From Phoronis australis (Eukaryota > Animalia > Phoronida), in the NCBI GenBank assembly GCA_002633005.1, contig NMRA01000693.1, positions 124,001-188,000 on the forward strand: a stretch of DNA of 64,000 bases, given 5' to 3'. Position 1 is the first letter of the stretch. Each line of letters opens with the position of its first letter. A program made the position numbers and the translations under genes. Shown one piece after another: positions 1-64,000 of this stretch. Below the pieces are notes generated by a model. The model did not search any database. It was not told where the DNA came from and saw nothing but the letters and a program-made list of their open reading frames with translations.

Positions 1-378
1 TCATACTGCACTTCGCCCTATTTAGCAGGTTAAAAATATCGTAAATCAAAGTAGAACGCAGTTGCGTATGTGCACTTACAGCTCTTCATGTCTATGCAGG
101 TGCATAGTGAGTTACAGGCTTATAACATGGCATAAAATATGGGTCCTTGATACACTATGAAAGAACAAGTGGGTAAGTTAGAATGTCAACACTCAGAAAA
201 CTGAACTTAATGACCCCAAAATTGCATCCAATAGCCTTAAAGCTTAGTACAAAGCTTTTCATTAGTATACCAAACTAATGTGTGAAATGGAAAATTCTAG
301 CTCAAAAATCAGTTTTGAAAATTTTAGTATAATGCTGATTTGATTCACAAGTCCTATGAATAAATGTTGACTTTTGTA

Positions 379-966
379 AACAAGTGCAACGCAGAGCGTT
401 GAAATGCGCCCACGAATGCATCGCAAACAGTGTGCTTTTAGGGTTGTATATTTGTATCATCAAAATGGCCACTAGATGGTGCAAAATACGTCGAATCTGT
501 CTGAAAACCTGCAAATGCCATAGTTTCTTTAAAAGAAAGCCATTTACATTTCATTAAAATTCTTCGAGGAACTTCAAAGAAACCGAGGAAAAAGAAAAAA
601 ACATGAAATTGCCACTAGGGGGCACAGTGTTCATCCGATCTGTCTAAAAGTCGTCGTCTTTTCTCGTTAACTTCACTAAATACACGAGCTAAATTTAATG
701 AAAATCCTGCAGAGGGCTTAGGAAATACAGATATGGGTGCAAAAAACCTAAACCGCCACTAGGAGGCACCACAATAGTCGAAGTCATCAGAAAATTATCG
801 TCAACCATCCCCTTCATAAAAAGAACATACCAAAACTTTCGCAATCATCCTTAGAGTGGTTGGTTGACAGAGGAACGGATGCCAAAAAACACTCGAAAAC
901 AACAAAAATGGCCACTAGGTGGCGCAAAGTACGTAGAATCCATCCGAAAACGGGAGGATAGCATCA
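379..966 (-). mobile_element. Partial copy of the same HINE/DINE-1-like family, interrupted by a MITE
   Basis: Starts aacaagtgcaacgcagagcgttgaaatgcgcccac, colinear with 13631 onward and 42226 onward. Confidence 0.75.
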
Positions 967-1458
967 CAGGCCTTCATCCAGGATTTCGAAAATAGGGTGT
1001 CCAAAATGAGGTTCCCAATATTCCAGGGCGTCCATAATTCCGACGCGTAACCCCCCATCCCCAGCAATCCCCCCAAACACACAGATTTTTTTTACAAAAA
1101 AATGCATAGACCAAGGTTTTTACATCTAAGTTTACAAAACAGCCTTCTGTAGTGAGCATTTTAATAAAACATTGGTGTAGACCAAGACTTTTACAATGCT
1201 ATCAACCAAGTGTGAGCATAGCAACATTGTATATACTTTGTATATACATTGTATATTTCTTCCTGCTTTGAAAAAAGAGCCCCCACTGTGAGCCTTCAGA
1301 GGCTTCCTAGTAATCATTACAATGTGTGTGTCCAAACTTGAAAGGTTCCTATTGACAGTGGGCGTCCAAATGATACATTGGGCGTCCTTGCCAGGGCGTC
1401 CATATTAGTGCTGGGGCGTCCATTTGGACGCCCAGGACGTACGCTGCATGAAGGCCTG
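967..1458. mobile_element. MITE with 15-bp TIRs (CAGG termini), nested in the HINE copy
   Basis: caggccttcatccag (967-981) vs ctgcatgaaggcctg (1444-1458), 14/15 complementary; internal gggcgtcc repeats; right flank is an N gap so no TSD is visible. Confidence 0.7.
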
Positions 1459-1699
1459 NNNNNNNNNNNNNNNNNNNNNNNNNNNNNNNNNNNNNNNNNN
1501 NNNNNNNNNNNNNNNNNNNNNNNNNNNNNNNNNNNNNNNNNNNNNNNNNNCTGCTATTATAATGCTGGAAAATTTCAACTGGTGTGTTAAGTAGGATGTA
1601 CCAATGACTTACGAATAACAGCAAACACTTTGAAATAGATAAATAAGGACATCGTGTCCATACATTACCCACTGTCAAAAAATATCCATGAAAAAGACA

Positions 1700-1845
1700 G
1701 TGGCTGCGACTGATAAAGCAGGAGAATTTCGATCCCAGCCATTGCTAAACAGCAAAAAATAAACATGTGAGCTAATCAAATAATTGGAGGAACTGACAGT
1801 GATATTTATTTCTCTGCTTTTAAATTTCTGTTCACCAAATCCGAG
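1700..1845 (+). repeat. Dispersed repeat, second copy at about 20749-20915
   Basis: Both contain ggctgcgactgataaagc.ggagaattt.gatcc.agcc ... aatttctgt.caccaaatc. Confidence 0.7.
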
Positions 1846-1989
1846 TTGGAATCAATAGCTCACTTGCGAGTTTCTCATTAGTCAATGTGACGTCACCGGA
1901 AGGGAAGGGGGCAAAAGCCGCCATATTGCTCTTGTTTTGCCCCGAGTCTTTGCTACACACGCTAAATCTTACTGGAGTTCTTATGGTGA

Positions 1990-2129
1990 TTTTTAAGCTT
2001 AAAACGTTTACACAACTTAAGAGATGGTACATGGATTGTGGAATAACAGTGAATGGACGAAGAAAATGTGAACTTGTGATGTTGTGCGAAAATGTGAACG
2101 GACTGAAATTGGAACTCAACCCGGTCTAG
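1990..2129 (+). pseudogene. SAP-like domain relic, probably from a DNA-transposon accessory ORF
   Basis: FKLKTFTQLKRWYMDCGITVNGRRKCELVMLCENVNGLKLELNP resembles T.xQLKxYLxxRGxxVxGxRKxELVxLC. Confidence 0.4.
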
Positions 2130-2189
2130 GCCTGAATGCTGCAGGCATACAGCTTTACAGGGGCTATAGTATATCCCCATAGTTATTCA

Positions 2190-2830
2190 CTTCAGAATAC
2201 AGCAAATAAAATCAAATGAAACATGCATATGTGCACATAGAGTTATAATTAACACATACCCTGACTCTGGATACAATTTAGCCAACAAATAACTTGAACA
2301 TGTCCATGAAAAACTCGCTGTTGGCTCGAGTTTCTCTCACCGGGCGCCACTTGGAGGAAGTTACGTGAAATCACGCCTGTTGACCAACAAAAAGTCCAAG
2401 GGATACAAACCTTATGAATTTCACTTGATATTTTCTCATGCTATTTTGCAAGTGTCACGCGCCATGTCACGTCACAGGTCTCGCGTTTTGCTCAGTCTCG
2501 CGCTAGCCTTTGCTTCCTACTCACCTGACTCGGTTGAAATACTTTGTGGTTATCGTACACGCGGTCAAAGTTAACAGTAACCACTAACTGGAGTTGAAAT
2601 TATTCACCAAAGTCACCTGAATTGCCATAGCTATCCTTCATCGAAGATATGTTTAGAAGCAGAAAGGATAACTGAAGAAAGTAAGCACCTTTTTAGGTGA
2701 TAATTTTAGGTGTAGAATGTATTTTTGACAAGGTGAAGTGAGCGGATTTCGCCTACCACCTGTATGAAATACACCAGACGAAATTAGTACAGAATGCGAT
2801 AAAATGTATTGTAGTGCGAATCTGAATTTC
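2190..2830 (+). repeat. Dispersed repeat with inverted and direct copies at 48370-49300
   Basis: gagttataattaacacatacc.tgactctggata matches the reverse complement of 49210-49250; gttgaaatactttgtggttatc matches the reverse complement of about 48918-48940. Confidence 0.8.
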
Positions 2831-5800
2831 GTTTGCCATAACAGCAATGCTTGTTTGGCATTTTTTTAACTAAATGGCTAAAAACTTGAAGAAAATGACA
2901 GAATACACTCTGCTACCGTATTGGGCAAATGGCCAAACGACAAGCTTTTGCCCCACTTCCCGTTACGTCACAGTTAAGTCTCACATAATCTCGCGTTATT
3001 GTTATAAACTCGCAAAAGGACTATTGGAAGCCACTTTTACACTCTAGAGTCCCCTATTGGGTTTTGGCTTGGATTTTCACCTGTACTAGGTCTATCATAT
3101 AGTGTGATTTGTATAGCAAAACATTTGCTAAAATTCTGAGCGTTTGCAACAATGTGGTAAGCCTCTGAAAATAGAAATATGTCAATTTTAGCAAATATTT
3201 TTCTCCCAAACTGAAGCATAATTTTTACCCTCATGTGACGATTACTCAAGCTTGATAAGTTAAGTGTTAATTGCAGAATTGCTTAATAAACAATAATTTT
3301 TAACATGGTGACCTGTTTCAAAGGTAGCAAAAGATAAGTAAGGTTGTTTATTCTGCGTCAATTTCACACCAAAATGCAAAGTATGGCAAAGCTTCCACAA
3401 CTGCGTTTGTTAGGATACTGTTTTGGAATACTGTGCATGCATTATTTTGCTTCACCACAGTGTGAAAACAACCTGGACTGTCAAAATTAGGACTTATCAC
3501 AGTGAGCGGATTCATTTCATACAAAAAACAATGATTGACGTAAATGGTAAACCTGAGTTTAGCAAAACACCCAGTTCATATGGTGAGAGAAACTAATAAT
3601 CATTTGGTGCATCAAACATGCATTGTCTGCTATGTCATTCTCTTCTTCATGGGAAAGTAAACGACAAATTACAGATAAACTGGTGATTCCATTGTGATCT
3701 TTGCTGTCATTACTGTAGCTTTTCAATAGCAAATATTAATCACATTGGCTTTGGGCCAAATTAGTAATAGGAAACCCAGCACAACTGTTGTCAACAGAGC
3801 TTTAACCTTTGCATACGACTGCTTTTATTACTTTGCGCATGCAAGCGCAGAGTTTTTTACAAGTTGATCTTGTTACTCGTGACCATCATCGTAACGTTGG
3901 ATATGTACGTAACTTATGTAGATATAAAATGTTGACAACAATTAGGCTGGATTTTCTAGCATGTATTCAGTAGATGAAGACCAGCTTGGAATTCTGCAGA
4001 CGCTCGAAGAAAACCCGAGTGTGATGGCGTGCTTCAATGCATGACGATATCTCGCAGACTTATATCTTGCTTTTAAGTGTGTCTCACGTCTGAGGAATTC
4101 AGTCCTGGTCTACGATCCACGTAACTTATGCATTACGCAAAGATAAGTCTTCACAGCAGCACCACATCAAAAACAATAACAGAAATGTCTCTGTCATTAG
4201 TGAATTAGAATTACTACCACGAACTATTAAAGACCCCATATCTCAAAGGGTTAATCTAGTACAAACACTTGGAAATATACCAAACAAAGAAATAAAAAGA
4301 TGTGACATCATGGTAATGTTTTCCTGCTTGCTGTAATGAAACTACATACTTTTTTAACACACTATTGTACCTCAGTTGAAGTCAGAAAACCGGTGACTAT
4401 TGCCATCACTTTCAGTGACTTGAGTTCCTTGTACATCTCAGTTAAAGAAAGATTCCCGAATTCAGGCTATGTTGCCATTGAAAACATACTGATACCAACT
4501 AAGAGTAAAATCCGTATTTTGTTTGGTTGTTTTCGACGCACATAATGATTTGTCTATTGACAAATTATACCTGATTCTTACCATGTGTTGTGTATCATTT
4601 AACAAAATTATGAGTTGAAAGTCATGCATACATTGCACCTCTTGCAGCCAGCACTAAATTTCAGTAATGAAACCCGTTCTGGTAAGGGGAAAATTTTTCT
4701 TGATTGTCAAGCGTCTCATTGCCATTCCGTGAAACTGATGCTAAGTATCCGACAATTGCCGTGGCAACCAACAACACACGGATAACTTGGCAGCAAATCG
4801 GTACCAGTCTTGTTGACCGACAGAATAGTAAAGCAGTAGAAAAATCAACCACAAATGACTGATTCACTGTGAAAAATCACCGCTTGCTGAATTTATATTA
4901 ATTTTAATTATTAAAGAAAACATGTTTTAAAATGTGATAAGAATTTGCAATCAATATCTCCACTGTCGGAAATTAAAAGTTCTGCAATTTATCGATAAAA
5001 AGTGCAAACTGCATTGACCAAAAGGTGCCACTGAACAGGGAGGAGTGTAGTGTACTGTAATTTATGAACTGAATGTTGGCGATTAGAAATTATTCCAGAT
5101 GCTATTCAAGGCCTTTGAAGTGTTCATACTGTGTGAAGCAGTTCTTTGCGGCTTGGCGGCCAGACTGTGGGAGTAGCCTACAGATGCCAAATTGTGTATC
5201 TGGTAAAATAAAAATTCTTCCTCAAACTTTAAACTCTGATACTTTGGTCATAGATCAAACATGCTTTCGCAAGTTATTTTGTTTTTATTAGCATGGGCCA
5301 GTACGCAATCCTAAAGCACATAAATATACTGCCTGATTGATTAGTAGTCCCTATTTACAAATGTGATAACAGAAATGTCAATATACTCAATTACCAATTA
5401 AATATGATAAAAAATGACACAAGTTAACACTACATATTAAGAAAGTCTCCATGGATTGCCAAAAGAACAAAGTGGGTGTTTTGTGCAATGGGTTTGACCT
5501 CTATGTGACCTGCGCACCTGCGATGCTATTCAAGCATAGGACCACATGCGATTTTCTTTTGTTTTTTTAACCATGTCCAGAATGGTGGAAAAAGACAGTA
5601 TTTTTGTGCAATGCAAACTTAGCAACTTCGAAAGCATATTCAATATAGCTAGTAGTCGTACTTGGTTCTAATATGTTGACAGCTTCACAAAGAAGTCATC
5701 TCACACCAAAGGTGATTGATCTGCCTTAATTAAGAGCTATTCATAGAGAACAAAAGGAAGAGATGGAACAACATAATAAGTTTCATTATTATTCTTTTCA

Positions 5801-5938
5801 ATTGCAAGTCTGTAGGCTTGCAAGGAATGATGAACAACCAGGATGATTTCCAGTCAAAAGTATACTAACCACTTGTTGTACAGCTGCATCAATGCATTTT
5901 TTCAAATAAATGTATCCGAAACTGAACAAGATCACTGA

Positions 5939-6386
5939 GTGGTGCAATGAAATGTAGACACATGTATCTTCCTTAACTGCACTACAGTTATACACTTCTG
6001 TTTTGAGAGCCTCATAACATATTGACCTTTGAAGTCATACGCTGTGAATTATCTGTCTAACATGCAACTCTACCCAAATAATCAAGACAGCCAAATTTAA
6101 AAAAAAAAGATTTACAGATATTGATTTTTGCAATATGGTGACAATGTACACATCCTGAATAGAACAAACCTTTTAATGTTTGTTTAGTTTCCTTTTTCGC
6201 CATCCTTTGAACAAGAAAAAATAACATGCAAACATTGTTCTAAAATGCAAGAAAAATGACTTTTTATATGAATTACAATTCCCCCTTCAGCCCTGTGCAA
6301 CTCAATCATTCTCACGAATTTGGACCCCCACTTTTCAAATCCTAGATGAGTCCCTGTTTCTACCTTCAGAAAATATACTTTTACTG
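5939..6386 (+). repeat. ~445-bp direct repeat, copy 1
   Basis: Near-identical to 8177-8625. Confidence 0.9.
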
Positions 6387-6644
6387 ATTCTAATATCAAA
6401 GAACTTACAACGAATTTGCAAAAGAATGGCTATCCCCTAGAATTAGTCAATAGGGTACTGAAAGCAAGACTCCAACGTAACCCTGATGATGTTCATCATG
6501 TAGACAAAACTAACTACAAGTACTTTAAAATACCCTATGTTGGGTTTTACGCCAAAATTGCTCAACGAAAACTCAACAAATTGGTGAATGATTACTGTGT
6601 GAACTTAAGAGTTGTATTAACATTCAAGTCTCTAAAACTGTCGA
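6387..6644 (+). mobile_element. Penelope-like retroelement fragment (region between RT and GIY-YIG)
   Basis: LQKNGYPLELVNRV...YFKIPYVG...KLNKLV...VVLTFKSLKL matches the NGYP and LPYxG pattern of PLE ORFs. Confidence 0.7.
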
Positions 6645-6645
6645 N

Positions 6646-6790
6646 AAAAGTCCTCAGTCCATAATTGCAATAGAACGATATTATGAAATACATTGCATTC
6701 TCCACTGTGAAAAGTCCTCAGTCCATAATTGCAAAAGAACGATATTATGAAATACATTGCATTCTCCACTGTGAAAAGTCCTCAGTCCAT
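6646..6790. repeat. ~65-bp tandem repeat following a single N
   Basis: aaaagtcctcagtccataattgca...ctccactgtg about 2.2 times. Confidence 0.8.
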
Positions 6791-8176
6791 AGGAACAGGA
6801 TGCTCGATTTTGTTTTAAGGTTTTTTAAGACCTGATTGACAAGCGTGTGACTTAGACAAATGCCCAGTACAAAACTATTGAGTTTATGCAAAAGTGTACA
6901 TTTTCTGAGAGCAACACGCGGGTAAAGGTTAATAACAAATTGTATATAAATTTGTGTGGTCACGTAACCCATGGTAAAAATTAGCAAAAGATAAAGTACA
7001 AGTCATCCAAACAACAGTAACAAGAACGTGGTCAAATTTTGTTTCAAATAAATGTACAAGATGAAATCTCAGAAATGCTGACAAAGTTTTTTAAAATATC
7101 ATTTTGCTTCTATTTGATGCATCTTTTGCTTTCTTCACTGAAATCATAATAGTCCTATTATTTAAAGCTCTCAAGCAAACACGGGTCATTTTAAAAACAA
7201 TATTCCTAACAGTGTTTTAGAGAACAATGCAGAAATAACAGAATGTGAATGTTTCGTTTCATAAGAATCCAATTAACCATTTCTGAGAAATGAACCCAAG
7301 CCAAATGTCGTATGGAGGTCACAAGGTATTGTATAATTTGCGAGATCCATGGGACGAGCATAAGCACAGCCCGCGGTTATCGCCTATGGTACACTTTCAT
7401 TGTTTTCCTTAGTTTTTTGTTCGCACTGTTCCGTTGAAACTCCAGCGAATATATGAAAAAATTATAATTCGCCCAGGTCTAACGATGTATATTGACATGC
7501 GAGAATGCAGTGCACGTGAAAAAAATGAACTGTTTCGTCTAATGTTCGTTACGTATTCAATAACTTAACATGAAAGTAAAAGCCTCGAAATATTTCAACT
7601 TTTTACAGAATTCCAAGATTATTGGGCAATTTGTGTTTGCTCTGCGCGTGGCACTGTTTGCCATATACGGAAAGAGTAAGTCACCCAATCACGTGCACAG
7701 AACCTGTTCGGCTGTGAACAAGACCAGAATTTGACTCTTAAAACTGCAAGGAAATAATGGTTCTTTTTAAGAATAAATTTGCTGTAGCGTAGTATGAAAG
7801 ACTGTGATTGACTTTGGTCTTGGTAAGTGTCAATTTCCACAAAGCGTCCATTTATAATCCACTGCAGCAGACGCTAACAACCACACACAACTCAGCGACA
7901 ACTGGCAACGCCCATAGCCAGACTCCAAATTTGCGAGTAAGGAGCTTGGAAAACGATTGGAAAATGTAAAATTATGAGCAGCATACTTAAACACGGAGTT
8001 CTGAAGTTTTTTTGATTGTCATCTTATACGAGGCCAATTCCGGATACACAAGCATGAGTGCAAATATGCCATCACTCCTACTTTCGAGTAGAGATTTTCA
8101 CCTGTGTTGAGCAACTGAGGGCCTGAATTTCTTGAGGATATGTTTTCACTGTAGACTTATGAATTGCAGTACTGCG

Positions 8177-8625
8177 TGGTGCAATGAAATGTAGACACAG
8201 TCATGTATCTTCCTTAACTGCACTACAGTTATACACTTCTGTTTTGAGAGCCTCATAACATATTGACCTTTGAAGTCATACGCTGTGAATTATCTGTCTA
8301 ACATGCAACTCTACCCAAATAATCAAGACATACAAATTTTTAAAAAAGATTTACAGATATTGATTTTTGCAATATGGTGACAATGTACACATCCTGAATA
8401 GAACAAACCTTTTAATGTTTGTTTAGTTTCCTTTTTCGCCATCCTTTGAACAAGAAAAAATAACATGCAAACACTGTGTTAAAATGCAAGAAAAATGACT
8501 TTTTATATGAATTACAATTCCCCCTTCAGCGCTGTGCAACTCAATCGTTCTCACGAATTTGGACACCCACTTTTCAAATCCTAGATGAGTCTCTGTTTCT
8601 ACCTTCAGAAAATATACTTTTACTG
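8177..8625 (+). repeat. ~445-bp direct repeat, copy 2
   Basis: Near-identical to 5939-6386. Confidence 0.9.
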
Positions 8626-8674
8626 TCACAGTGTTAAAACGAAACACATATTAAATGTATATTTGGCTACATAT

Positions 8675-10123
8675 AGACCCAATTCACGCCGACAGGAGGC
8701 GCGTTCCAAAACGAGGCTCGCTATGATAGCTCTGTTAGCTTATCGGCATAGTTGTATTTCCGCCCACGTTGCTCCGTGAACGGCTAGAAAAAATACGGAC
8801 ACTCAACTGTCTGCTTTACAATACCTAAAGACGTTAAGATTCGGAAGCGTTGGGTCGTTGCCATACGCCCCGACCAAGCAAAATATGTCCCTGTAAAATT
8901 TATAAATGTTTTCGAAAAGTTAGATCATATTTTGTCGCATCTCGGTTGCCAAGCATCATAGTAATGACCAGAGAATGGGCCAGCCAGTCTGTGTTTTCAT
9001 GACTACCGGTTGAAACATTATGTTTCTTTCCAAAAAGGACAGGGCCCTCAATCCCTCGAATTTGGGGCTAAATATTGGCCTTATTCCCCTCAAAAAATAT
9101 TGAAATATCACGCGAAATTCCCCCCAAAAGGCATTCCCCTACTGAAAAATCTCTCTGAGTTCACATCACCTGTAACCACACAGGTGACAATTTTTAAGAG
9201 CACAAAAGGCTACTTTAAATTGAGACAGAGCCTATGAGAGCTTGCAACAGGGCGGGGATGCTATTGATAATGATCGGGAGGTAGATTGTTCCCCTCACTC
9301 GGCGAAAAAAATCGCCTCTTAGTAGGCACTGGCACCTTTCCCCTCGGATGAACGAGGCTCCTGGAGAAACATGATAACTATGATTGCTTTGTCCAGTTAA
9401 CTGAAATTGAGTTCTAAAACGAGGTTATGCTTTGGACGAACGAATTAGGTGTTTTAATTTTAATATTCAACTTGGTCCAGATTGATATTTGAAACCTAAC
9501 ACATGAAATGGATGTAAGAATTATTACAACCAAGAAAGCAGATTTGATGGTCAAATAATTTTTATTTTCAATTATGAGCCTGGTTTTTTATTCTAATAAA
9601 AATATATTTAATAACATCAGTTATTCTTTCAGATCAATGACAAATCAACTGTTAGTCCCACTGAGTGCATAGGATCAGGCTATGCTTGATGTTAATATTC
9701 TTGATCAACAAATTAAACCAGATGTGACTAATTGCACATGACAGCCACCACTGTCGAATATGTCTTCAACTCGTCAACAATACGAGCAGATGACGTAGAA
9801 AGTATTTTGATAAACAATTTACAAGAACAAAAGGAAACCCTGCATTCAGCATAATACCTAATCCGTAACACTACGATCGCCGCAATTTGGTCATATTTAC
9901 TTTTCATGTTTCGAACCCAGTTTTCCAAAAAAAATTAAACCCTTTCATTAGACAACTCTTTGGGGCCTTAACTTGTTCTCTAATGTAATTTTCTACATCT
10001 CTGTGGTTAATTGTCGACACTAAAAATTTAATATCTATTTAACTCACGCAATGTCAACTTCCGCTTTGTTTATCGCAGTGAGCCTCGCTTTGGATTTTAA
10101 TGTCTGCCGCGTAAATTGGGTCT
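8675..10123 (+). mobile_element. Non-autonomous TIR DNA transposon with THAP-domain relic (ISL2EU/Harbinger-like)
   Basis: Imperfect ~50-bp TIRs agacccaatt...cgaggctc and gagcctcg...aattgggtct, flanked by AT on both sides. 8764-8874 reads PRCSVNG*KKYGHSTVCFTIPKDVKIRKRWVVAIRPD. Confidence 0.65.
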
Positions 10124-12629
10124 ATACCAACAAGTCAATAAGGTCCTATAACCTTAAGACTCCTTGTTACTGAAGCATGACAAATATGGTGGAGGCTCCA
10201 AGCCGACAAAATACCCTAAAAATCAGCAGCACGAGAAAGACCATTTCAAAATCTACATTTGAGAGCATTTCATGACTTCAGAAGTGATTGGGTGGGAATA
10301 TCGACTCCACAAAATCAGCAGCGGCACCTCATGGAATTCTGGACAACTTGTGTGATAAGCACTGGGCAAATTAACGGCAATAAGGCAACTGCAGGGAATG
10401 TTTAAGAAAAAGTACAAGACAGTTCACTATTTAGGAATAATACTTAGGTCTATTTACAAACAAAATTATCGTCAAGTCTGAGGATTAAGCAAAATAATTG
10501 CATACAAGTGCAAAACAAAGCATTGATATGTGCCAACAGTAAATGAATGTTTTTATTCGTGCTGATCAGCTTCAAAGTAAAACAAGACACCATCATGACC
10601 ACAAGGGGTAGCTGCAATAGTCCAAAATGACAAATTGTGTTAGTATTAAACTAATACCAAATCAAAAAGTTTTAAAAATGAATAGTTAACAACATTTGTA
10701 ACAAAGAAATAAAATATTACGCAAAGGGACACAGCACCGGGCATTTGGACTGGTCTAACCTACTTAATATTTTCATAAAGAACAATCATGAGATTTGGCA
10801 GACACAAAGACAGACAACAAGGACATAACAGGTACATCTCTTCTAGATAATCTGCTCAAACTGGCAGGTGCCATCATCTCCAAAATGTAACTGCCACTAG
10901 TGCATGCTTCAGTAGTCAAGACAGCCAGTAAATTGACTGGTAATGGCATGTTGGCATCACATACCCCAGTGTCCAGTATGTACATCGGTTCTCTACATAC
11001 AATACCGAAACAGTGTTCCCCCACAAATGCTGAAAAGCCCCTTGTAAAGACCAAAATGTCCACTTGAGGTGGTGCAAAAGAGAAATAGTTAAACTAAGTC
11101 TTGTGCTGGTGCATTGCCGTCACATATCTCTGGCATTGGAGACAGGGCAAACTGAAAAGGGGCATGCACCGCTCTAGCGAGGCCTTACACCCTGATGCCT
11201 AATTTCATCAAAATACGACAAGGTTTTTTTGAGATGTAGAGCAGAGACAACTTCTCAACAGGACAAATGCACAAAATGATCACTTGTGGCTGCAGCAGTT
11301 GTCTGAAAATTGACTGGTGTCGACACATTGCCATAACATATCTTTGCAATAAGTTTTCTTGAAATCCTCTGTTCGTTCTCCAGATATCACCCAGAAATGC
11401 TTCCTCCACAAAAAGACCTGAACAGCCCTGACCTTCCGGCCCTGTGGGGCAGGTCAAAGGGAAAAAAGTGGCATGCACTGCCCTACTGATGCCCTTCCTC
11501 TTTTTTGCTAAGTTTAATCTCAATCCACCAGGGGGTTTTGAGATATGTAGTGAACACTCAAACAACCAGACACCCACACATGATGACTACGACATGCAAC
11601 CACATGTCAGGAGTAGGCTAACACTGAGTTTGGTTCTATTATGCGAGTGCACGTGTAAGTGCAGCACATAGAATACAGAATTTACGAGCGTACCTCACCA
11701 AATTTTCTGAACGTAGAAGCAAGCCTTCCAATATCTAGTCAACACCTCAGAAGCAACAACACTTCAGGTGTCGAGTCTCCTGCTCTCAAATGGAACAGTG
11801 TCCACAGGATTAGTGCCCCATGACCCTGTCTTTTTAGTAGAATATCACGCAGCACGATTTCTTGGTGTTACTTATAAACCCAGAACTCCTTTTTGAATGT
11901 GTTATTTATACTACTGTATAACAATTTTTGACTGACTTGATCCAGTCTACAACAGAGAATCACAGGTAATTACTGCATATACCTTTGAATTGGCCAGCAA
12001 CACTTAAATAATTATAGTAAGCAAATAGAATTTACCAACTACGCTACTATGATATGAACAACTATTGGTTCTGTTTTAGTTTTAGGCAAAATAATGATTT
12101 TTTAAAACATCCCAAAAATTGCAGTTTTTATAGCATCTGATGGAAACCTGGAACAGTTTAACAATTCATAAAATATGTTAATGTAGCCGTTTGAAGAATA
12201 GTCCAGCTTAAATTACAGTTTCAGAAAGTTTAATTGTAATCTGATCAGTCATTTTTGAGGTATGATATAGCCAGTTCTTGGCAATTTTTAAGGCTCCTAC
12301 TTAACTACTGAAAGGTGGCCATATTGTTATGACAGCGAGGTGGCCACATTCTTATGATAGACACGTGGCCATATTCTCATGATAGACATAGTCAAATAAC
12401 AGACAGGTGGACATACGGTAGTCTAAAGACTAAAAAGCATTTAATTTTACTTCAAGCGCTTTATTTTAATATGCTTGTTTATCCATATAACTTGGTGGAC
12501 ACTTGTTCAACTGTACCAAATGCTTCTATTGAGCCAGTGTTTGTTGAAATTACACCAAAGTTAGTCCTTGGACAAATCAACAATTTGAAAGCTTTACTTT
12601 TGGTCATTTGAATTGCTTTCAAAAGGTAA

Positions 12630-12825
12630 AATACCTTTTTCACGCAGTCGCCATTTGAGTAGTGAGCCTCTTCTTAGGTTTAAAAAACAATGCATTTGAG
12701 ACACGAATATCAGGAGGCATGCGGAAAATTACGCTTTGCGCTGTATTTAAGTGCAAAATGCATTGTTTTTAAAACCTAAGAAGAGTCTCACTACTAAAAT
12801 GGCGACTACGTGTATATGGTGTATT
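12630..12825. mobile_element. Foldback MITE with ~57-bp arms
   Basis: cacgcagtcgccatttgagtagtgagcctcttcttaggtttaaaaaacaatgcattt pairs with aaatgcattgtttttaaaacctaagaagagtctcactactaaaatggcgactacgtg. Confidence 0.75.
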
Positions 12826-13478
12826 GGGATTGAATTTAAACTGTACGCAAATTTCTTGAACAGATCACTCGTCAAGAATGTTTAAATGGCAGCGTCTTAT
12901 TGTATGCATGCTGTATTGAAGACAACTTTATAATGTGCTCTTTTCACTTTGCAGAAAAGTCCTTCAATTAAGGATCGTCAATTGCGTCAACATAATGCAC
13001 CACACAGCAATCAAATTTAGCGATGGCCAAAACCCAACAAACAACCAGCAAGCAGTTACAACATGATAGCAATTAAACTGTCGACCAGCTGCCTTTTCCA
13101 GAAAACAAGTTTCCAAGATAATTACAGAAACTAAGTGAACCTTGAAGTAATAAGCAGCCACTGAGGCTCAAAACACCAATAGCAGCTAGATACTTCCAGG
13201 CAGTAATGGGGAACTGCTGATTAAACATTCAGTTCCAAGTTTTGGTTTTTAGTGAAAGAGGGAATAGCTTTAGACAGAGTTTACATCTCATACTCTCAAA
13301 ATATGCCCATGGGGCAAATATTTGTCAGCGCTAACACATGGAAATTTCACATACAACTGAGTACACTTAAAATGGAAATCTAAAGTAAACAAAGACTTCA
13401 GATGACCTACTAACACACAAATCCCAATTCACTCAATGCGCCACCTATGGGAGAATCACTTAAGGCTGCAAAACCTAC

Positions 13479-13559
13479 CTTCTCCAGTCGTACACACTCC
13501 TCTTCCAGGTGTGAGATTGTGTTCTCATGGCTTCTCACCATGCCTTCCAGGTACTTCAC
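13479..13559 (-). CDS. CEP290: CEP290 coding exon 31 (last one found in the window)
   Basis: VKYLEGMVRSHENTISHLEEECVRLEK; ttgcag acceptor, gtaggt donor. Confidence 0.88.
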
Positions 13560-16500
13560 CTGCAACAGACAGCAACAGCTGCTGCAACAGATAGTTTATG
13601 CACAATTCCAAACGATACACCAAAACGACGAACAAGAGCAACGTGGAGCGTTGAAATGCACCCACAAATGCATTGCAAATGGTGTGCTTTTAAGGTTATT
13701 TCTTTGTATCATAAAAATGGCCACTAGATGGCACAAAAACATACAATCCATCCAAAAACAGGAACATGCCATATTTCATAAAAATCTGTCAAGGAACTTC
13801 AGAGAAACAAAGGAAAACAGAATAAAATGAAATTGCCACTAGTGGGCACAGTGTCCGTTGGATCCGCCTGAAAGTCGTCATCATCTGTTGTTATCTTCAT
13901 ATAAATACACTAATTACTAAATTTAGTAAAGATCCTGCAGTGGGTTTAGGACATACAACTATGGGCGTAAAACAAACCTACCACTAGGAGGCACCACAGT
14001 AGTCAGTCACCATCATCAAAGGTCGTCTTCACACTGAGAACATATATGCCAATTTTCAAATGATTTGATTGATACAGGGGTGGACGCCAAAAACAAGATT
14101 TGAAACCAGCGAAAATGGCCACTAGGTGGTGCAAAATACCTCGATTCCATCCAAAGACATGAATACAGCGTCGTCACACCAATAAATGCCTATATTTAAA
14201 ATTTTATGAAAATCTATTGAGGACATTTGAGGATACCGAGTTAAACGTAAAAAACTAAAATTGCCACCAGGGGGCTCATCAGAAGTCAGATCTGTCCGAA
14301 AGTCGTCGTAATCCGTAGTTAACATCAAATAAATACATCTGCTAAATTAAGTAAATATCCTGCGAACGGTTTAGGAGATACAGCCATAGGCACAACAAAA
14401 ACACAACTGCCACTAGGAGGTGCCACAGTAGTCGAAATCGTTGGAAAATCATCGTAAACCGTCCTCTTTAGAGTAAGCACATACATGCCAATTTTCACAA
14501 TCATCCTTTGAGCAGTTTGGTTGATAGAGGGGTGGACGCAAAAATACAGACACGAAAACAGTAAAAATGGCCACAAGGTGGCGCAAACTACGTCGAATCC
14601 ATCCGAAAACGGGAGGATAGCGACATCTCACTAATAGGTGCCTACACATTAAATTTCATGAAAATCCGTTAAGGACTTTTGAAGATACAGAGGTAAACGT
14701 AAAAAAAAAATTGCCACTAGGGCGCACACCGGTAGTCGGATTTGTCCAAAAGTCGTCGTCGTTCGTTGCTAACATCATATAAAAATACTTACTGAATTTC
14801 GTAAATATCCTACGAACGGTATAGGAGATACACCATAGGTGCAAAAACACAAAACTGCCATTAGGAGGCGCCACAGTAGTCGAAATCGTTGGAAAATCAT
14901 CGTCAACCGTCCTCTTTAGAGTAAGCACATATTACATGCCAATTTTCACAATCATCCTTTGAGCAGTTTGGTTGATAGAGGGGTGGACGCAAAAATACAG
15001 ACACAAAAACAGTAAAAATGACCACTAGGTGGCGCAAACTACGTCGAATCCATCCGAAAACGGGAAGATAGCGACATCTCACTAATAGGTGCCTACACAT
15101 TAAATTTCATGAAAATCCGTTAAGGACTTTTGAAGATACAGAGGTAAACGTAAAAAAAAAATTGCCACTAGGGCGCACACCGGTAGTCGGATTTGTCCAA
15201 AAGTCGTCGTCGTTCGTTGCTAACATCATATAAAAATACTTACTGAATTTCATAAATATTCTACGAACGGTTTAGGAGATACACCATAGGTGCAAAAACA
15301 CAAAACAGCCACTAGGAGGCGCCACAGTAGTCAAAATCATCAGAAAATCATCGTCAACCGTCCTCTTAATAGTGAGCACATACATGCCAATTTTCCCAAT
15401 CATCCTTTGAGCGGTTTGGTTGATAGAGGGGTGGACGCAAAAAACAGACTCAAAAACAGTAAAAATGGCCACTAGGTGGTGCAAACTACGTCAAACCCAT
15501 CCGAAAACAGGGGGAAAGCGTCATCTCACTAATAAGTGCCTACATACCAAATTTCATGAAAATCCGTTCAGGACTTTTGAAGATACAAAGGTAAGCACAA
15601 AAAATTAAAATTGCCACTAGGGGGCACACCGGTAGTCGGATCCTTCCGAAAGTTCGCTCATGCTGTCCCATTCATGAATGGAACAAATGTGCCCAATTTC
15701 ATGAGAGTATGTCAATGGGTTTTGGAAATAGAGCAGCGGACGCCGGACGCCGCCCGGACGGACAGAGATGACGGCATAATGCGTCCACATATTAATATGT
15801 GGGCGCATAAAAACGGGTGACGATGCGATCCAATACACAGCGGCATAGTTCATAACGGGCACTCGATTTTATCACTAAAAGTGCATTCTAAAATAGTTCA
15901 TAGAAGTGCTATGATTAAACATGACTGTAATTGATTAAAAACACTCAATTCCTCAATGAACTTTTCAAAGGTACAAATCTACGCATTAGTTAATGCATTC
16001 AGCAGCTCTCAAGTGGCCATGAGTGCAGGAAGTGAAGTACTTTACATTCAGGTGTTAGTGCCCTGATGTAATAATAAACACTAGTGTTGGCTTACACAGT
16101 AAATTACAACAGATTAGTTAGTATACAAATGTTTTAACCCAATGACATAAGCTGTATCCCATCAAAAACGTTACAACTGGAGAATTTTTCCAATGATACC
16201 GTAGTCACAAATGTTTGGTACCAACTGCCATAAAATAGTTTAACCAACAGTTTACAACTTAGATCATCAAACGAAAGTTAAAAACAGACGTAGTCAATTA
16301 GTACCAAAATGCATCCTACTTGTGTTATCTGTTACTTGTGTTTCAACTCATCCAACCTCATTCTCCATACATTACCGCACCACTTCACCCCTACTTCTAA
16401 CTACAAATTACAATCCTAACCCTTATATACACACTGCACTACCTGGATCTCCAGTCATGTGATCTGTCACTTGTGTTTCAACTCATCCAACCACATTCTC

Positions 16501-19500
16501 TACATCTCACTGCACCAACCTCACCCTTACTTCAAACCACAACACTTCCCCTTCTATGCACAGCCTACTACCTGCTCTTGCAGCCGTGTGATCTGCCGCT
16601 TGTGTTTCAACTCATCCAGTCTCAATCCCTCCATCTTGCTGTGCCACTCCACTACTTTCTGAGCCCCCTTGCCGTCCTTCAGTGTGACCATCAGGTCCTG
16701 GAGGCTGGCATGTTGTAGTTCCAGTTGAGCCAAACGGTCCTCAACTTCCTGTCGTTCCACACTGACCTGTACAAGGATACACAGCACAACACAGTGTACA
16801 GTGAGGACCTTTTCGATTACACACAAGGTGGATTTTATCGCTCTTCCAATGATGACATGGTGTTATCCTGTCATTGTCCAGATGAAACATGTATATTGTA
16901 AGACCTTAGTCTCGTTTCCAAGTGCAAGGCTATACAGCCATAGAAGAGGTAATGCAACGAGATGGGGGGCATTGTCCCAATTTCCCTGCTCAGTTGGAAA
17001 CTTGTAAGTTGGATAGTGAGAGACCAAATAATATTTTCTTCTTGTAAAAGAATAACAAAACAAACGCAAGAGCAACACAAGGTGTTGAAATGGGCCCATA
17101 AACAGTGTGTTTGGTAACGCATAACTTGGCCATGGATATTAAGTCAGAAGTCGGATGATGCTAGCACATCCAAGCATACACCTATGCTGTAAATTATCAA
17201 AACATTTGTAAACTCCATTAGACAATAATGAATGGACACCAATACCTTCTCAAAGACTTATAATGGCCAATACAAGGTGCTATGGCAATCCAATCTGCCA
17301 GTGCATATCAGCCTTAACCACCTTCTTGTCAAGTTTCATCAAACTCGTGTGTAAAAGTAATTTTGACATAGGATTGTGTGACCACAATTTTTTGTAGTCA
17401 GTGCATAGAAGTTTAAAAGAGAACCATTTAGTGAAACTTGCAAACTAAACCAAACCACATGTATTTTCCTTTTCTCAAGACATACAAATTGTATTCTTAA
17501 ATGACTTTTAGTTCAGGAAAATTTCATGCAAACAGTGTTTTTACAATTTACTTCAGGATCACCAAAGCGGCTACATGACGAAAAACACCTTGTCTCTAGA
17601 TAACGATAAGGAGTTGGTGGACAGTGTTCACAAATTTTTTCTTATTTAATGCAGTGGGATATGACCCAGAATCTTTTAATAAATTCTTAGTCATCATTGT
17701 GTCAAGGAAATGATACAGTTAAGCAATGAGAAATTCTATTAATTAAAAGAAAAATGTCCAAATATCTAGAAATATGCATGAAAAAAAAAAAATTGTGTTT
17801 TGTTTATGGCAACTCCAAAATTAGAAATTAGGTCACGTGAAAGACATTGCTCAATGCTTAAGAGTATTATATAGAATGTGTCCTAATTTGGGGTACCACC
17901 AATCTCCCACTACACTTCCTCACCTACTTCTACTTCACCTCATTCACTTCCCACTATAATTGCGACCTACTTCCAATAACCTTATTCACCTAACACTACA
18001 CCCCCACCAAATTCTACTCCACCTCATTCCCTTCCCACTACACTCCACCTTCTACCATTTGACCCCACTCAAGTCCCACTACAACCTACCTCCCCCACCT
18101 ATTTCTATTTCACATCATTCACCTCCTACTACACCCCCACCTATTTCTACTTCATTCCGTTACCACTAAACTCCCTTACCTGCTTCAGATCCCTCTCGAT
18201 CGTCTGCTTGTCTTCCTGTAGCTGCATCATGGCCCGTGCAAACTTCTCCTGCTTCGACAGTGGTATGGCACCACTGTACTGCCGCCTCAACTCTTGAATA
18301 GTCCGCTTCAGTTGTTTTGCCTTGCTGTTAGCCTCGTTGCGGTTGTGAAACAGAGATTGGTCTTTCTCATCCAGACGCTGCTGCAGACGCAACGTCTGCG
18401 CATTCAACTTGGTGATCTTCTTGTTGGCCTCTTCCAGTCGACGAACTGCTGTACCCTCGCTGACTTGGAGCTGCACAATGTGTCGGTGCAGCTTACCTTT
18501 TGACAAGTGTAACACTTTGAAAAGGGAGTAATATACCAACACAGCTCAACAGAGTCTCCTGTGAGAGCTAAATGACTGAATATAAGCCTTTTTGGTTTTG
18601 AATTAGTTAAACGTTCCTAGTCATTCAGTTAATGTGAAGTTTTACACACATTAAATTACATAGGTTCGTTTTTTTAGCTTTTGCTTTGTTACTATTTTTA
18701 GACCAGAATTACAGCTCCTACAGCACAATGAACACACACCTATGATCTTCTTCTCATCACTTTGCGCCTGAAAGTCTACCAACTGTTGCCGCAGTGATGC
18801 CAACTCTTTCTCCCTTGACACCTGCTGAGCTTCCAGGGACTGGGCCTGCATCGTGCCCACCTCAGCAATTTCCTGTGAAAAACAAGAGACACGTGAACAA
18901 GATAAAATTTCTTGCACACATTTTTGGAAATGTATTAAGCCGCTATTGTCAATTTTTTGGCTTGTCTATACCAGCCCAAGACATAGCCAAGGCAAAAAGA
19001 CAGGGGTTAGCTAAACAATTTTGACAAGCATACACCTCTCGTGTATGCATCGACCTCTTGGTTAAATGACTAAGTGTACTTTCCGATCACATAAGCCCAC
19101 CAGTACACCATTTAGTAAAATAATAAGATCATAACTTATGTACCATAAATACTAAACTACTACTGGAATGCTCATCAATGTCAATTTTGATAACACAAAC
19201 ATTGAAGCTTTGTTTTATTCAATAAATTTCGGATTACATGTCAGTCATTAATTATACTACTCCAATCAAGATAAAATCGTGAAAATCTAAAATACTCAGG
19301 TAAATGCCATGTGATCTTCATCATTGTACTGGTTGTCGTCATCCTCCAGTCATGGGACCAGTGTAAGCCTCATATTGCACATACTCATCCGGGGTTCTCA
19401 TTCACACTGTCTGATTCGTGTTAACCAGTGACACACAATTTGGTTGTATTTATTTTTACGGAGTTGGTATTGTAAGAAGTGTCATGTTTAAAGATGTATA

Positions 19501-22500
19501 CAATTGTTTAAAGAAACTGAAGAGTATAATTTTAGGGAATTTATAGTTTTGTACATTAGCATCGTCTGAATAGATTACATTCACAGGACTAGCAAACAGT
19601 GAATAATTTGCAAGTACTAGCCTACTTAAAGCATTCGACACAAATGGTGACACACTCTACAAATTTTTGATGATTCCCTGGATTTTCTAAAACAACCCTT
19701 AGCACCCCAACAAAACTTCTTCCACACACAGAAAGAATTCTTACAGCACACAGAACTCTTGGGTAAATTGCAGGTCGAATTTTCAAATTCAAATCATTTA
19801 AAAAAATTGTCCAGTTTAAACTGGAAGTTGGCCTCATTTGAAGTGTTCTGAATGTAAGGTCACATAACATTTTGCCTCTGTTGAGTGAGTAAATTTCGTC
19901 AATTTGAAAGTGGGTAGAAATGAGGTCAAATCAGTTTGATCCCTGTCGAGCTAGGATTTGCCAGGTAGAAAATCTAACTTCCAGGTCAAAATCCTCAATT
20001 AACAGGATGTTATTTAGCGCACTATGTGGTGTTTTTTGGAGAGTTGTAACTAAAGGTTTCAGCTCCTGGAGAGGGCTCCCTTACCACATCCACTCAATCA
20101 ACACTAGTAACTGTACTGCTCCTCTCATGTTTTACAACTATGAGGTTGTGAATGACAGTCTCTCACCTTTAGCCGGGAGTTTTCAAGTCTCAACTGGGCT
20201 TCTGTAGACTCCAGTTCAGTCAAACGCTTCCTGTCAGCCTCACTCACCGCACGAGTGACACAGTCTGAAACAAGTTCTCAACGTGTTCACTGGTACTTTT
20301 GTCAGAGCTTCATGGTTCAGACAATTATCATGTTGGTATCGATGGTAATAAAGCTGCCAATTACTTTACAAGGCAATGGACAAGAGCACCTTGCAGTGTA
20401 CCAGGACCTGTATAGAACTCTTCTACAGCTGCTACAAGGCAAAAGTGAAACAATGGATGTTCAAATAGCTGACTTTCAAAATAGCCATGAAATTCACTCT
20501 CTTGCCAGATGGTGATCACGTCTTACGTGAACAGCATTCAGTGTCACCTACATATCCCATGTAATGCAGACGGGAGGTTTCAACCTAGTGATATGAACAG
20601 CATTTCAACACTGTTCCTGCAACCATACTGCCGGCAAATTTTCACAGATGTGTGGTGGCAATCCTCTTGAAACATCGGATCCATAGATGAAGGACATTAT
20701 GAATCACGCATTTTCCATTCCAAGAACAATAAGCGGCTGCATAATTGCTGGCTGCGACTGATAAAGCGGGAGAATTTTGATCCTAGCCGATGTCAAAAGG
20801 CTAAAATAAATTAGTGAGCTTAATCTAATCAAACAATGGAAATGTTGATGTTTATTCCCTTTAATTAAATTAATGAACTACTACATAGCACTGAATTTCT
20901 GTCCACCAAATCTAAGTCGTAACTGAGCAGAAGTTGCTTTCTTGCTCTCACTACTCTAGAGTACACCAATTGTCTGCAAACACATGAAGGAAGAGGCCCA
21001 CCTGAAGACAAACAAAGCAGCGCCGCATGGAGCCACAGGGTTCAAAGGAACTCTCATGGCAAGCTAAGTTTGCCATACAACATGTGATCCACTGGGCAGT
21101 GCCACGCAGCTCATCATCATAACATCATAGGTAGCATGACAAGCTCTAACTGGCCTAAGTGTGGCATGAAAGACAAGACTCTTACACATTTAGTAGAAAT
21201 TTGTCCCACCTATCAGAGGCTTCGCTGCCTTTTACTCAATGGACCGAACTGGAGCAAAATCATCAGATCATGTAGTCAGACTTTATAATCAATTTCCTTG
21301 TACAGGCAGACTGGAGGACTTCACCCTTGAGGAGCCCCACGGTAAAGGGTCCCTATGAGTCATGATCAGGTGATTAGTGCAGAAGGCTCAGTGTAGCCTT
21401 AGCATACCTGGGGCACTGCAAAAAGCATCTGGCCACCTGAATATTTTCCACAAACTTCCCAAAATATCACTTTTTGTTTTCCACAAACAAACAGTATACA
21501 TAAAAGAGGCAGCCAGCATGGGCATCACAAAAGAGTTCTGGTGCAAGCGAAATGTAAAGAATCCCACTCCATGAGAAAACCATTGAGTATATAATTGAGA
21601 AGCAACAAAGCGTACAGTTCGCGAGGCAGGAACAATGACAACCCTGACCAACACAGCACCATAACCACGTCAAACATAAACACTTACTTGACAACTCATC
21701 ACGTAGATCTCTCTCGGTCTTTTGAGCATCTAGATTCATTTTGGTCACCTGTGTGAAACACATGAGAACGTTTTAGTCACAAAACACGCCACGTGGAGTC
21801 AATTTGTCAACTTCAAAATCCAACACTACCCTCAGGCAAGTAAAACTATACGAATAATTATGATTCACTGTTCTTCCCAATTTTAAGAATCCATTGGGCA
21901 TTGTTGTTGTCTGCAAGCCAATGACCAATAGGAACCGATAAGCCTACTCTTCGAATAAGCAATGATTGCACTTACGTTGTAGCCACTAAACAAGACACTT
22001 TCATCTTACCATACAACAACTACTAGTTTGTAAATGACAAAACTTAATTATCCACACAATGTCATAAAGAATACATATTGGCTATGGCAAGAGATTTTCA
22101 TCTATCTCGTTCTAACAATTCCAATGAAAAAGTACTTGTAGCACAGTCAGGCACCAGAGATACTTAATACTAATCTGGAGTTACAACCATATCACGCTCC
22201 AATACTCCAAACATCTAATAAGCCATTTCTTAAGCTAGCATCAATTGATACATTCTCAACAATTAATCATACTGTCCCTCATCAAGACCCTACTCCTTTA
22301 AGTTCNTTTGAGCATCTAGATTCATTTTGGTCACCTGTGTGAAACACATGAGAACGTTTTAGTCACAAAACACGCCACGTGGAGTCAATTTGTCAACTTC
22401 AAAAACCAACACTACCCTCAGGCAAGTAAAACTATATGTTATGATTCACTGTTCTTCCCAGTTTTAAGAATCCATTGGGCATTGGTGTTGTCTGCAAGCC

Positions 22501-25500
22501 AATGGCCAATAGGAAACCAATAAGCCTAGTCTTTGAATAAGCAATGATTGCACTTACGTTGTAGCCACTAAACAAGACACTTTCATCTTACCATACAACA
22601 ACTACTAGTTTGTAAATGACAAAACTTAATTATCCACACAATGTCATAAAGAATACATATTGGCTATGGCAAGAGATTTTCATCTATCTCGTTCTAACAA
22701 TTCCAATGAAAAAGTACTTGTAGCACAGTCAGGCACCAGAGATACTTAATACTAATCTGGAGTTACAACCATATCACGCTCCAATACTCCAAACATCTAA
22801 TAAGCCATTTCTTAAGCTAGCATCAATTGATACATTCTCAACAATTAATCATACTGTCCCTCATCAAGACCCTACTCCTTTAAGTTCTTCTACTTCGGCT
22901 CTCACTGACCAATCAACACTTAATATCACAAACATGAACTTCTCACAACACCAGTCAACCCACAAATATATAACACACCTTACGCCCTAGTTTCTCTCCT
23001 ACAAAAAAATCGGACTGTTGGGAAGAAAATTCAACTCCACACCTACACCTCCTTTGAACTATCATTCATTTAATTCTGCCAACAAACTTCTGAACTAGCG
23101 TCCAGATTCTTTTCCCAAGATTCAAAATTCCTGGTGACAGAACTTTCTCCACCCTCCCCCCCACAAATGAGCAGTAATCTGTTATCTCAAGAAACTTCAG
23201 CTCAAGATAAATGTACTTCTACCCCTCCCAAAGTTTTTTTTTGCTACCAAATCAAACTGGTAGAGGAAGAAGATTGCAGCATTGACCAATCACATCTCAA
23301 CTAATTTCAGACCAGTTCTAAATCAATCGATCAAGACTCAGCATGATTCAACTCTGCCCCATCCATCTCCCTGTCAACCAATCACACACTACCTCCACAA
23401 ACTTTTGCTCCAGTTCCAGATTCCTTTCCTCCAGCTCTCTCATTGTCTGCTTTTGTTGGCTGTAGAGACGTGTGGCATGCTCTGCCCTCTGTCGCTCATT
23501 TATCTCCTTCATCTCAAGTGAGGTGATCTTCTTTGATGTGGCAATCACATCATTGTCTGACATATATTGGCCCACTCTTGGAACTCCTAAAAACCCAAGA
23601 GTAGTTTGAATTTCAATCATTCAATCAAATCTTGCATTGTCAAACAAAAAGCTAGACGATCCACCAAAAATCACACATCCATAAAACAACATTTAAGAGC
23701 ATGACAAGTGCTGATTCTAAGCTCTGTACAATGATTAGAAAATGTTAAAAGTTTGCAGTCTAAGCTCTTCCACTATTTTTCAATTACTGAATAATTTTTG
23801 TATTGATTTTGATCAAAGAAGATCAATTATTAATAAACAATATGAATTTCTCACACGTCAAACTTTATCATACTGTTAATAGTGCTGTTGTCATGGTTAT
23901 TTACCTTGTTTACCCAGGTTCTCCATTGCGACTTCGTAGGTATGGACTTTTTCCTTCTCCAGGGCCAAGTTTTTCTTCAAATCTTCATTGTTGGCTTTGA
24001 CAGCCTTCAACTCAATCTAGAGACAATGCAACAGATTAGTCATCATGTCATATTACAGATTTGAGCGTTTTGTTCAAATAAGCAGCAGAACATAGCAGAA
24101 AATGACGAGACTCCAAATGACACACCATGTCAGTATCTGCTTTAAAAGACACAGTAGCACACGTGTTCAGAACAATTCTATTGTATCTACAGTAACTGCA
24201 TGAAACAATGATAATTTACTAGAGCAATAACTAAACTGCATCAAAAACTTAGCCCATTTATCACAGATAACCAAACCTTATCTAAACCCTTCCCTAAGAC
24301 AACTGCACAAAAAACAGTGGCCAGGTCAATAACAAACTAACCTCAAGGCCGACATTAAACTCTGTCTGGGCCACAACAGTATTACTCTTCTCCAGAATGT
24401 CTCTGTATTTCTCGGTCAGTGTGTTGAACTGCTTGTTAGCCGCCTCCAGCTCTGATGCTGGAACACAGTTATCCAAAGCCTTCTGAAGGGAGGCGATTTT
24501 GTACGAGGCCATGTCCTTTAAAATATCAAGACAAAAGTGTATTAACTTGCCAGTAAAAGTCTGAATGAGTGGATTGAACTCATACTTCGCCTTTCCTGAA
24601 ACACTCTTTCAAAATAACATTACAACTTCACAGCCAGTCCCTACGAGTTTCCTTCATACAATATTTTATAGTTGTTTGCTTTGTATTATGTATTATTTAT
24701 TGTAAGGATATGTAGCGGGGTCTACCGAGCCCCAGCCATGTCCACGAAAATGATTTTTGGATAAATAAAATTAATTTACTCATAAAGACAGAACCATTAC
24801 CACAGGTTGCAAACTGTGGTTTTAGCTTGAGTAATAAGCAATTTGAAAACTGACATTCGCTAAACTCATTATCACAGAACATTCTCTTGAAGCACTTAAT
24901 GTAGTGACATCCTGGGAAGGGAAGTACATGTTGAAACCTAAAGAAAAATATCTAAAACTGCGAAACTCAATATTGAAAACACTTATGCATGGAATACCTT
25001 GAAGCGTTGTAGATACCCCAGTCTCTCAGCCACTGCAGTCTCCATGGCAATGTTCTCGTTTTTCAACTTATTATTTTCCTGTAAAATTAAGATATTTTGT
25101 GATATTTTATAATTCCCTGTAATTGATTCGAAAAGACATTTATTTAATAAAATCTATTTAGAAAATGCAACAATGAAAGCATAATGTTACAATAGTATTT
25201 AAACAATTAAATATCAATATCAACAACAGAACATGCAACAACAGACCAAATTGGGGTGCAACTTGTCCAATTCCAAGAATGAAATTAACAGAAAGTTTTA
25301 GATGATAGCCATTAATTCCTTCTTTTCAGAAAATCTGACCCAATACACACGAGTCTTACTATTTGTGAGGTGTTCTGCCATAGACGATGTAAATGTTTGT
25401 CCCCTTAAAGATGTGAAAGGGTAGGGACAGAGTTCTCAACCAGGTTGCTACATCTCTGGGTGAAGTGGACAAAACATGCTGACACATACTAGTCACAAGC

Positions 25501-28500
25501 ACCTACATGAAAGGCAAAGCCTATGTGCGGAATTAAGTGTACGCAGCTATAAGGCAGCGAAAAGCAGAGTAATGGCACATAAGCCTAAATATAAACCTGT
25601 ATTCAGAAGATATTAACAAGGACAATGTTGAAATGTTCCCACGACTGCAATGCACATCGTACATTGCTAGGGAAGTTAATTATTTTCATGTAATACATTT
25701 AGACCAATCCAAGCACTATGATACCAAGCCGTAATTCAACTGGTGTCAGTGCATCTCAGGCATACAGCATTCGGCGGTAACAGAATGTAAAAAATAAAAT
25801 GACCATCCAAAATCAACCGATAAAGGCGCATCCCCACAAAATACATCAGTGTCAAATTTCTTCAAAATTTCTCAAGCGCCTTTGACAATGCTCAATGGGA
25901 ATGTCAAGCCATCTTGGCAATGATCGACAAAGAACAATTTGTCAAAAATAGAACGACCAACACGGGATGCTACAGAATTTGAATCAACCTGACAAACAAA
26001 GATGCATCTTTGCCATATACCTGTTATATATCATAAAGATCATTCTGCTAAGCCATAGATTATAGACAATAGATTTGCAACTCCAACATTTTCTTGCGTA
26101 GTATCCTAGAGGAGGTGCCACTCTCCTAAATTACCAATTTCAGTTTCTGGTTAATGTATTCTGACGGGAAATTCTCGCATCTATTTTACTGTCCAGAACA
26201 ATGAAAAAAAAATAATTTCGGCACTGAAACACTGCTCAAAGTCATTTAACAGTAGAACTGTTGGTATCATGAGTACTTATAACACCTGACCACAACAGTT
26301 GATCATGATTAGCAGACGACGCAATTGCTGGAAGTAAAACTTGCTAATTTTGTCAGTTGTCGCTAGTGAATATAAATGACTTCAGGGCTATTGCGTAAGA
26401 TCCCAGATTTTGTCCGTTGAAAAAATATGGAGTTGGCGGTCCATGTACTACAGTCTATGGTTAAGCCATCTTGACAGTAATAGGTGGAAAAAGTCTTTCA
26501 AAAACTAAAATGACCAACAGACGGTGCTAGAGTAGTCGAACAAGTTTTAAAATTAACTGGTGTTGTTGCATTCTCATTACAAGGCTCAGTGTCAAGTCTC
26601 GTCAACATTCGTTTTGCCGTTTCAAGTCCAATAATGGACAAACAAAATATTTTTAACTTGTTGAAAACTAAAACGACCAACAGGAGGTAGTTGAACCCAG
26701 ATGAAAACTGATGGATGGACAACGCTTTGGCAACAATATGCTACCACAAATTTTTATGGATGCATAAAAACACTGTAAAGAACTCCTTACCTTGCGCAGC
26801 GCGCCTTCCACCTCTTGCATTGCGTTGTAGCGGCGGGTCAGAGCCTTCTCATTCACCCTCAATATGGTCATCTTACGTGACATTTCTGAGAGGCGACGAC
26901 GCACCTCTACCTCTTCTTGGGCAAGGCTGTCTACAAGTCTCTGGGAAACACATAGGTACAGGTTTTCAGCTAACACTCAATGAAACATTAAGGTCAACAC
27001 GGGGTCTTAGTNAAGAATGTAAAAAAATAAAATGACCATCCAAAATCAACCGATAAAGGCGCATCCCCACAAAATACATCAGTGTCAAATTTCTTCAAAA
27101 TTTCTCAAGCGCCTTTGACAATGCTCAATGGGAATGTCAAGCCATCTTGGCAATGATCGACAAAGAACAATTTGTCAAAAATAGAACAACCAACACGGGA
27201 TGCTACAGAATTTGAATCAACCTGACAAACAAAGATGCATCTTTGCCATATACCTGTTATATATCATCAAGATCATTCTGCTAAGCCATAGATTATAGAC
27301 AATAGATTTGCAACTCCAACATTTTCTTGCGTAGTATCCTAGAGGAGGTGCCACTCTCCTAAATTACCAATTTCAGTTTCTGGTTAATGTATTCTGACGG
27401 GAAATTCTCACATCTATTTTACTGTCCAGAACAATGAAAAAAAATAATTTCGGCACTGAAACACTGCTCAAAGTCATTTAACAGTAGAACTGTTGGTATC
27501 ATGAGTACTTATAACACCTGACCACAACAGTTGATCATGATTAGCAGACAACGCACTTGCTGGAAGTAAAACTTGCTAATTTTGCCAGTTGTCGCTAGTG
27601 AATATAAATGACTTCAGGGCTATTGCGTAAGATCCCAGATTTTGTCCGTTGAAAAAATATGGAGTTGGCGGTCCATGTACTAGTCTATGGTTAAGCCATC
27701 TTGACAGTAATCGGTGGAAAAAGTCTTTCAAAAACTAAAATGACCAACAGACGGTGCTAGAGTAGTCGAACATGTTTTAAAATTAACTGGTGTTGTTGCA
27801 TTCTCATTACAAGGCTCAGTGTCAAGTCTCGTCAACATTCGTTTTGCCGTTTCAAGTCCAATAATTGACAAACAAAAAATTTTTAACTTGTTGAAAACTA
27901 AAACGACCAACAGGAGGTAGTTGAACCCAGATGAAAACTGATGGATGGACGCTTTGGCAACAATATGCTACCACAAATTTTTATGGATGCATAAAAACAC
28001 TGTAAAGAACTCCTTACCTTGCGCAGCGCGCCTTCCACCTCTTGCATTGCGTTGTAGCGGCGGGTCAGAGCCTTCTCATTCACCCTCAATATGGTCATCT
28101 TACGTGACATTTCTGAGAGGCGACGACGCACCTCTACCTCTTCTTGGGCAAGGCTGTCTACAAGTCTCTGGGAAACACACAGGTACAGGTTTTCAGCTAA
28201 CACTCAATGAAACATTAAGGTCAACACGGGGTCTTAGTGGACTTACAGGTATCTTTTAACAAAAAATCATGTCAAAAGTCACCTACGAATCAGAAATACT
28301 GATATATTAGGAATTTTTGCCTGTGTCCCTACTGTGTTCACAATCGTTTGATTGAGGACAAGCACCATTTTGTCTGCATACAGTTTGGACTCACATAACC
28401 ATCACATGACTGCAGGGGTAGTGTGTAGTTCATTCAGTCACCAAACAGTATAGATGTTGTAAGAAATTTGAAACATTTGAGTTTCCATCAACAAGTATGT

Positions 28501-31500
28501 CCAGTAAAACTTCATTAATCTACCTCTGGGATAATCAAGAATGAATAAGCAAGCACATAAAATAGACTTAAACGATGCTTAGTAAAATGAAGTAACACAA
28601 AGGGTAGTTTGAACACAATGCAATAGTTTACCATCAAATGACAAAAAGTTGCACTGTTCAGAAAGTACAGACAATTGTTCATCTGTTCTTACTTCATGAT
28701 TAGAGAAAATTTTTATATCTTTTAATTAGTTGTTAAATTTTGGCGGATGCAACTTTGCCAACTACTCAAAAATACTGCTTGATGTGAGTAATTTGGCAGA
28801 TTTATCTTATCCTCAAAAACAAGGTCTAAAAACAGTCTCAAGACAGCCATGCGTAATGGAGTGCTAACAAAGGTGTACTCCCAATTCTACTAAATATATA
28901 GTTCATTTTACCAATGGAATGAAAGTGAGTTTGTCAATAAAATCCCTCGGGAGTCTTTTTGACACTTCTATTGCTGGTCACTGTCCATTCACTCAGCATT
29001 GGGTTTTAAAAGTAAGCTGTATGAAGTTTTTGCATTTTGTTAGCCGCTTTGATTCAATAAAACAAGCCTAACAAGCTGTCGATAAGTTTTGACTTGAAAT
29101 ATTTCACCTGTCCTTTTATTTCGGTCTTGGTCGATATGCGGAATCATTACAATGTCTCGTATGATATTACTTCATCAACGCTACTCTCATACATTTTGTG
29201 TATTTAGTGATCCAAAATTGAGACCTTGCCCACATTTACCACATGTACCAGACGAGAAAAACAATTTAGAAAAATCCCAATAGGTGGCTCATTTCTGGTG
29301 TGGGCCCGATAATAAATCCACAGTCCACCATTCCTACTGAAGTGAAACTCTGGCTCCTCACATCAAACTCTTGCAGGCGAAGTTTATCTTCTCCCCTTAG
29401 GCCCTCACTCTCCTTCACAGAGTCTTCCAACTTCTGCCGCTCTTCTTCCCAAGACTGAAACACGCAGAGCAGAGGGAAACATGATAACATTGTTCCGCAA
29501 GATACATAGAATTTAGACACTAAATCTATAAGAAACTAAACCTTGCTTTGTTCTTCAAAATGCTAAGTATTGTCTAGATCAATAAAAGTGTGGCTTTACC
29601 CTATCGACAGATATTAACTACAACTTGACTGCAACTAAAACTATTATAGAAAAAACGATCCCTTGAAACTCTAGTACCCAAATTATTTAAAGCTTACAGT
29701 AAATTTTAAAACTGTTCACTAAGTATCCATTTTGTGAGAAATGAGAGTTAAGTACTTTAGCTAATTAGCGCAATATCTCACATGACAACTATAAATAGTG
29801 AAATATCTTTTATGACAAACACTACTTGAATGTGCACTACAACAGTGTTTAGTGTCCTTTTAAATGCAGTCACTCTTCAGTCTTCAGTAACTAGACTGAC
29901 TTTCCAAATAAACATTTCAGCATCAATAATGTGGAATAATGAGAAATAGGTCTATTTTCGGGCCACAAATAAAATTTTCCATGGTCCATAAGGTTCACCA
30001 AAATATTAATGGATATTAAAAGCGCCAGTGGATGCCACAGAGATAATGTGATTTGAATTACCATGACGTCATTGTAATGCTATCCAGCACATAGCCAGAC
30101 ACAGTTGAGGCCCCACTCACCTTCTTCTCCTTCATATAGTCTTGATACAGCAGACCCTGCTGGTGACGAACTACAGCAAACTTCCTCTTATACGTCTCTA
30201 ATGAGGCCTCCAGCTTCTTCAACATCTCTTCCTTCAAGCTCACTTCCTGCAACACAGACAAACATATGTGTCACGAGATGGGCAAACAATGAAGAAACGG
30301 TTAATTTACAATCATATACAACACAGCTCTTCCTTCAAGCTCACTTCCAGCAACACATAAATACTGGGGCATACAGTTGGGAAACTAAAGAATAGCTAGA
30401 AATATCTTTTGGACCTCTGTCGCCTACACAAACTTACTAGCTGAGTCTTCACATTTAAGAGCTTCCAATTTTGATGCCAACCAAAGAGGGCACACCAGGC
30501 AGTGAAAAAAGTGCATGTAATATGGACGGAGCAATGCACACTTCCATCAACAGCAGGTGTGCATCTGCAATTGCTCCACAAACTATGTCTAAGCCTCCAC
30601 TCTAATACTGCAGTGGGGCTCAATTGGAAAAAGCCATGGTATCATTACGTCAATTCTTTACAAAATGTGAAGATCTATTTTGTCCAATTTCTCATTAAAA
30701 ACGAATGTTTAGAAAATTCTACCTCATTGGGTTTCACAGTTTCAACTCGACAGTTGTCACGATTTTGATTACAAAAATTAAAACAAAACATTTTTTTTTT
30801 CTAAGTAATCAATTTCCTATGCCATGCACAAGTCAATCATCTTCCTTTTACATTGTTTTCAAGCAGATGACGGATTGTACAATATTTGCAAATTTTTTAT
30901 TTCTGAGAAATTTACCTCATGTCTTCAAAATTTTTGCCATGAGATTGATAAAACAAGATGTATTAAACAAACCGTTATCAAACCATTTTGACAGCTGTAA
31001 CCACGTATTAAAAACCCAACAATTTCAATGTTTGACATGAAAAGTTTGTATTATACGAATTCACTCTACCTAATGTGATCAACACCCTAACAACAGTCAG
31101 CATACCTGCAGGGCGAGCACCAGGTGTTCGTTGAGACTTGCAATCACATCAGCGCTAGACACAGCCATCCCCTCAGGGAGGCGGAGACTCTGAAACAGAC
31201 CTGTGCCAGAGCCTGCGTCACGCATGGCTTGCATATCAGCTTCAAGCTTCTCGTTCTGCAGAGGAGAAGTGTCAATGTACTATTCACATCATGAGCATGA
31301 TCTCAAAAAATAACGGACCGTCAGTTTTTTGCAAGACCAGAAATCACCTCCTATCTGAGTAAGGAACAAACTGAGACCAATTTTACAGCAGCAAGTGGTC
31401 TAAATAAAAAACGGTGTCGTTTCAAATTTGCAGAAAAATTTAAACTTGACTACTGCTTGTGATATCTTTACAACACCCTGTCATTGCAGAACAGGAAATA

Positions 31501-34500
31501 ACTAGTGTTCATCTGTTATGTTCACTTGGTACCTGCCATTTCAGTCAGTTCAAACTGCACGTTTTATGATGCTTTTCGCATTCTCGAGGAATGTACATAA
31601 ACGTGACTGAAGCACGAACCAGTCCATGCTCAAATTACAATACCTCCAGCAGTTCAGGACAATATACTAGCGTTCTTACAATGTCTCGACACTAGGGGGC
31701 ACAACAGGCACAATGAAATAACTAAACTCTGAGTATAAGCACGCACTAATACCAAAACTTCTACTTATCACGTTCAAATCTCAACTGTAAAAAAATCTGC
31801 ATTATAACTGCTCATTGTTAGAACGCCATTACAAGTAGTAATTTTTGTAGGTGAAGCCCAAAACATCAATGCATCCCCGTTAATATGAAAGGACCTTTGG
31901 ATTCCGAAATGAGTTCATACTACCTTCAGATACCAAAAAATATAGGTTTACATTTTTCATCTCCTTTAATTCCAATAGCATTAAATGAAAACCATGATAC
32001 CCTATCAGTGAAGTACAAGAGAATTTGAACTGACCTTGACACATGACCTTCAGTGGATACATTACCACAGCACACTATTCAGACTTACCTTGTTCTGGAG
32101 GCGGTCTGTTTCTGACTTGGCCTTGTTAGCTTCATGACGAGCCTCACGTAACTCCCGGCGAAGTTCCTCAACACGACCCTGTACATTGTCCAGCTGAGCC
32201 TTTAGATGAAGCCCGTCATAGTGACCAGATACTGCCTTAGACTCAATAGCCTGAGAAAATGGGACATAGCAACGTGTTGGCAACATATTCTATGGTGACC
32301 AAGAAAACTACCAACCATTGTAATTGTGCACGAGAAAACGATGTCACTTCAAAAAGCCTCTATTGACAGTGTGTATGATACTAAGCTCCTCAACATTATC
32401 AGTGGTGCTTTGAGAATTTTTGATGAACAATAATTATTGTATTTTAACTGTCTTAATATTGATGGCACAACAGAAAAAATCTGTTCACACAAAGAACACT
32501 CGAATGGCAAAGCTATGCATACTACTATAACAAATTTGCATTTCATTTTCTGGAGAAAGCAACTCCACAGGTCAACATTTGTAAGTTTTTGTACACTGTT
32601 ATTGTGTAAATAATCTTAAGCAACAGATTTTCCACGCAAACCATCTTTTGGAATAAATGGAACTATTTAGGCAATCCCAATAAGTTTTGAGGCTCTGTGG
32701 ATAGTCACAGACATCCTGGCAATTGCCTCTATTAATAACAGTTTACGTTCACTTCATTCGAAATAAATCTTCAAGCTTGTGCACTTAAAATTGCACGAAA
32801 GTCTTGTCTATAATCTGATTGAGTAATCTTTCTCAAGAATAGGTATGCATCGACTTGGAACTTTGGGGAAGCTCAATCAGAGGTTTATAAGCTTTAGAAC
32901 ATTTTCTGATACACAAAAGAGAACAATAGTTCTCCAAAAACCTAGCAAAGACACTCACCGCTAACATTCTCTCTAGAGTAGGGCATTGAATGCTGTAGGC
33001 ATCACCACCATCCACGGCTGTAAATAGAATTTATATAGGATTCCAAAGTCAAACTGACAAAATTAGAAGCATAAGCTTTGAGGTGGTGATACCGTAAGTT
33101 CTTACAAAATTTATTGGTTTATTTACAATTAAATCTAGCCTATTTACTTTGACACGACATTTCGATCAGTCATTTCTTCGGCCATGTTGAGGTGTTACAG
33201 TCTGTGTTAGAATGCTCTAACACCTGAAGATGACCGGAGAAATGACCTTCCCCAACATTGTGCCAATGTAAATTGGCTAGAGGTTAAAGTACACTGGCCA
33301 CTAGATTTATACACAGAAATAGAGTATTTTTTAACACCATGGCTTACTTCCACTAGCCACGATAAGCAACAATAATGCTACAAGTGGCACATAGCACATG
33401 AAAAACAAGCTTGTAGCAGTCTCAGACCACTTCGTGAGAGCCTTGAAAAATCCCCTTGAGAGCAACACAGCACAACCAGGCTACCACATAACAATGACCA
33501 GGTAAGCTACCACATATCAACGACCCGGTAAGCTCCCATGTAACAACAATTAAGGTACCACATAACAATGACCAGGTAAGCTACTATATATCAACGGCCT
33601 GTATGCTCTCATGTAACAATGACCAGGTGAGGTACCACATAACAATAACCAGGTAAGCTACCACATATCAACGACCCGGTAAGCTCCCATGTAACAACAA
33701 TTAAGGTACCACATAACAATGACTAGGTAAGCTACCTTTCTGTTCTCCCTGCTCCTTGAGAGCTTGCAGTATTTCCTTCATCCCCTGCTCGAGGTTCTTG
33801 TTCTCATCCGTCAGCTGTTTGTTCTCAGCGACCAACTCTGCATTCCTCGATCGTACTTTCTCCATACTCTTGACATTCTTCTCTAGATCTTTATCTAACT
33901 GCATATTCTGTGAAACCACAAACATGCTGATTAGATAAGACTTGTGGATCATACTGATAACTCCAGGTGAATAACTGACTTGCAAGATTGAAACTGCAAA
34001 AACAAATAATTCCACTACAGTCAAATGCCCCTCTGCCTATTATTAGAATCATCCAATAGCTGCTTAAGTTCGAAAATATTGTGTCATTTGACTGATAATT
34101 TATACTGGGTATCAAACCCTTATTCATTTACTCTAAATCATACAACAAATCAATCTATCCAGTTTCCTTCAACTTCATGTTACACTATCTCATCAAATGC
34201 TATTTCACTTATGCATGGCACTTTTAATGTAATAATCAGTTCTCTGAAACAATACTTGCTGCAGAAGCGATTACAGCGACACACATACTCTGAGCTTAAG
34301 TTCATCCTCTGCAGCCTCTTTCTTGACAGTCTTCCCTAACTGGCTGACACGGTCATTCTTTAGTCCTTCAGTAAAGTCTTGAATGGCTAGCATATCATCA
34401 GCTGTCAAACCAAGTGCCACTGCCCTGTGTGCGATATAAAATCATGTAACTATGGGAAATGACATATACTTTAACTATATTTACAGTTCATAGCATGTTC

Positions 34501-37500
34501 TCTGAGAAATGCAATGAAGTGTACGTGAGTCACTATGCAGCATGTTGTCTGTCACTACACTAACCAGTAATTGAACACCTTTAAAGTTGCAGTAATGTAT
34601 GGCACATTTCTTTGACTTTCACAGTATACACTGAATTAGGAAACTATAACTCTGAAGCACGAGATGTCCTGCTAATGGCTGCAGTTATTGCATGGCTACC
34701 AGAACCATTGGCGACAACTGATGAAATTGTTACACATAGAAGCCCTGCAAAATACCTCTGTCCTGTTTGTTGTGCTAATAGTCGTATCTTTTTCTTTAAT
34801 TCGATTCTTTCTTCTTCAAGCCGCTCAACCTTGAATTGAAAGCAAACGGATTACCCAGGTATTCGAAACTATTCTTGAATCACAAATTGAAAAAGTAAAG
34901 CTAACATATCAGCACTGCATTAACAACTAACTAAAGAAAACACAAATCATAATCTTGCACTGTCAAATAGCAGAAAAAGCAGGGAAAGGCCAATTTCAGT
35001 TTACCGTTTAAGTGGTCACAGAAATCCACGTTAATAGCCGAAAGCACGTTTGTACAATTTACTACTGATTTGAAGTGGCATGAACTACAAGCAATTATTA
35101 CGAGACAACACAAATGATTATATAACAAACACATCACAAGTAACCAGTCTACGTGCGACATTGACTTTTTGGTTTATCCATTTTTAGCATCTCCCATCTG
35201 AAATGAATGCACTACAAAAGCTATTTGTGAATACTTTGTCCAATCATGTTACCAAACAACTGATGTCTAATATCCTTCCCTGGGCACCTAACTGACACCT
35301 TGATGTCCCCCAGACATCTGCGTGGCACTTTGTTGGTGTCCCAATGACAAAATATTTTTGTACAGTACTAAGCATATAATACACAAAATACTTATAGTTT
35401 AGATCTACCACTGAATGAGCCAAATGGTGCACAGTTTGCTGCACTGTTTGGGATTAATGCATGCCAGACACCAGTCGATAGCACACACGTGAGTAGAGCA
35501 TGCTTGATAATGAGTCACACAATGATAAGTCACCTTCCTCCATCACCAGTCACACATACATAACATACCTTTTCAAAACCTCTCAAAGACTAGCACTTTG
35601 CTGAGTCACCTCACCCAAGATGAACCACACACCAATGAGTTATCCCCCATGATGAGTCACACCTTGATGATTCACCTCCCCCCATGACAAGTCACCCCCT
35701 AACTAACCTCTTTCTGTAACACCTGGTTCAGAGCTCGATCCTCCTGATGTTGCACTTTCTTGCGTTCCCTGTGTGCTGTCAGATCCACTGGCTCTTTGGG
35801 GTCCAGCCCGAGCCGCTCACGAAGTTCCTCATTTTCCTCACACACGTCGCTCCTCTGGATCTCACACTTGTTGACAGTTTCTGTTAGCTCCACAATTTGC
35901 CTGTATATTAAGAAAGTAGCAAAACAATATTCACTGCATAATTTATCAGGCAAGCTCCTCATTTCGCCTGAATGAAAATTGGGCAAAATGAACTTATATG
36001 GAGCCGGTTATAAGAACGACAGCTTAGTTTGCTTATAATAAAGAAAGTAATGGCAGACAGTCTGGTGCATGTCGTACCACTCAGGTGGGCCCATTGCACT
36101 GATCACCTGGAACTATTTTTATGCTTTATAAATATATAGTTAAAACCAGACTGAGGAGCTAGAGACAGCAGTGTGACCCAGTAGTGCTCGAACCGACGAC
36201 CTTGCGTAAAGGACACTTACCTCACAAGGCCACAGTCTCCTCCGGATATACTAGCTAAACAAAATGCAATTCAAGACAGTTGCAATTAAGACTTTTGACT
36301 AGCTTAACTTGGGCAATGTTCATGAGCACAATTCTCTTCAACTGGCTTATAAAAGTGGAAGCCACAATCTTGTTCCCACCTGACTCTACAAGAGGAACCT
36401 ACACATCAGTGTCAGCAGCTATCCTGAAAACAACATTTTGTGAGGTGCCGGGGCACACAGAGAAGTTTTTAAATCTGGCAACCTACACACGTTAACCCAA
36501 CACATTCAATTGTTACTGTTTAAGTGAAATTCGACTCTTGATATGATTAATCTTTGCCCGTGCGTTATGTCATGCATTTCTATCAACAACTGCTTGTACC
36601 TATCCCTAATGTTGATCTGTTGTTTGCAGTCCTTAATTTCAGCCACTGCCTCTGGTAGACCATACTCTCCTGCCTCGTATTTTTTCATTCGTTCCAGCGC
36701 GTCATTCAACTGTTTGTCCTTGTCGCGGGCGTCCTCCTCTGCCTAGAGTAGTATCCAAAGCATGTAATCTTCAACTTCAAATGAAACTGTCATTATAGCC
36801 ACCTGAACATAATAACTTGTTCTCTACAGCAGTATAGCAGTTTTATGGTGTATATTCTTTATGGAAAGCATTGAGCACTGAGCTATCAAGACCACGCCAC
36901 TAACAGGCAATACATTTCACTTAAAACTGGCACAGTAGCTGCAGAGTCCAGTACTTACTGCACAATTTAATCTTATTTTACCAAAAATGCTATCAAATCT
37001 ATTTCGTTGCAAATAATCAGATATATACAGTTACCACTCTTCACTGCCATCAATGCAATATCAGCAGCTGGTACAAGAAAAACAAACAATATTGCTAAAC
37101 AGGATGTGAAAACTCACGATAGTTTCTGTGCTGTGGATGCAACAATTCTGTGTTCGTGAGGCAAATCCTGCATTTTTGTCATATGGAGAAAAATTATGAC
37201 TTAAGTTTATTATTTATCAACTTGCAGGAAATGTATATCATGCAACAAAAATTAACATGCCTGTTTTGGTTATCCGTTAAACTCTTCAGTACGATTACTA
37301 ACAACGTTATGAGCTACAAATATAAGAAGATAATATAAGAGAAAGCTATGAAACTGTTGACATCTGACCTGCGTCATCCGTAAATCAGCATCCTTGCACT
37401 GTGCTTCACGGAACTTGACTGTGCTCTGCAATTCTTTGATCTTATCCATCTGCCTTTGACTGGGGCCGCCTCCAACACCACCTGGTGAGTAAAGATTCAC

Positions 37501-40500
37501 TGGCTAGTAAAATTTTCTACTCTAAGGCAGGTGGTATAAGAAAAGCAAATGAGTACACAGCATCAACTGCCTGACAATAGGATTGTGTATCCTGTTCAGC
37601 TATCATAGTCAAGCCTTGGCCATCAATAAATCTGTTTTGCACAATGAAGGAATAAACTTCCAAAGTATGTATGGTAAGTGCCACATCCAAATTCTTCACT
37701 TAATAAGTTCTACCATCAAAACTTTCCCAGATACCATATCGCCACAAGGCTTACCCTAATTAAGCTCAGCCTGTAAGGCTTACTTTGATAAGGCACCGTT
37801 CACTAGGCCTTACCTTTATTCAGCTCTGCCCTCAAGTCTTCCACTATGGCAGTCTGGGTGTCAATCTCAGCCACAGCCTCGTCCAATTTCTGTTTGAGCA
37901 CCTCAATCTGCTGATTACGCTGCTCCACAGCCTGCGGTGGAACAGGTCACACTAAGCTTATAATGCTTCTGGGCAAAACCCTAATATGATGACTAAATGA
38001 GAAGCCTGGCTGTTAGTCTAAGGTTAGAAAAATGTCCAATTTCGGCCAACTTCGTAACATAAATCCCAGAAATGTCAAATCAAATTCACACAAAACTTTC
38101 AAATGCTATGCTTTATGTAGTGTTGTCTAAAATGATTGATTTTGAAATGTTAAACATTTGCATGAGGGGCTATCAAAAATATGACTTCTGTGAATTTTAA
38201 GAATAAAATCAAGTTGAATGAACAGAAAATGAAATAATTTAGAAAACTGAAGCTTTTAACTTGGAAACTGTAAATTATGAAATTTAGTCGACCCTGTTGT
38301 TTTGCTAGAAAAGTGTGTTTGATTTTAATAAAAAGCATGTTCACATGACCTAATTAATGTCACGTTTATATAAATCAAACAACTTCTTTGAAACTTCTGC
38401 TTTCAATAAATATACTTATGCTGAGTTAATAGTTTCGTAGATATTTGGCTGAATATTCAAACTTGTGGTAAGATCCTACACAATATTAAACAAAAATGCA
38501 GTTTTTAGCCAGATGAGACTAATAAGAACAAGTTATGATAAACTGAGCTTTAAAACTGAACTTTTCATATATAAATTCAAATTCAGACATTCAAAGTTTC
38601 TGCTTCACAAAATTTTGATGCAATCTGAGTATTAAGTAATTTTGGACAAAACCAAGTACAAAAACACAAGCCTTGGGAAATACTACCCAATGAAGACACA
38701 ACGCTACTTTAGCCATATCACAAATGTGCAGGCAAGGTACCTACCTGCGTGAGAGCCGTGACTGATGCCTTCTCTGTGTCCATGTTGGCCGCAATCAACT
38801 GCTGCCTGAGTTGTTCAATCTGATCCTGGCACTCAGCCAACTCGTCTTCCTTATCACCAAGAATAGCCTAGAACACAGGCGCAAAGCCTGACCTTAACAG
38901 CATCAAGCAGATACTGGCGCTAGCATCAGAATGATGCTATCCAAAGCCAAGCAGTTTGGGTTGAGGAGCATGGGGGAAATGTATCAGTTTTTGAAACAGT
39001 TAAATTAATCTTGTTTTTCCATGACCGTAATCAAAATACATCAGTGTCACGATTTTTCATCCAGGACAGATTCATGAATGCAATTGTAAGTACTGTACTG
39101 CTGACCTAGTTTTGCCCCAATAGCTGTGTACTTCAAGGCCTCAGATATATACTTTACACTCACAGGGAAATTGAGTTATTTTTACCATATGTTGGTCAGG
39201 GTTGAGTAAGTTAAATCAGCTGTGTACCTTCCACTCCTCCACCTTCTTGTTCACTGCCACCATAATTTCATCGTCAGCATCGGTCTTAGAGGCAACCTGT
39301 TCAGTCAAGTCTTGAATCTACGGCAATCAGGCGGTACATGTACATTATACAGCACGAGAGCATATGTTACAGAGCATGAGATGATTGTACGGAAACTGAA
39401 TGTATTACGGAGCACGAGATGATTGTACATAAATTGAATGTATTACGGAGCACGAGATGATTGTACGTTAACTGAATGTATTACAGAGCATGAGATGATT
39501 GCACGTAAATTGAATGTATTACGGAGCACGAGATGATTGTACGTTAACTGAATGTATTACAGAGCCTGAGCGTTTTACGTAGCACGACATGACTGTATCT
39601 AAACTGAAATGTATTACGGAGCTGAGATAATAATGTAAATTGAATGTATTAAAGAGTAGATGATAGTATGTAAGTTGAATGAGTTACAGCTGCATGACAT
39701 TAAAATTTTTAATTCTTTAAAGTCATTTAACAGAAGATCTTTATTGGATATACGGCAATGCTTCACTTATTTAGCATGCAATATGGCCAATAAGTAAGAT
39801 ACTTTTTTGTCAAAGAATAGAATCACACTATTGTTTAATATGATAGCCAGGATAGTTTGTAGTGTGTAGATGTCGTAAAACAACATTTGCTTTCTATTAT
39901 GGGTATCCAGGTAAGAAACCTTTGAAAAATGAAATAAAGATAATTTTGTCAATAATTTTTTGTGTGAAATAAGTGGAGACAATTAAAAAACAGGTTCGTT
40001 GTCGAGGATGCTACGGACATAAAATGGTGTTGCCAGGCACTTTTAAGGCACTAGACTGGTCTATGAAGACCAAAACTATTACCTGACTCTTTAATAGTTC
40101 GTTTTCCCTAGTTAGGTTGTCAAGAACAGCATCTGACTGTTGGACCACCATCTGCAAAACACATCATCTGGATGACAAGAAATTCAAGTAAATGGCAACT
40201 CAATAGTTGCTAGGTGTTTCAAATATAGAAAGGATCATCCTTTCACCATCTGAATAGATTGAGAACAGTCAGGAAGCTGTTCATCAGAGTGGGGACTTCC
40301 GTAATAAAGAGCACTATGTGATATGAATACCTGTATTTTACAGGTGTGATAGTTAATTCAGAAATACCTCAAAACAAAGCATAACCTCAACCTTAACTTC
40401 AGCACACATTACAGTCGCACTTATCCACGTCTATTTTGTGGAATGTCCTGATAATTGTTCAATGTCAAAAAAACAAATCACTTCCCATAAAACTTAATAT

Positions 40501-43500
40501 TAAATACCCAACATGATGTCATGATTTATAGTCATATTCCCAGACATTGTCACTAAAACTCCAGAAAAAATTCTCACCAGTCTTTTTAGCCTGCATACCT
40601 TCACTTTTCTATCTAACTACCACCTTAATTCATCAGTTCTTCAGTTCAATTGAATTATTGGATCTTGGTGGTGGGGTTAAAAATAAGTCATTTCCTATTA
40701 AGCTGTGTCTTACTCTCACGACTCTCCATTGAACATGGTCAGCTCATGAGACTGGTTGCAGTCAAGTAGGAAGCCACTTATTGGAATATCCTGCTTATTA
40801 CCATAATTTATGTTCAAATCGCGGGTATGACATTAAGCGGGCTCGCCACTAATACAAAGCTACATGTCCATAAGAGCCAAGCCAGACTCACTTTGAGTTT
40901 CAAATATTCATCCGTTGTCTTCTCCATCTCTTTGACCGACTCTTTCAACTTCTTCTGAAGGTCATCGTTCCCTTCCTGGAGAGTCTTGTTGTCTTCAGTT
41001 AGGTTCTGCCAATGGAGACAGTGGTGACATTCAGAAAAACAAACTTGACAACTCGACAAAATTAAACTATGAAGGTCACGCATTGCAAAACCCAAAGATC
41101 CGGCAGAGTGTGATAAGTGTAGCTGTGTGTGATAAGTAAGGATGAGCTTCCATGGCTAGACTTCTTGCCATGCGTGACATGAGTTTTGTATAGCATGGTA
41201 TGTGTTTTACTCTCATGCTGAGGGGTTTGACTGACTGTTTGGTTACATTTGCTCACGTGGTAAGAGTTTTGCTCCCACGGTAAGAGATTTACTCCAGACC
41301 TGTAGTAAGGCTTTTGCTTCCATGGTAAGGGTTTTACTGCAGCTGTAGTAAGGGTTATGCTTCCATGGTAACGGTTTTTTCCCATGGCAAGAGTTTACTC
41401 CCATGAAAAAGATTTTGCTCATATGATAAGTTTTGTTTAATGTGATATGAGTTCTGCAGTCCAAGGTAACGGTTCAATTACCACACCTGCCATACAGTTC
41501 TGAAAATTCAGGATATTAGATTATTTCTTCTAACATCTTTCTCAGTCTCCCCAGATCTGTATTTCACACTATATTCTCTGTCCCATATCTCATCTGTATT
41601 ACACTATGTCCCTGCTCATTATCTCACCAGCCTATGTGTTATCTCACCTACATTTCCACCAAGGCATCTATCAATTCCCTTGTTTTGCGTGGTGATCTTG
41701 TCTCTGTAGTCTACATCATTATCGTGTCTCTGCATGTGCTCGTTATCTCACCTACCTACTCGTTTTCTCACCTGTATTTCCTCTAACGCGTTCACCAAAT
41801 CCCTGTTCTTCTTAGAGATCTTGTCCCTGTAGTCTACGTCATCTCCACGCCTCATCATCATATTTTCTTTCTGTGACTCCAGCTGGCGCTTGTAGTCAGC
41901 TATGTCGTCGTACAGTCGCTCGTTTAGTCGCTTCAAGTCCTGAAGCTCCTCCTCAGCCTTGTGCTGCTTTTGGGTCGCCTAGCAACATAAAAACTGGTAG
42001 GTAAGCAGTCACAGGTGTTGCAATTACGACAACATTCACCAAGCTTAAAATACTGAATGCAAAATTAATGAAAAATCACTTCAAAAGACTTGACAGAAAG
42101 AATAAACTCGACAGTTGTTAATTAAAAATGTGCGAGGATTCGTTTAAAATGCAGAATGATCCAGTGAACTACCGTTGCTAATTTTATCACCAGTAGCAAT
42201 TGGCATCAACTCAACATCAACCAACAACAAGAGCAACGCAGAGCGTTGAAATGCGCCCATGAATGCACCGCAAATGGTGTGCTTTTAGGGTTGTTTATTT
42301 GTATCATAAAAATGGCCACTAGATGGCGCAAAAACATCCAATCCATCCAAACGGGAACGTGCCATTGGTTCTTTGATAGAAAGCTATTTACCACATTTCC
42401 TAAAAATCTGTCAATGAACTTCGGAGAAACAACGGAAAACAGAACGAAATGAAATTGCCACTAGGGGGCACAGTGTTCGTTGGATCCAAATAAAAGTCGT
42501 CATCATCTGTTGTAAGCTTCATGAAAATACACTTACTAAATTTTATATAAATCCTACAATGGATTTAAGAGATACAGCTATGGGCGCAAAACAAAACAAA
42601 ACTACCACTAGGAGGCGCCACAGTAGTTGAAGTCGTCATCGTCAACCGTCCTCTTCACACTGAGAACATACGTTAATTTTCAGAGCCATCCATAGAATGG
42701 TTTGGTTGATTGAGGGGTGGACTCCAAAAAATTCGAAAACAGCAAAAATGGCCACTAGGTGGCACAAAATACATTGTGGATAGCATCACCTCACCAATAG
42801 ATGCTTATATTAAAAATTTTATAGTAATTTTCATAGTAAGTACATGCCAATTTTCATAATCATCCTCAGTGTGGTCTGTGTGCATATGTACTCTTGAGAG
42901 TGTAAAATAAGATTCAGTCAATATAACTTAGTTTTTCCTTTTACAATGGCACTTTCTTATGCCAAAAGAAGCCTCGGTGTTCGGTTTTTAGCACAGCATC
43001 CTTACTGAAGCACATTGTCACACATAAACACATTAATCTATGCCTGTCTGTAATCAAAGAAGAACATGGAAATACTTACCGAGTCTGTGTTGGCCATCTC
43101 AGTGTTGAGATCTCGCTCTAACTTCTTAATCTCTCGATGGCACATATCCAGGTTATTCTCTAAATCGCGTATCTCCTCCCTCAACACCCGAGTGTTAGCC
43201 GTCGAGCCTGTGGCCATGTCACCACCATATCTCTTCAGGGGAAACAACCAGACATATTAAACACAAGCGATAAATCAGGATGCAAACACTGCCACATTGT
43301 ACTAGGACTGTTCTCCCTCAGCCCACATGAATTTGAAATTGTGCTATGACTGGACATTAACAAGGCTGATAATTGGTTTGGTAAAAGTTTCGTCCATTCA
43401 GAATACAACACGGCGGAACTGAGAAATTTCATTTAGTCGAATTTCTCAGCAAAAATATATGGAAGAAAATTTTAATTCATTATCAGCACAGTGCATACTG

Positions 43501-46500
43501 TACGACTGTGACCAACCACCACGAGTTTTTGAAAAATAAAATGATCATTTTAGTTTCTGGTCATTACTTTTGTTTGAATTTGAAGTAGCTCTACCGCATA
43601 CATCATTCGACAAGGGAGATAATTGTATGTATGAGTCAAAACTCACCAATATACATTATGTATCTTCACAAGGGCAACAATTGCACGATTCCAAAAAGAC
43701 ACCACCTTACCTCTACAGAAAGTGATTCAAAAGGAAATGGTCTCACACAATGTTCTTTCCGCCCAAGCTGACATGGAAAACAGTGCCAACAACTGGATAA
43801 TGCCTTGTCTTATTTATATAAAGAGTACTTCATCTTCTATAAATACAGTGTCTCACAAAACGTGGATCATTTTATAATTGCCTCAACGTTTTAGAGGCTG
43901 CAAAGACAATGTTGAGATAAGCGTGGGAGACCAAAGCAAATAATTTTATTGACATGCTACAAGGTGCAAAATGATTTAGCGTAATGTACAGTACACGTAA
44001 AAAGTAATCAAACAAAATTTTGTTTCCACGTCACGACAGGTTAAACCAGCTACTCCATGATGACTTCTGTGGGAACTCCAGCGTCACCATGGGTGTTAAA
44101 CTCAACTGTCGTGAAGACTGTCTAGATCTATAAATGCACAGGACACAAAACCGTGCCAAGTTTTTGGTACTAAAGTAGTATTGGCACACCCACTTCCTTC
44201 GTGGCTACAGTTTTTGGAAACCTGCAAGACATGAAAACCTTGATGGTTTACAGCTTGCTCTGTGTTAGATTGACAGACAGGAAAAGCCAAGCACATGACT
44301 TTGATTAGCATACAAAGCATAATGAAAAGTGACATGTACTTCAATTAAGAATAGTATTGACCATGCACCAACCACCGCCAAGCCATAACATATCTGCAAG
44401 CTTACAATCAACCGTGCATAATCATGACAGGTGTGTATCATTACACTTCACGTTTGTCTCTGAAATTCATGAAACAAAATATTTTTTCAATTGGTTGTCT
44501 TAAACAGCACTTTTATGACAACTGCTGGCCTTTTTAACCACTGTTCTTTCTTATAATATCCTTAAACTTCTTTTCAATGCAAAAACTATAATGGATATCG
44601 TTTAAAACTTGTTGATTTCTGACAGCTGAATTCCCAAATTAAATAGTCACAGCTGAAAATACAAACACCAATTTGCAGCTAAAAGGCTAAACACAGAATT
44701 CACAAGTTTCATGACAAAAATCCAAGTCTTAGAAAATTACAATGATCTCCATGTCATAGAAAATACTCAATTGCAAGGATTATTTCTATTTCACTGCATT
44801 TCTGTGCTCATAAAGCAGTTGTCAAAAAAGATTTCGTCAAGTTAAAATTACTTTTTGATAATCAACGAAACTTGATCCTTAGTCACAAAGGTAGGTTATA
44901 ACATGGTACCACTCGCAATCTTCAACTTTTTGTTTAATGGCCTATCACCAAGCTAAGTTAAATATTCAGTCAAAATCTTGCCAGGATTGAGACAAAAGCA
45001 CCACCCACCCTTCCACATTTTACTTGTCAGAGGTAGGATTAACAAAGATGTGACAAAAATTGCACATGCTTTGGCAGGACAACACAAATATTAGACTGAT
45101 CAGCACAATCATGTACTGCTGATTAGCTGTACCCATTTTACCTGCGCTTGATTATTCTGAAAAGATCACACAGTACAAAAAGAATGAAGCAAGCATCTCC
45201 ATGGTATTGAATTGTCATATCGCCTTAGGTGTGAAAATATACAGCCTAATGCCTAAACAGCAGTGTTGACACATATCTCTGAGAAAAGTTGTGCAAGAGA
45301 TTTTATTATAGAGACTCCTGCACTTGTCTAAGGTTAATAACATGGGCAAAACCTCTTGGAAATTTCATCAAAATCCCAAGGCTTGCCAAGGCATTTTGAC
45401 GAAATTTCTCACATGAACCGTAAAAACCATCGTTTTTGCTGAAAAAGCTCGACGTGACTTCCAACCACATGACTCAACATTTGTAAAAACATGCTTGCAC
45501 AATGCAAAGTAAACTAGGTTGATTTTTGTTCATAATTTTATTTTAAACTTCACAATTTATTGTAAATTGCATTCAGCTTTTGTAACAAATGTTCAAGTTA
45601 GAATCTGATGAATAGTGTCTTTCAAGATGTGACATTAAAATTGAACAAATGTTTATCAACAACAGTCCGCAGGGCTTCTCCACGCGTTAGCACTGAAATG
45701 ACATTGAATGAGCACAGCTAGACAGCCTCACCGTGTTTCTTGAGTTGGGATATGTCTCCGTCTGAATGCGGATATGGAGTTTGCCGCTAAAGATGGGTCC
45801 GTTTAAGAAGTTGTTTGCATGTGATTCCAACTGGGAGTACGTATAGTTGCAACATTTGATTCGTCAATCATAACCTTGCCACCTTCAAGGAATTCCAGCA
45901 TTGTTTGGATGGCACGCGGTTGGTTGTTGATATTAGTGTTTTGCAGATGATAAAATGTAAGGCGTATGGATTTTCTACTTTGTGATTCGCCCATGTAAAG
46001 TCACAAAATTACATAATTGGTGTTATTAACCAGTCGCGTCGTAACACATTGCGGTCCATGTGAGAAACTAAGCTTTGTGTTCAAACGTTCGCAACAACAT
46101 GACGTGCACAGGCACATTCCAGTTATGGTAAAAAATGTTCAAACTTAAGGCTTATATCACAGCAAATAAAGATCAACATTTTTACAAATATTGCTTGGTT
46201 ACAAATGTACACTGTAAAAAACAATGGAAAGGTAAAATTTTCTTAACAAGTATTTTTACTAAAAAAATGAAATTCCAATTGTCCACCAAACACTGCTTAA
46301 ATTAAAGAATTTTTATAACAGACTGCCCGGCATAACACTGTTCCCATCATGTGGAATGAAGTACAGAATGAAAAGCCACATAATGGCCTTCTACTAAAAA
46401 AGAGGTGTACATTTCATATAATAAGGTGAAAATTTACGATTACCATCAGAATTAAACAACATAACATATGAGGCATGACTGATACAGACATCAATAGCGC

Positions 46501-48277
46501 CACCCTACCTTTGCGTCCTTCAACTGCTGTTCAAGGTCGGCAATCTGCCTGGCAAGGTCCTGCTCTTTGCGCGCATCCTTCCTGGCGCCAGAAGTCACTT
46601 GCTTCTCCAGTTCTTCCTCAGCAATATCAGCCTGAGCCGCCTTGAAGTTCATGACAGCCTGGGTCAGGAGGAAGACTTTCTTCACACGTGCCATGTCACT
46701 CACATCGTCAACTTTGAGCTGAGATGAAAAAACAAATGACGTACCAGAAGACAACAATCAGAATGCCAAGACATCATTGGTGCCTGGACAAATATCAATC
46801 ACAAAAATCCCAGCCAGCCGTGTTGCACTCAGCAACAGCTAGAAATTCACCACGCATGTGAACCCAAGGCTTCTCAGTCTTTGGAAACAGAAAATCACAG
46901 GTTTAATTGTTTTCAACTTTTGGGATGCTAAGTATGAGTATTTTCTACAACATTACAACAATGTCCTGATGAACACAGTAGGAGGCATCACAGAAGTATT
47001 TTAAAAAACAATTTTTTCCCAACACTTCCCTATGAGAGGGAATTGAAACAACTGATTTAACTAAGGACAACATTTTTAAATGAAAAATGCCAGTCTAAAT
47101 TTATTGCCTCTAAAATAATAGACAAGGAAATATGTTCATATCTTTATTTCCATCGACGAAGGACCAATGACTGAAACAGAGGAAACTCCAAACTTCAAGC
47201 GCTTTACTAGCTATGAAGATGTCCTTCATGGAAGCAAACAGTTTTGCACAGGATTCAGCGACCACTTTTAAACAAGACATCACTTTCAGGCTAAAGCAAA
47301 TGCAGGGAACTTTTTGAGCATAGTATGATTTTCAAGCTTCAAGCCACGTAAAAAGAAAACAATATCATTTTCGAAATATAATATGCAACTGTCCAACTCG
47401 TTCAGCTGATGGTCCCCTCGCAAACTGAACCATGACAACATCACAGAATTAGAAGAAGAGTTTCAGTCATGTCAGCACTGATGAGGAGTATCCAATAGCA
47501 TTATCACAGCAGGTGGTCATATTATAGTTGTCAAAAGATTTGCGGGCGTATAACAGCCTACATCACACCTCATCAAATCATTCAGCCATGAGCAACAGCC
47601 AAATTTCTCCAAACACTACAGAAACCACAACTGATGAAGTCAACTTTGGAGTAGTTTGGACTTAGTAAAGGACGAAGTAAAGGATGAATGTAAGGGAGCG
47701 ATATGAATACCAGGACGTCATACAGACACCATAACAGGGGAGTCAATCTGGAATGTAGTGAAGTTTTACCACTGCTGCATGGTCCTCGCCTCTCATAAGT
47801 CAGATCATAGCACGTTCCTGGCTCATGTCAGTAGTAAAATGAACTGTGAGAATTTTGCCTTGTGAATCAATGAGGCAAATGTCCTATTTTTAGTGCCTGG
47901 CGGCGTGAATGTGCTTAGTGGATTACCGTCGGTAACCAATGAAAATTAATTATCGGCATCACCTGACAGCGACAAATCTCTCTCAGGCTCACTGTAACCG
48001 TGAGTACAACACTTACAGCTCACTACGAAGTAAGTTTGCAAGTCGGTGCAGTAACGTTAGGCACATTCACGAGGCACACAGCTCAGTCTACAGCTGTCCC
48101 TCAGTAGTGGTCCTTATACGATGATACGTATAGTGGGCTTCTTAAAAATTACTCTAAACCACAATTCAAAGAAAGCATGCCTACCTCAGCTAGCTGGTCG
48201 TACCAGCGGTTAACATCATCTTCCTCCAAGTCATCAGGATTGGACACCATGATGGTGTTCCAGTCTACTGGTGCCAT
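13479..48277 (-). CDS. CEP290: Centrosomal protein of 290 kDa (CEP290) orthologue, 5' part; 31 coding exons, 3' part not in window
   Basis: Exons chained by hand, all GT-AG with compatible phases: 48277-48185, 46718-46509, 43232-43080, 41978-41772, 41005-40892, 40151-40083, 39317-39228, 38867-38745, 37931-37814, 37481-37369, 36742-36600, 35900-35708, 34829-34756, 34424-34289, 33907-33736, 33017-32959, 32250-32089, 31255-31106, 30246-30121, 29454-29362, 28167-28018, 25078-24998, 24515-24342, 24016-23905, 23586-23393, 21748-21688, 20264-20167, 18872-18740, 18496-18180, 16766-16572, 13559-13479 (4194 nt, about 1398 aa, coiled-coil). Peptides I recognise as CEP290: MAPVDWNTIMVSNPDDL, DDEIMVAVNKKVEEWK, YEAGEYGLPEAVAEIKDCKQQINIRDR, YKRKFAVVRHQQGLLY, SKKITSLEMKEINERQRAEHA, QAQSDEKKIIGKLHRHIVQLQVSE, RRQYSGAIPLSKQEKF. 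Confidence 0.95.
13631..15812 (-). mobile_element. Full-length non-autonomous Helentron-associated element (HINE/DINE-1-like) with internal ~450 bp three-monomer tandem array
   Basis: Subterminal inverted repeats atgcacccac (13656-13665) and gtgggcgcat (15799-15808); near-perfect palindrome at 15779-15808; (GGAC)-type microsatellite at about 15737-15765; terminal stem-loop caacg-tggag-cgttg (13639-13653); internal 143-164 bp monomers. Confidence 0.75.
16572..16766 (-). CDS. CEP290: CEP290 coding exon 30
   Basis: ...TLKDGKGAQKVVEWHSKMEGLRLDELKHKRQITRLQEQ. Confidence 0.93.
17067..17110 (-). mobile_element. Terminal fragment of the HINE-like family
   Basis: caagagcaacacaaggtgttgaaatgggccca, with hairpin caacac/gtgttg. 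Confidence 0.55.
18180..18496 (-). CDS. CEP290: CEP290 coding exon 29
   Basis: KLHRHIVQLQVSEGTAVRRLE...RRQYSGAIPLSKQEKFARAMMQLQEDK... Confidence 0.94.
18740..18872 (-). CDS. CEP290: CEP290 coding exon 28
   Basis: EIAEVGTMQAQSLEAQQVSREKELASLRQQLVDFQAQSDEKKII. Confidence 0.93.
20167..20264 (-). CDS. CEP290: CEP290 coding exon 27
   Basis: CVTRAVSEADRKRLTELESTEAQLRLENSRLK. Confidence 0.92.
21000..21330 (+). mobile_element. Degenerate non-LTR retrotransposon C-terminal zinc-knuckle relic (I/Nimb-like)
   Basis: From 21151: WPKCGMKDKTLTHLVEICPTYQRLR, resembling CxxCG..ETxxHxLxxCPxYxxxR. Confidence 0.45.
21688..21748 (-). CDS. CEP290: CEP290 coding exon 26
   Basis: VTKMNLDAQKTERDLRDELS; donor gtaagt. 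Confidence 0.92.
21721..22887. other. 0.58-kb tandem duplication joined by a single N (22306); likely uncollapsed haplotypes
   Basis: 21721-22305 vs 22307-22887 near-identical; the second copy starts in the middle of exon 26. Confidence 0.8.
23393..23586 (-). CDS. CEP290: CEP290 coding exon 25
   Basis: ...SKKITSLEMKEINERQRAEHATRLYSQQKQTMRELEERNLELEQKFVE. Confidence 0.94.
23905..24016 (-). CDS. CEP290: CEP290 coding exon 24
   Basis: IELKAVKANNEDLKKNLALEKEKVHTYEVAMENLGKQ; phase 0-1. Confidence 0.87.
24342..24515 (-). CDS. CEP290: CEP290 coding exon 23
   Basis: DMASYKIASLQKALDNCVPASELEAANKQFNTLTEKYRDILEK... Confidence 0.93.
24998..25078 (-). CDS. CEP290: CEP290 coding exon 22
   Basis: ENNKLKNENIAMETAVAERLGYLQRFK. 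Confidence 0.92.
26791..26940 (-). CDS. CEP290: Second copy of CEP290 exon 21 (probably an assembly duplicate)
   Basis: Same exon sequence as 28018-28167, inside a 1.2 kb tandem duplication joined by a single N at 27012. Confidence 0.45.
28018..28167 (-). CDS. CEP290: CEP290 coding exon 21
   Basis: RLVDSLAQEEVEVRRRLSEMSRKMTILRVNEKALTRRY...; a second copy lies at 26791-26940. Confidence 0.9.
29362..29454 (-). CDS. CEP290: CEP290 coding exon 20
   Basis: SWEEERQKLEDSVKESEGLRGEDKLRLQEFD. Confidence 0.88.
30121..30246 (-). CDS. CEP290: CEP290 coding exon 19
   Basis: EVSLKEEMLKKLEASLETYKRKFAVVRHQQGLLYQDYMKEKK. Confidence 0.93.
31106..31255 (-). CDS. CEP290: CEP290 coding exon 18
   Basis: ...FQSLRLPEGMAVSSADVIASLNEHLVLALQ. 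Confidence 0.92.
32089..32250 (-). CDS. CEP290: CEP290 coding exon 17
   Basis: AIESKAVSGHYDGLHLKAQLDNVQGRVEELRRELREAR... Confidence 0.92.
32959..33017 (-). CDS. CEP290: CEP290 coding exon 16
   Basis: VDGGDAYSIQCPTLERMLA; donor gtgagt. Confidence 0.88.
33134..33281. other. Inverted pair of degenerate Penelope-type hammerhead ribozyme motifs
   Basis: The two arms combined give acac-CTGAAGA-t-gaccgg-loop-ctg(g/a)tc-GAAA(c/t)-GTC-gtgt. Confidence 0.5.
33475..33735. repeat. Compound ~24-25 bp minisatellite abutting the exon 15 donor
   Basis: Recurring ccacataacaatgaccaggtaagcta / ccacatatcaacgacccggtaagct. Confidence 0.9.
33736..33907 (-). CDS. CEP290: CEP290 coding exon 15
   Basis: NMQLDKDLEK...ENKNLEQGMKEILQALKEQGEQK. 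Confidence 0.88.
34289..34424 (-). CDS. CEP290: CEP290 coding exon 14
   Basis: AVALGLTADDMLAIQDFTEGLK...; donor gtatgt. Confidence 0.85.
34756..34829 (-). CDS. CEP290: CEP290 coding exon 13
   Basis: VERLEEERIELKKKIRLLAQQTGQR. Confidence 0.9.
35708..35900 (-). CDS. CEP290: CEP290 coding exon 12
   Basis: QIVELTETVNKCEIQRSDVCEENEELRERLGLDPKEPVDL...NQVLQKE. Confidence 0.92.
36170..36236 (-). mobile_element. tRNA-derived SINE head
   Basis: Minus strand gtggccttgtgaggtaag...gtcggttcgagcac: A-box and B-box-like. Confidence 0.4.
36600..36742 (-). CDS. CEP290: CEP290 coding exon 11
   Basis: AEEDARDKDKQLNDALERMKKYEAGEYGLPEAVAEIKDCKQQINIRD. Confidence 0.93.
37369..37481 (-). CDS. CEP290: CEP290 coding exon 10
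   Basis: GVGGGPSQRQMDKIKELQSTVKFREAQCKDADLRMTQ; phase 1-0. Confidence 0.85.
37814..37931 (-). CDS. CEP290: CEP290 coding exon 9
   Basis: AVEQRNQQIEVLKQKLDEAVAEIDTQTAIVEDLRAELNK; phase 0-1. Confidence 0.88.
38745..38867 (-). CDS. CEP290: CEP290 coding exon 8
   Basis: AILGDKEDELAECQDQIEQLRQQLIAANMDTEKASVTALTQ. Confidence 0.9.
39228..39317 (-). CDS. CEP290: CEP290 coding exon 7
   Basis: IQDLTEQVASKTDADDEIMVAVNKKVEEWK. Confidence 0.92.
39342..39690. repeat. ~38-bp minisatellite next to the exon 7 acceptor
   Basis: Unit tgaatgtattacggagcacgagatgattgtacgttaac, decaying outward. Confidence 0.9.
40083..40151 (-). CDS. CEP290: CEP290 coding exon 6
   Basis: MVVQQSDAVLDNLTRENELLKSQ; 69 nt, AG/GT. 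Confidence 0.85.
40892..41005 (-). CDS. CEP290: CEP290 coding exon 5
   Basis: NLTEDNKTLQEGNDDLQKKLKESVKEMEKTTDEYLKLK; donor gtgagt. Confidence 0.9.
41190..41470. repeat. Degenerate ~20-bp minisatellite
   Basis: catggtaagagttttgctcc variants. Confidence 0.75.
41772..41978 (-). CDS. CEP290: CEP290 coding exon 4
   Basis: ...DIADYKRQLESQKENMMMRRGDDVDYRDKISKKNRDLVNALEEIQ; donor gtgaga. Confidence 0.9.
42226..42870 (-). mobile_element. Partial copy of the same HINE/DINE-1-like family
   Basis: Starts aacaagagcaacgcagagcgttgaaatgcgccc; four monomers colinear with 13631-14200. Confidence 0.75.
43080..43232 (-). CDS. CEP290: CEP290 coding exon 3
   Basis: RYGGDMATGSTANTRVLREEIRDLE...; donor gtaagt. 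Confidence 0.88.
46509..46718 (-). CDS. CEP290: CEP290 coding exon 2
   Basis: LKVDDVSDMARVKKVFLLTQAVMNFK...; 210 nt, phase 0-0. Confidence 0.88.
48185..48277 (-). CDS. CEP290: CEP290 coding exon 1 (MAPVDWNTIMVSNPDDLEEDDVNRWYDQLAE)
   Basis: ATG at 48277, donor GAG|gtagg. An AG acceptor at 48300-48299 suggests an upstream non-coding exon. Confidence 0.85.
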
Positions 48278-51200
48278 CTCTGTGGATCACTGCACTACCT
48301 GGTGGACATTAACTGAAACTGAAATGGTACACAAATTCATTCTTAGGTTTAGGAGCAACATGGCCCGGAGGAGTTGGTATTATTCACCAAAGTCATCTTA
48401 ATTCCCATGGATATGCTTTACTGAAGATATGTACAGATCCACAAATGATCACAGAAGAAAGCGCTTTTAAGTAATAACTTTAAGTATAAAATATGTGCTT
48501 GACGGAGTAAAAACCTCTTAGTCGGTAACCTTCAAATACACAGGACGAAACTAGTGTAGAGAGTGGCGGGAAATATTGTAGCCTCTGGCCTAGCCAGCCA
48601 ACCGAGGAGCCACGTGTTGCCTATTTTAACATAGGTAACACATAGCCCATCGGTTGGCTGGTAAGGGGTTACAATACTTCCGAATCACTTCTGTATTAAT
48701 TTTGTCCCGTATATTTTGAATGAGCGGCAGGCAAAATCCATTCACCGATTAACAGTTTTCACCTCGTTAAAAATACATTCTACACTTAAAACTATCACTT
48801 AAAAAAGCACTTACTTTCTTCAGTGGTCCTTTCTACTTCTGCACATATCTTCGATGAAGCATAGCTGCCAGAATTAAGGTGACTTTGGCGAAAAATTCCA
48901 ACTCCACTTTTTGCCCGTGATAACCACAAAGTATTTCAACTGATTCAAGTGAGTTAGGCAAAGGTTAGCGCGAGACTGAGCCAATCGCGTGACACTGGCG
49001 CGTGACACTTGCAAAGTAGCATGGGGGCGCGTGACACTTGCAAAGTAGCATGGGAAGATATCAGGTGAAATTTGTAAGGTTTGTGTCCCTTCGACATTTT
49101 ATTCGTCAACATGTGTGATTTCATGTAACTTCCACAAAATGGCATCCGGTAAGAGAAACTTGAGCAAACCACGACAGATTTTCATGGATATATTCAAGTT
49201 ATGCTGACTAAATTATATCCAGAGTCATGGTATGTGTTAATTATAACTCCGTGGGCTTATATGCATGTTTCATTCCATTTTATTTGATATATTTTGAAAT
49301 GAGTAATTTTTTATAAGGATGTAGTTGCCTAATTTTAACACCACACATGCTCTTATCTTTACCAAGACATCGACAACAACCAAGGTGTCCACTACGCACA
49401 AAAGGTACTGATAGCAACGTGACTTTGGTGTTTTAATCAGTGTGAGGCATAATTCAAAGAAAAGCTTTCGGTGTATGAAGATGACTATATGAACAAGAGC
49501 TTCACCGTCTCTAGACAATGATGGAGCTCCTATAGGCGCTTCATACAACGGAAGCTTTTCGGCGAATTATGCCTTATACTGACTAAAACATCATGGTGTT
49601 ATAAATAACTTTTGCGCATAGCGGGACACCTTAGGAGGTTGTTGATGTATTTACTTCCTTCTAACTCAAACAAATACACCCGTTATCACACTTTCTTTGA
49701 CGTTTGAGCATTCCCTTGTTCAGTTCTCAAAATTGGTGTCTCGCCATTTTTAACTCTGCGCCTGGCTAGCTGGCATGACGTATGTATTCCCTAGTGTGCA
49801 CAGTGTGAACCTGGTGAATAACCGATTCTGGGAACTGAACGAGGGACTACGGGAGTATTTGTTCGAACTGGAAGGAATTAAATACATCGACGGCTTCCCC
49901 AGGTGTCCCTCTATGCACAAAAGGTATTTATAACAACGTGACTTTGACGTTTTAGTCAGTGTGAGGCATAATTCGCCGAAAACCTTCCGGCGTATGAAGC
50001 GCCTATAGGAGCTCCATCGTCTACTCCTACTGGCACTGCACCGCCGACAGACTACACTCACTGCCTGGCCACCTGGAGACGATGGTCACTGTCTATGTAA
50101 AAGCCAAATATCAGTCATTAAAAAGTGAATAATTTCCCTTTAAATTTATGCCAACCTTAAATTATAAATCGATTCATTGAAAAAAGCTTACATTGCAAAT
50201 GAAGACGTGGAGCAGATTGACGTTTTCATAAAGGCGCCGAAACATTCGAAGGCGATCAAAACAAATATGGCGATTCACAGATGCATTCTGGGAGACGTCT
50301 GAAAAGGGGCGACATCTATCGCTTCATTTTCTCAAACGTGAGCACACTCGGACGTCGTTCTGAACGTCTGAGTACACATGGGCGGCGTAGCACTGCAATA
50401 AGTGGACCGGGGCTACAGCCCCGNNNNNNNNNNNNNNNNNNNNNNNNNNNNNNNNNNNNNNNNNNNNNNNNNNNNNNNNNNNNNNNNNNNNNNNNNNNNN
50501 NNNNNNNNNNNNNNNNNNNNNNNNNNNNNNNNNNNNNNNNNNNNNNNNNNNNNNNNNNNNNNNNNNNNNNNNNNNNNNNNNNNNNNNNNNNNNNNNNNNN
50601 NNNCCCCCAACTCAATATCGTAGATCCGCCCTTGGCTATAGACCAGGCCCCCGTCTATTTGTAATTCCGCGCCGCCCAAACCCCAGCCACTCAGGGAAAA
50701 AGGGCGGGGGCCGGCTAATGAGCCCCCGGCCCTCAGCCCCCTATCAGTGGTGCGCCGCCCACTGCATGCATAGGCCTTGACTGTGTATTGGGGACGATCA
50801 CTGAGAAGCTCTTAGGACGACTCCATGTGTGCACTTGGCTGGCGGGTTTGCTAAACCCTGGTTTTGGGAAAAGGGGAAGGACTTTCCTGCACTTTTCATA
50901 CACACATACAAGCCGTGCATATATGATGAAAAAGCTAATAATTAAGAGCCTTAAAAATACAATGGAATAGGTTTTTAAAATGAACCCGTACATGACAGGG
51001 CAGTCTAACAATAACTTGCATTTATTGTCTAAATGCAGGCCCGTAGGTAGCCAAAACTTGGGGGGGGCACAAACCATTGAGACATCGCTAAAAATACCCC
51101 CTACCTCCGCTCCCACCCCCCGAGTGCTCCCAAGGTCATATTTGAAGCGAATCTCCCACGCCCGCCTGGTTGGGGACAATCCCGGGGATGCAGCCATCAA

Positions 51201-53829
51201 GAATTGAGTTACCGTGAACTAACACCCGAGAGTAAGAATGGGCTTAGGACCAGTGCACTGACGGGTAGAGAGGAGCTGAGATCTAAAAGTGGAAAAATAC
51301 GAAACTCCCGATGAACTAAACTGAGCTAGTCGCTGGTCAGCCTCGGCTATGACACTGACTTGCAGCTTACCGTAGCTTGTACCCCGTGCCTGTATCCGTG
51401 GCTCTAAGTTCAAGATTCGTTTTATTGTGATTCAGTTTCGGGAATACTTCATTTTATTATGGTCATGCCTTGAAGTTTTTTGAAAAGGTAAGTTCCCTGG
51501 TATAATTCCTTTGGGGCTGTTTCAAAATCCCATGATGAAACACGACCGGCAGTCCAGTTTCTGGTTTGTGGGGAAAATGATCAGAGTGTCTCAAAAATAT
51601 ACAAACTGCAACGCCTGGAGCTCAGTTCCCATGGATCACTGAGATTCTGCCACGGCAATGAGTTTAATTTTATTTATTTAAGGACTTAATTTTTTCCGAT
51701 TAAGGTACGGTTCGTCATTTCGAATTTCATCAATATCTCTGAGAGTTATTTTGATAGGCAAAATTGTCTAAGTATGCTTAACTATTTGGGGATCGGATGA
51801 TAGAGTTTTTACAACTTCAGGCTGAAACTAAATTCACTGAAACATCATCAATTTTTACAAGATTAGCTTCTAATTGTCAAAGATCATCCATGAATCTAAC
51901 GATTTTCGTAGATACATAAACAAGTAAATCAGAAATCAATGAATTTGTTTCTCAAAACGGAATGTTATAAGAAATTACCGCAGGCATGCTCGCAGATTTT
52001 AAACACGGGTAACCGGGGAACATGGGAGATGGGGCATTCGTATTAACGTGTATTATAGAGGTACCCTTAACGGTTCACGAGGTAAATTTGAAGTTCACTT
52101 ACAAAAAAAACCGCTGAAATCTTTGTGATGATGGCGAGAGTTTTTTTAGTACCCCTTTCGACATGTACACGGTCATTACAAATAGTAGATTAGCCGGATA
52201 GCAATGTTTTTCACATATGTGGGGAGTTCCTTACCAACAACTCAGGCTCCTAATAAAGGAGGCTATGCATATACGGTTGAATCATGCTGAGCGTTACCTC
52301 AATAGAAACATAGGTTTATTTGAGCTCCAACTGTTTTGATTTCTGGTCTCTCCCCTCACAATGCATTTTGACGTGTACCGGTACAGTCTCTTCTCTACCT
52401 GTGTGACCTGTTTTGAGTCTGTGAGCTGTTTCCTTGAATGGTTTAGAGTAATAAACCGAAACGTTGGATAGATATGTCGTTATTTACTTACGCGCTAATT
52501 TTAAAGTTCGTGCTTCTGCTCTGGCCTAAACCAAACCATATTCAAATGAGTTACTATTCTTGTGATACTATGGGAAACAATAACATTATTTTTAACTAAC
52601 CACCGGAAATAGTCCTTTTGTGTAATTAGCAAATAATAGGCTTCACGTTTTTCAAAATTCCACCATTTCGATGGCGGTCAATTGTATTGTTTTTTCACAT
52701 TTTTGGTTGTTTGGGTTGAATGTCTTGATACTGCTGTGCTGTGCACGAATGTTTTGTTTTTTGATGAATTTGGAATGTCAACTTCCCTCGTGAACTTTTG
52801 GCAGTGTCGGATTTACGTTTATAGAGGTATAAAGAGACATTTCCCCCAAACTTCTCCACCGAGAGAGCGTCCCGTCTGAAATGGGACATCTTAAGATGAA
52901 ACGCTAAACATCAGTAAGAGTGACAGCTCATTCCACCGTCGTGTGGTCACAAGACGGTGCAGAAGTGACCTTCTTCAACATGAAAGCCGCTTCCATGATT
53001 TCATTAAAAAACAGGAAAATAGAGGTAATCGATTCTAACATTGGGCCCTCTTTCCGTGAGCGGCCCCTTAAGAATTTGTCAATAAAAATACAAAAAGGGT
53101 GGCCACTTGAGTGCCATCAATGGCCTCCTTGAAGGGCGGGGCCCCTAAATATGAAGATATCTATATTTGCAAAAACCAACAAATGCACAGCAATTCATGT
53201 TGTCTGTCAGGTCATCAATTTTTCTCAAATGATATACAATTTCGAGATAAAACATAAAGCGAAAGTTGTCTCCAATATCCCTTGCCAGAGAGGGGCGTCT
53301 GGAAAAATATAGGTTTGCTTTCGCAAAATTGAATTTAAAAATCCACTGAGTAAATAAGTACGCTGTGCAAAAGCTTTGATTTACAATTGTCTCGAATTTT
53401 CCAAATATATGTATGGATGATTACGCGCACGTTTTCAAATGCCTTTAGACGACCTGTGCTGCAAAAGCGGAGACCCTAATAACAATGTCCTGGCCAGAGT
53501 CCTTTAAAGGTAAACCATGCACTGATACAGAGTTTTTAAATGTGCTCTTGAATTTTCTCTCTTATCCGTATTTTGCTGTTTTTCATTTCTTCTCCACTGT
53601 CCCCTGCCCTACGTCTATGTCGGTTGCCACGGTACAAGTCATTACTAGTTAAGTGGGTTACGTGTTGATTAGATGGAGACAATGAAGTTTTCAAAGTGTT
53701 TCCAGGGTATGTTTTCAAAACATATGGAGATATTTTGATTATAATTTGTTGTCTCTTGCAAATATTGATACCTTCTATCTTGACATCTTGATTGCTTGGG
53801 TTGAAATTAGTGCTCATTTACATAAGGAC

Positions 53830-54620
53830 ATAGCAATTGCAAACCAAGTAGTGTGGACTAACAAAAACATATTGATTAATAGTTTCTTTGAGGCTGGTGA
53901 AGGATCTTTTGAATTTTGAAATAAATTTCTGACGTGGGAGGTTTTGAAAAATAGATAACCTTTCAAATTGGATTCATTGTGCTGCTTTGAGACGTGCTAT
54001 TAAGTTGAAAGCTGATCCTTCGATTTCAAAATGCATACATCCCCAGTTAAGCCAAATTACTAATGTGTTTTCTAGAAATACTTTGCTTTCCAAAATTGTT
54101 TTGCCTCCTGATATAGAGTACGGCTTAACTGACATTTACTCTAGACAACAAATTAATATGTTCTTCCACACAAACTCTTGTTACCTCCTTATGTTAAAAC
54201 CTTTAAGTATTCCTATATTCATAGAAAAGTGTTTACAAAACTTAATTTGAAAAAGATGAACTTAGTAAGTGATGACAAGTGTGCATCTTGTGGAACTGTT
54301 GAGACTTTTAACCATATGTTTGTGAAATGTGGTTCTGTGAAAACTTTGTGGTGTGAAATTCAGAAGCTTTTAATTTACGTAACTGCACAACGCGATTTAA
54401 TCTTAGATAAAATGTTATTATGACAGCATATTTTTATGTAATTTTGAAGATTTCAATGCCATATTAACTGTTTGCCAGTATTTCATCCATAAATGTTCTA
54501 GAGACCAGATTATTCCTTTGATATTCACAATTTCAATGTTTCTTGTATAATTATTGAAAAGTAAGAATTATACGACGCCGTAAAACTGCCTTTTGGGAAA
54601 CCCTCAATGCTTATTTAGAT
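53830..54620 (+). mobile_element. Degenerate L1/Tx1-like LINE ORF2 3' end
   Basis: zf-RVT-like motif YSYIHRKVFTKLNLKKMNLVSDDKCASCGTVETFNHMFVKCGSVKTLW, with frameshifts, followed by (TG)n. Confidence 0.7.
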
Positions 54621-54652
54621 TAGATCAGCCGTGAAGTTCTATTATTTAGATA

Positions 54653-54653
<1 letters not shown>

Positions 54654-54716
<63 letters not shown>

Positions 54717-54720
54717 TGTG
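54654..54720. repeat. (TG)n microsatellite
   Basis: About 30 TG units. Confidence 0.98.
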
Positions 54721-54914
54721 TTTCATTTGCATATATCTCATTGTTGTATATATATCTACATAGATTATTACATGGCGAAGTCGTTATCCCCCGTTATCTA
54801 GAGCCCAAGTGGATTTTGGAGAGTTATACCACAATATTAGCGTCAAATGGCAAATACAACCGTGTAATAACCCATTTAGTTATCTCGCTAGTGAGATAAC
54901 ATTTTGGCGGGAAA

Positions 54915-54965
54915 CCGAGGCCGGTTTCGAACCCGGGCCACTACACCTCTTTACCACTACACCAC
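54915..54965 (-). mobile_element. tRNA-derived SINE head
   Basis: Minus strand gtggtgtagtggtaaag...ccgggttcgaaaccgg: A-box and B-box but no full cloverleaf. Confidence 0.5.
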
Positions 54966-57838
54966 TCAACGTCTGACGCAATCGAACGTGAACATAAAAT
55001 ACTTAAATGAGCACGCGCAACAATCGCATGTTCATCAAAGGGCATTGCACCGACATTCATACGTTATGAAAAATAAGACGGATAATTTCCATAAAAACGA
55101 TATTTTAATTCAGTGAAAATTTTCGTTCGTGTTCTCTAACTTGCAATTCACCGATCTCCAATTTGAATGCGGGAATCGTGTCGTCGGGATCCTTTGACTT
55201 GAGCATTATAGTCAGTTACTAGTGGTAACCTACCATAGCAGACGAAGGAAGTGGCTCATGGTAGTGAAGTATGAAATGTACGCTGTAAATAGCAAGTATG
55301 AGGCCGTAAAACATTTACTTTAGCAGACGATATATTCCCAGTCGAAGCTTAGCGTGATAAAATGTGTAGTAAGCTATAATAGTTGCTAAACCTTAATTTA
55401 TAGATTAACTTTATTTCCATTTTGTTTAAATTTTCAATTGGTTTTGAGTTAAAGCATTATTTGACAAAAATAGCTCGGCTTTTCTTAAAAGGTCACGACC
55501 TCTGACCCCGGGCCTCTGACGTAGAAAGTAGTTACAAAGCCGAGGCAAGTCGAGAAAGGTAGATCGATTCATTGCAATGTTTCTCGTTCAGTATGTGGTA
55601 TGTTATTATATCTCGATTTCACGAAGCTCGATATAATATCCACGGGTACAAACACGTACGTTGTATAACCTATATGTATTTAGAAATAATATGTTGATAT
55701 GAAAAAGTATCTCTTCACAATGGGGGCATTCATCAGTTTGGACTGCAATCTTATATAAAGTCATATTTGTAAATATGTTTATATATGTAAAGAGGTATCT
55801 AAAATTCTTTAATTCTGGATTGTTGGAAAGAGCGAAGGGTGTATAATAAAGTTTTTATTTCTTTTCATAATTACCTAACATTACATAATAATCAGGTTTT
55901 AATGCAATTGTTTATAAAATGAATTTTTAACCCAATCTTCATTACAACTGTCATAATTTAGTAATGAAAGTTCTTACAGCTATAAAAGATCTTACTTTTA
56001 ATTCGCCAATGTGTTTCTTCAATGCATTAATTAGAAGCCTATTTCAACTAAAAACTCATGCTCGGTCATAGATCAGATATACTATGGTTCTTGGTCACGG
56101 TGGGTGATTTTCCCTGCGCTAGTTGTCGCGCAACTTGCCCAAAGAGTAGGTCACGCTTACCTATTTAGTTTGAACAACATATATTTATCAAGGATTAAAG
56201 TGAGAAAAACATTATCTTCAGCAAAAGTGCTGTTTCTTCCAGACGCTTCTCACAAAAATACATACAACAAACATGGTAATGAACAATGGCAAAAACAACG
56301 AAAGGGACATAAACAGAGAATCCTAAGAGAGTCTCAGGTTTATGACATGGGCAAAACCCCTTGGAAATTTCGTCAAAATCCCGAGACGTGTCTTCAGTTC
56401 CATACTTCTACTTGTTTACGATGAATACAATCTACCAGACTATTTTGATCTATACTGTTGCGATCCTTTTCTAAGTGCATGTCAGTTCACCTTGCATAGG
56501 ATCATTCTGACGATATTCTCACGAGTATGTCTCAGTGTCGCTTAAGTGGACTGATATTTGCATCTGTTCAACATACATGTCTATCTATCTGAAACTTTTT
56601 GTGATCGACTAGTAGAGACCTCGGGTACGTGTCCATCTCGCTCAGTAACCGAGGACGACTTCTGTCAGTCGAATTTTAGCATGTGAGTGTTACCTCTTGC
56701 GAAAGGGTGTTGGCTTTTGCTCAATTCTGGAATTTTGAGTATAGACGAGTTGTCCCCGCTCTATGTCCATCTCGTTTACAAAGAATACGACAGGCCAGAC
56801 TCTACGGCTGAGACCATGAGTTTCAGAGGTTTGAATCATTTCCTGTTGGCTTCTTAGCTGGCTTCCATCCTTCTCATACGTGCATCCAGTAACTTGCGCA
56901 TCAGGTATTTGAGTCAGTTAAATCTTTAAGTCAGTATTTGGAAGTTACCACAATTGACCTGAAGAGGTCTCACTGAGGTAACTGTCCATCTACCAACCAC
57001 TGGTCTCTTCAATCAACAGAACGTTTGCTTGGGCGTCAATCTCTCTTGCTCTTTGTCCGTCTGTGGATTAGTGTCAAGTCTAAACAAAGCGCATTTGAAG
57101 CGTGTCTATCTGTCTTGCGAAAGCTATGACCAATCTATTCCTGTCAGTACTTTTTGACTACAATTTTACATTCACATAAGGTCATATAATGATCTGTCGG
57201 CTTTTCTTTGAACATGTGTCCATATCGTTTACGAAGGCTGGTGTTAGATATTTTAAGTATGAAGCCTACAAAGTTCGAATTGAAGACACATGAGATGCAG
57301 ACACATCTCGCTTACGTCCTCTGTCATTCGGACTTATGCATGTATTTATTCCCAAAAGAGTTTGTAATGGCTGACACCAAGACCAGAAAATGTATTTGTA
57401 CTGCACCCTTCTTTATCCCATACGAAGCGATTATATTGCCTGCGGACATCTGGTGGCATTGTTTCAACTGCGTCGAACATAAACCTATTTGGCGGCAATA
57501 ACTTGTGGTTCACGTGTTTCTGCTGTCTTAGTTTTTAGGAATTAACAGCTCTTGTCTGAAAAACGTCAATTTCACCCTAAAAATTCGTGTTCAAAGCGGC
57601 TTTGTGCGGGATCCTATAATTCCTTATATACTTTACTTTGAGCTAATTTTGACACGTATCTCCGCAATTTTTATCGACACGTTTTGCATCCAACATCTGT
57701 ACTGGAGTGACTAAGCACTTGTACAATTGATTTTTCAATCACCGACTCGTTCTTTGTCCCGGGGACTGACTCATCATAATCGTAATCGGCGTTGAGTTAG
57801 GGGGCCAGGGCACAGGAATCTGAACCAGAATTTCGCCA

Positions 57839-57994
57839 CATGCGCGCGTCCAGCCTAAGATGTTGGGATGCAGGGATCTCGAATTTTGGATTTGTGAACC
57901 TTATTACTAAAAAGAAACAAATGTAAACGGAGTTTGTTCAAGACCTATGCATTTGCATTCGCCCCTCGAGCCCCCCCCCCTGGGTGCGCGCATA
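57839..57994. mobile_element. Second, older member of the catgcgcgc MITE family
   Basis: catgcgcgcgtccag ... cgagccccccccccctgggtgcgcgcata; same 3' end as 62156-62407. Confidence 0.7.
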
Positions 57995-58302
57995 TGCTAG
58001 TCAACACCCCGAACTGCCGAATGGTATCTGGAAGAATTTTAGGGTTGGCCATGGCCCCCTTGCCCCACCCTGCCTCCAAATCAGCCACTGCGACTGAGGA
58101 GGCAAGTTAGGTCACCTATCGTGGACTTTATTTCCCAAGAATTATCAACTTTATGAGTGCGATAGCATTTTCTGCATAACATTACAACACCGCGTTGTTC
58201 ATTTTCGGTCAAAATGCCATCATAGCCGTGCACACCACTTTTTTGAGAAAAAAACATACTCAGGCATGGTTTTCTGTTCTCTCAAAACACATTAGTGGGA
58301 CT

Positions 58303-58640
58303 CAAACCGACTTTTACCACGGGTGGGCACCCTCCACACAACGCATTGCCAAGCACACCAAACTAACTTTTACCACGGGTACGCATCCTCCACACAACGC
58401 ATTGCCAAGCACACCAAACCAAATTTTACCACGGGTGCGCACCCTCCACATAACACATTGCCAAGCACACCAAACTAACTTTTACCACAGGTACGCACCC
58501 TCCACATAACACATTGCCAAGCACACTAAACCAACTTTTACCACGGGTGCGCACCCTCCACACAACGCATTGCCAAGCAAACCAAAACAACTTTACCACG
58601 TGTGAGAACCCTCCACACAACGCATTGACAAGCACACCAA
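58303..58640. repeat. 56-bp minisatellite, about 6 copies
   Basis: Unit caaactaacttttaccacgggtgcgcaccctccacacaacgcattgccaagcacac, recurring every 56 bp. Confidence 0.95.
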
Positions 58641-59349
58641 ACCCTCGGCACAGACAATGTTTGTAAAAGTGACCAAAAATGCACTTAAAAACTGAATTGA
58701 TCTCTTCGGTTACCGTCACTTGTCCTAATATTGTCCGTGGGAAGGGTGCCTGGCATGTGATTGGAGTTCTGTGCTGGGTTGCATGAAGCAGTCCCAAATA
58801 GGGTATCAACTGAGTTCCCTATTAAGGATTTTTGTGTGATGTAAGAGATTTCCGCTCCAAGATCCTGCACATCGCGTAAGAGGGATAACGTGACCAAACA
58901 CGAGAGGGCCTCACATTTGAGCTGTGTTAAACGAATAGATACTTTTGCATTCGATTTATCGCGCACGGACTTCTCGACACTTCAAACTATTACTGAATTG
59001 TCCAAGCCTTAATATCACTCCAGATCTAGACACGCTCTGATCTTGGCCTTTTTGCAAAATTCTAGAATCTACCAGAAAAACTACTCTCATTAGTCTTTAC
59101 AATAACAAAATCAATAGTTGGGAGTTTATCATTAGACAAGCTCTCTCGAAAAGCAAAACTCATGCTTCTTGGGTATAAGATAAAGTTTCACGGACCTCGC
59201 CATTGAGGAGATAGCATCCCCGGACATTTTCTATCGTCCAGATCTTCGAAACGGGATAGCATTCTTATCAGCAAGCTATATTCTATGAACAAAGTTATAA
59301 GCGTATGTTACAGCCACTCAGTCAGTGCGCAGCTCGTGTGGCCGTCAAT

Positions 59350-60581
59350 ATGTACAAAGAGAGCCTTTATTCGCTGTTTTTCTTGGTGACAGTGGGCATT
59401 AGTAAGTGAGCTGGTAAATTTGTATCAGATAAAATTCTTTTTTTGGAAACATAACGTGCCAACGCCGGTCCCAATTACATGACCGTTTTCTAAGTATATA
59501 CCATAAGCCTACGCTTCAATTGGTCTACTTTAGTATTTGAGGAAAGACAACGCCTGGGATGATTGGCGCCTCACTTTTTTGGAGATTTGGACATTACACA
59601 ATAGTAAAAGGCAATGGACGAATTTCTACATGAATGTACGGCAATCTACTTAACTGAGATAAAACACATTTTTCACGACTTTCTCATACCTTGTATGCAT
59701 TTCTTTACAATTAAATTCAAAACTCAATTACAATGGTGACAATCAAAGAAAATGTTCTAAATTGTCTGTAACAGACATGTTTCCAATACGGGACTTTGAC
59801 AAATGTTTTGGAAGACAGTGACGGCTCAATATATTTACTGGCAGTTCGATATTCAATTTTTATTTCACTTACAGTTGGTGGCGAGAGTTTCTCCTCATGT
59901 GCTGAACACAAACTAGAATTTCCAAACGCGACATCGGGTTTCTACGCCATTGAGACAAATGCGGGGATAATAGCTGCATACTGCGAGATGAATATCGCAG
60001 GTGGCGGATTCACATTCATCCAAAAGCGTGACCTAAAGCGATTATCATCGAACGCGGCGGTTGGCGATGTGGATGTCTCCCTGTTCTTCAAACAGAAACG
60101 TGACGTCCTGGTGTTTATCCGAATGAGGGACAGATCTACCCGGTATACGGTACTGAGTCAATTGAAGGAGTACGCTGAAAACGACATCTTTGCTGGTGTT
60201 AACAAATTTACGAATTACGCGAAACCAATCACCACTACATCATTCCCTTACTTATACATTGGTTTTCTACCAGTCAGTCTCGCTGCCAAGAAAAATGTCC
60301 AAGGGTTCACCTCAAATGGGCACCGAGTTGCTTTCACCAATTGCGACGCAAATCCCAACAGCTACTTCCTATTTTCGACTGCTGACCCATCACAATATCC
60401 ACGACTACCTGGAGGGGGATACGTAATTGACATGTGGATGAAGACGGCTCTTCCAAGCCCACACTACTTCCCTGACATGTTATTTTATTTCACCGAGTTG
60501 CACTTCGGCGGATGCGGCGGGATATCTTTTTCCAACGCTTGGCCAAATAACATGATGGATGCCACTGTTGGATTTCGATAA
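59350..60581 (+). CDS. Secreted protein (about 252 aa) with fibrinogen/intelectin-like N-terminal motif; exons 59350-59401 and 59875-60581
   Basis: Signal-peptide-like exon MYKESLYSLFFLVTVGI, donor gtaagt at 59402, acceptor tttcacttacag ending 59874, in frame with the 261-aa ORF. Motif SC..H......SGFYAI.......AYCEMNIAGGGFTFI. AATAAA at 60637. Confidence 0.8.
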
Positions 60582-62155
60582 ATCTGTAGATCGCTACATC
60601 CAATGTACATGGAGTCCTATCTATGAATCTTATGAGAATAAACAATCGTTATAAGATGAGCCTGTAAATTAGTTGTTAAATTGAAGTAGTTTTTACGTAC
60701 CTTTACTGTAGTCCTACTTAAATTAACGTTGAATGTAATTTTCTTGAGAAAGTTGCTGGTGTTTGTTTTGTTGTCATCATGGGCAGTCATTAGTTCTGTT
60801 TCAAAATGACTTTAATGAAAACGTAGTTGCGACTATAGATAAACTTACACAAAGCATAATGTGTTTTTGCATTTCCTCCTCTGCATACACGGACTTAGAG
60901 AATGAAGAAAACAAGCGAAAATCGACAGCCCTATTTTGCGGGTGTCGCGAACGTTTTCTTTCAAAAATAGACATTCTAACCGACTCCTCAGTGATCTAGG
61001 TGCTGTGATCTCACCATCAGTTTTAACCTTGAATACAGGACATTTCCGTTTATTCCTACATGTTAGGAACACTGAACGCGTCTCACCGAACGAAATGCAA
61101 ATCTTTTGTTAGTTATAACCCTTTGCAGATCTGTGTGTGTATACCTTTCCCCGTTCCGCAGTCAGTTGACTAATTATGTTCATTAAAAATTATGTCATCT
61201 TGAAATGCCATTGACCAAACTGGTTTTCGTTAAAATCAATGAAGTTTTTGAAGACGTTGATATGGAAAGAGTTCGTGTAAAAGAGCAAAAACTGTTGGTC
61301 GTGCCCATGCACTGTCGTTTTCTCTTGTTATATGTGGGCATACGTGTTCTTACGTAGATCAACTCGTTTGTTCGAGCAACAGTGTTTTGAAGTATTTTCA
61401 GCACTTCAGCATTGGTCAAATGTAAGTAAAGAGAAAAGGAACAAGATTAAAAAGTACGGGCTGCTAGAATGAGCACTATTCGATAGGCGTAACAGTTTCA
61501 AGTAAGGGCCGACCACAAAGCAACCAGACAAAGTAATGTTGAATCCTGTGGTAGTCCATGTCGAGTGGAGGGCTTCGGGTAGAAACTGTTTGCGACAAGG
61601 GGAGGCAATTGGAGACCAGGAGCAGATACCTTCGCATTTCTTTCACCAGCAACATAAGAAATCCGTCAAACACCTGTGCTTCTGTTGTTAGTACATGTAT
61701 GTCTCACTGTCAAGAGACAAGCAAACATGCCGGGCAATGATCATAAGGAACTAACTCAGTTGAAAACCTAGTTTACAACTTGAGACTCCCCAAATCACAG
61801 TCCTCTTCACATTAATAGCCTTTCATATAACTCATCAAAATTGTTAAATCTTGATTTGTTTTAGTTATACGAATGCTTTTTGGATAGATTAAATGGAGTT
61901 TTTGTCTTTTAAAACAACACAAATCAATAAGCGCCAATTCTATTCGGGTAATTGAAATCCGTGATTTGCTTTACTACGCTAGCATAGAGATCGACATTTT
62001 TGGCTATAAAAAATGTGAAAATAGCTATAAGATTCTCCAGTGTGTCGCTAAATGGCGGAAAAATGTCTCAACAAAGGTTCTATTATCCCCAAATTAGTCC
62101 TACACGAATGAATTTACAAAAATGTGGAGTAATAGTACCGTGCCGTCCTTATTCC

Positions 62156-62407
62156 CATGCGCGCACCCAGCCTTCAATTTGGGAAGGGCTCGAATTCCTG
62201 GCGTTGTGGACATTTTGCTAACAAAAGAGCCGGCGGACTAAAAAAAGAAAAAAAGGAGCACGACTGTGAATTGCGCTTATTCAGTGGACTTTTGTCCCAT
62301 TTTCTCGGACTTTTTGTCTCTCGGGGGCGGACCTTTTTGCCCACTTCGCCTAATGGGAGGGGGGCTCATTCGAGCCCCCCGAGCCCCCCCCCCTGGGTGC
62401 GCGCATG
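62156..62407. mobile_element. GC-rich MITE with perfect 15-bp TIR and 5-bp TSD
   Basis: catgcgcgcacccag ... ctgggtgcgcgcatg; TSD attcc at 62151-62155 and 62408-62412. Confidence 0.85.
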
Positions 62408-62901
62408 ATTCCGGTGACTGTAGTGCGCAGATGACAAGTGACAACCATACAGCGATCCACTTGGATATCAACTCACGTGGCAATAATACAGACGTACGCG
62501 CGTGCAATCTTCACATGTTGTAGAGGTAGCATCATATATAGATTAAATTTATGGTTACAGTCCCATGGCACGAGTAGATAGATATGTGCGCGCATTAGCT
62601 GTAAAGTTCTGAGTCAGAGAGCAATTAATTAGTTGTTAGAGGAGATAAATGTTTGGAAGACTAATTCAAGCATATACATGTAGACATAGAGGCTGAAAAT
62701 CTTCAATGCCCGAAGTTGTTTAAACAAGTATTTTGGTACTATTCAAGCAACTCTGTAATGTACCGGTAAATGTACTTGCCATGACGTTTACGTATTAATC
62801 AATCATGCAACATTTCAGGAGACGTGTGAATTCTAATCATGAGATAGCAGTAATATCGTCATTAATACGAAACAACTAAATGGATTCTAAGGCCTAAGTA
62901 T

Positions 62902-63030
62902 ACGTTTGGCTCTCACAAACAGCATCGGTTGTTTAGAATTAGACTTCATAACAGCCAAAATTCGTATGTTTGGCTCTCACAAACAGCATCGAGTGTTTAG
63001 AATTAGGCTGCATAACAGCAAAAATTCGTA
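62902..63030. repeat. Two-copy ~63-bp tandem duplication
   Basis: gtttggctctcacaaacagcatcg..gtttagaattag..cataacagc.aaaattcgta occurs twice. Confidence 0.85.
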
Positions 63031-63130
63031 AACTATAAAATGCTTAGTTATTGTGAATCATGAATGGACACGCATTTACTCGAACCTCGGCCTAAAGACA
63101 CAAATTCCAGGGTCCACATTCTAACAAAAC

Positions 63131-63428
63131 ATGTTGAGGACTGCTCCCACCAATATGTCCACAGCCGAGCGAAATCTCAGTTGTGACGAACTTGTGGAGG
63201 CTGTAGAAGAAGGTGATTTAGCAAGAACTCAACAGATTTTAAACAAAGACGATAGAGAAACTTCAGAGTTGTGCACTAGCAAGGGTTCTCAATGGTATTC
63301 GGCGTTGCATACGGCTGCAACGACAGGTGATGGAGACGTGCTCCAGCTACTGCTTGCGAAGGGAGCAGATGCTAATTCCAAGAATTCATGGAGAAATGAA
63401 TCACCTCTTCATTTTGCAGCCATGAAAG
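63131..63428 (+). CDS. Ankyrin-repeat protein, first coding exon (continues beyond window)
   Basis: Ankyrin motifs SALHTAATTGDGDVLQLLLAKGADAN and SPLHFAAMKG; donor AAG|gtaaat after 63428. Confidence 0.8.
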
Positions 63429-64000
63429 GTAAATCTAGCCCTTAAGTACGCCTATCAGTCACTGCAGGCGTTATGTTGTGGAGCACTGACTAATCAAGGC
63501 ACGTAATTAGATGAATTTTCCAAAGAGTGTACTTATCTAATGCTAGATAACTCAGTGCAGAGTTCTATTAATTAAGGAGACGACAACGCCTTCCTATTTT
63601 CGGACAGATTTTGATATTTTAGGTGACCATTTAAAGATATTCTTTTTACATCTACATCTCTATCTGCCGAACCACAAAGGATCATTGTGAAAATTGACGG
63701 CTGTATTCCTGATGCGAAGATCCCGGCTGACGTTGATTTCCAGATGTTTTCCACTATTTTGGTGACAATTTTTTTTTTTGCTTTCACGGCTGTATCTTCT
63801 TAACCCTATGAAGGATCTTTGCGCAATTTAGCAACAGATGACGATACTTTTCGACCAATAGCTGTGCCTCCCAGTAATAATTGTTTTTACGGTTACCATT
63901 AAATCTTAGGAGTGCCTAGGCTTATTTTCATGAAATTTGGCAAGTAGTTATGTATTACAGAAACGGCGCCTCCTTCTCAGTTCGGACGGGGTTGGAGCAT

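Follow-up and report, generated by a model that had tools for sequence, protein, structure and literature searches.

The question raised by this locus is why one intron of a CEP290 gene should contain a tandem array with 14 motifs of CTCF type, all pointing in the same direction. The window, i.e., the whole stretch of DNA that was analyzed, is 64,000 nucleotides long, and the original prediction made from it was that a rolling-circle element here disperses oriented arrays of CTCF sites as mobile insulators or loop anchors. The explanation that we favor, with a probability of about 0.55, is that this is a high-copy Helentron-derived element in which the motif of each monomer is a likely CTCF site, probably retained because it serves the element itself.

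The features of the element are listed in Table 1. It shows subTIRs at both ends, a 5′ inverted repeat, a 3′ stem-loop, a microsatellite, tandem repeats, interspersion, and defined boundaries, all as in HINE/DINE-1 elements, although the subTIRs, at 10 bp, fall short of the 11 to 15 bp known from that group. The HINE/DINE-1 architecture proposed at the outset thus stands, but the 5′ end that had been placed at 15812 lies at 15813, where a sharp drop in depth coincides with 261 loose contig ends. The 5′ hairpin has a predicted DNA folding energy of −10.1 kcal/mol (z = −3.7), and none of 200 shuffles was equally stable. The 3′ stem-loop is predicted in three of three copies, with whole-segment z values of −1.85, −2.93, and −0.64, and its energy by itself is modest. 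The unit number of the microsatellite varies, with contig variants indicating extra CGGA units at 15743 and 15754 in other copies. Stop-to-stop frames across the element are no longer than 138 aa, leaving it without evident coding capacity. An RNA gene and a tRNA-derived SINE were also considered and were rejected, as Rfam and ARAGORN runs on the element gave no match. The two ends read TTTTT and ...GTT; in this insertion a clean duplication abutting both ends is absent, and AAAACG is found near both.

Table 1. Features of the element, its host intron, and related copies in the window
Feature	Position	Strand	Basis or remark
Host CEP290 intron, 3,012 bp	13560..16571	-	GT/AG between consecutive exons
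Whole non-autonomous Helentron-type element (HINE/DINE-1 layout), 2,183 bp	13631..15813	-	5′ end conventionally 15813
5′ terminal T run, TTTTT	15809..15813	-	Sequence and boundary
5′ subTIR, ATGCGCCCAC, 10 bp	15799..15808	-	Sequence
5′ hairpin (subTIR and adjoining inverted repeat), 12 pairs, 1 mismatch	15779..15808	-	DNA fold
Eroded (GTCC)n-type microsatellite	15737..15767	-	Sequence
Non-repeated 5′ core	15645..15736	-	~70% like one monomer block (blastn, core versus array)
Central array of 14 A-, B-, and C-type monomers in ~450-bp trimer	13700..15644	.	TRF and alignment
14 CTCF-type motifs	13718..15629	+	Pattern and matrix scan
3′ subTIR, GTGGGTGCAT	13656..13665	-	9/10 versus 5′ subTIR; 10/10 in copy at 379
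3′ stem-loop, CAACG-CTCCA-CGTTG	13639..13653	-	Stem is 6 bp in other two copies
3′ terminus, CTTGTT	13631..13636	-	Common to three copies
Second family copy, 3′ end and 4 motifs (469, 612, 756, 912)	379..966	-	Sequence comparison
Third family copy, in CEP290 intron, 3′ end and 4 motifs (42316, 42458, 42605, 42752)	42226..42866	-	
Degraded relative, opposite orientation, apparently in first intron of ankyrin-repeat gene	63643..63994	+	

The location of the element inside a CEP290 intron is borne out by the two consecutive exons that flank it, at 16775-16569 (aa 1305-1373) and 13562-13479 (aa 1372-1399). The element makes up 72% of this intron and ends 71 bp ahead of the acceptor. A tree of CEP290 (1,294 columns, 19 rows) groups the protein of the window with nemertean, annelid, and mollusc proteins (support 100/100), outside the mollusc clade; support for its nearest neighbor is 94/49, and identity is 57.6% to the nemertean and 57.5% to the annelid protein. 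The comparison set comprised 18 of about 130 proteins and included no brachiopod, phoronid, bryozoan, or flatworm, and within that set the tree identifies the host as a spiralian. In Spiralia, CTCF has been reported from an annelid and an oyster and is reported to be absent in flatworms (PMC7854359, PMC7021899); in the annelid, the CTCF motif ranks top in open chromatin (PMC7854359).

The extent of the family was gauged by aligning four of eight sequencing runs, of which X1 and X2 are one sample and possibly the one that the window comes from, to positions 15170-15950 (781 bp) at 80% likeness. Among the 2,622,197 contigs of DNA run X1, 20,649 match this stretch, and the summed depth in X1 is 1 × 10^5 to 2.4 × 10^6 inside the element, compared to 31 to 64 in bins from 15845 on. 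The 261 contigs of X1 that exit the element at 15813 run into flanks that are unrelated to one another (agreement 0.36), which indicates an interspersed family whose 5′ end is sharply defined and agrees with the amplification and dispersal foreseen originally. Summed depth is not a copy number, and depth ratios suggest 1 to 5 × 10^4 copies, with 2 to 4 × 10^4 per motif type; the firm lower bound is hundreds of copies.

The family is also represented in RNA, with 20,807 of 12,751,647 reads of run X5 and 17,507 of 11,308,521 reads of run X6 falling on the 781-bp stretch. Reads crossing the 5′ end into unrelated flanks number 730 in X5 and 633 in X6, which fits read-through from host transcripts. 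First mates lie on the plus strand 37 times (X5) and 30 times (X6) as often as on the minus strand, in libraries whose direction is uncalibrated. In the usual stranded protocol, first mates on the plus strand correspond to RNA of the minus strand, which is the sense strand of the host gene in three of three copies within identified genes. AATAAA occurs three times on the plus strand of the element and not at all on its minus strand. Because the direction of the libraries is uncalibrated, capture of the A-rich strand is a possible source of the bias.

The central array consists of 4 2/3 copies of an A-B-C trimer, with trimers of 398, 452, 451, and 447 bp followed by an A and part of a B monomer; TRF reports a 451-bp trimer repeated 3.5 times at 14064-15641. 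The description of three diverged monomer types holds up well, since monomers are 72 to 79% identical within types A, B, and C and 50 to 53% identical between types. Trimers are 76 to 96% alike, the last two full ones being 96% identical. AA/TT periodicity reaches 73 at 10 to 10.75 bp, compared to at most 56 in 28 other segments, a value that is inflated by the tandem copies and is exceeded by an 8-bp peak (90).

Every one of the 14 motif positions given in the original prediction is exact, with the CC of each motif starting on the plus strand at 13721, 13836, 13981, 14119, 14264, 14410, 14571, 14714, 14858, 15022, 15165, 15309, 15469, and 15614. The intervals, described there as mostly 143 to 164 bp, are 115, 145, 138, 145, 146, 161, 143, 144, 164, 143, 144, 160, and 145 bp (mean, 145.6). 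All but one of the 14 fit the pattern CCACTAGRDGGYRC when a single mismatch is allowed. At this stringency the window has 22 matches, compared to 0.14 expected from 100 shuffles, and these are divided among the element (13), two other copies (8), and one site elsewhere.

The claimed match to the CTCF core was confirmed by a scan with a vertebrate matrix, a reconstruction of the JASPAR MA0139.1 counts in which the sum per column changes smoothly from 913 to 908. The 14 motifs all scored at p≤1e-4 and 12 of them at p<1e-5 (17.1 to 24.3 bits), whereas 200 dinucleotide shuffles of the element gave a mean of 0.7 sites and a maximum of 3. Two B-type motifs with G replaced by C at a high-information column score 11.3 bits, and contig variants show that the majority of the family carries the better-matching GGCGC at 15480. 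With the same reconstructed matrix, 20 of the 22 sites of ≥17 bits in the window come from this element family; the isolated strong sites at 10599 and 31689 do not belong to copies of it. An upstream M2 motif of the vertebrate type is not evident by eye at the motifs of the element.

The motif is the best-kept part of the monomers, and its variation falls on columns at which the CTCF matrix is permissive. Of 56 motif positions compared across three loci, 50 are invariant, compared to 285 of 477 elsewhere, in line with the conservation originally claimed for it, and the difference persists for G/C positions alone (33 of 35 versus 92 of 167). Identity between types is highest over the motif and the A-tract on its 5′ side (0.79 to 0.81, against a median of 0.45). 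Among 19 distinct 19-mers, which are not independent sites, columns that carry more information in the matrix are less variable (Spearman −0.70, p = 0.0008). The 20 motif variants cost a mean of 2.0 bits, compared to 3.7 bits for random changes (p = 0.001 over 19 columns), and the same test on the 14-bp core alone is marginal (p = 0.045), again with non-independent sites. Indeed, since the 14 sites descend from one another, p-values overstate their independence. None of the 40 contig variants listed, out of 141, falls at an invariant motif column. Conservation extends to an A-tract at −7..−4 and a GTCG at +21..+24, both kept across types, and this flanking conservation is not explained by binding of the CTCF core.

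These data bear directly on the possibility, somewhat unlikely in our estimation, that the motif is a passenger that arose once in a founding monomer and was multiplied with it, its conservation reflecting gene conversion or a role at the DNA level such as a hairpin or a nicking or recombination site. The 14 sites are indeed copies of three, the conserved block does reach into the upstream A-tract, and the motif of type A, GCCAC-TAG-GTGGC, is nearly palindromic. A hairpin was nevertheless rejected as the main cause of conservation, because the A:T pair that it would need is present in only 9 of 22 sites, there is no compensatory change, and the AG of the loop is invariant. The tracking of the CTCF matrix by motif variation argues in the same direction, as does the rarity of such sites by chance, one of ≥20 bits being expected in only ~3e-5 of random 150-bp monomers. 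The depth evidence for conservation across the genome is weak and to that extent favors a passenger: in this proxy the motif bins rank 6, 3, and 1 among 12 in X1, 8, 6, and 1 in X2, and 6, 2, and 5 in X5. Finally, the HINE arrays of the oyster are mobile without the motif, to judge by 3.35 million characters in which CTCF-core heptamers are sporadic (PMC7492417), so that the motif is not a general HINE transposition signal.

The other family members in the window add a further test of conservation. The copies at 379-966 and 42226-42866 both lack the 5′ part, the former being cut by another insertion. The degraded relative at 63643-63994 has all three motif positions broken, with deletions of ~8 to 10 bases through two of the cores, and it retains 16 of 42 positions at the motifs compared to 265 of 426 in the scaffold, a comparison that involves one locus and few events. 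A scaffold can thus persist without its motif, as a passenger would allow. The relative may have decayed, may have undergone a loss favored by its proximity to the start of a gene, or may belong to a sister family that has no motif; having lost its motifs faster than its scaffold, it makes conservation of every copy by the host look unlikely.

This last point counts against the original proposal of a mobile insulator or loop-anchor cassette, in which oriented and nucleosome-spaced arrays would be kept by the host and would shape chromatin domains, and which we now regard as quite improbable. The arguments in its favor are the dominance of the family among the strong sites of the window and the common orientation, relative to host transcription, of the three copies inside identified genes. 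The orientation and spacing of the motifs, which had been read as a design for insulation or looping, follow like their number from head-to-tail tandem amplification of the trimer. The nucleosome core is 147 bp, and a period of 143 to 146 bp is therefore too short for a nucleosome to fit between neighboring sites that are both bound; full occupancy would instead leave a nucleosome-poor patch. Moreover, oyster HINE monomers, which lack the motif in the sections drawn on, are mostly 140 to 180 bp long, making such spacing and orientation generic for HINE arrays (PMC7492417). In lamprey and zebrafish, CTCF does bind sites that transposons carry (PMC5504073, PMC7182764), but the invertebrate studies give no sign of an orientation rule: at the boundaries and loop anchors of echinoderms CTCF motifs follow no pattern of orientation (PMC13317027), and annelid CTCF sites are mostly single, promoter-proximal, and undirected (PMC7854359).

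Recognition of the motif by another zinc-finger protein of similar specificity, or of the larger block of A-tract, motif, and GTCG by a different host or element protein, is improbable. In its favor, the motifs have mostly T in column 8 and A in column 18, positions for which the reconstructed vertebrate matrix favors C and T, and the flanking blocks are kept across types. Against it, the 19 distinct sites are all identical at six of nine high-information columns, and the remaining three columns show only matrix-tolerated or rare changes. We know of no other factor with this motif pattern.

Under the favored explanation, of likely CTCF binding for the benefit of the element, the element would likely be moved in trans by a rolling-circle Helentron partner. 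An ancestral monomer of ~150 bp would already have carried a CTCF-type site and would have triplicated before diverging into types A, B, and C, the trimer then amplifying inside copies. The benefit of the motif to the element is conjecture: repeat lineages that recruit CTCF may stay open or unmethylated and so may be copied more often, in which case the target of selection would be the active lineages of the element and not the individual insertion. As a by-product, CTCF sites would be scattered in large numbers, probably as nucleosome-poor patches, not phased nucleosome arrays.

A more far-reaching version, which we consider rather unlikely, is that this family has become the principal source of CTCF sites in the spiralian genome concerned, its copies numbering on the order of 10^4 and its strong motifs as many as ~10^5. 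Selection on the element would maintain these motifs, which would nearly always have one orientation within genes, where bound arrays facing the host promoter would act as polymorphic chromatin barriers or as a CTCF sink. In the wider sense, the HINE monomer would then provide a place for the site of some host factor, filled in a different way by each family. On the role of CTCF outside vertebrates, the echinoderm work calls for additional bilaterian lineages (PMC13317027). Intact, truncated, and motif-broken copies of the present family provide a natural test set for CTCF binding, insulation, and orientation in a spiralian, and the family is well suited to the question of whether the retention of a host-factor site can serve the survival of the transposon that carries it. 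Should CTCF fail to bind, this would be an ordinary HINE, and the conclusion would be that a single repeat family swamps the counts of CTCF motifs in such genomes.

Among known systems, the closest in architecture are the HINE and DINE-1 elements (PMC4067079), which share with the present element a 5′ end with a T run, a subTIR with a nested inverted repeat, a microsatellite, a core, central repeats, a 3′ subTIR, a 3′ stem-loop, TT ends, and the lack of coding capacity. The subTIR here is 10 bp, compared to 12 to 15 bp in mite HINEs and 13 bp in DINE-1, and 25 to 35 bp separate the 3′ subTIR from the end of the element, compared to 38 to 60 bp in mite HINEs; a link to CTCF is absent from the sections of that account drawn on here (PMC4067079). 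The oyster Cg_HINE (PMC7492417) has in common with our element a spiralian host, a GTCC-type microsatellite, the subTIR/IR/palindrome arrangement, dispersed short arrays, conserved boxes in diverged monomers, and, by eye, an A/T-rich scaffold. CTCF is unmentioned in the portions of its text used here, and the part of its supplement that holds array sequences (3.35 million characters) contains CCACTAG 54 times, CTAGTGG 11 times, AGGTGGC 3 times, and AGATGGC 15 times (PMC7492417). CTCF-core heptamers are thus sporadic in these oyster arrays, whereas the higher-order unit of the present element comprises three monomers, each of which contains a CTCF-type site.

A scan for paired motifs gave no loci in viral contigs and eight in metagenome contigs, none of which resembles the element family beyond the motif. 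Two of the eight (L002 and L008) have the appearance of repeats within coding regions, and L003 and L004 are unexplained. The remaining four (L001, L005, L006, and L007) are animal-like repeats with strong motifs spaced at 146, 38, 158, and 155 bp, and L007 adjoins a GGAC microsatellite. We found no literature joining CTCF motifs to the central repeats of HINEs or Helentrons, within a partial coverage that stopped short of the zebrafish table of enriched repeats, which could name Helitron-type families.

Transposon-borne CTCF sites and Helitron-borne clusters of factor sites are already known. The ISX element of D. miranda is of the Helitron type. It dispersed MSL sites in that species (PMC4384637), and Helitron-borne heat-shock elements, i.e., HSF-1 sites, are dispersed in Caenorhabditis (PMC6927752). 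In both cases, as here, a rolling-circle element spreads clustered sites for one host factor; binding and gene effects are reported for those systems, while our case is made from sequence and the factor would be an architectural one. Multiplication of CTCF motifs by a transposon family is shared with vertebrates, where bound sites are carried by hAT-Tip100 #274 and others in lamprey (PMC5504073) and by non-autonomous DNA transposons such as TDR13B in zebrafish (PMC7182764), and mammalian retrotransposons, as cited in those papers, also propagate CTCF sites. These vertebrate elements are of the cut-and-paste or retro-element type and have ChIP support, and the sections drawn on describe neither a tandem array of a dozen sites nor a Helentron (PMC5504073, PMC7182764). 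The Helitron-minisatellite PATC barriers of C. elegans, in a report that also mentions oyster Helitron satellites, are likewise intronic tandem repeats derived from Helitrons and proposed as chromatin barriers, but in the sections used they are attributed to DNA bending and explicitly to no protein motif, in a species without CTCF (bioRxiv 10.64898/2026.08.08.743475). What sets the present locus apart from all of these systems is a HINE-type element with a CTCF-type motif under apparent constraint in every monomer.

The HINE family, a high-copy non-coding element with a CTCF-type motif in each central monomer, is represented among RNA reads. About 0.15% of the total RNA reads in the two runs X5 and X6 map to it (window 15170-15813), with a strand bias of 30-37:1 (library direction uncalibrated); many of these reads span the 5' end of the element. 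In the degraded relative apparently inside the ankyrin-repeat gene, all three motif positions are broken, two of them through deletions of ~8-10 bases.

The oyster HINE elements carry other G/C-rich blocks in their monomers, GGGTGGGGCC and ACAGGAAGTTGACGTC, which resemble KLF/Sp and ETS/CRE sites, and this likeness hints that HINE monomers may hold a slot for host-factor sites. In supplement 2 of PMC7492417, the first block belongs to CL1, CL2, and CL4 and the second to CL3.

Features of the window and of three metagenome contig loci
Feature	Sequence	Positions	Remarks
Insertion with terminal inverted repeats	window	967-1458	repeats start CAGGCCTTCAT
Second dispersed repeat family	window	2183-2794 and 48689-49306	opposite orientations
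CEP290 exon occurring twice	window	26773-26940 and 28000-28167	two copies
Fragment with zf-RVT domain	window	54157-54423	adjoins TG microsatellite
Open frame, single	window	59772-60581	269 aa
Ankyrin-repeat gene ORF	window	63125-63445	+ strand
Degraded relative	window	63643-63994	apparently in first intron of ankyrin-repeat gene
Minisatellite	L005	2290-2967	38 bp, ~18 copies
Tandem repeat	L006	773-1244 and 1-260	158 bp, strong CTCF-type motifs
GGAC microsatellite	L007	2150-3110	HINE-like ends

The insertion listed first interrupts a HINE-family copy at 379-966, and its end coincides with an assembly gap. The two copies of the second dispersed family are 76% alike over 644 bp, the zf-RVT fragment is likely a decayed LINE, and the 269-aa frame is without a Pfam match.

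The last match to CEP290, at ~aa 1399, lies at 13479, and the 13 kb that remain (window 1-13400) yielded no exons beyond it; the missing ~1,090 aa may reflect a split gene, a long intron, or misassembly. Elsewhere, a stretch of ~1.23 kb with one CEP290 exon occurs twice within 26500-28260, possibly as an assembly artefact. A single N is present in this region, at 27012.

Three metagenome contig loci have CTCF-type motifs in other settings. Most copies of the L005 minisatellite contain a strong motif. The L007 microsatellite adjoins three, spaced 155 and 346 bp, and by eye the motif's orientation on the scaffold is the reverse of that in the window's HINE family. The L006 repeat flanks a central segment in both orientations, and this arrangement of inverted repeat blocks around a central segment resembles a foldback element.
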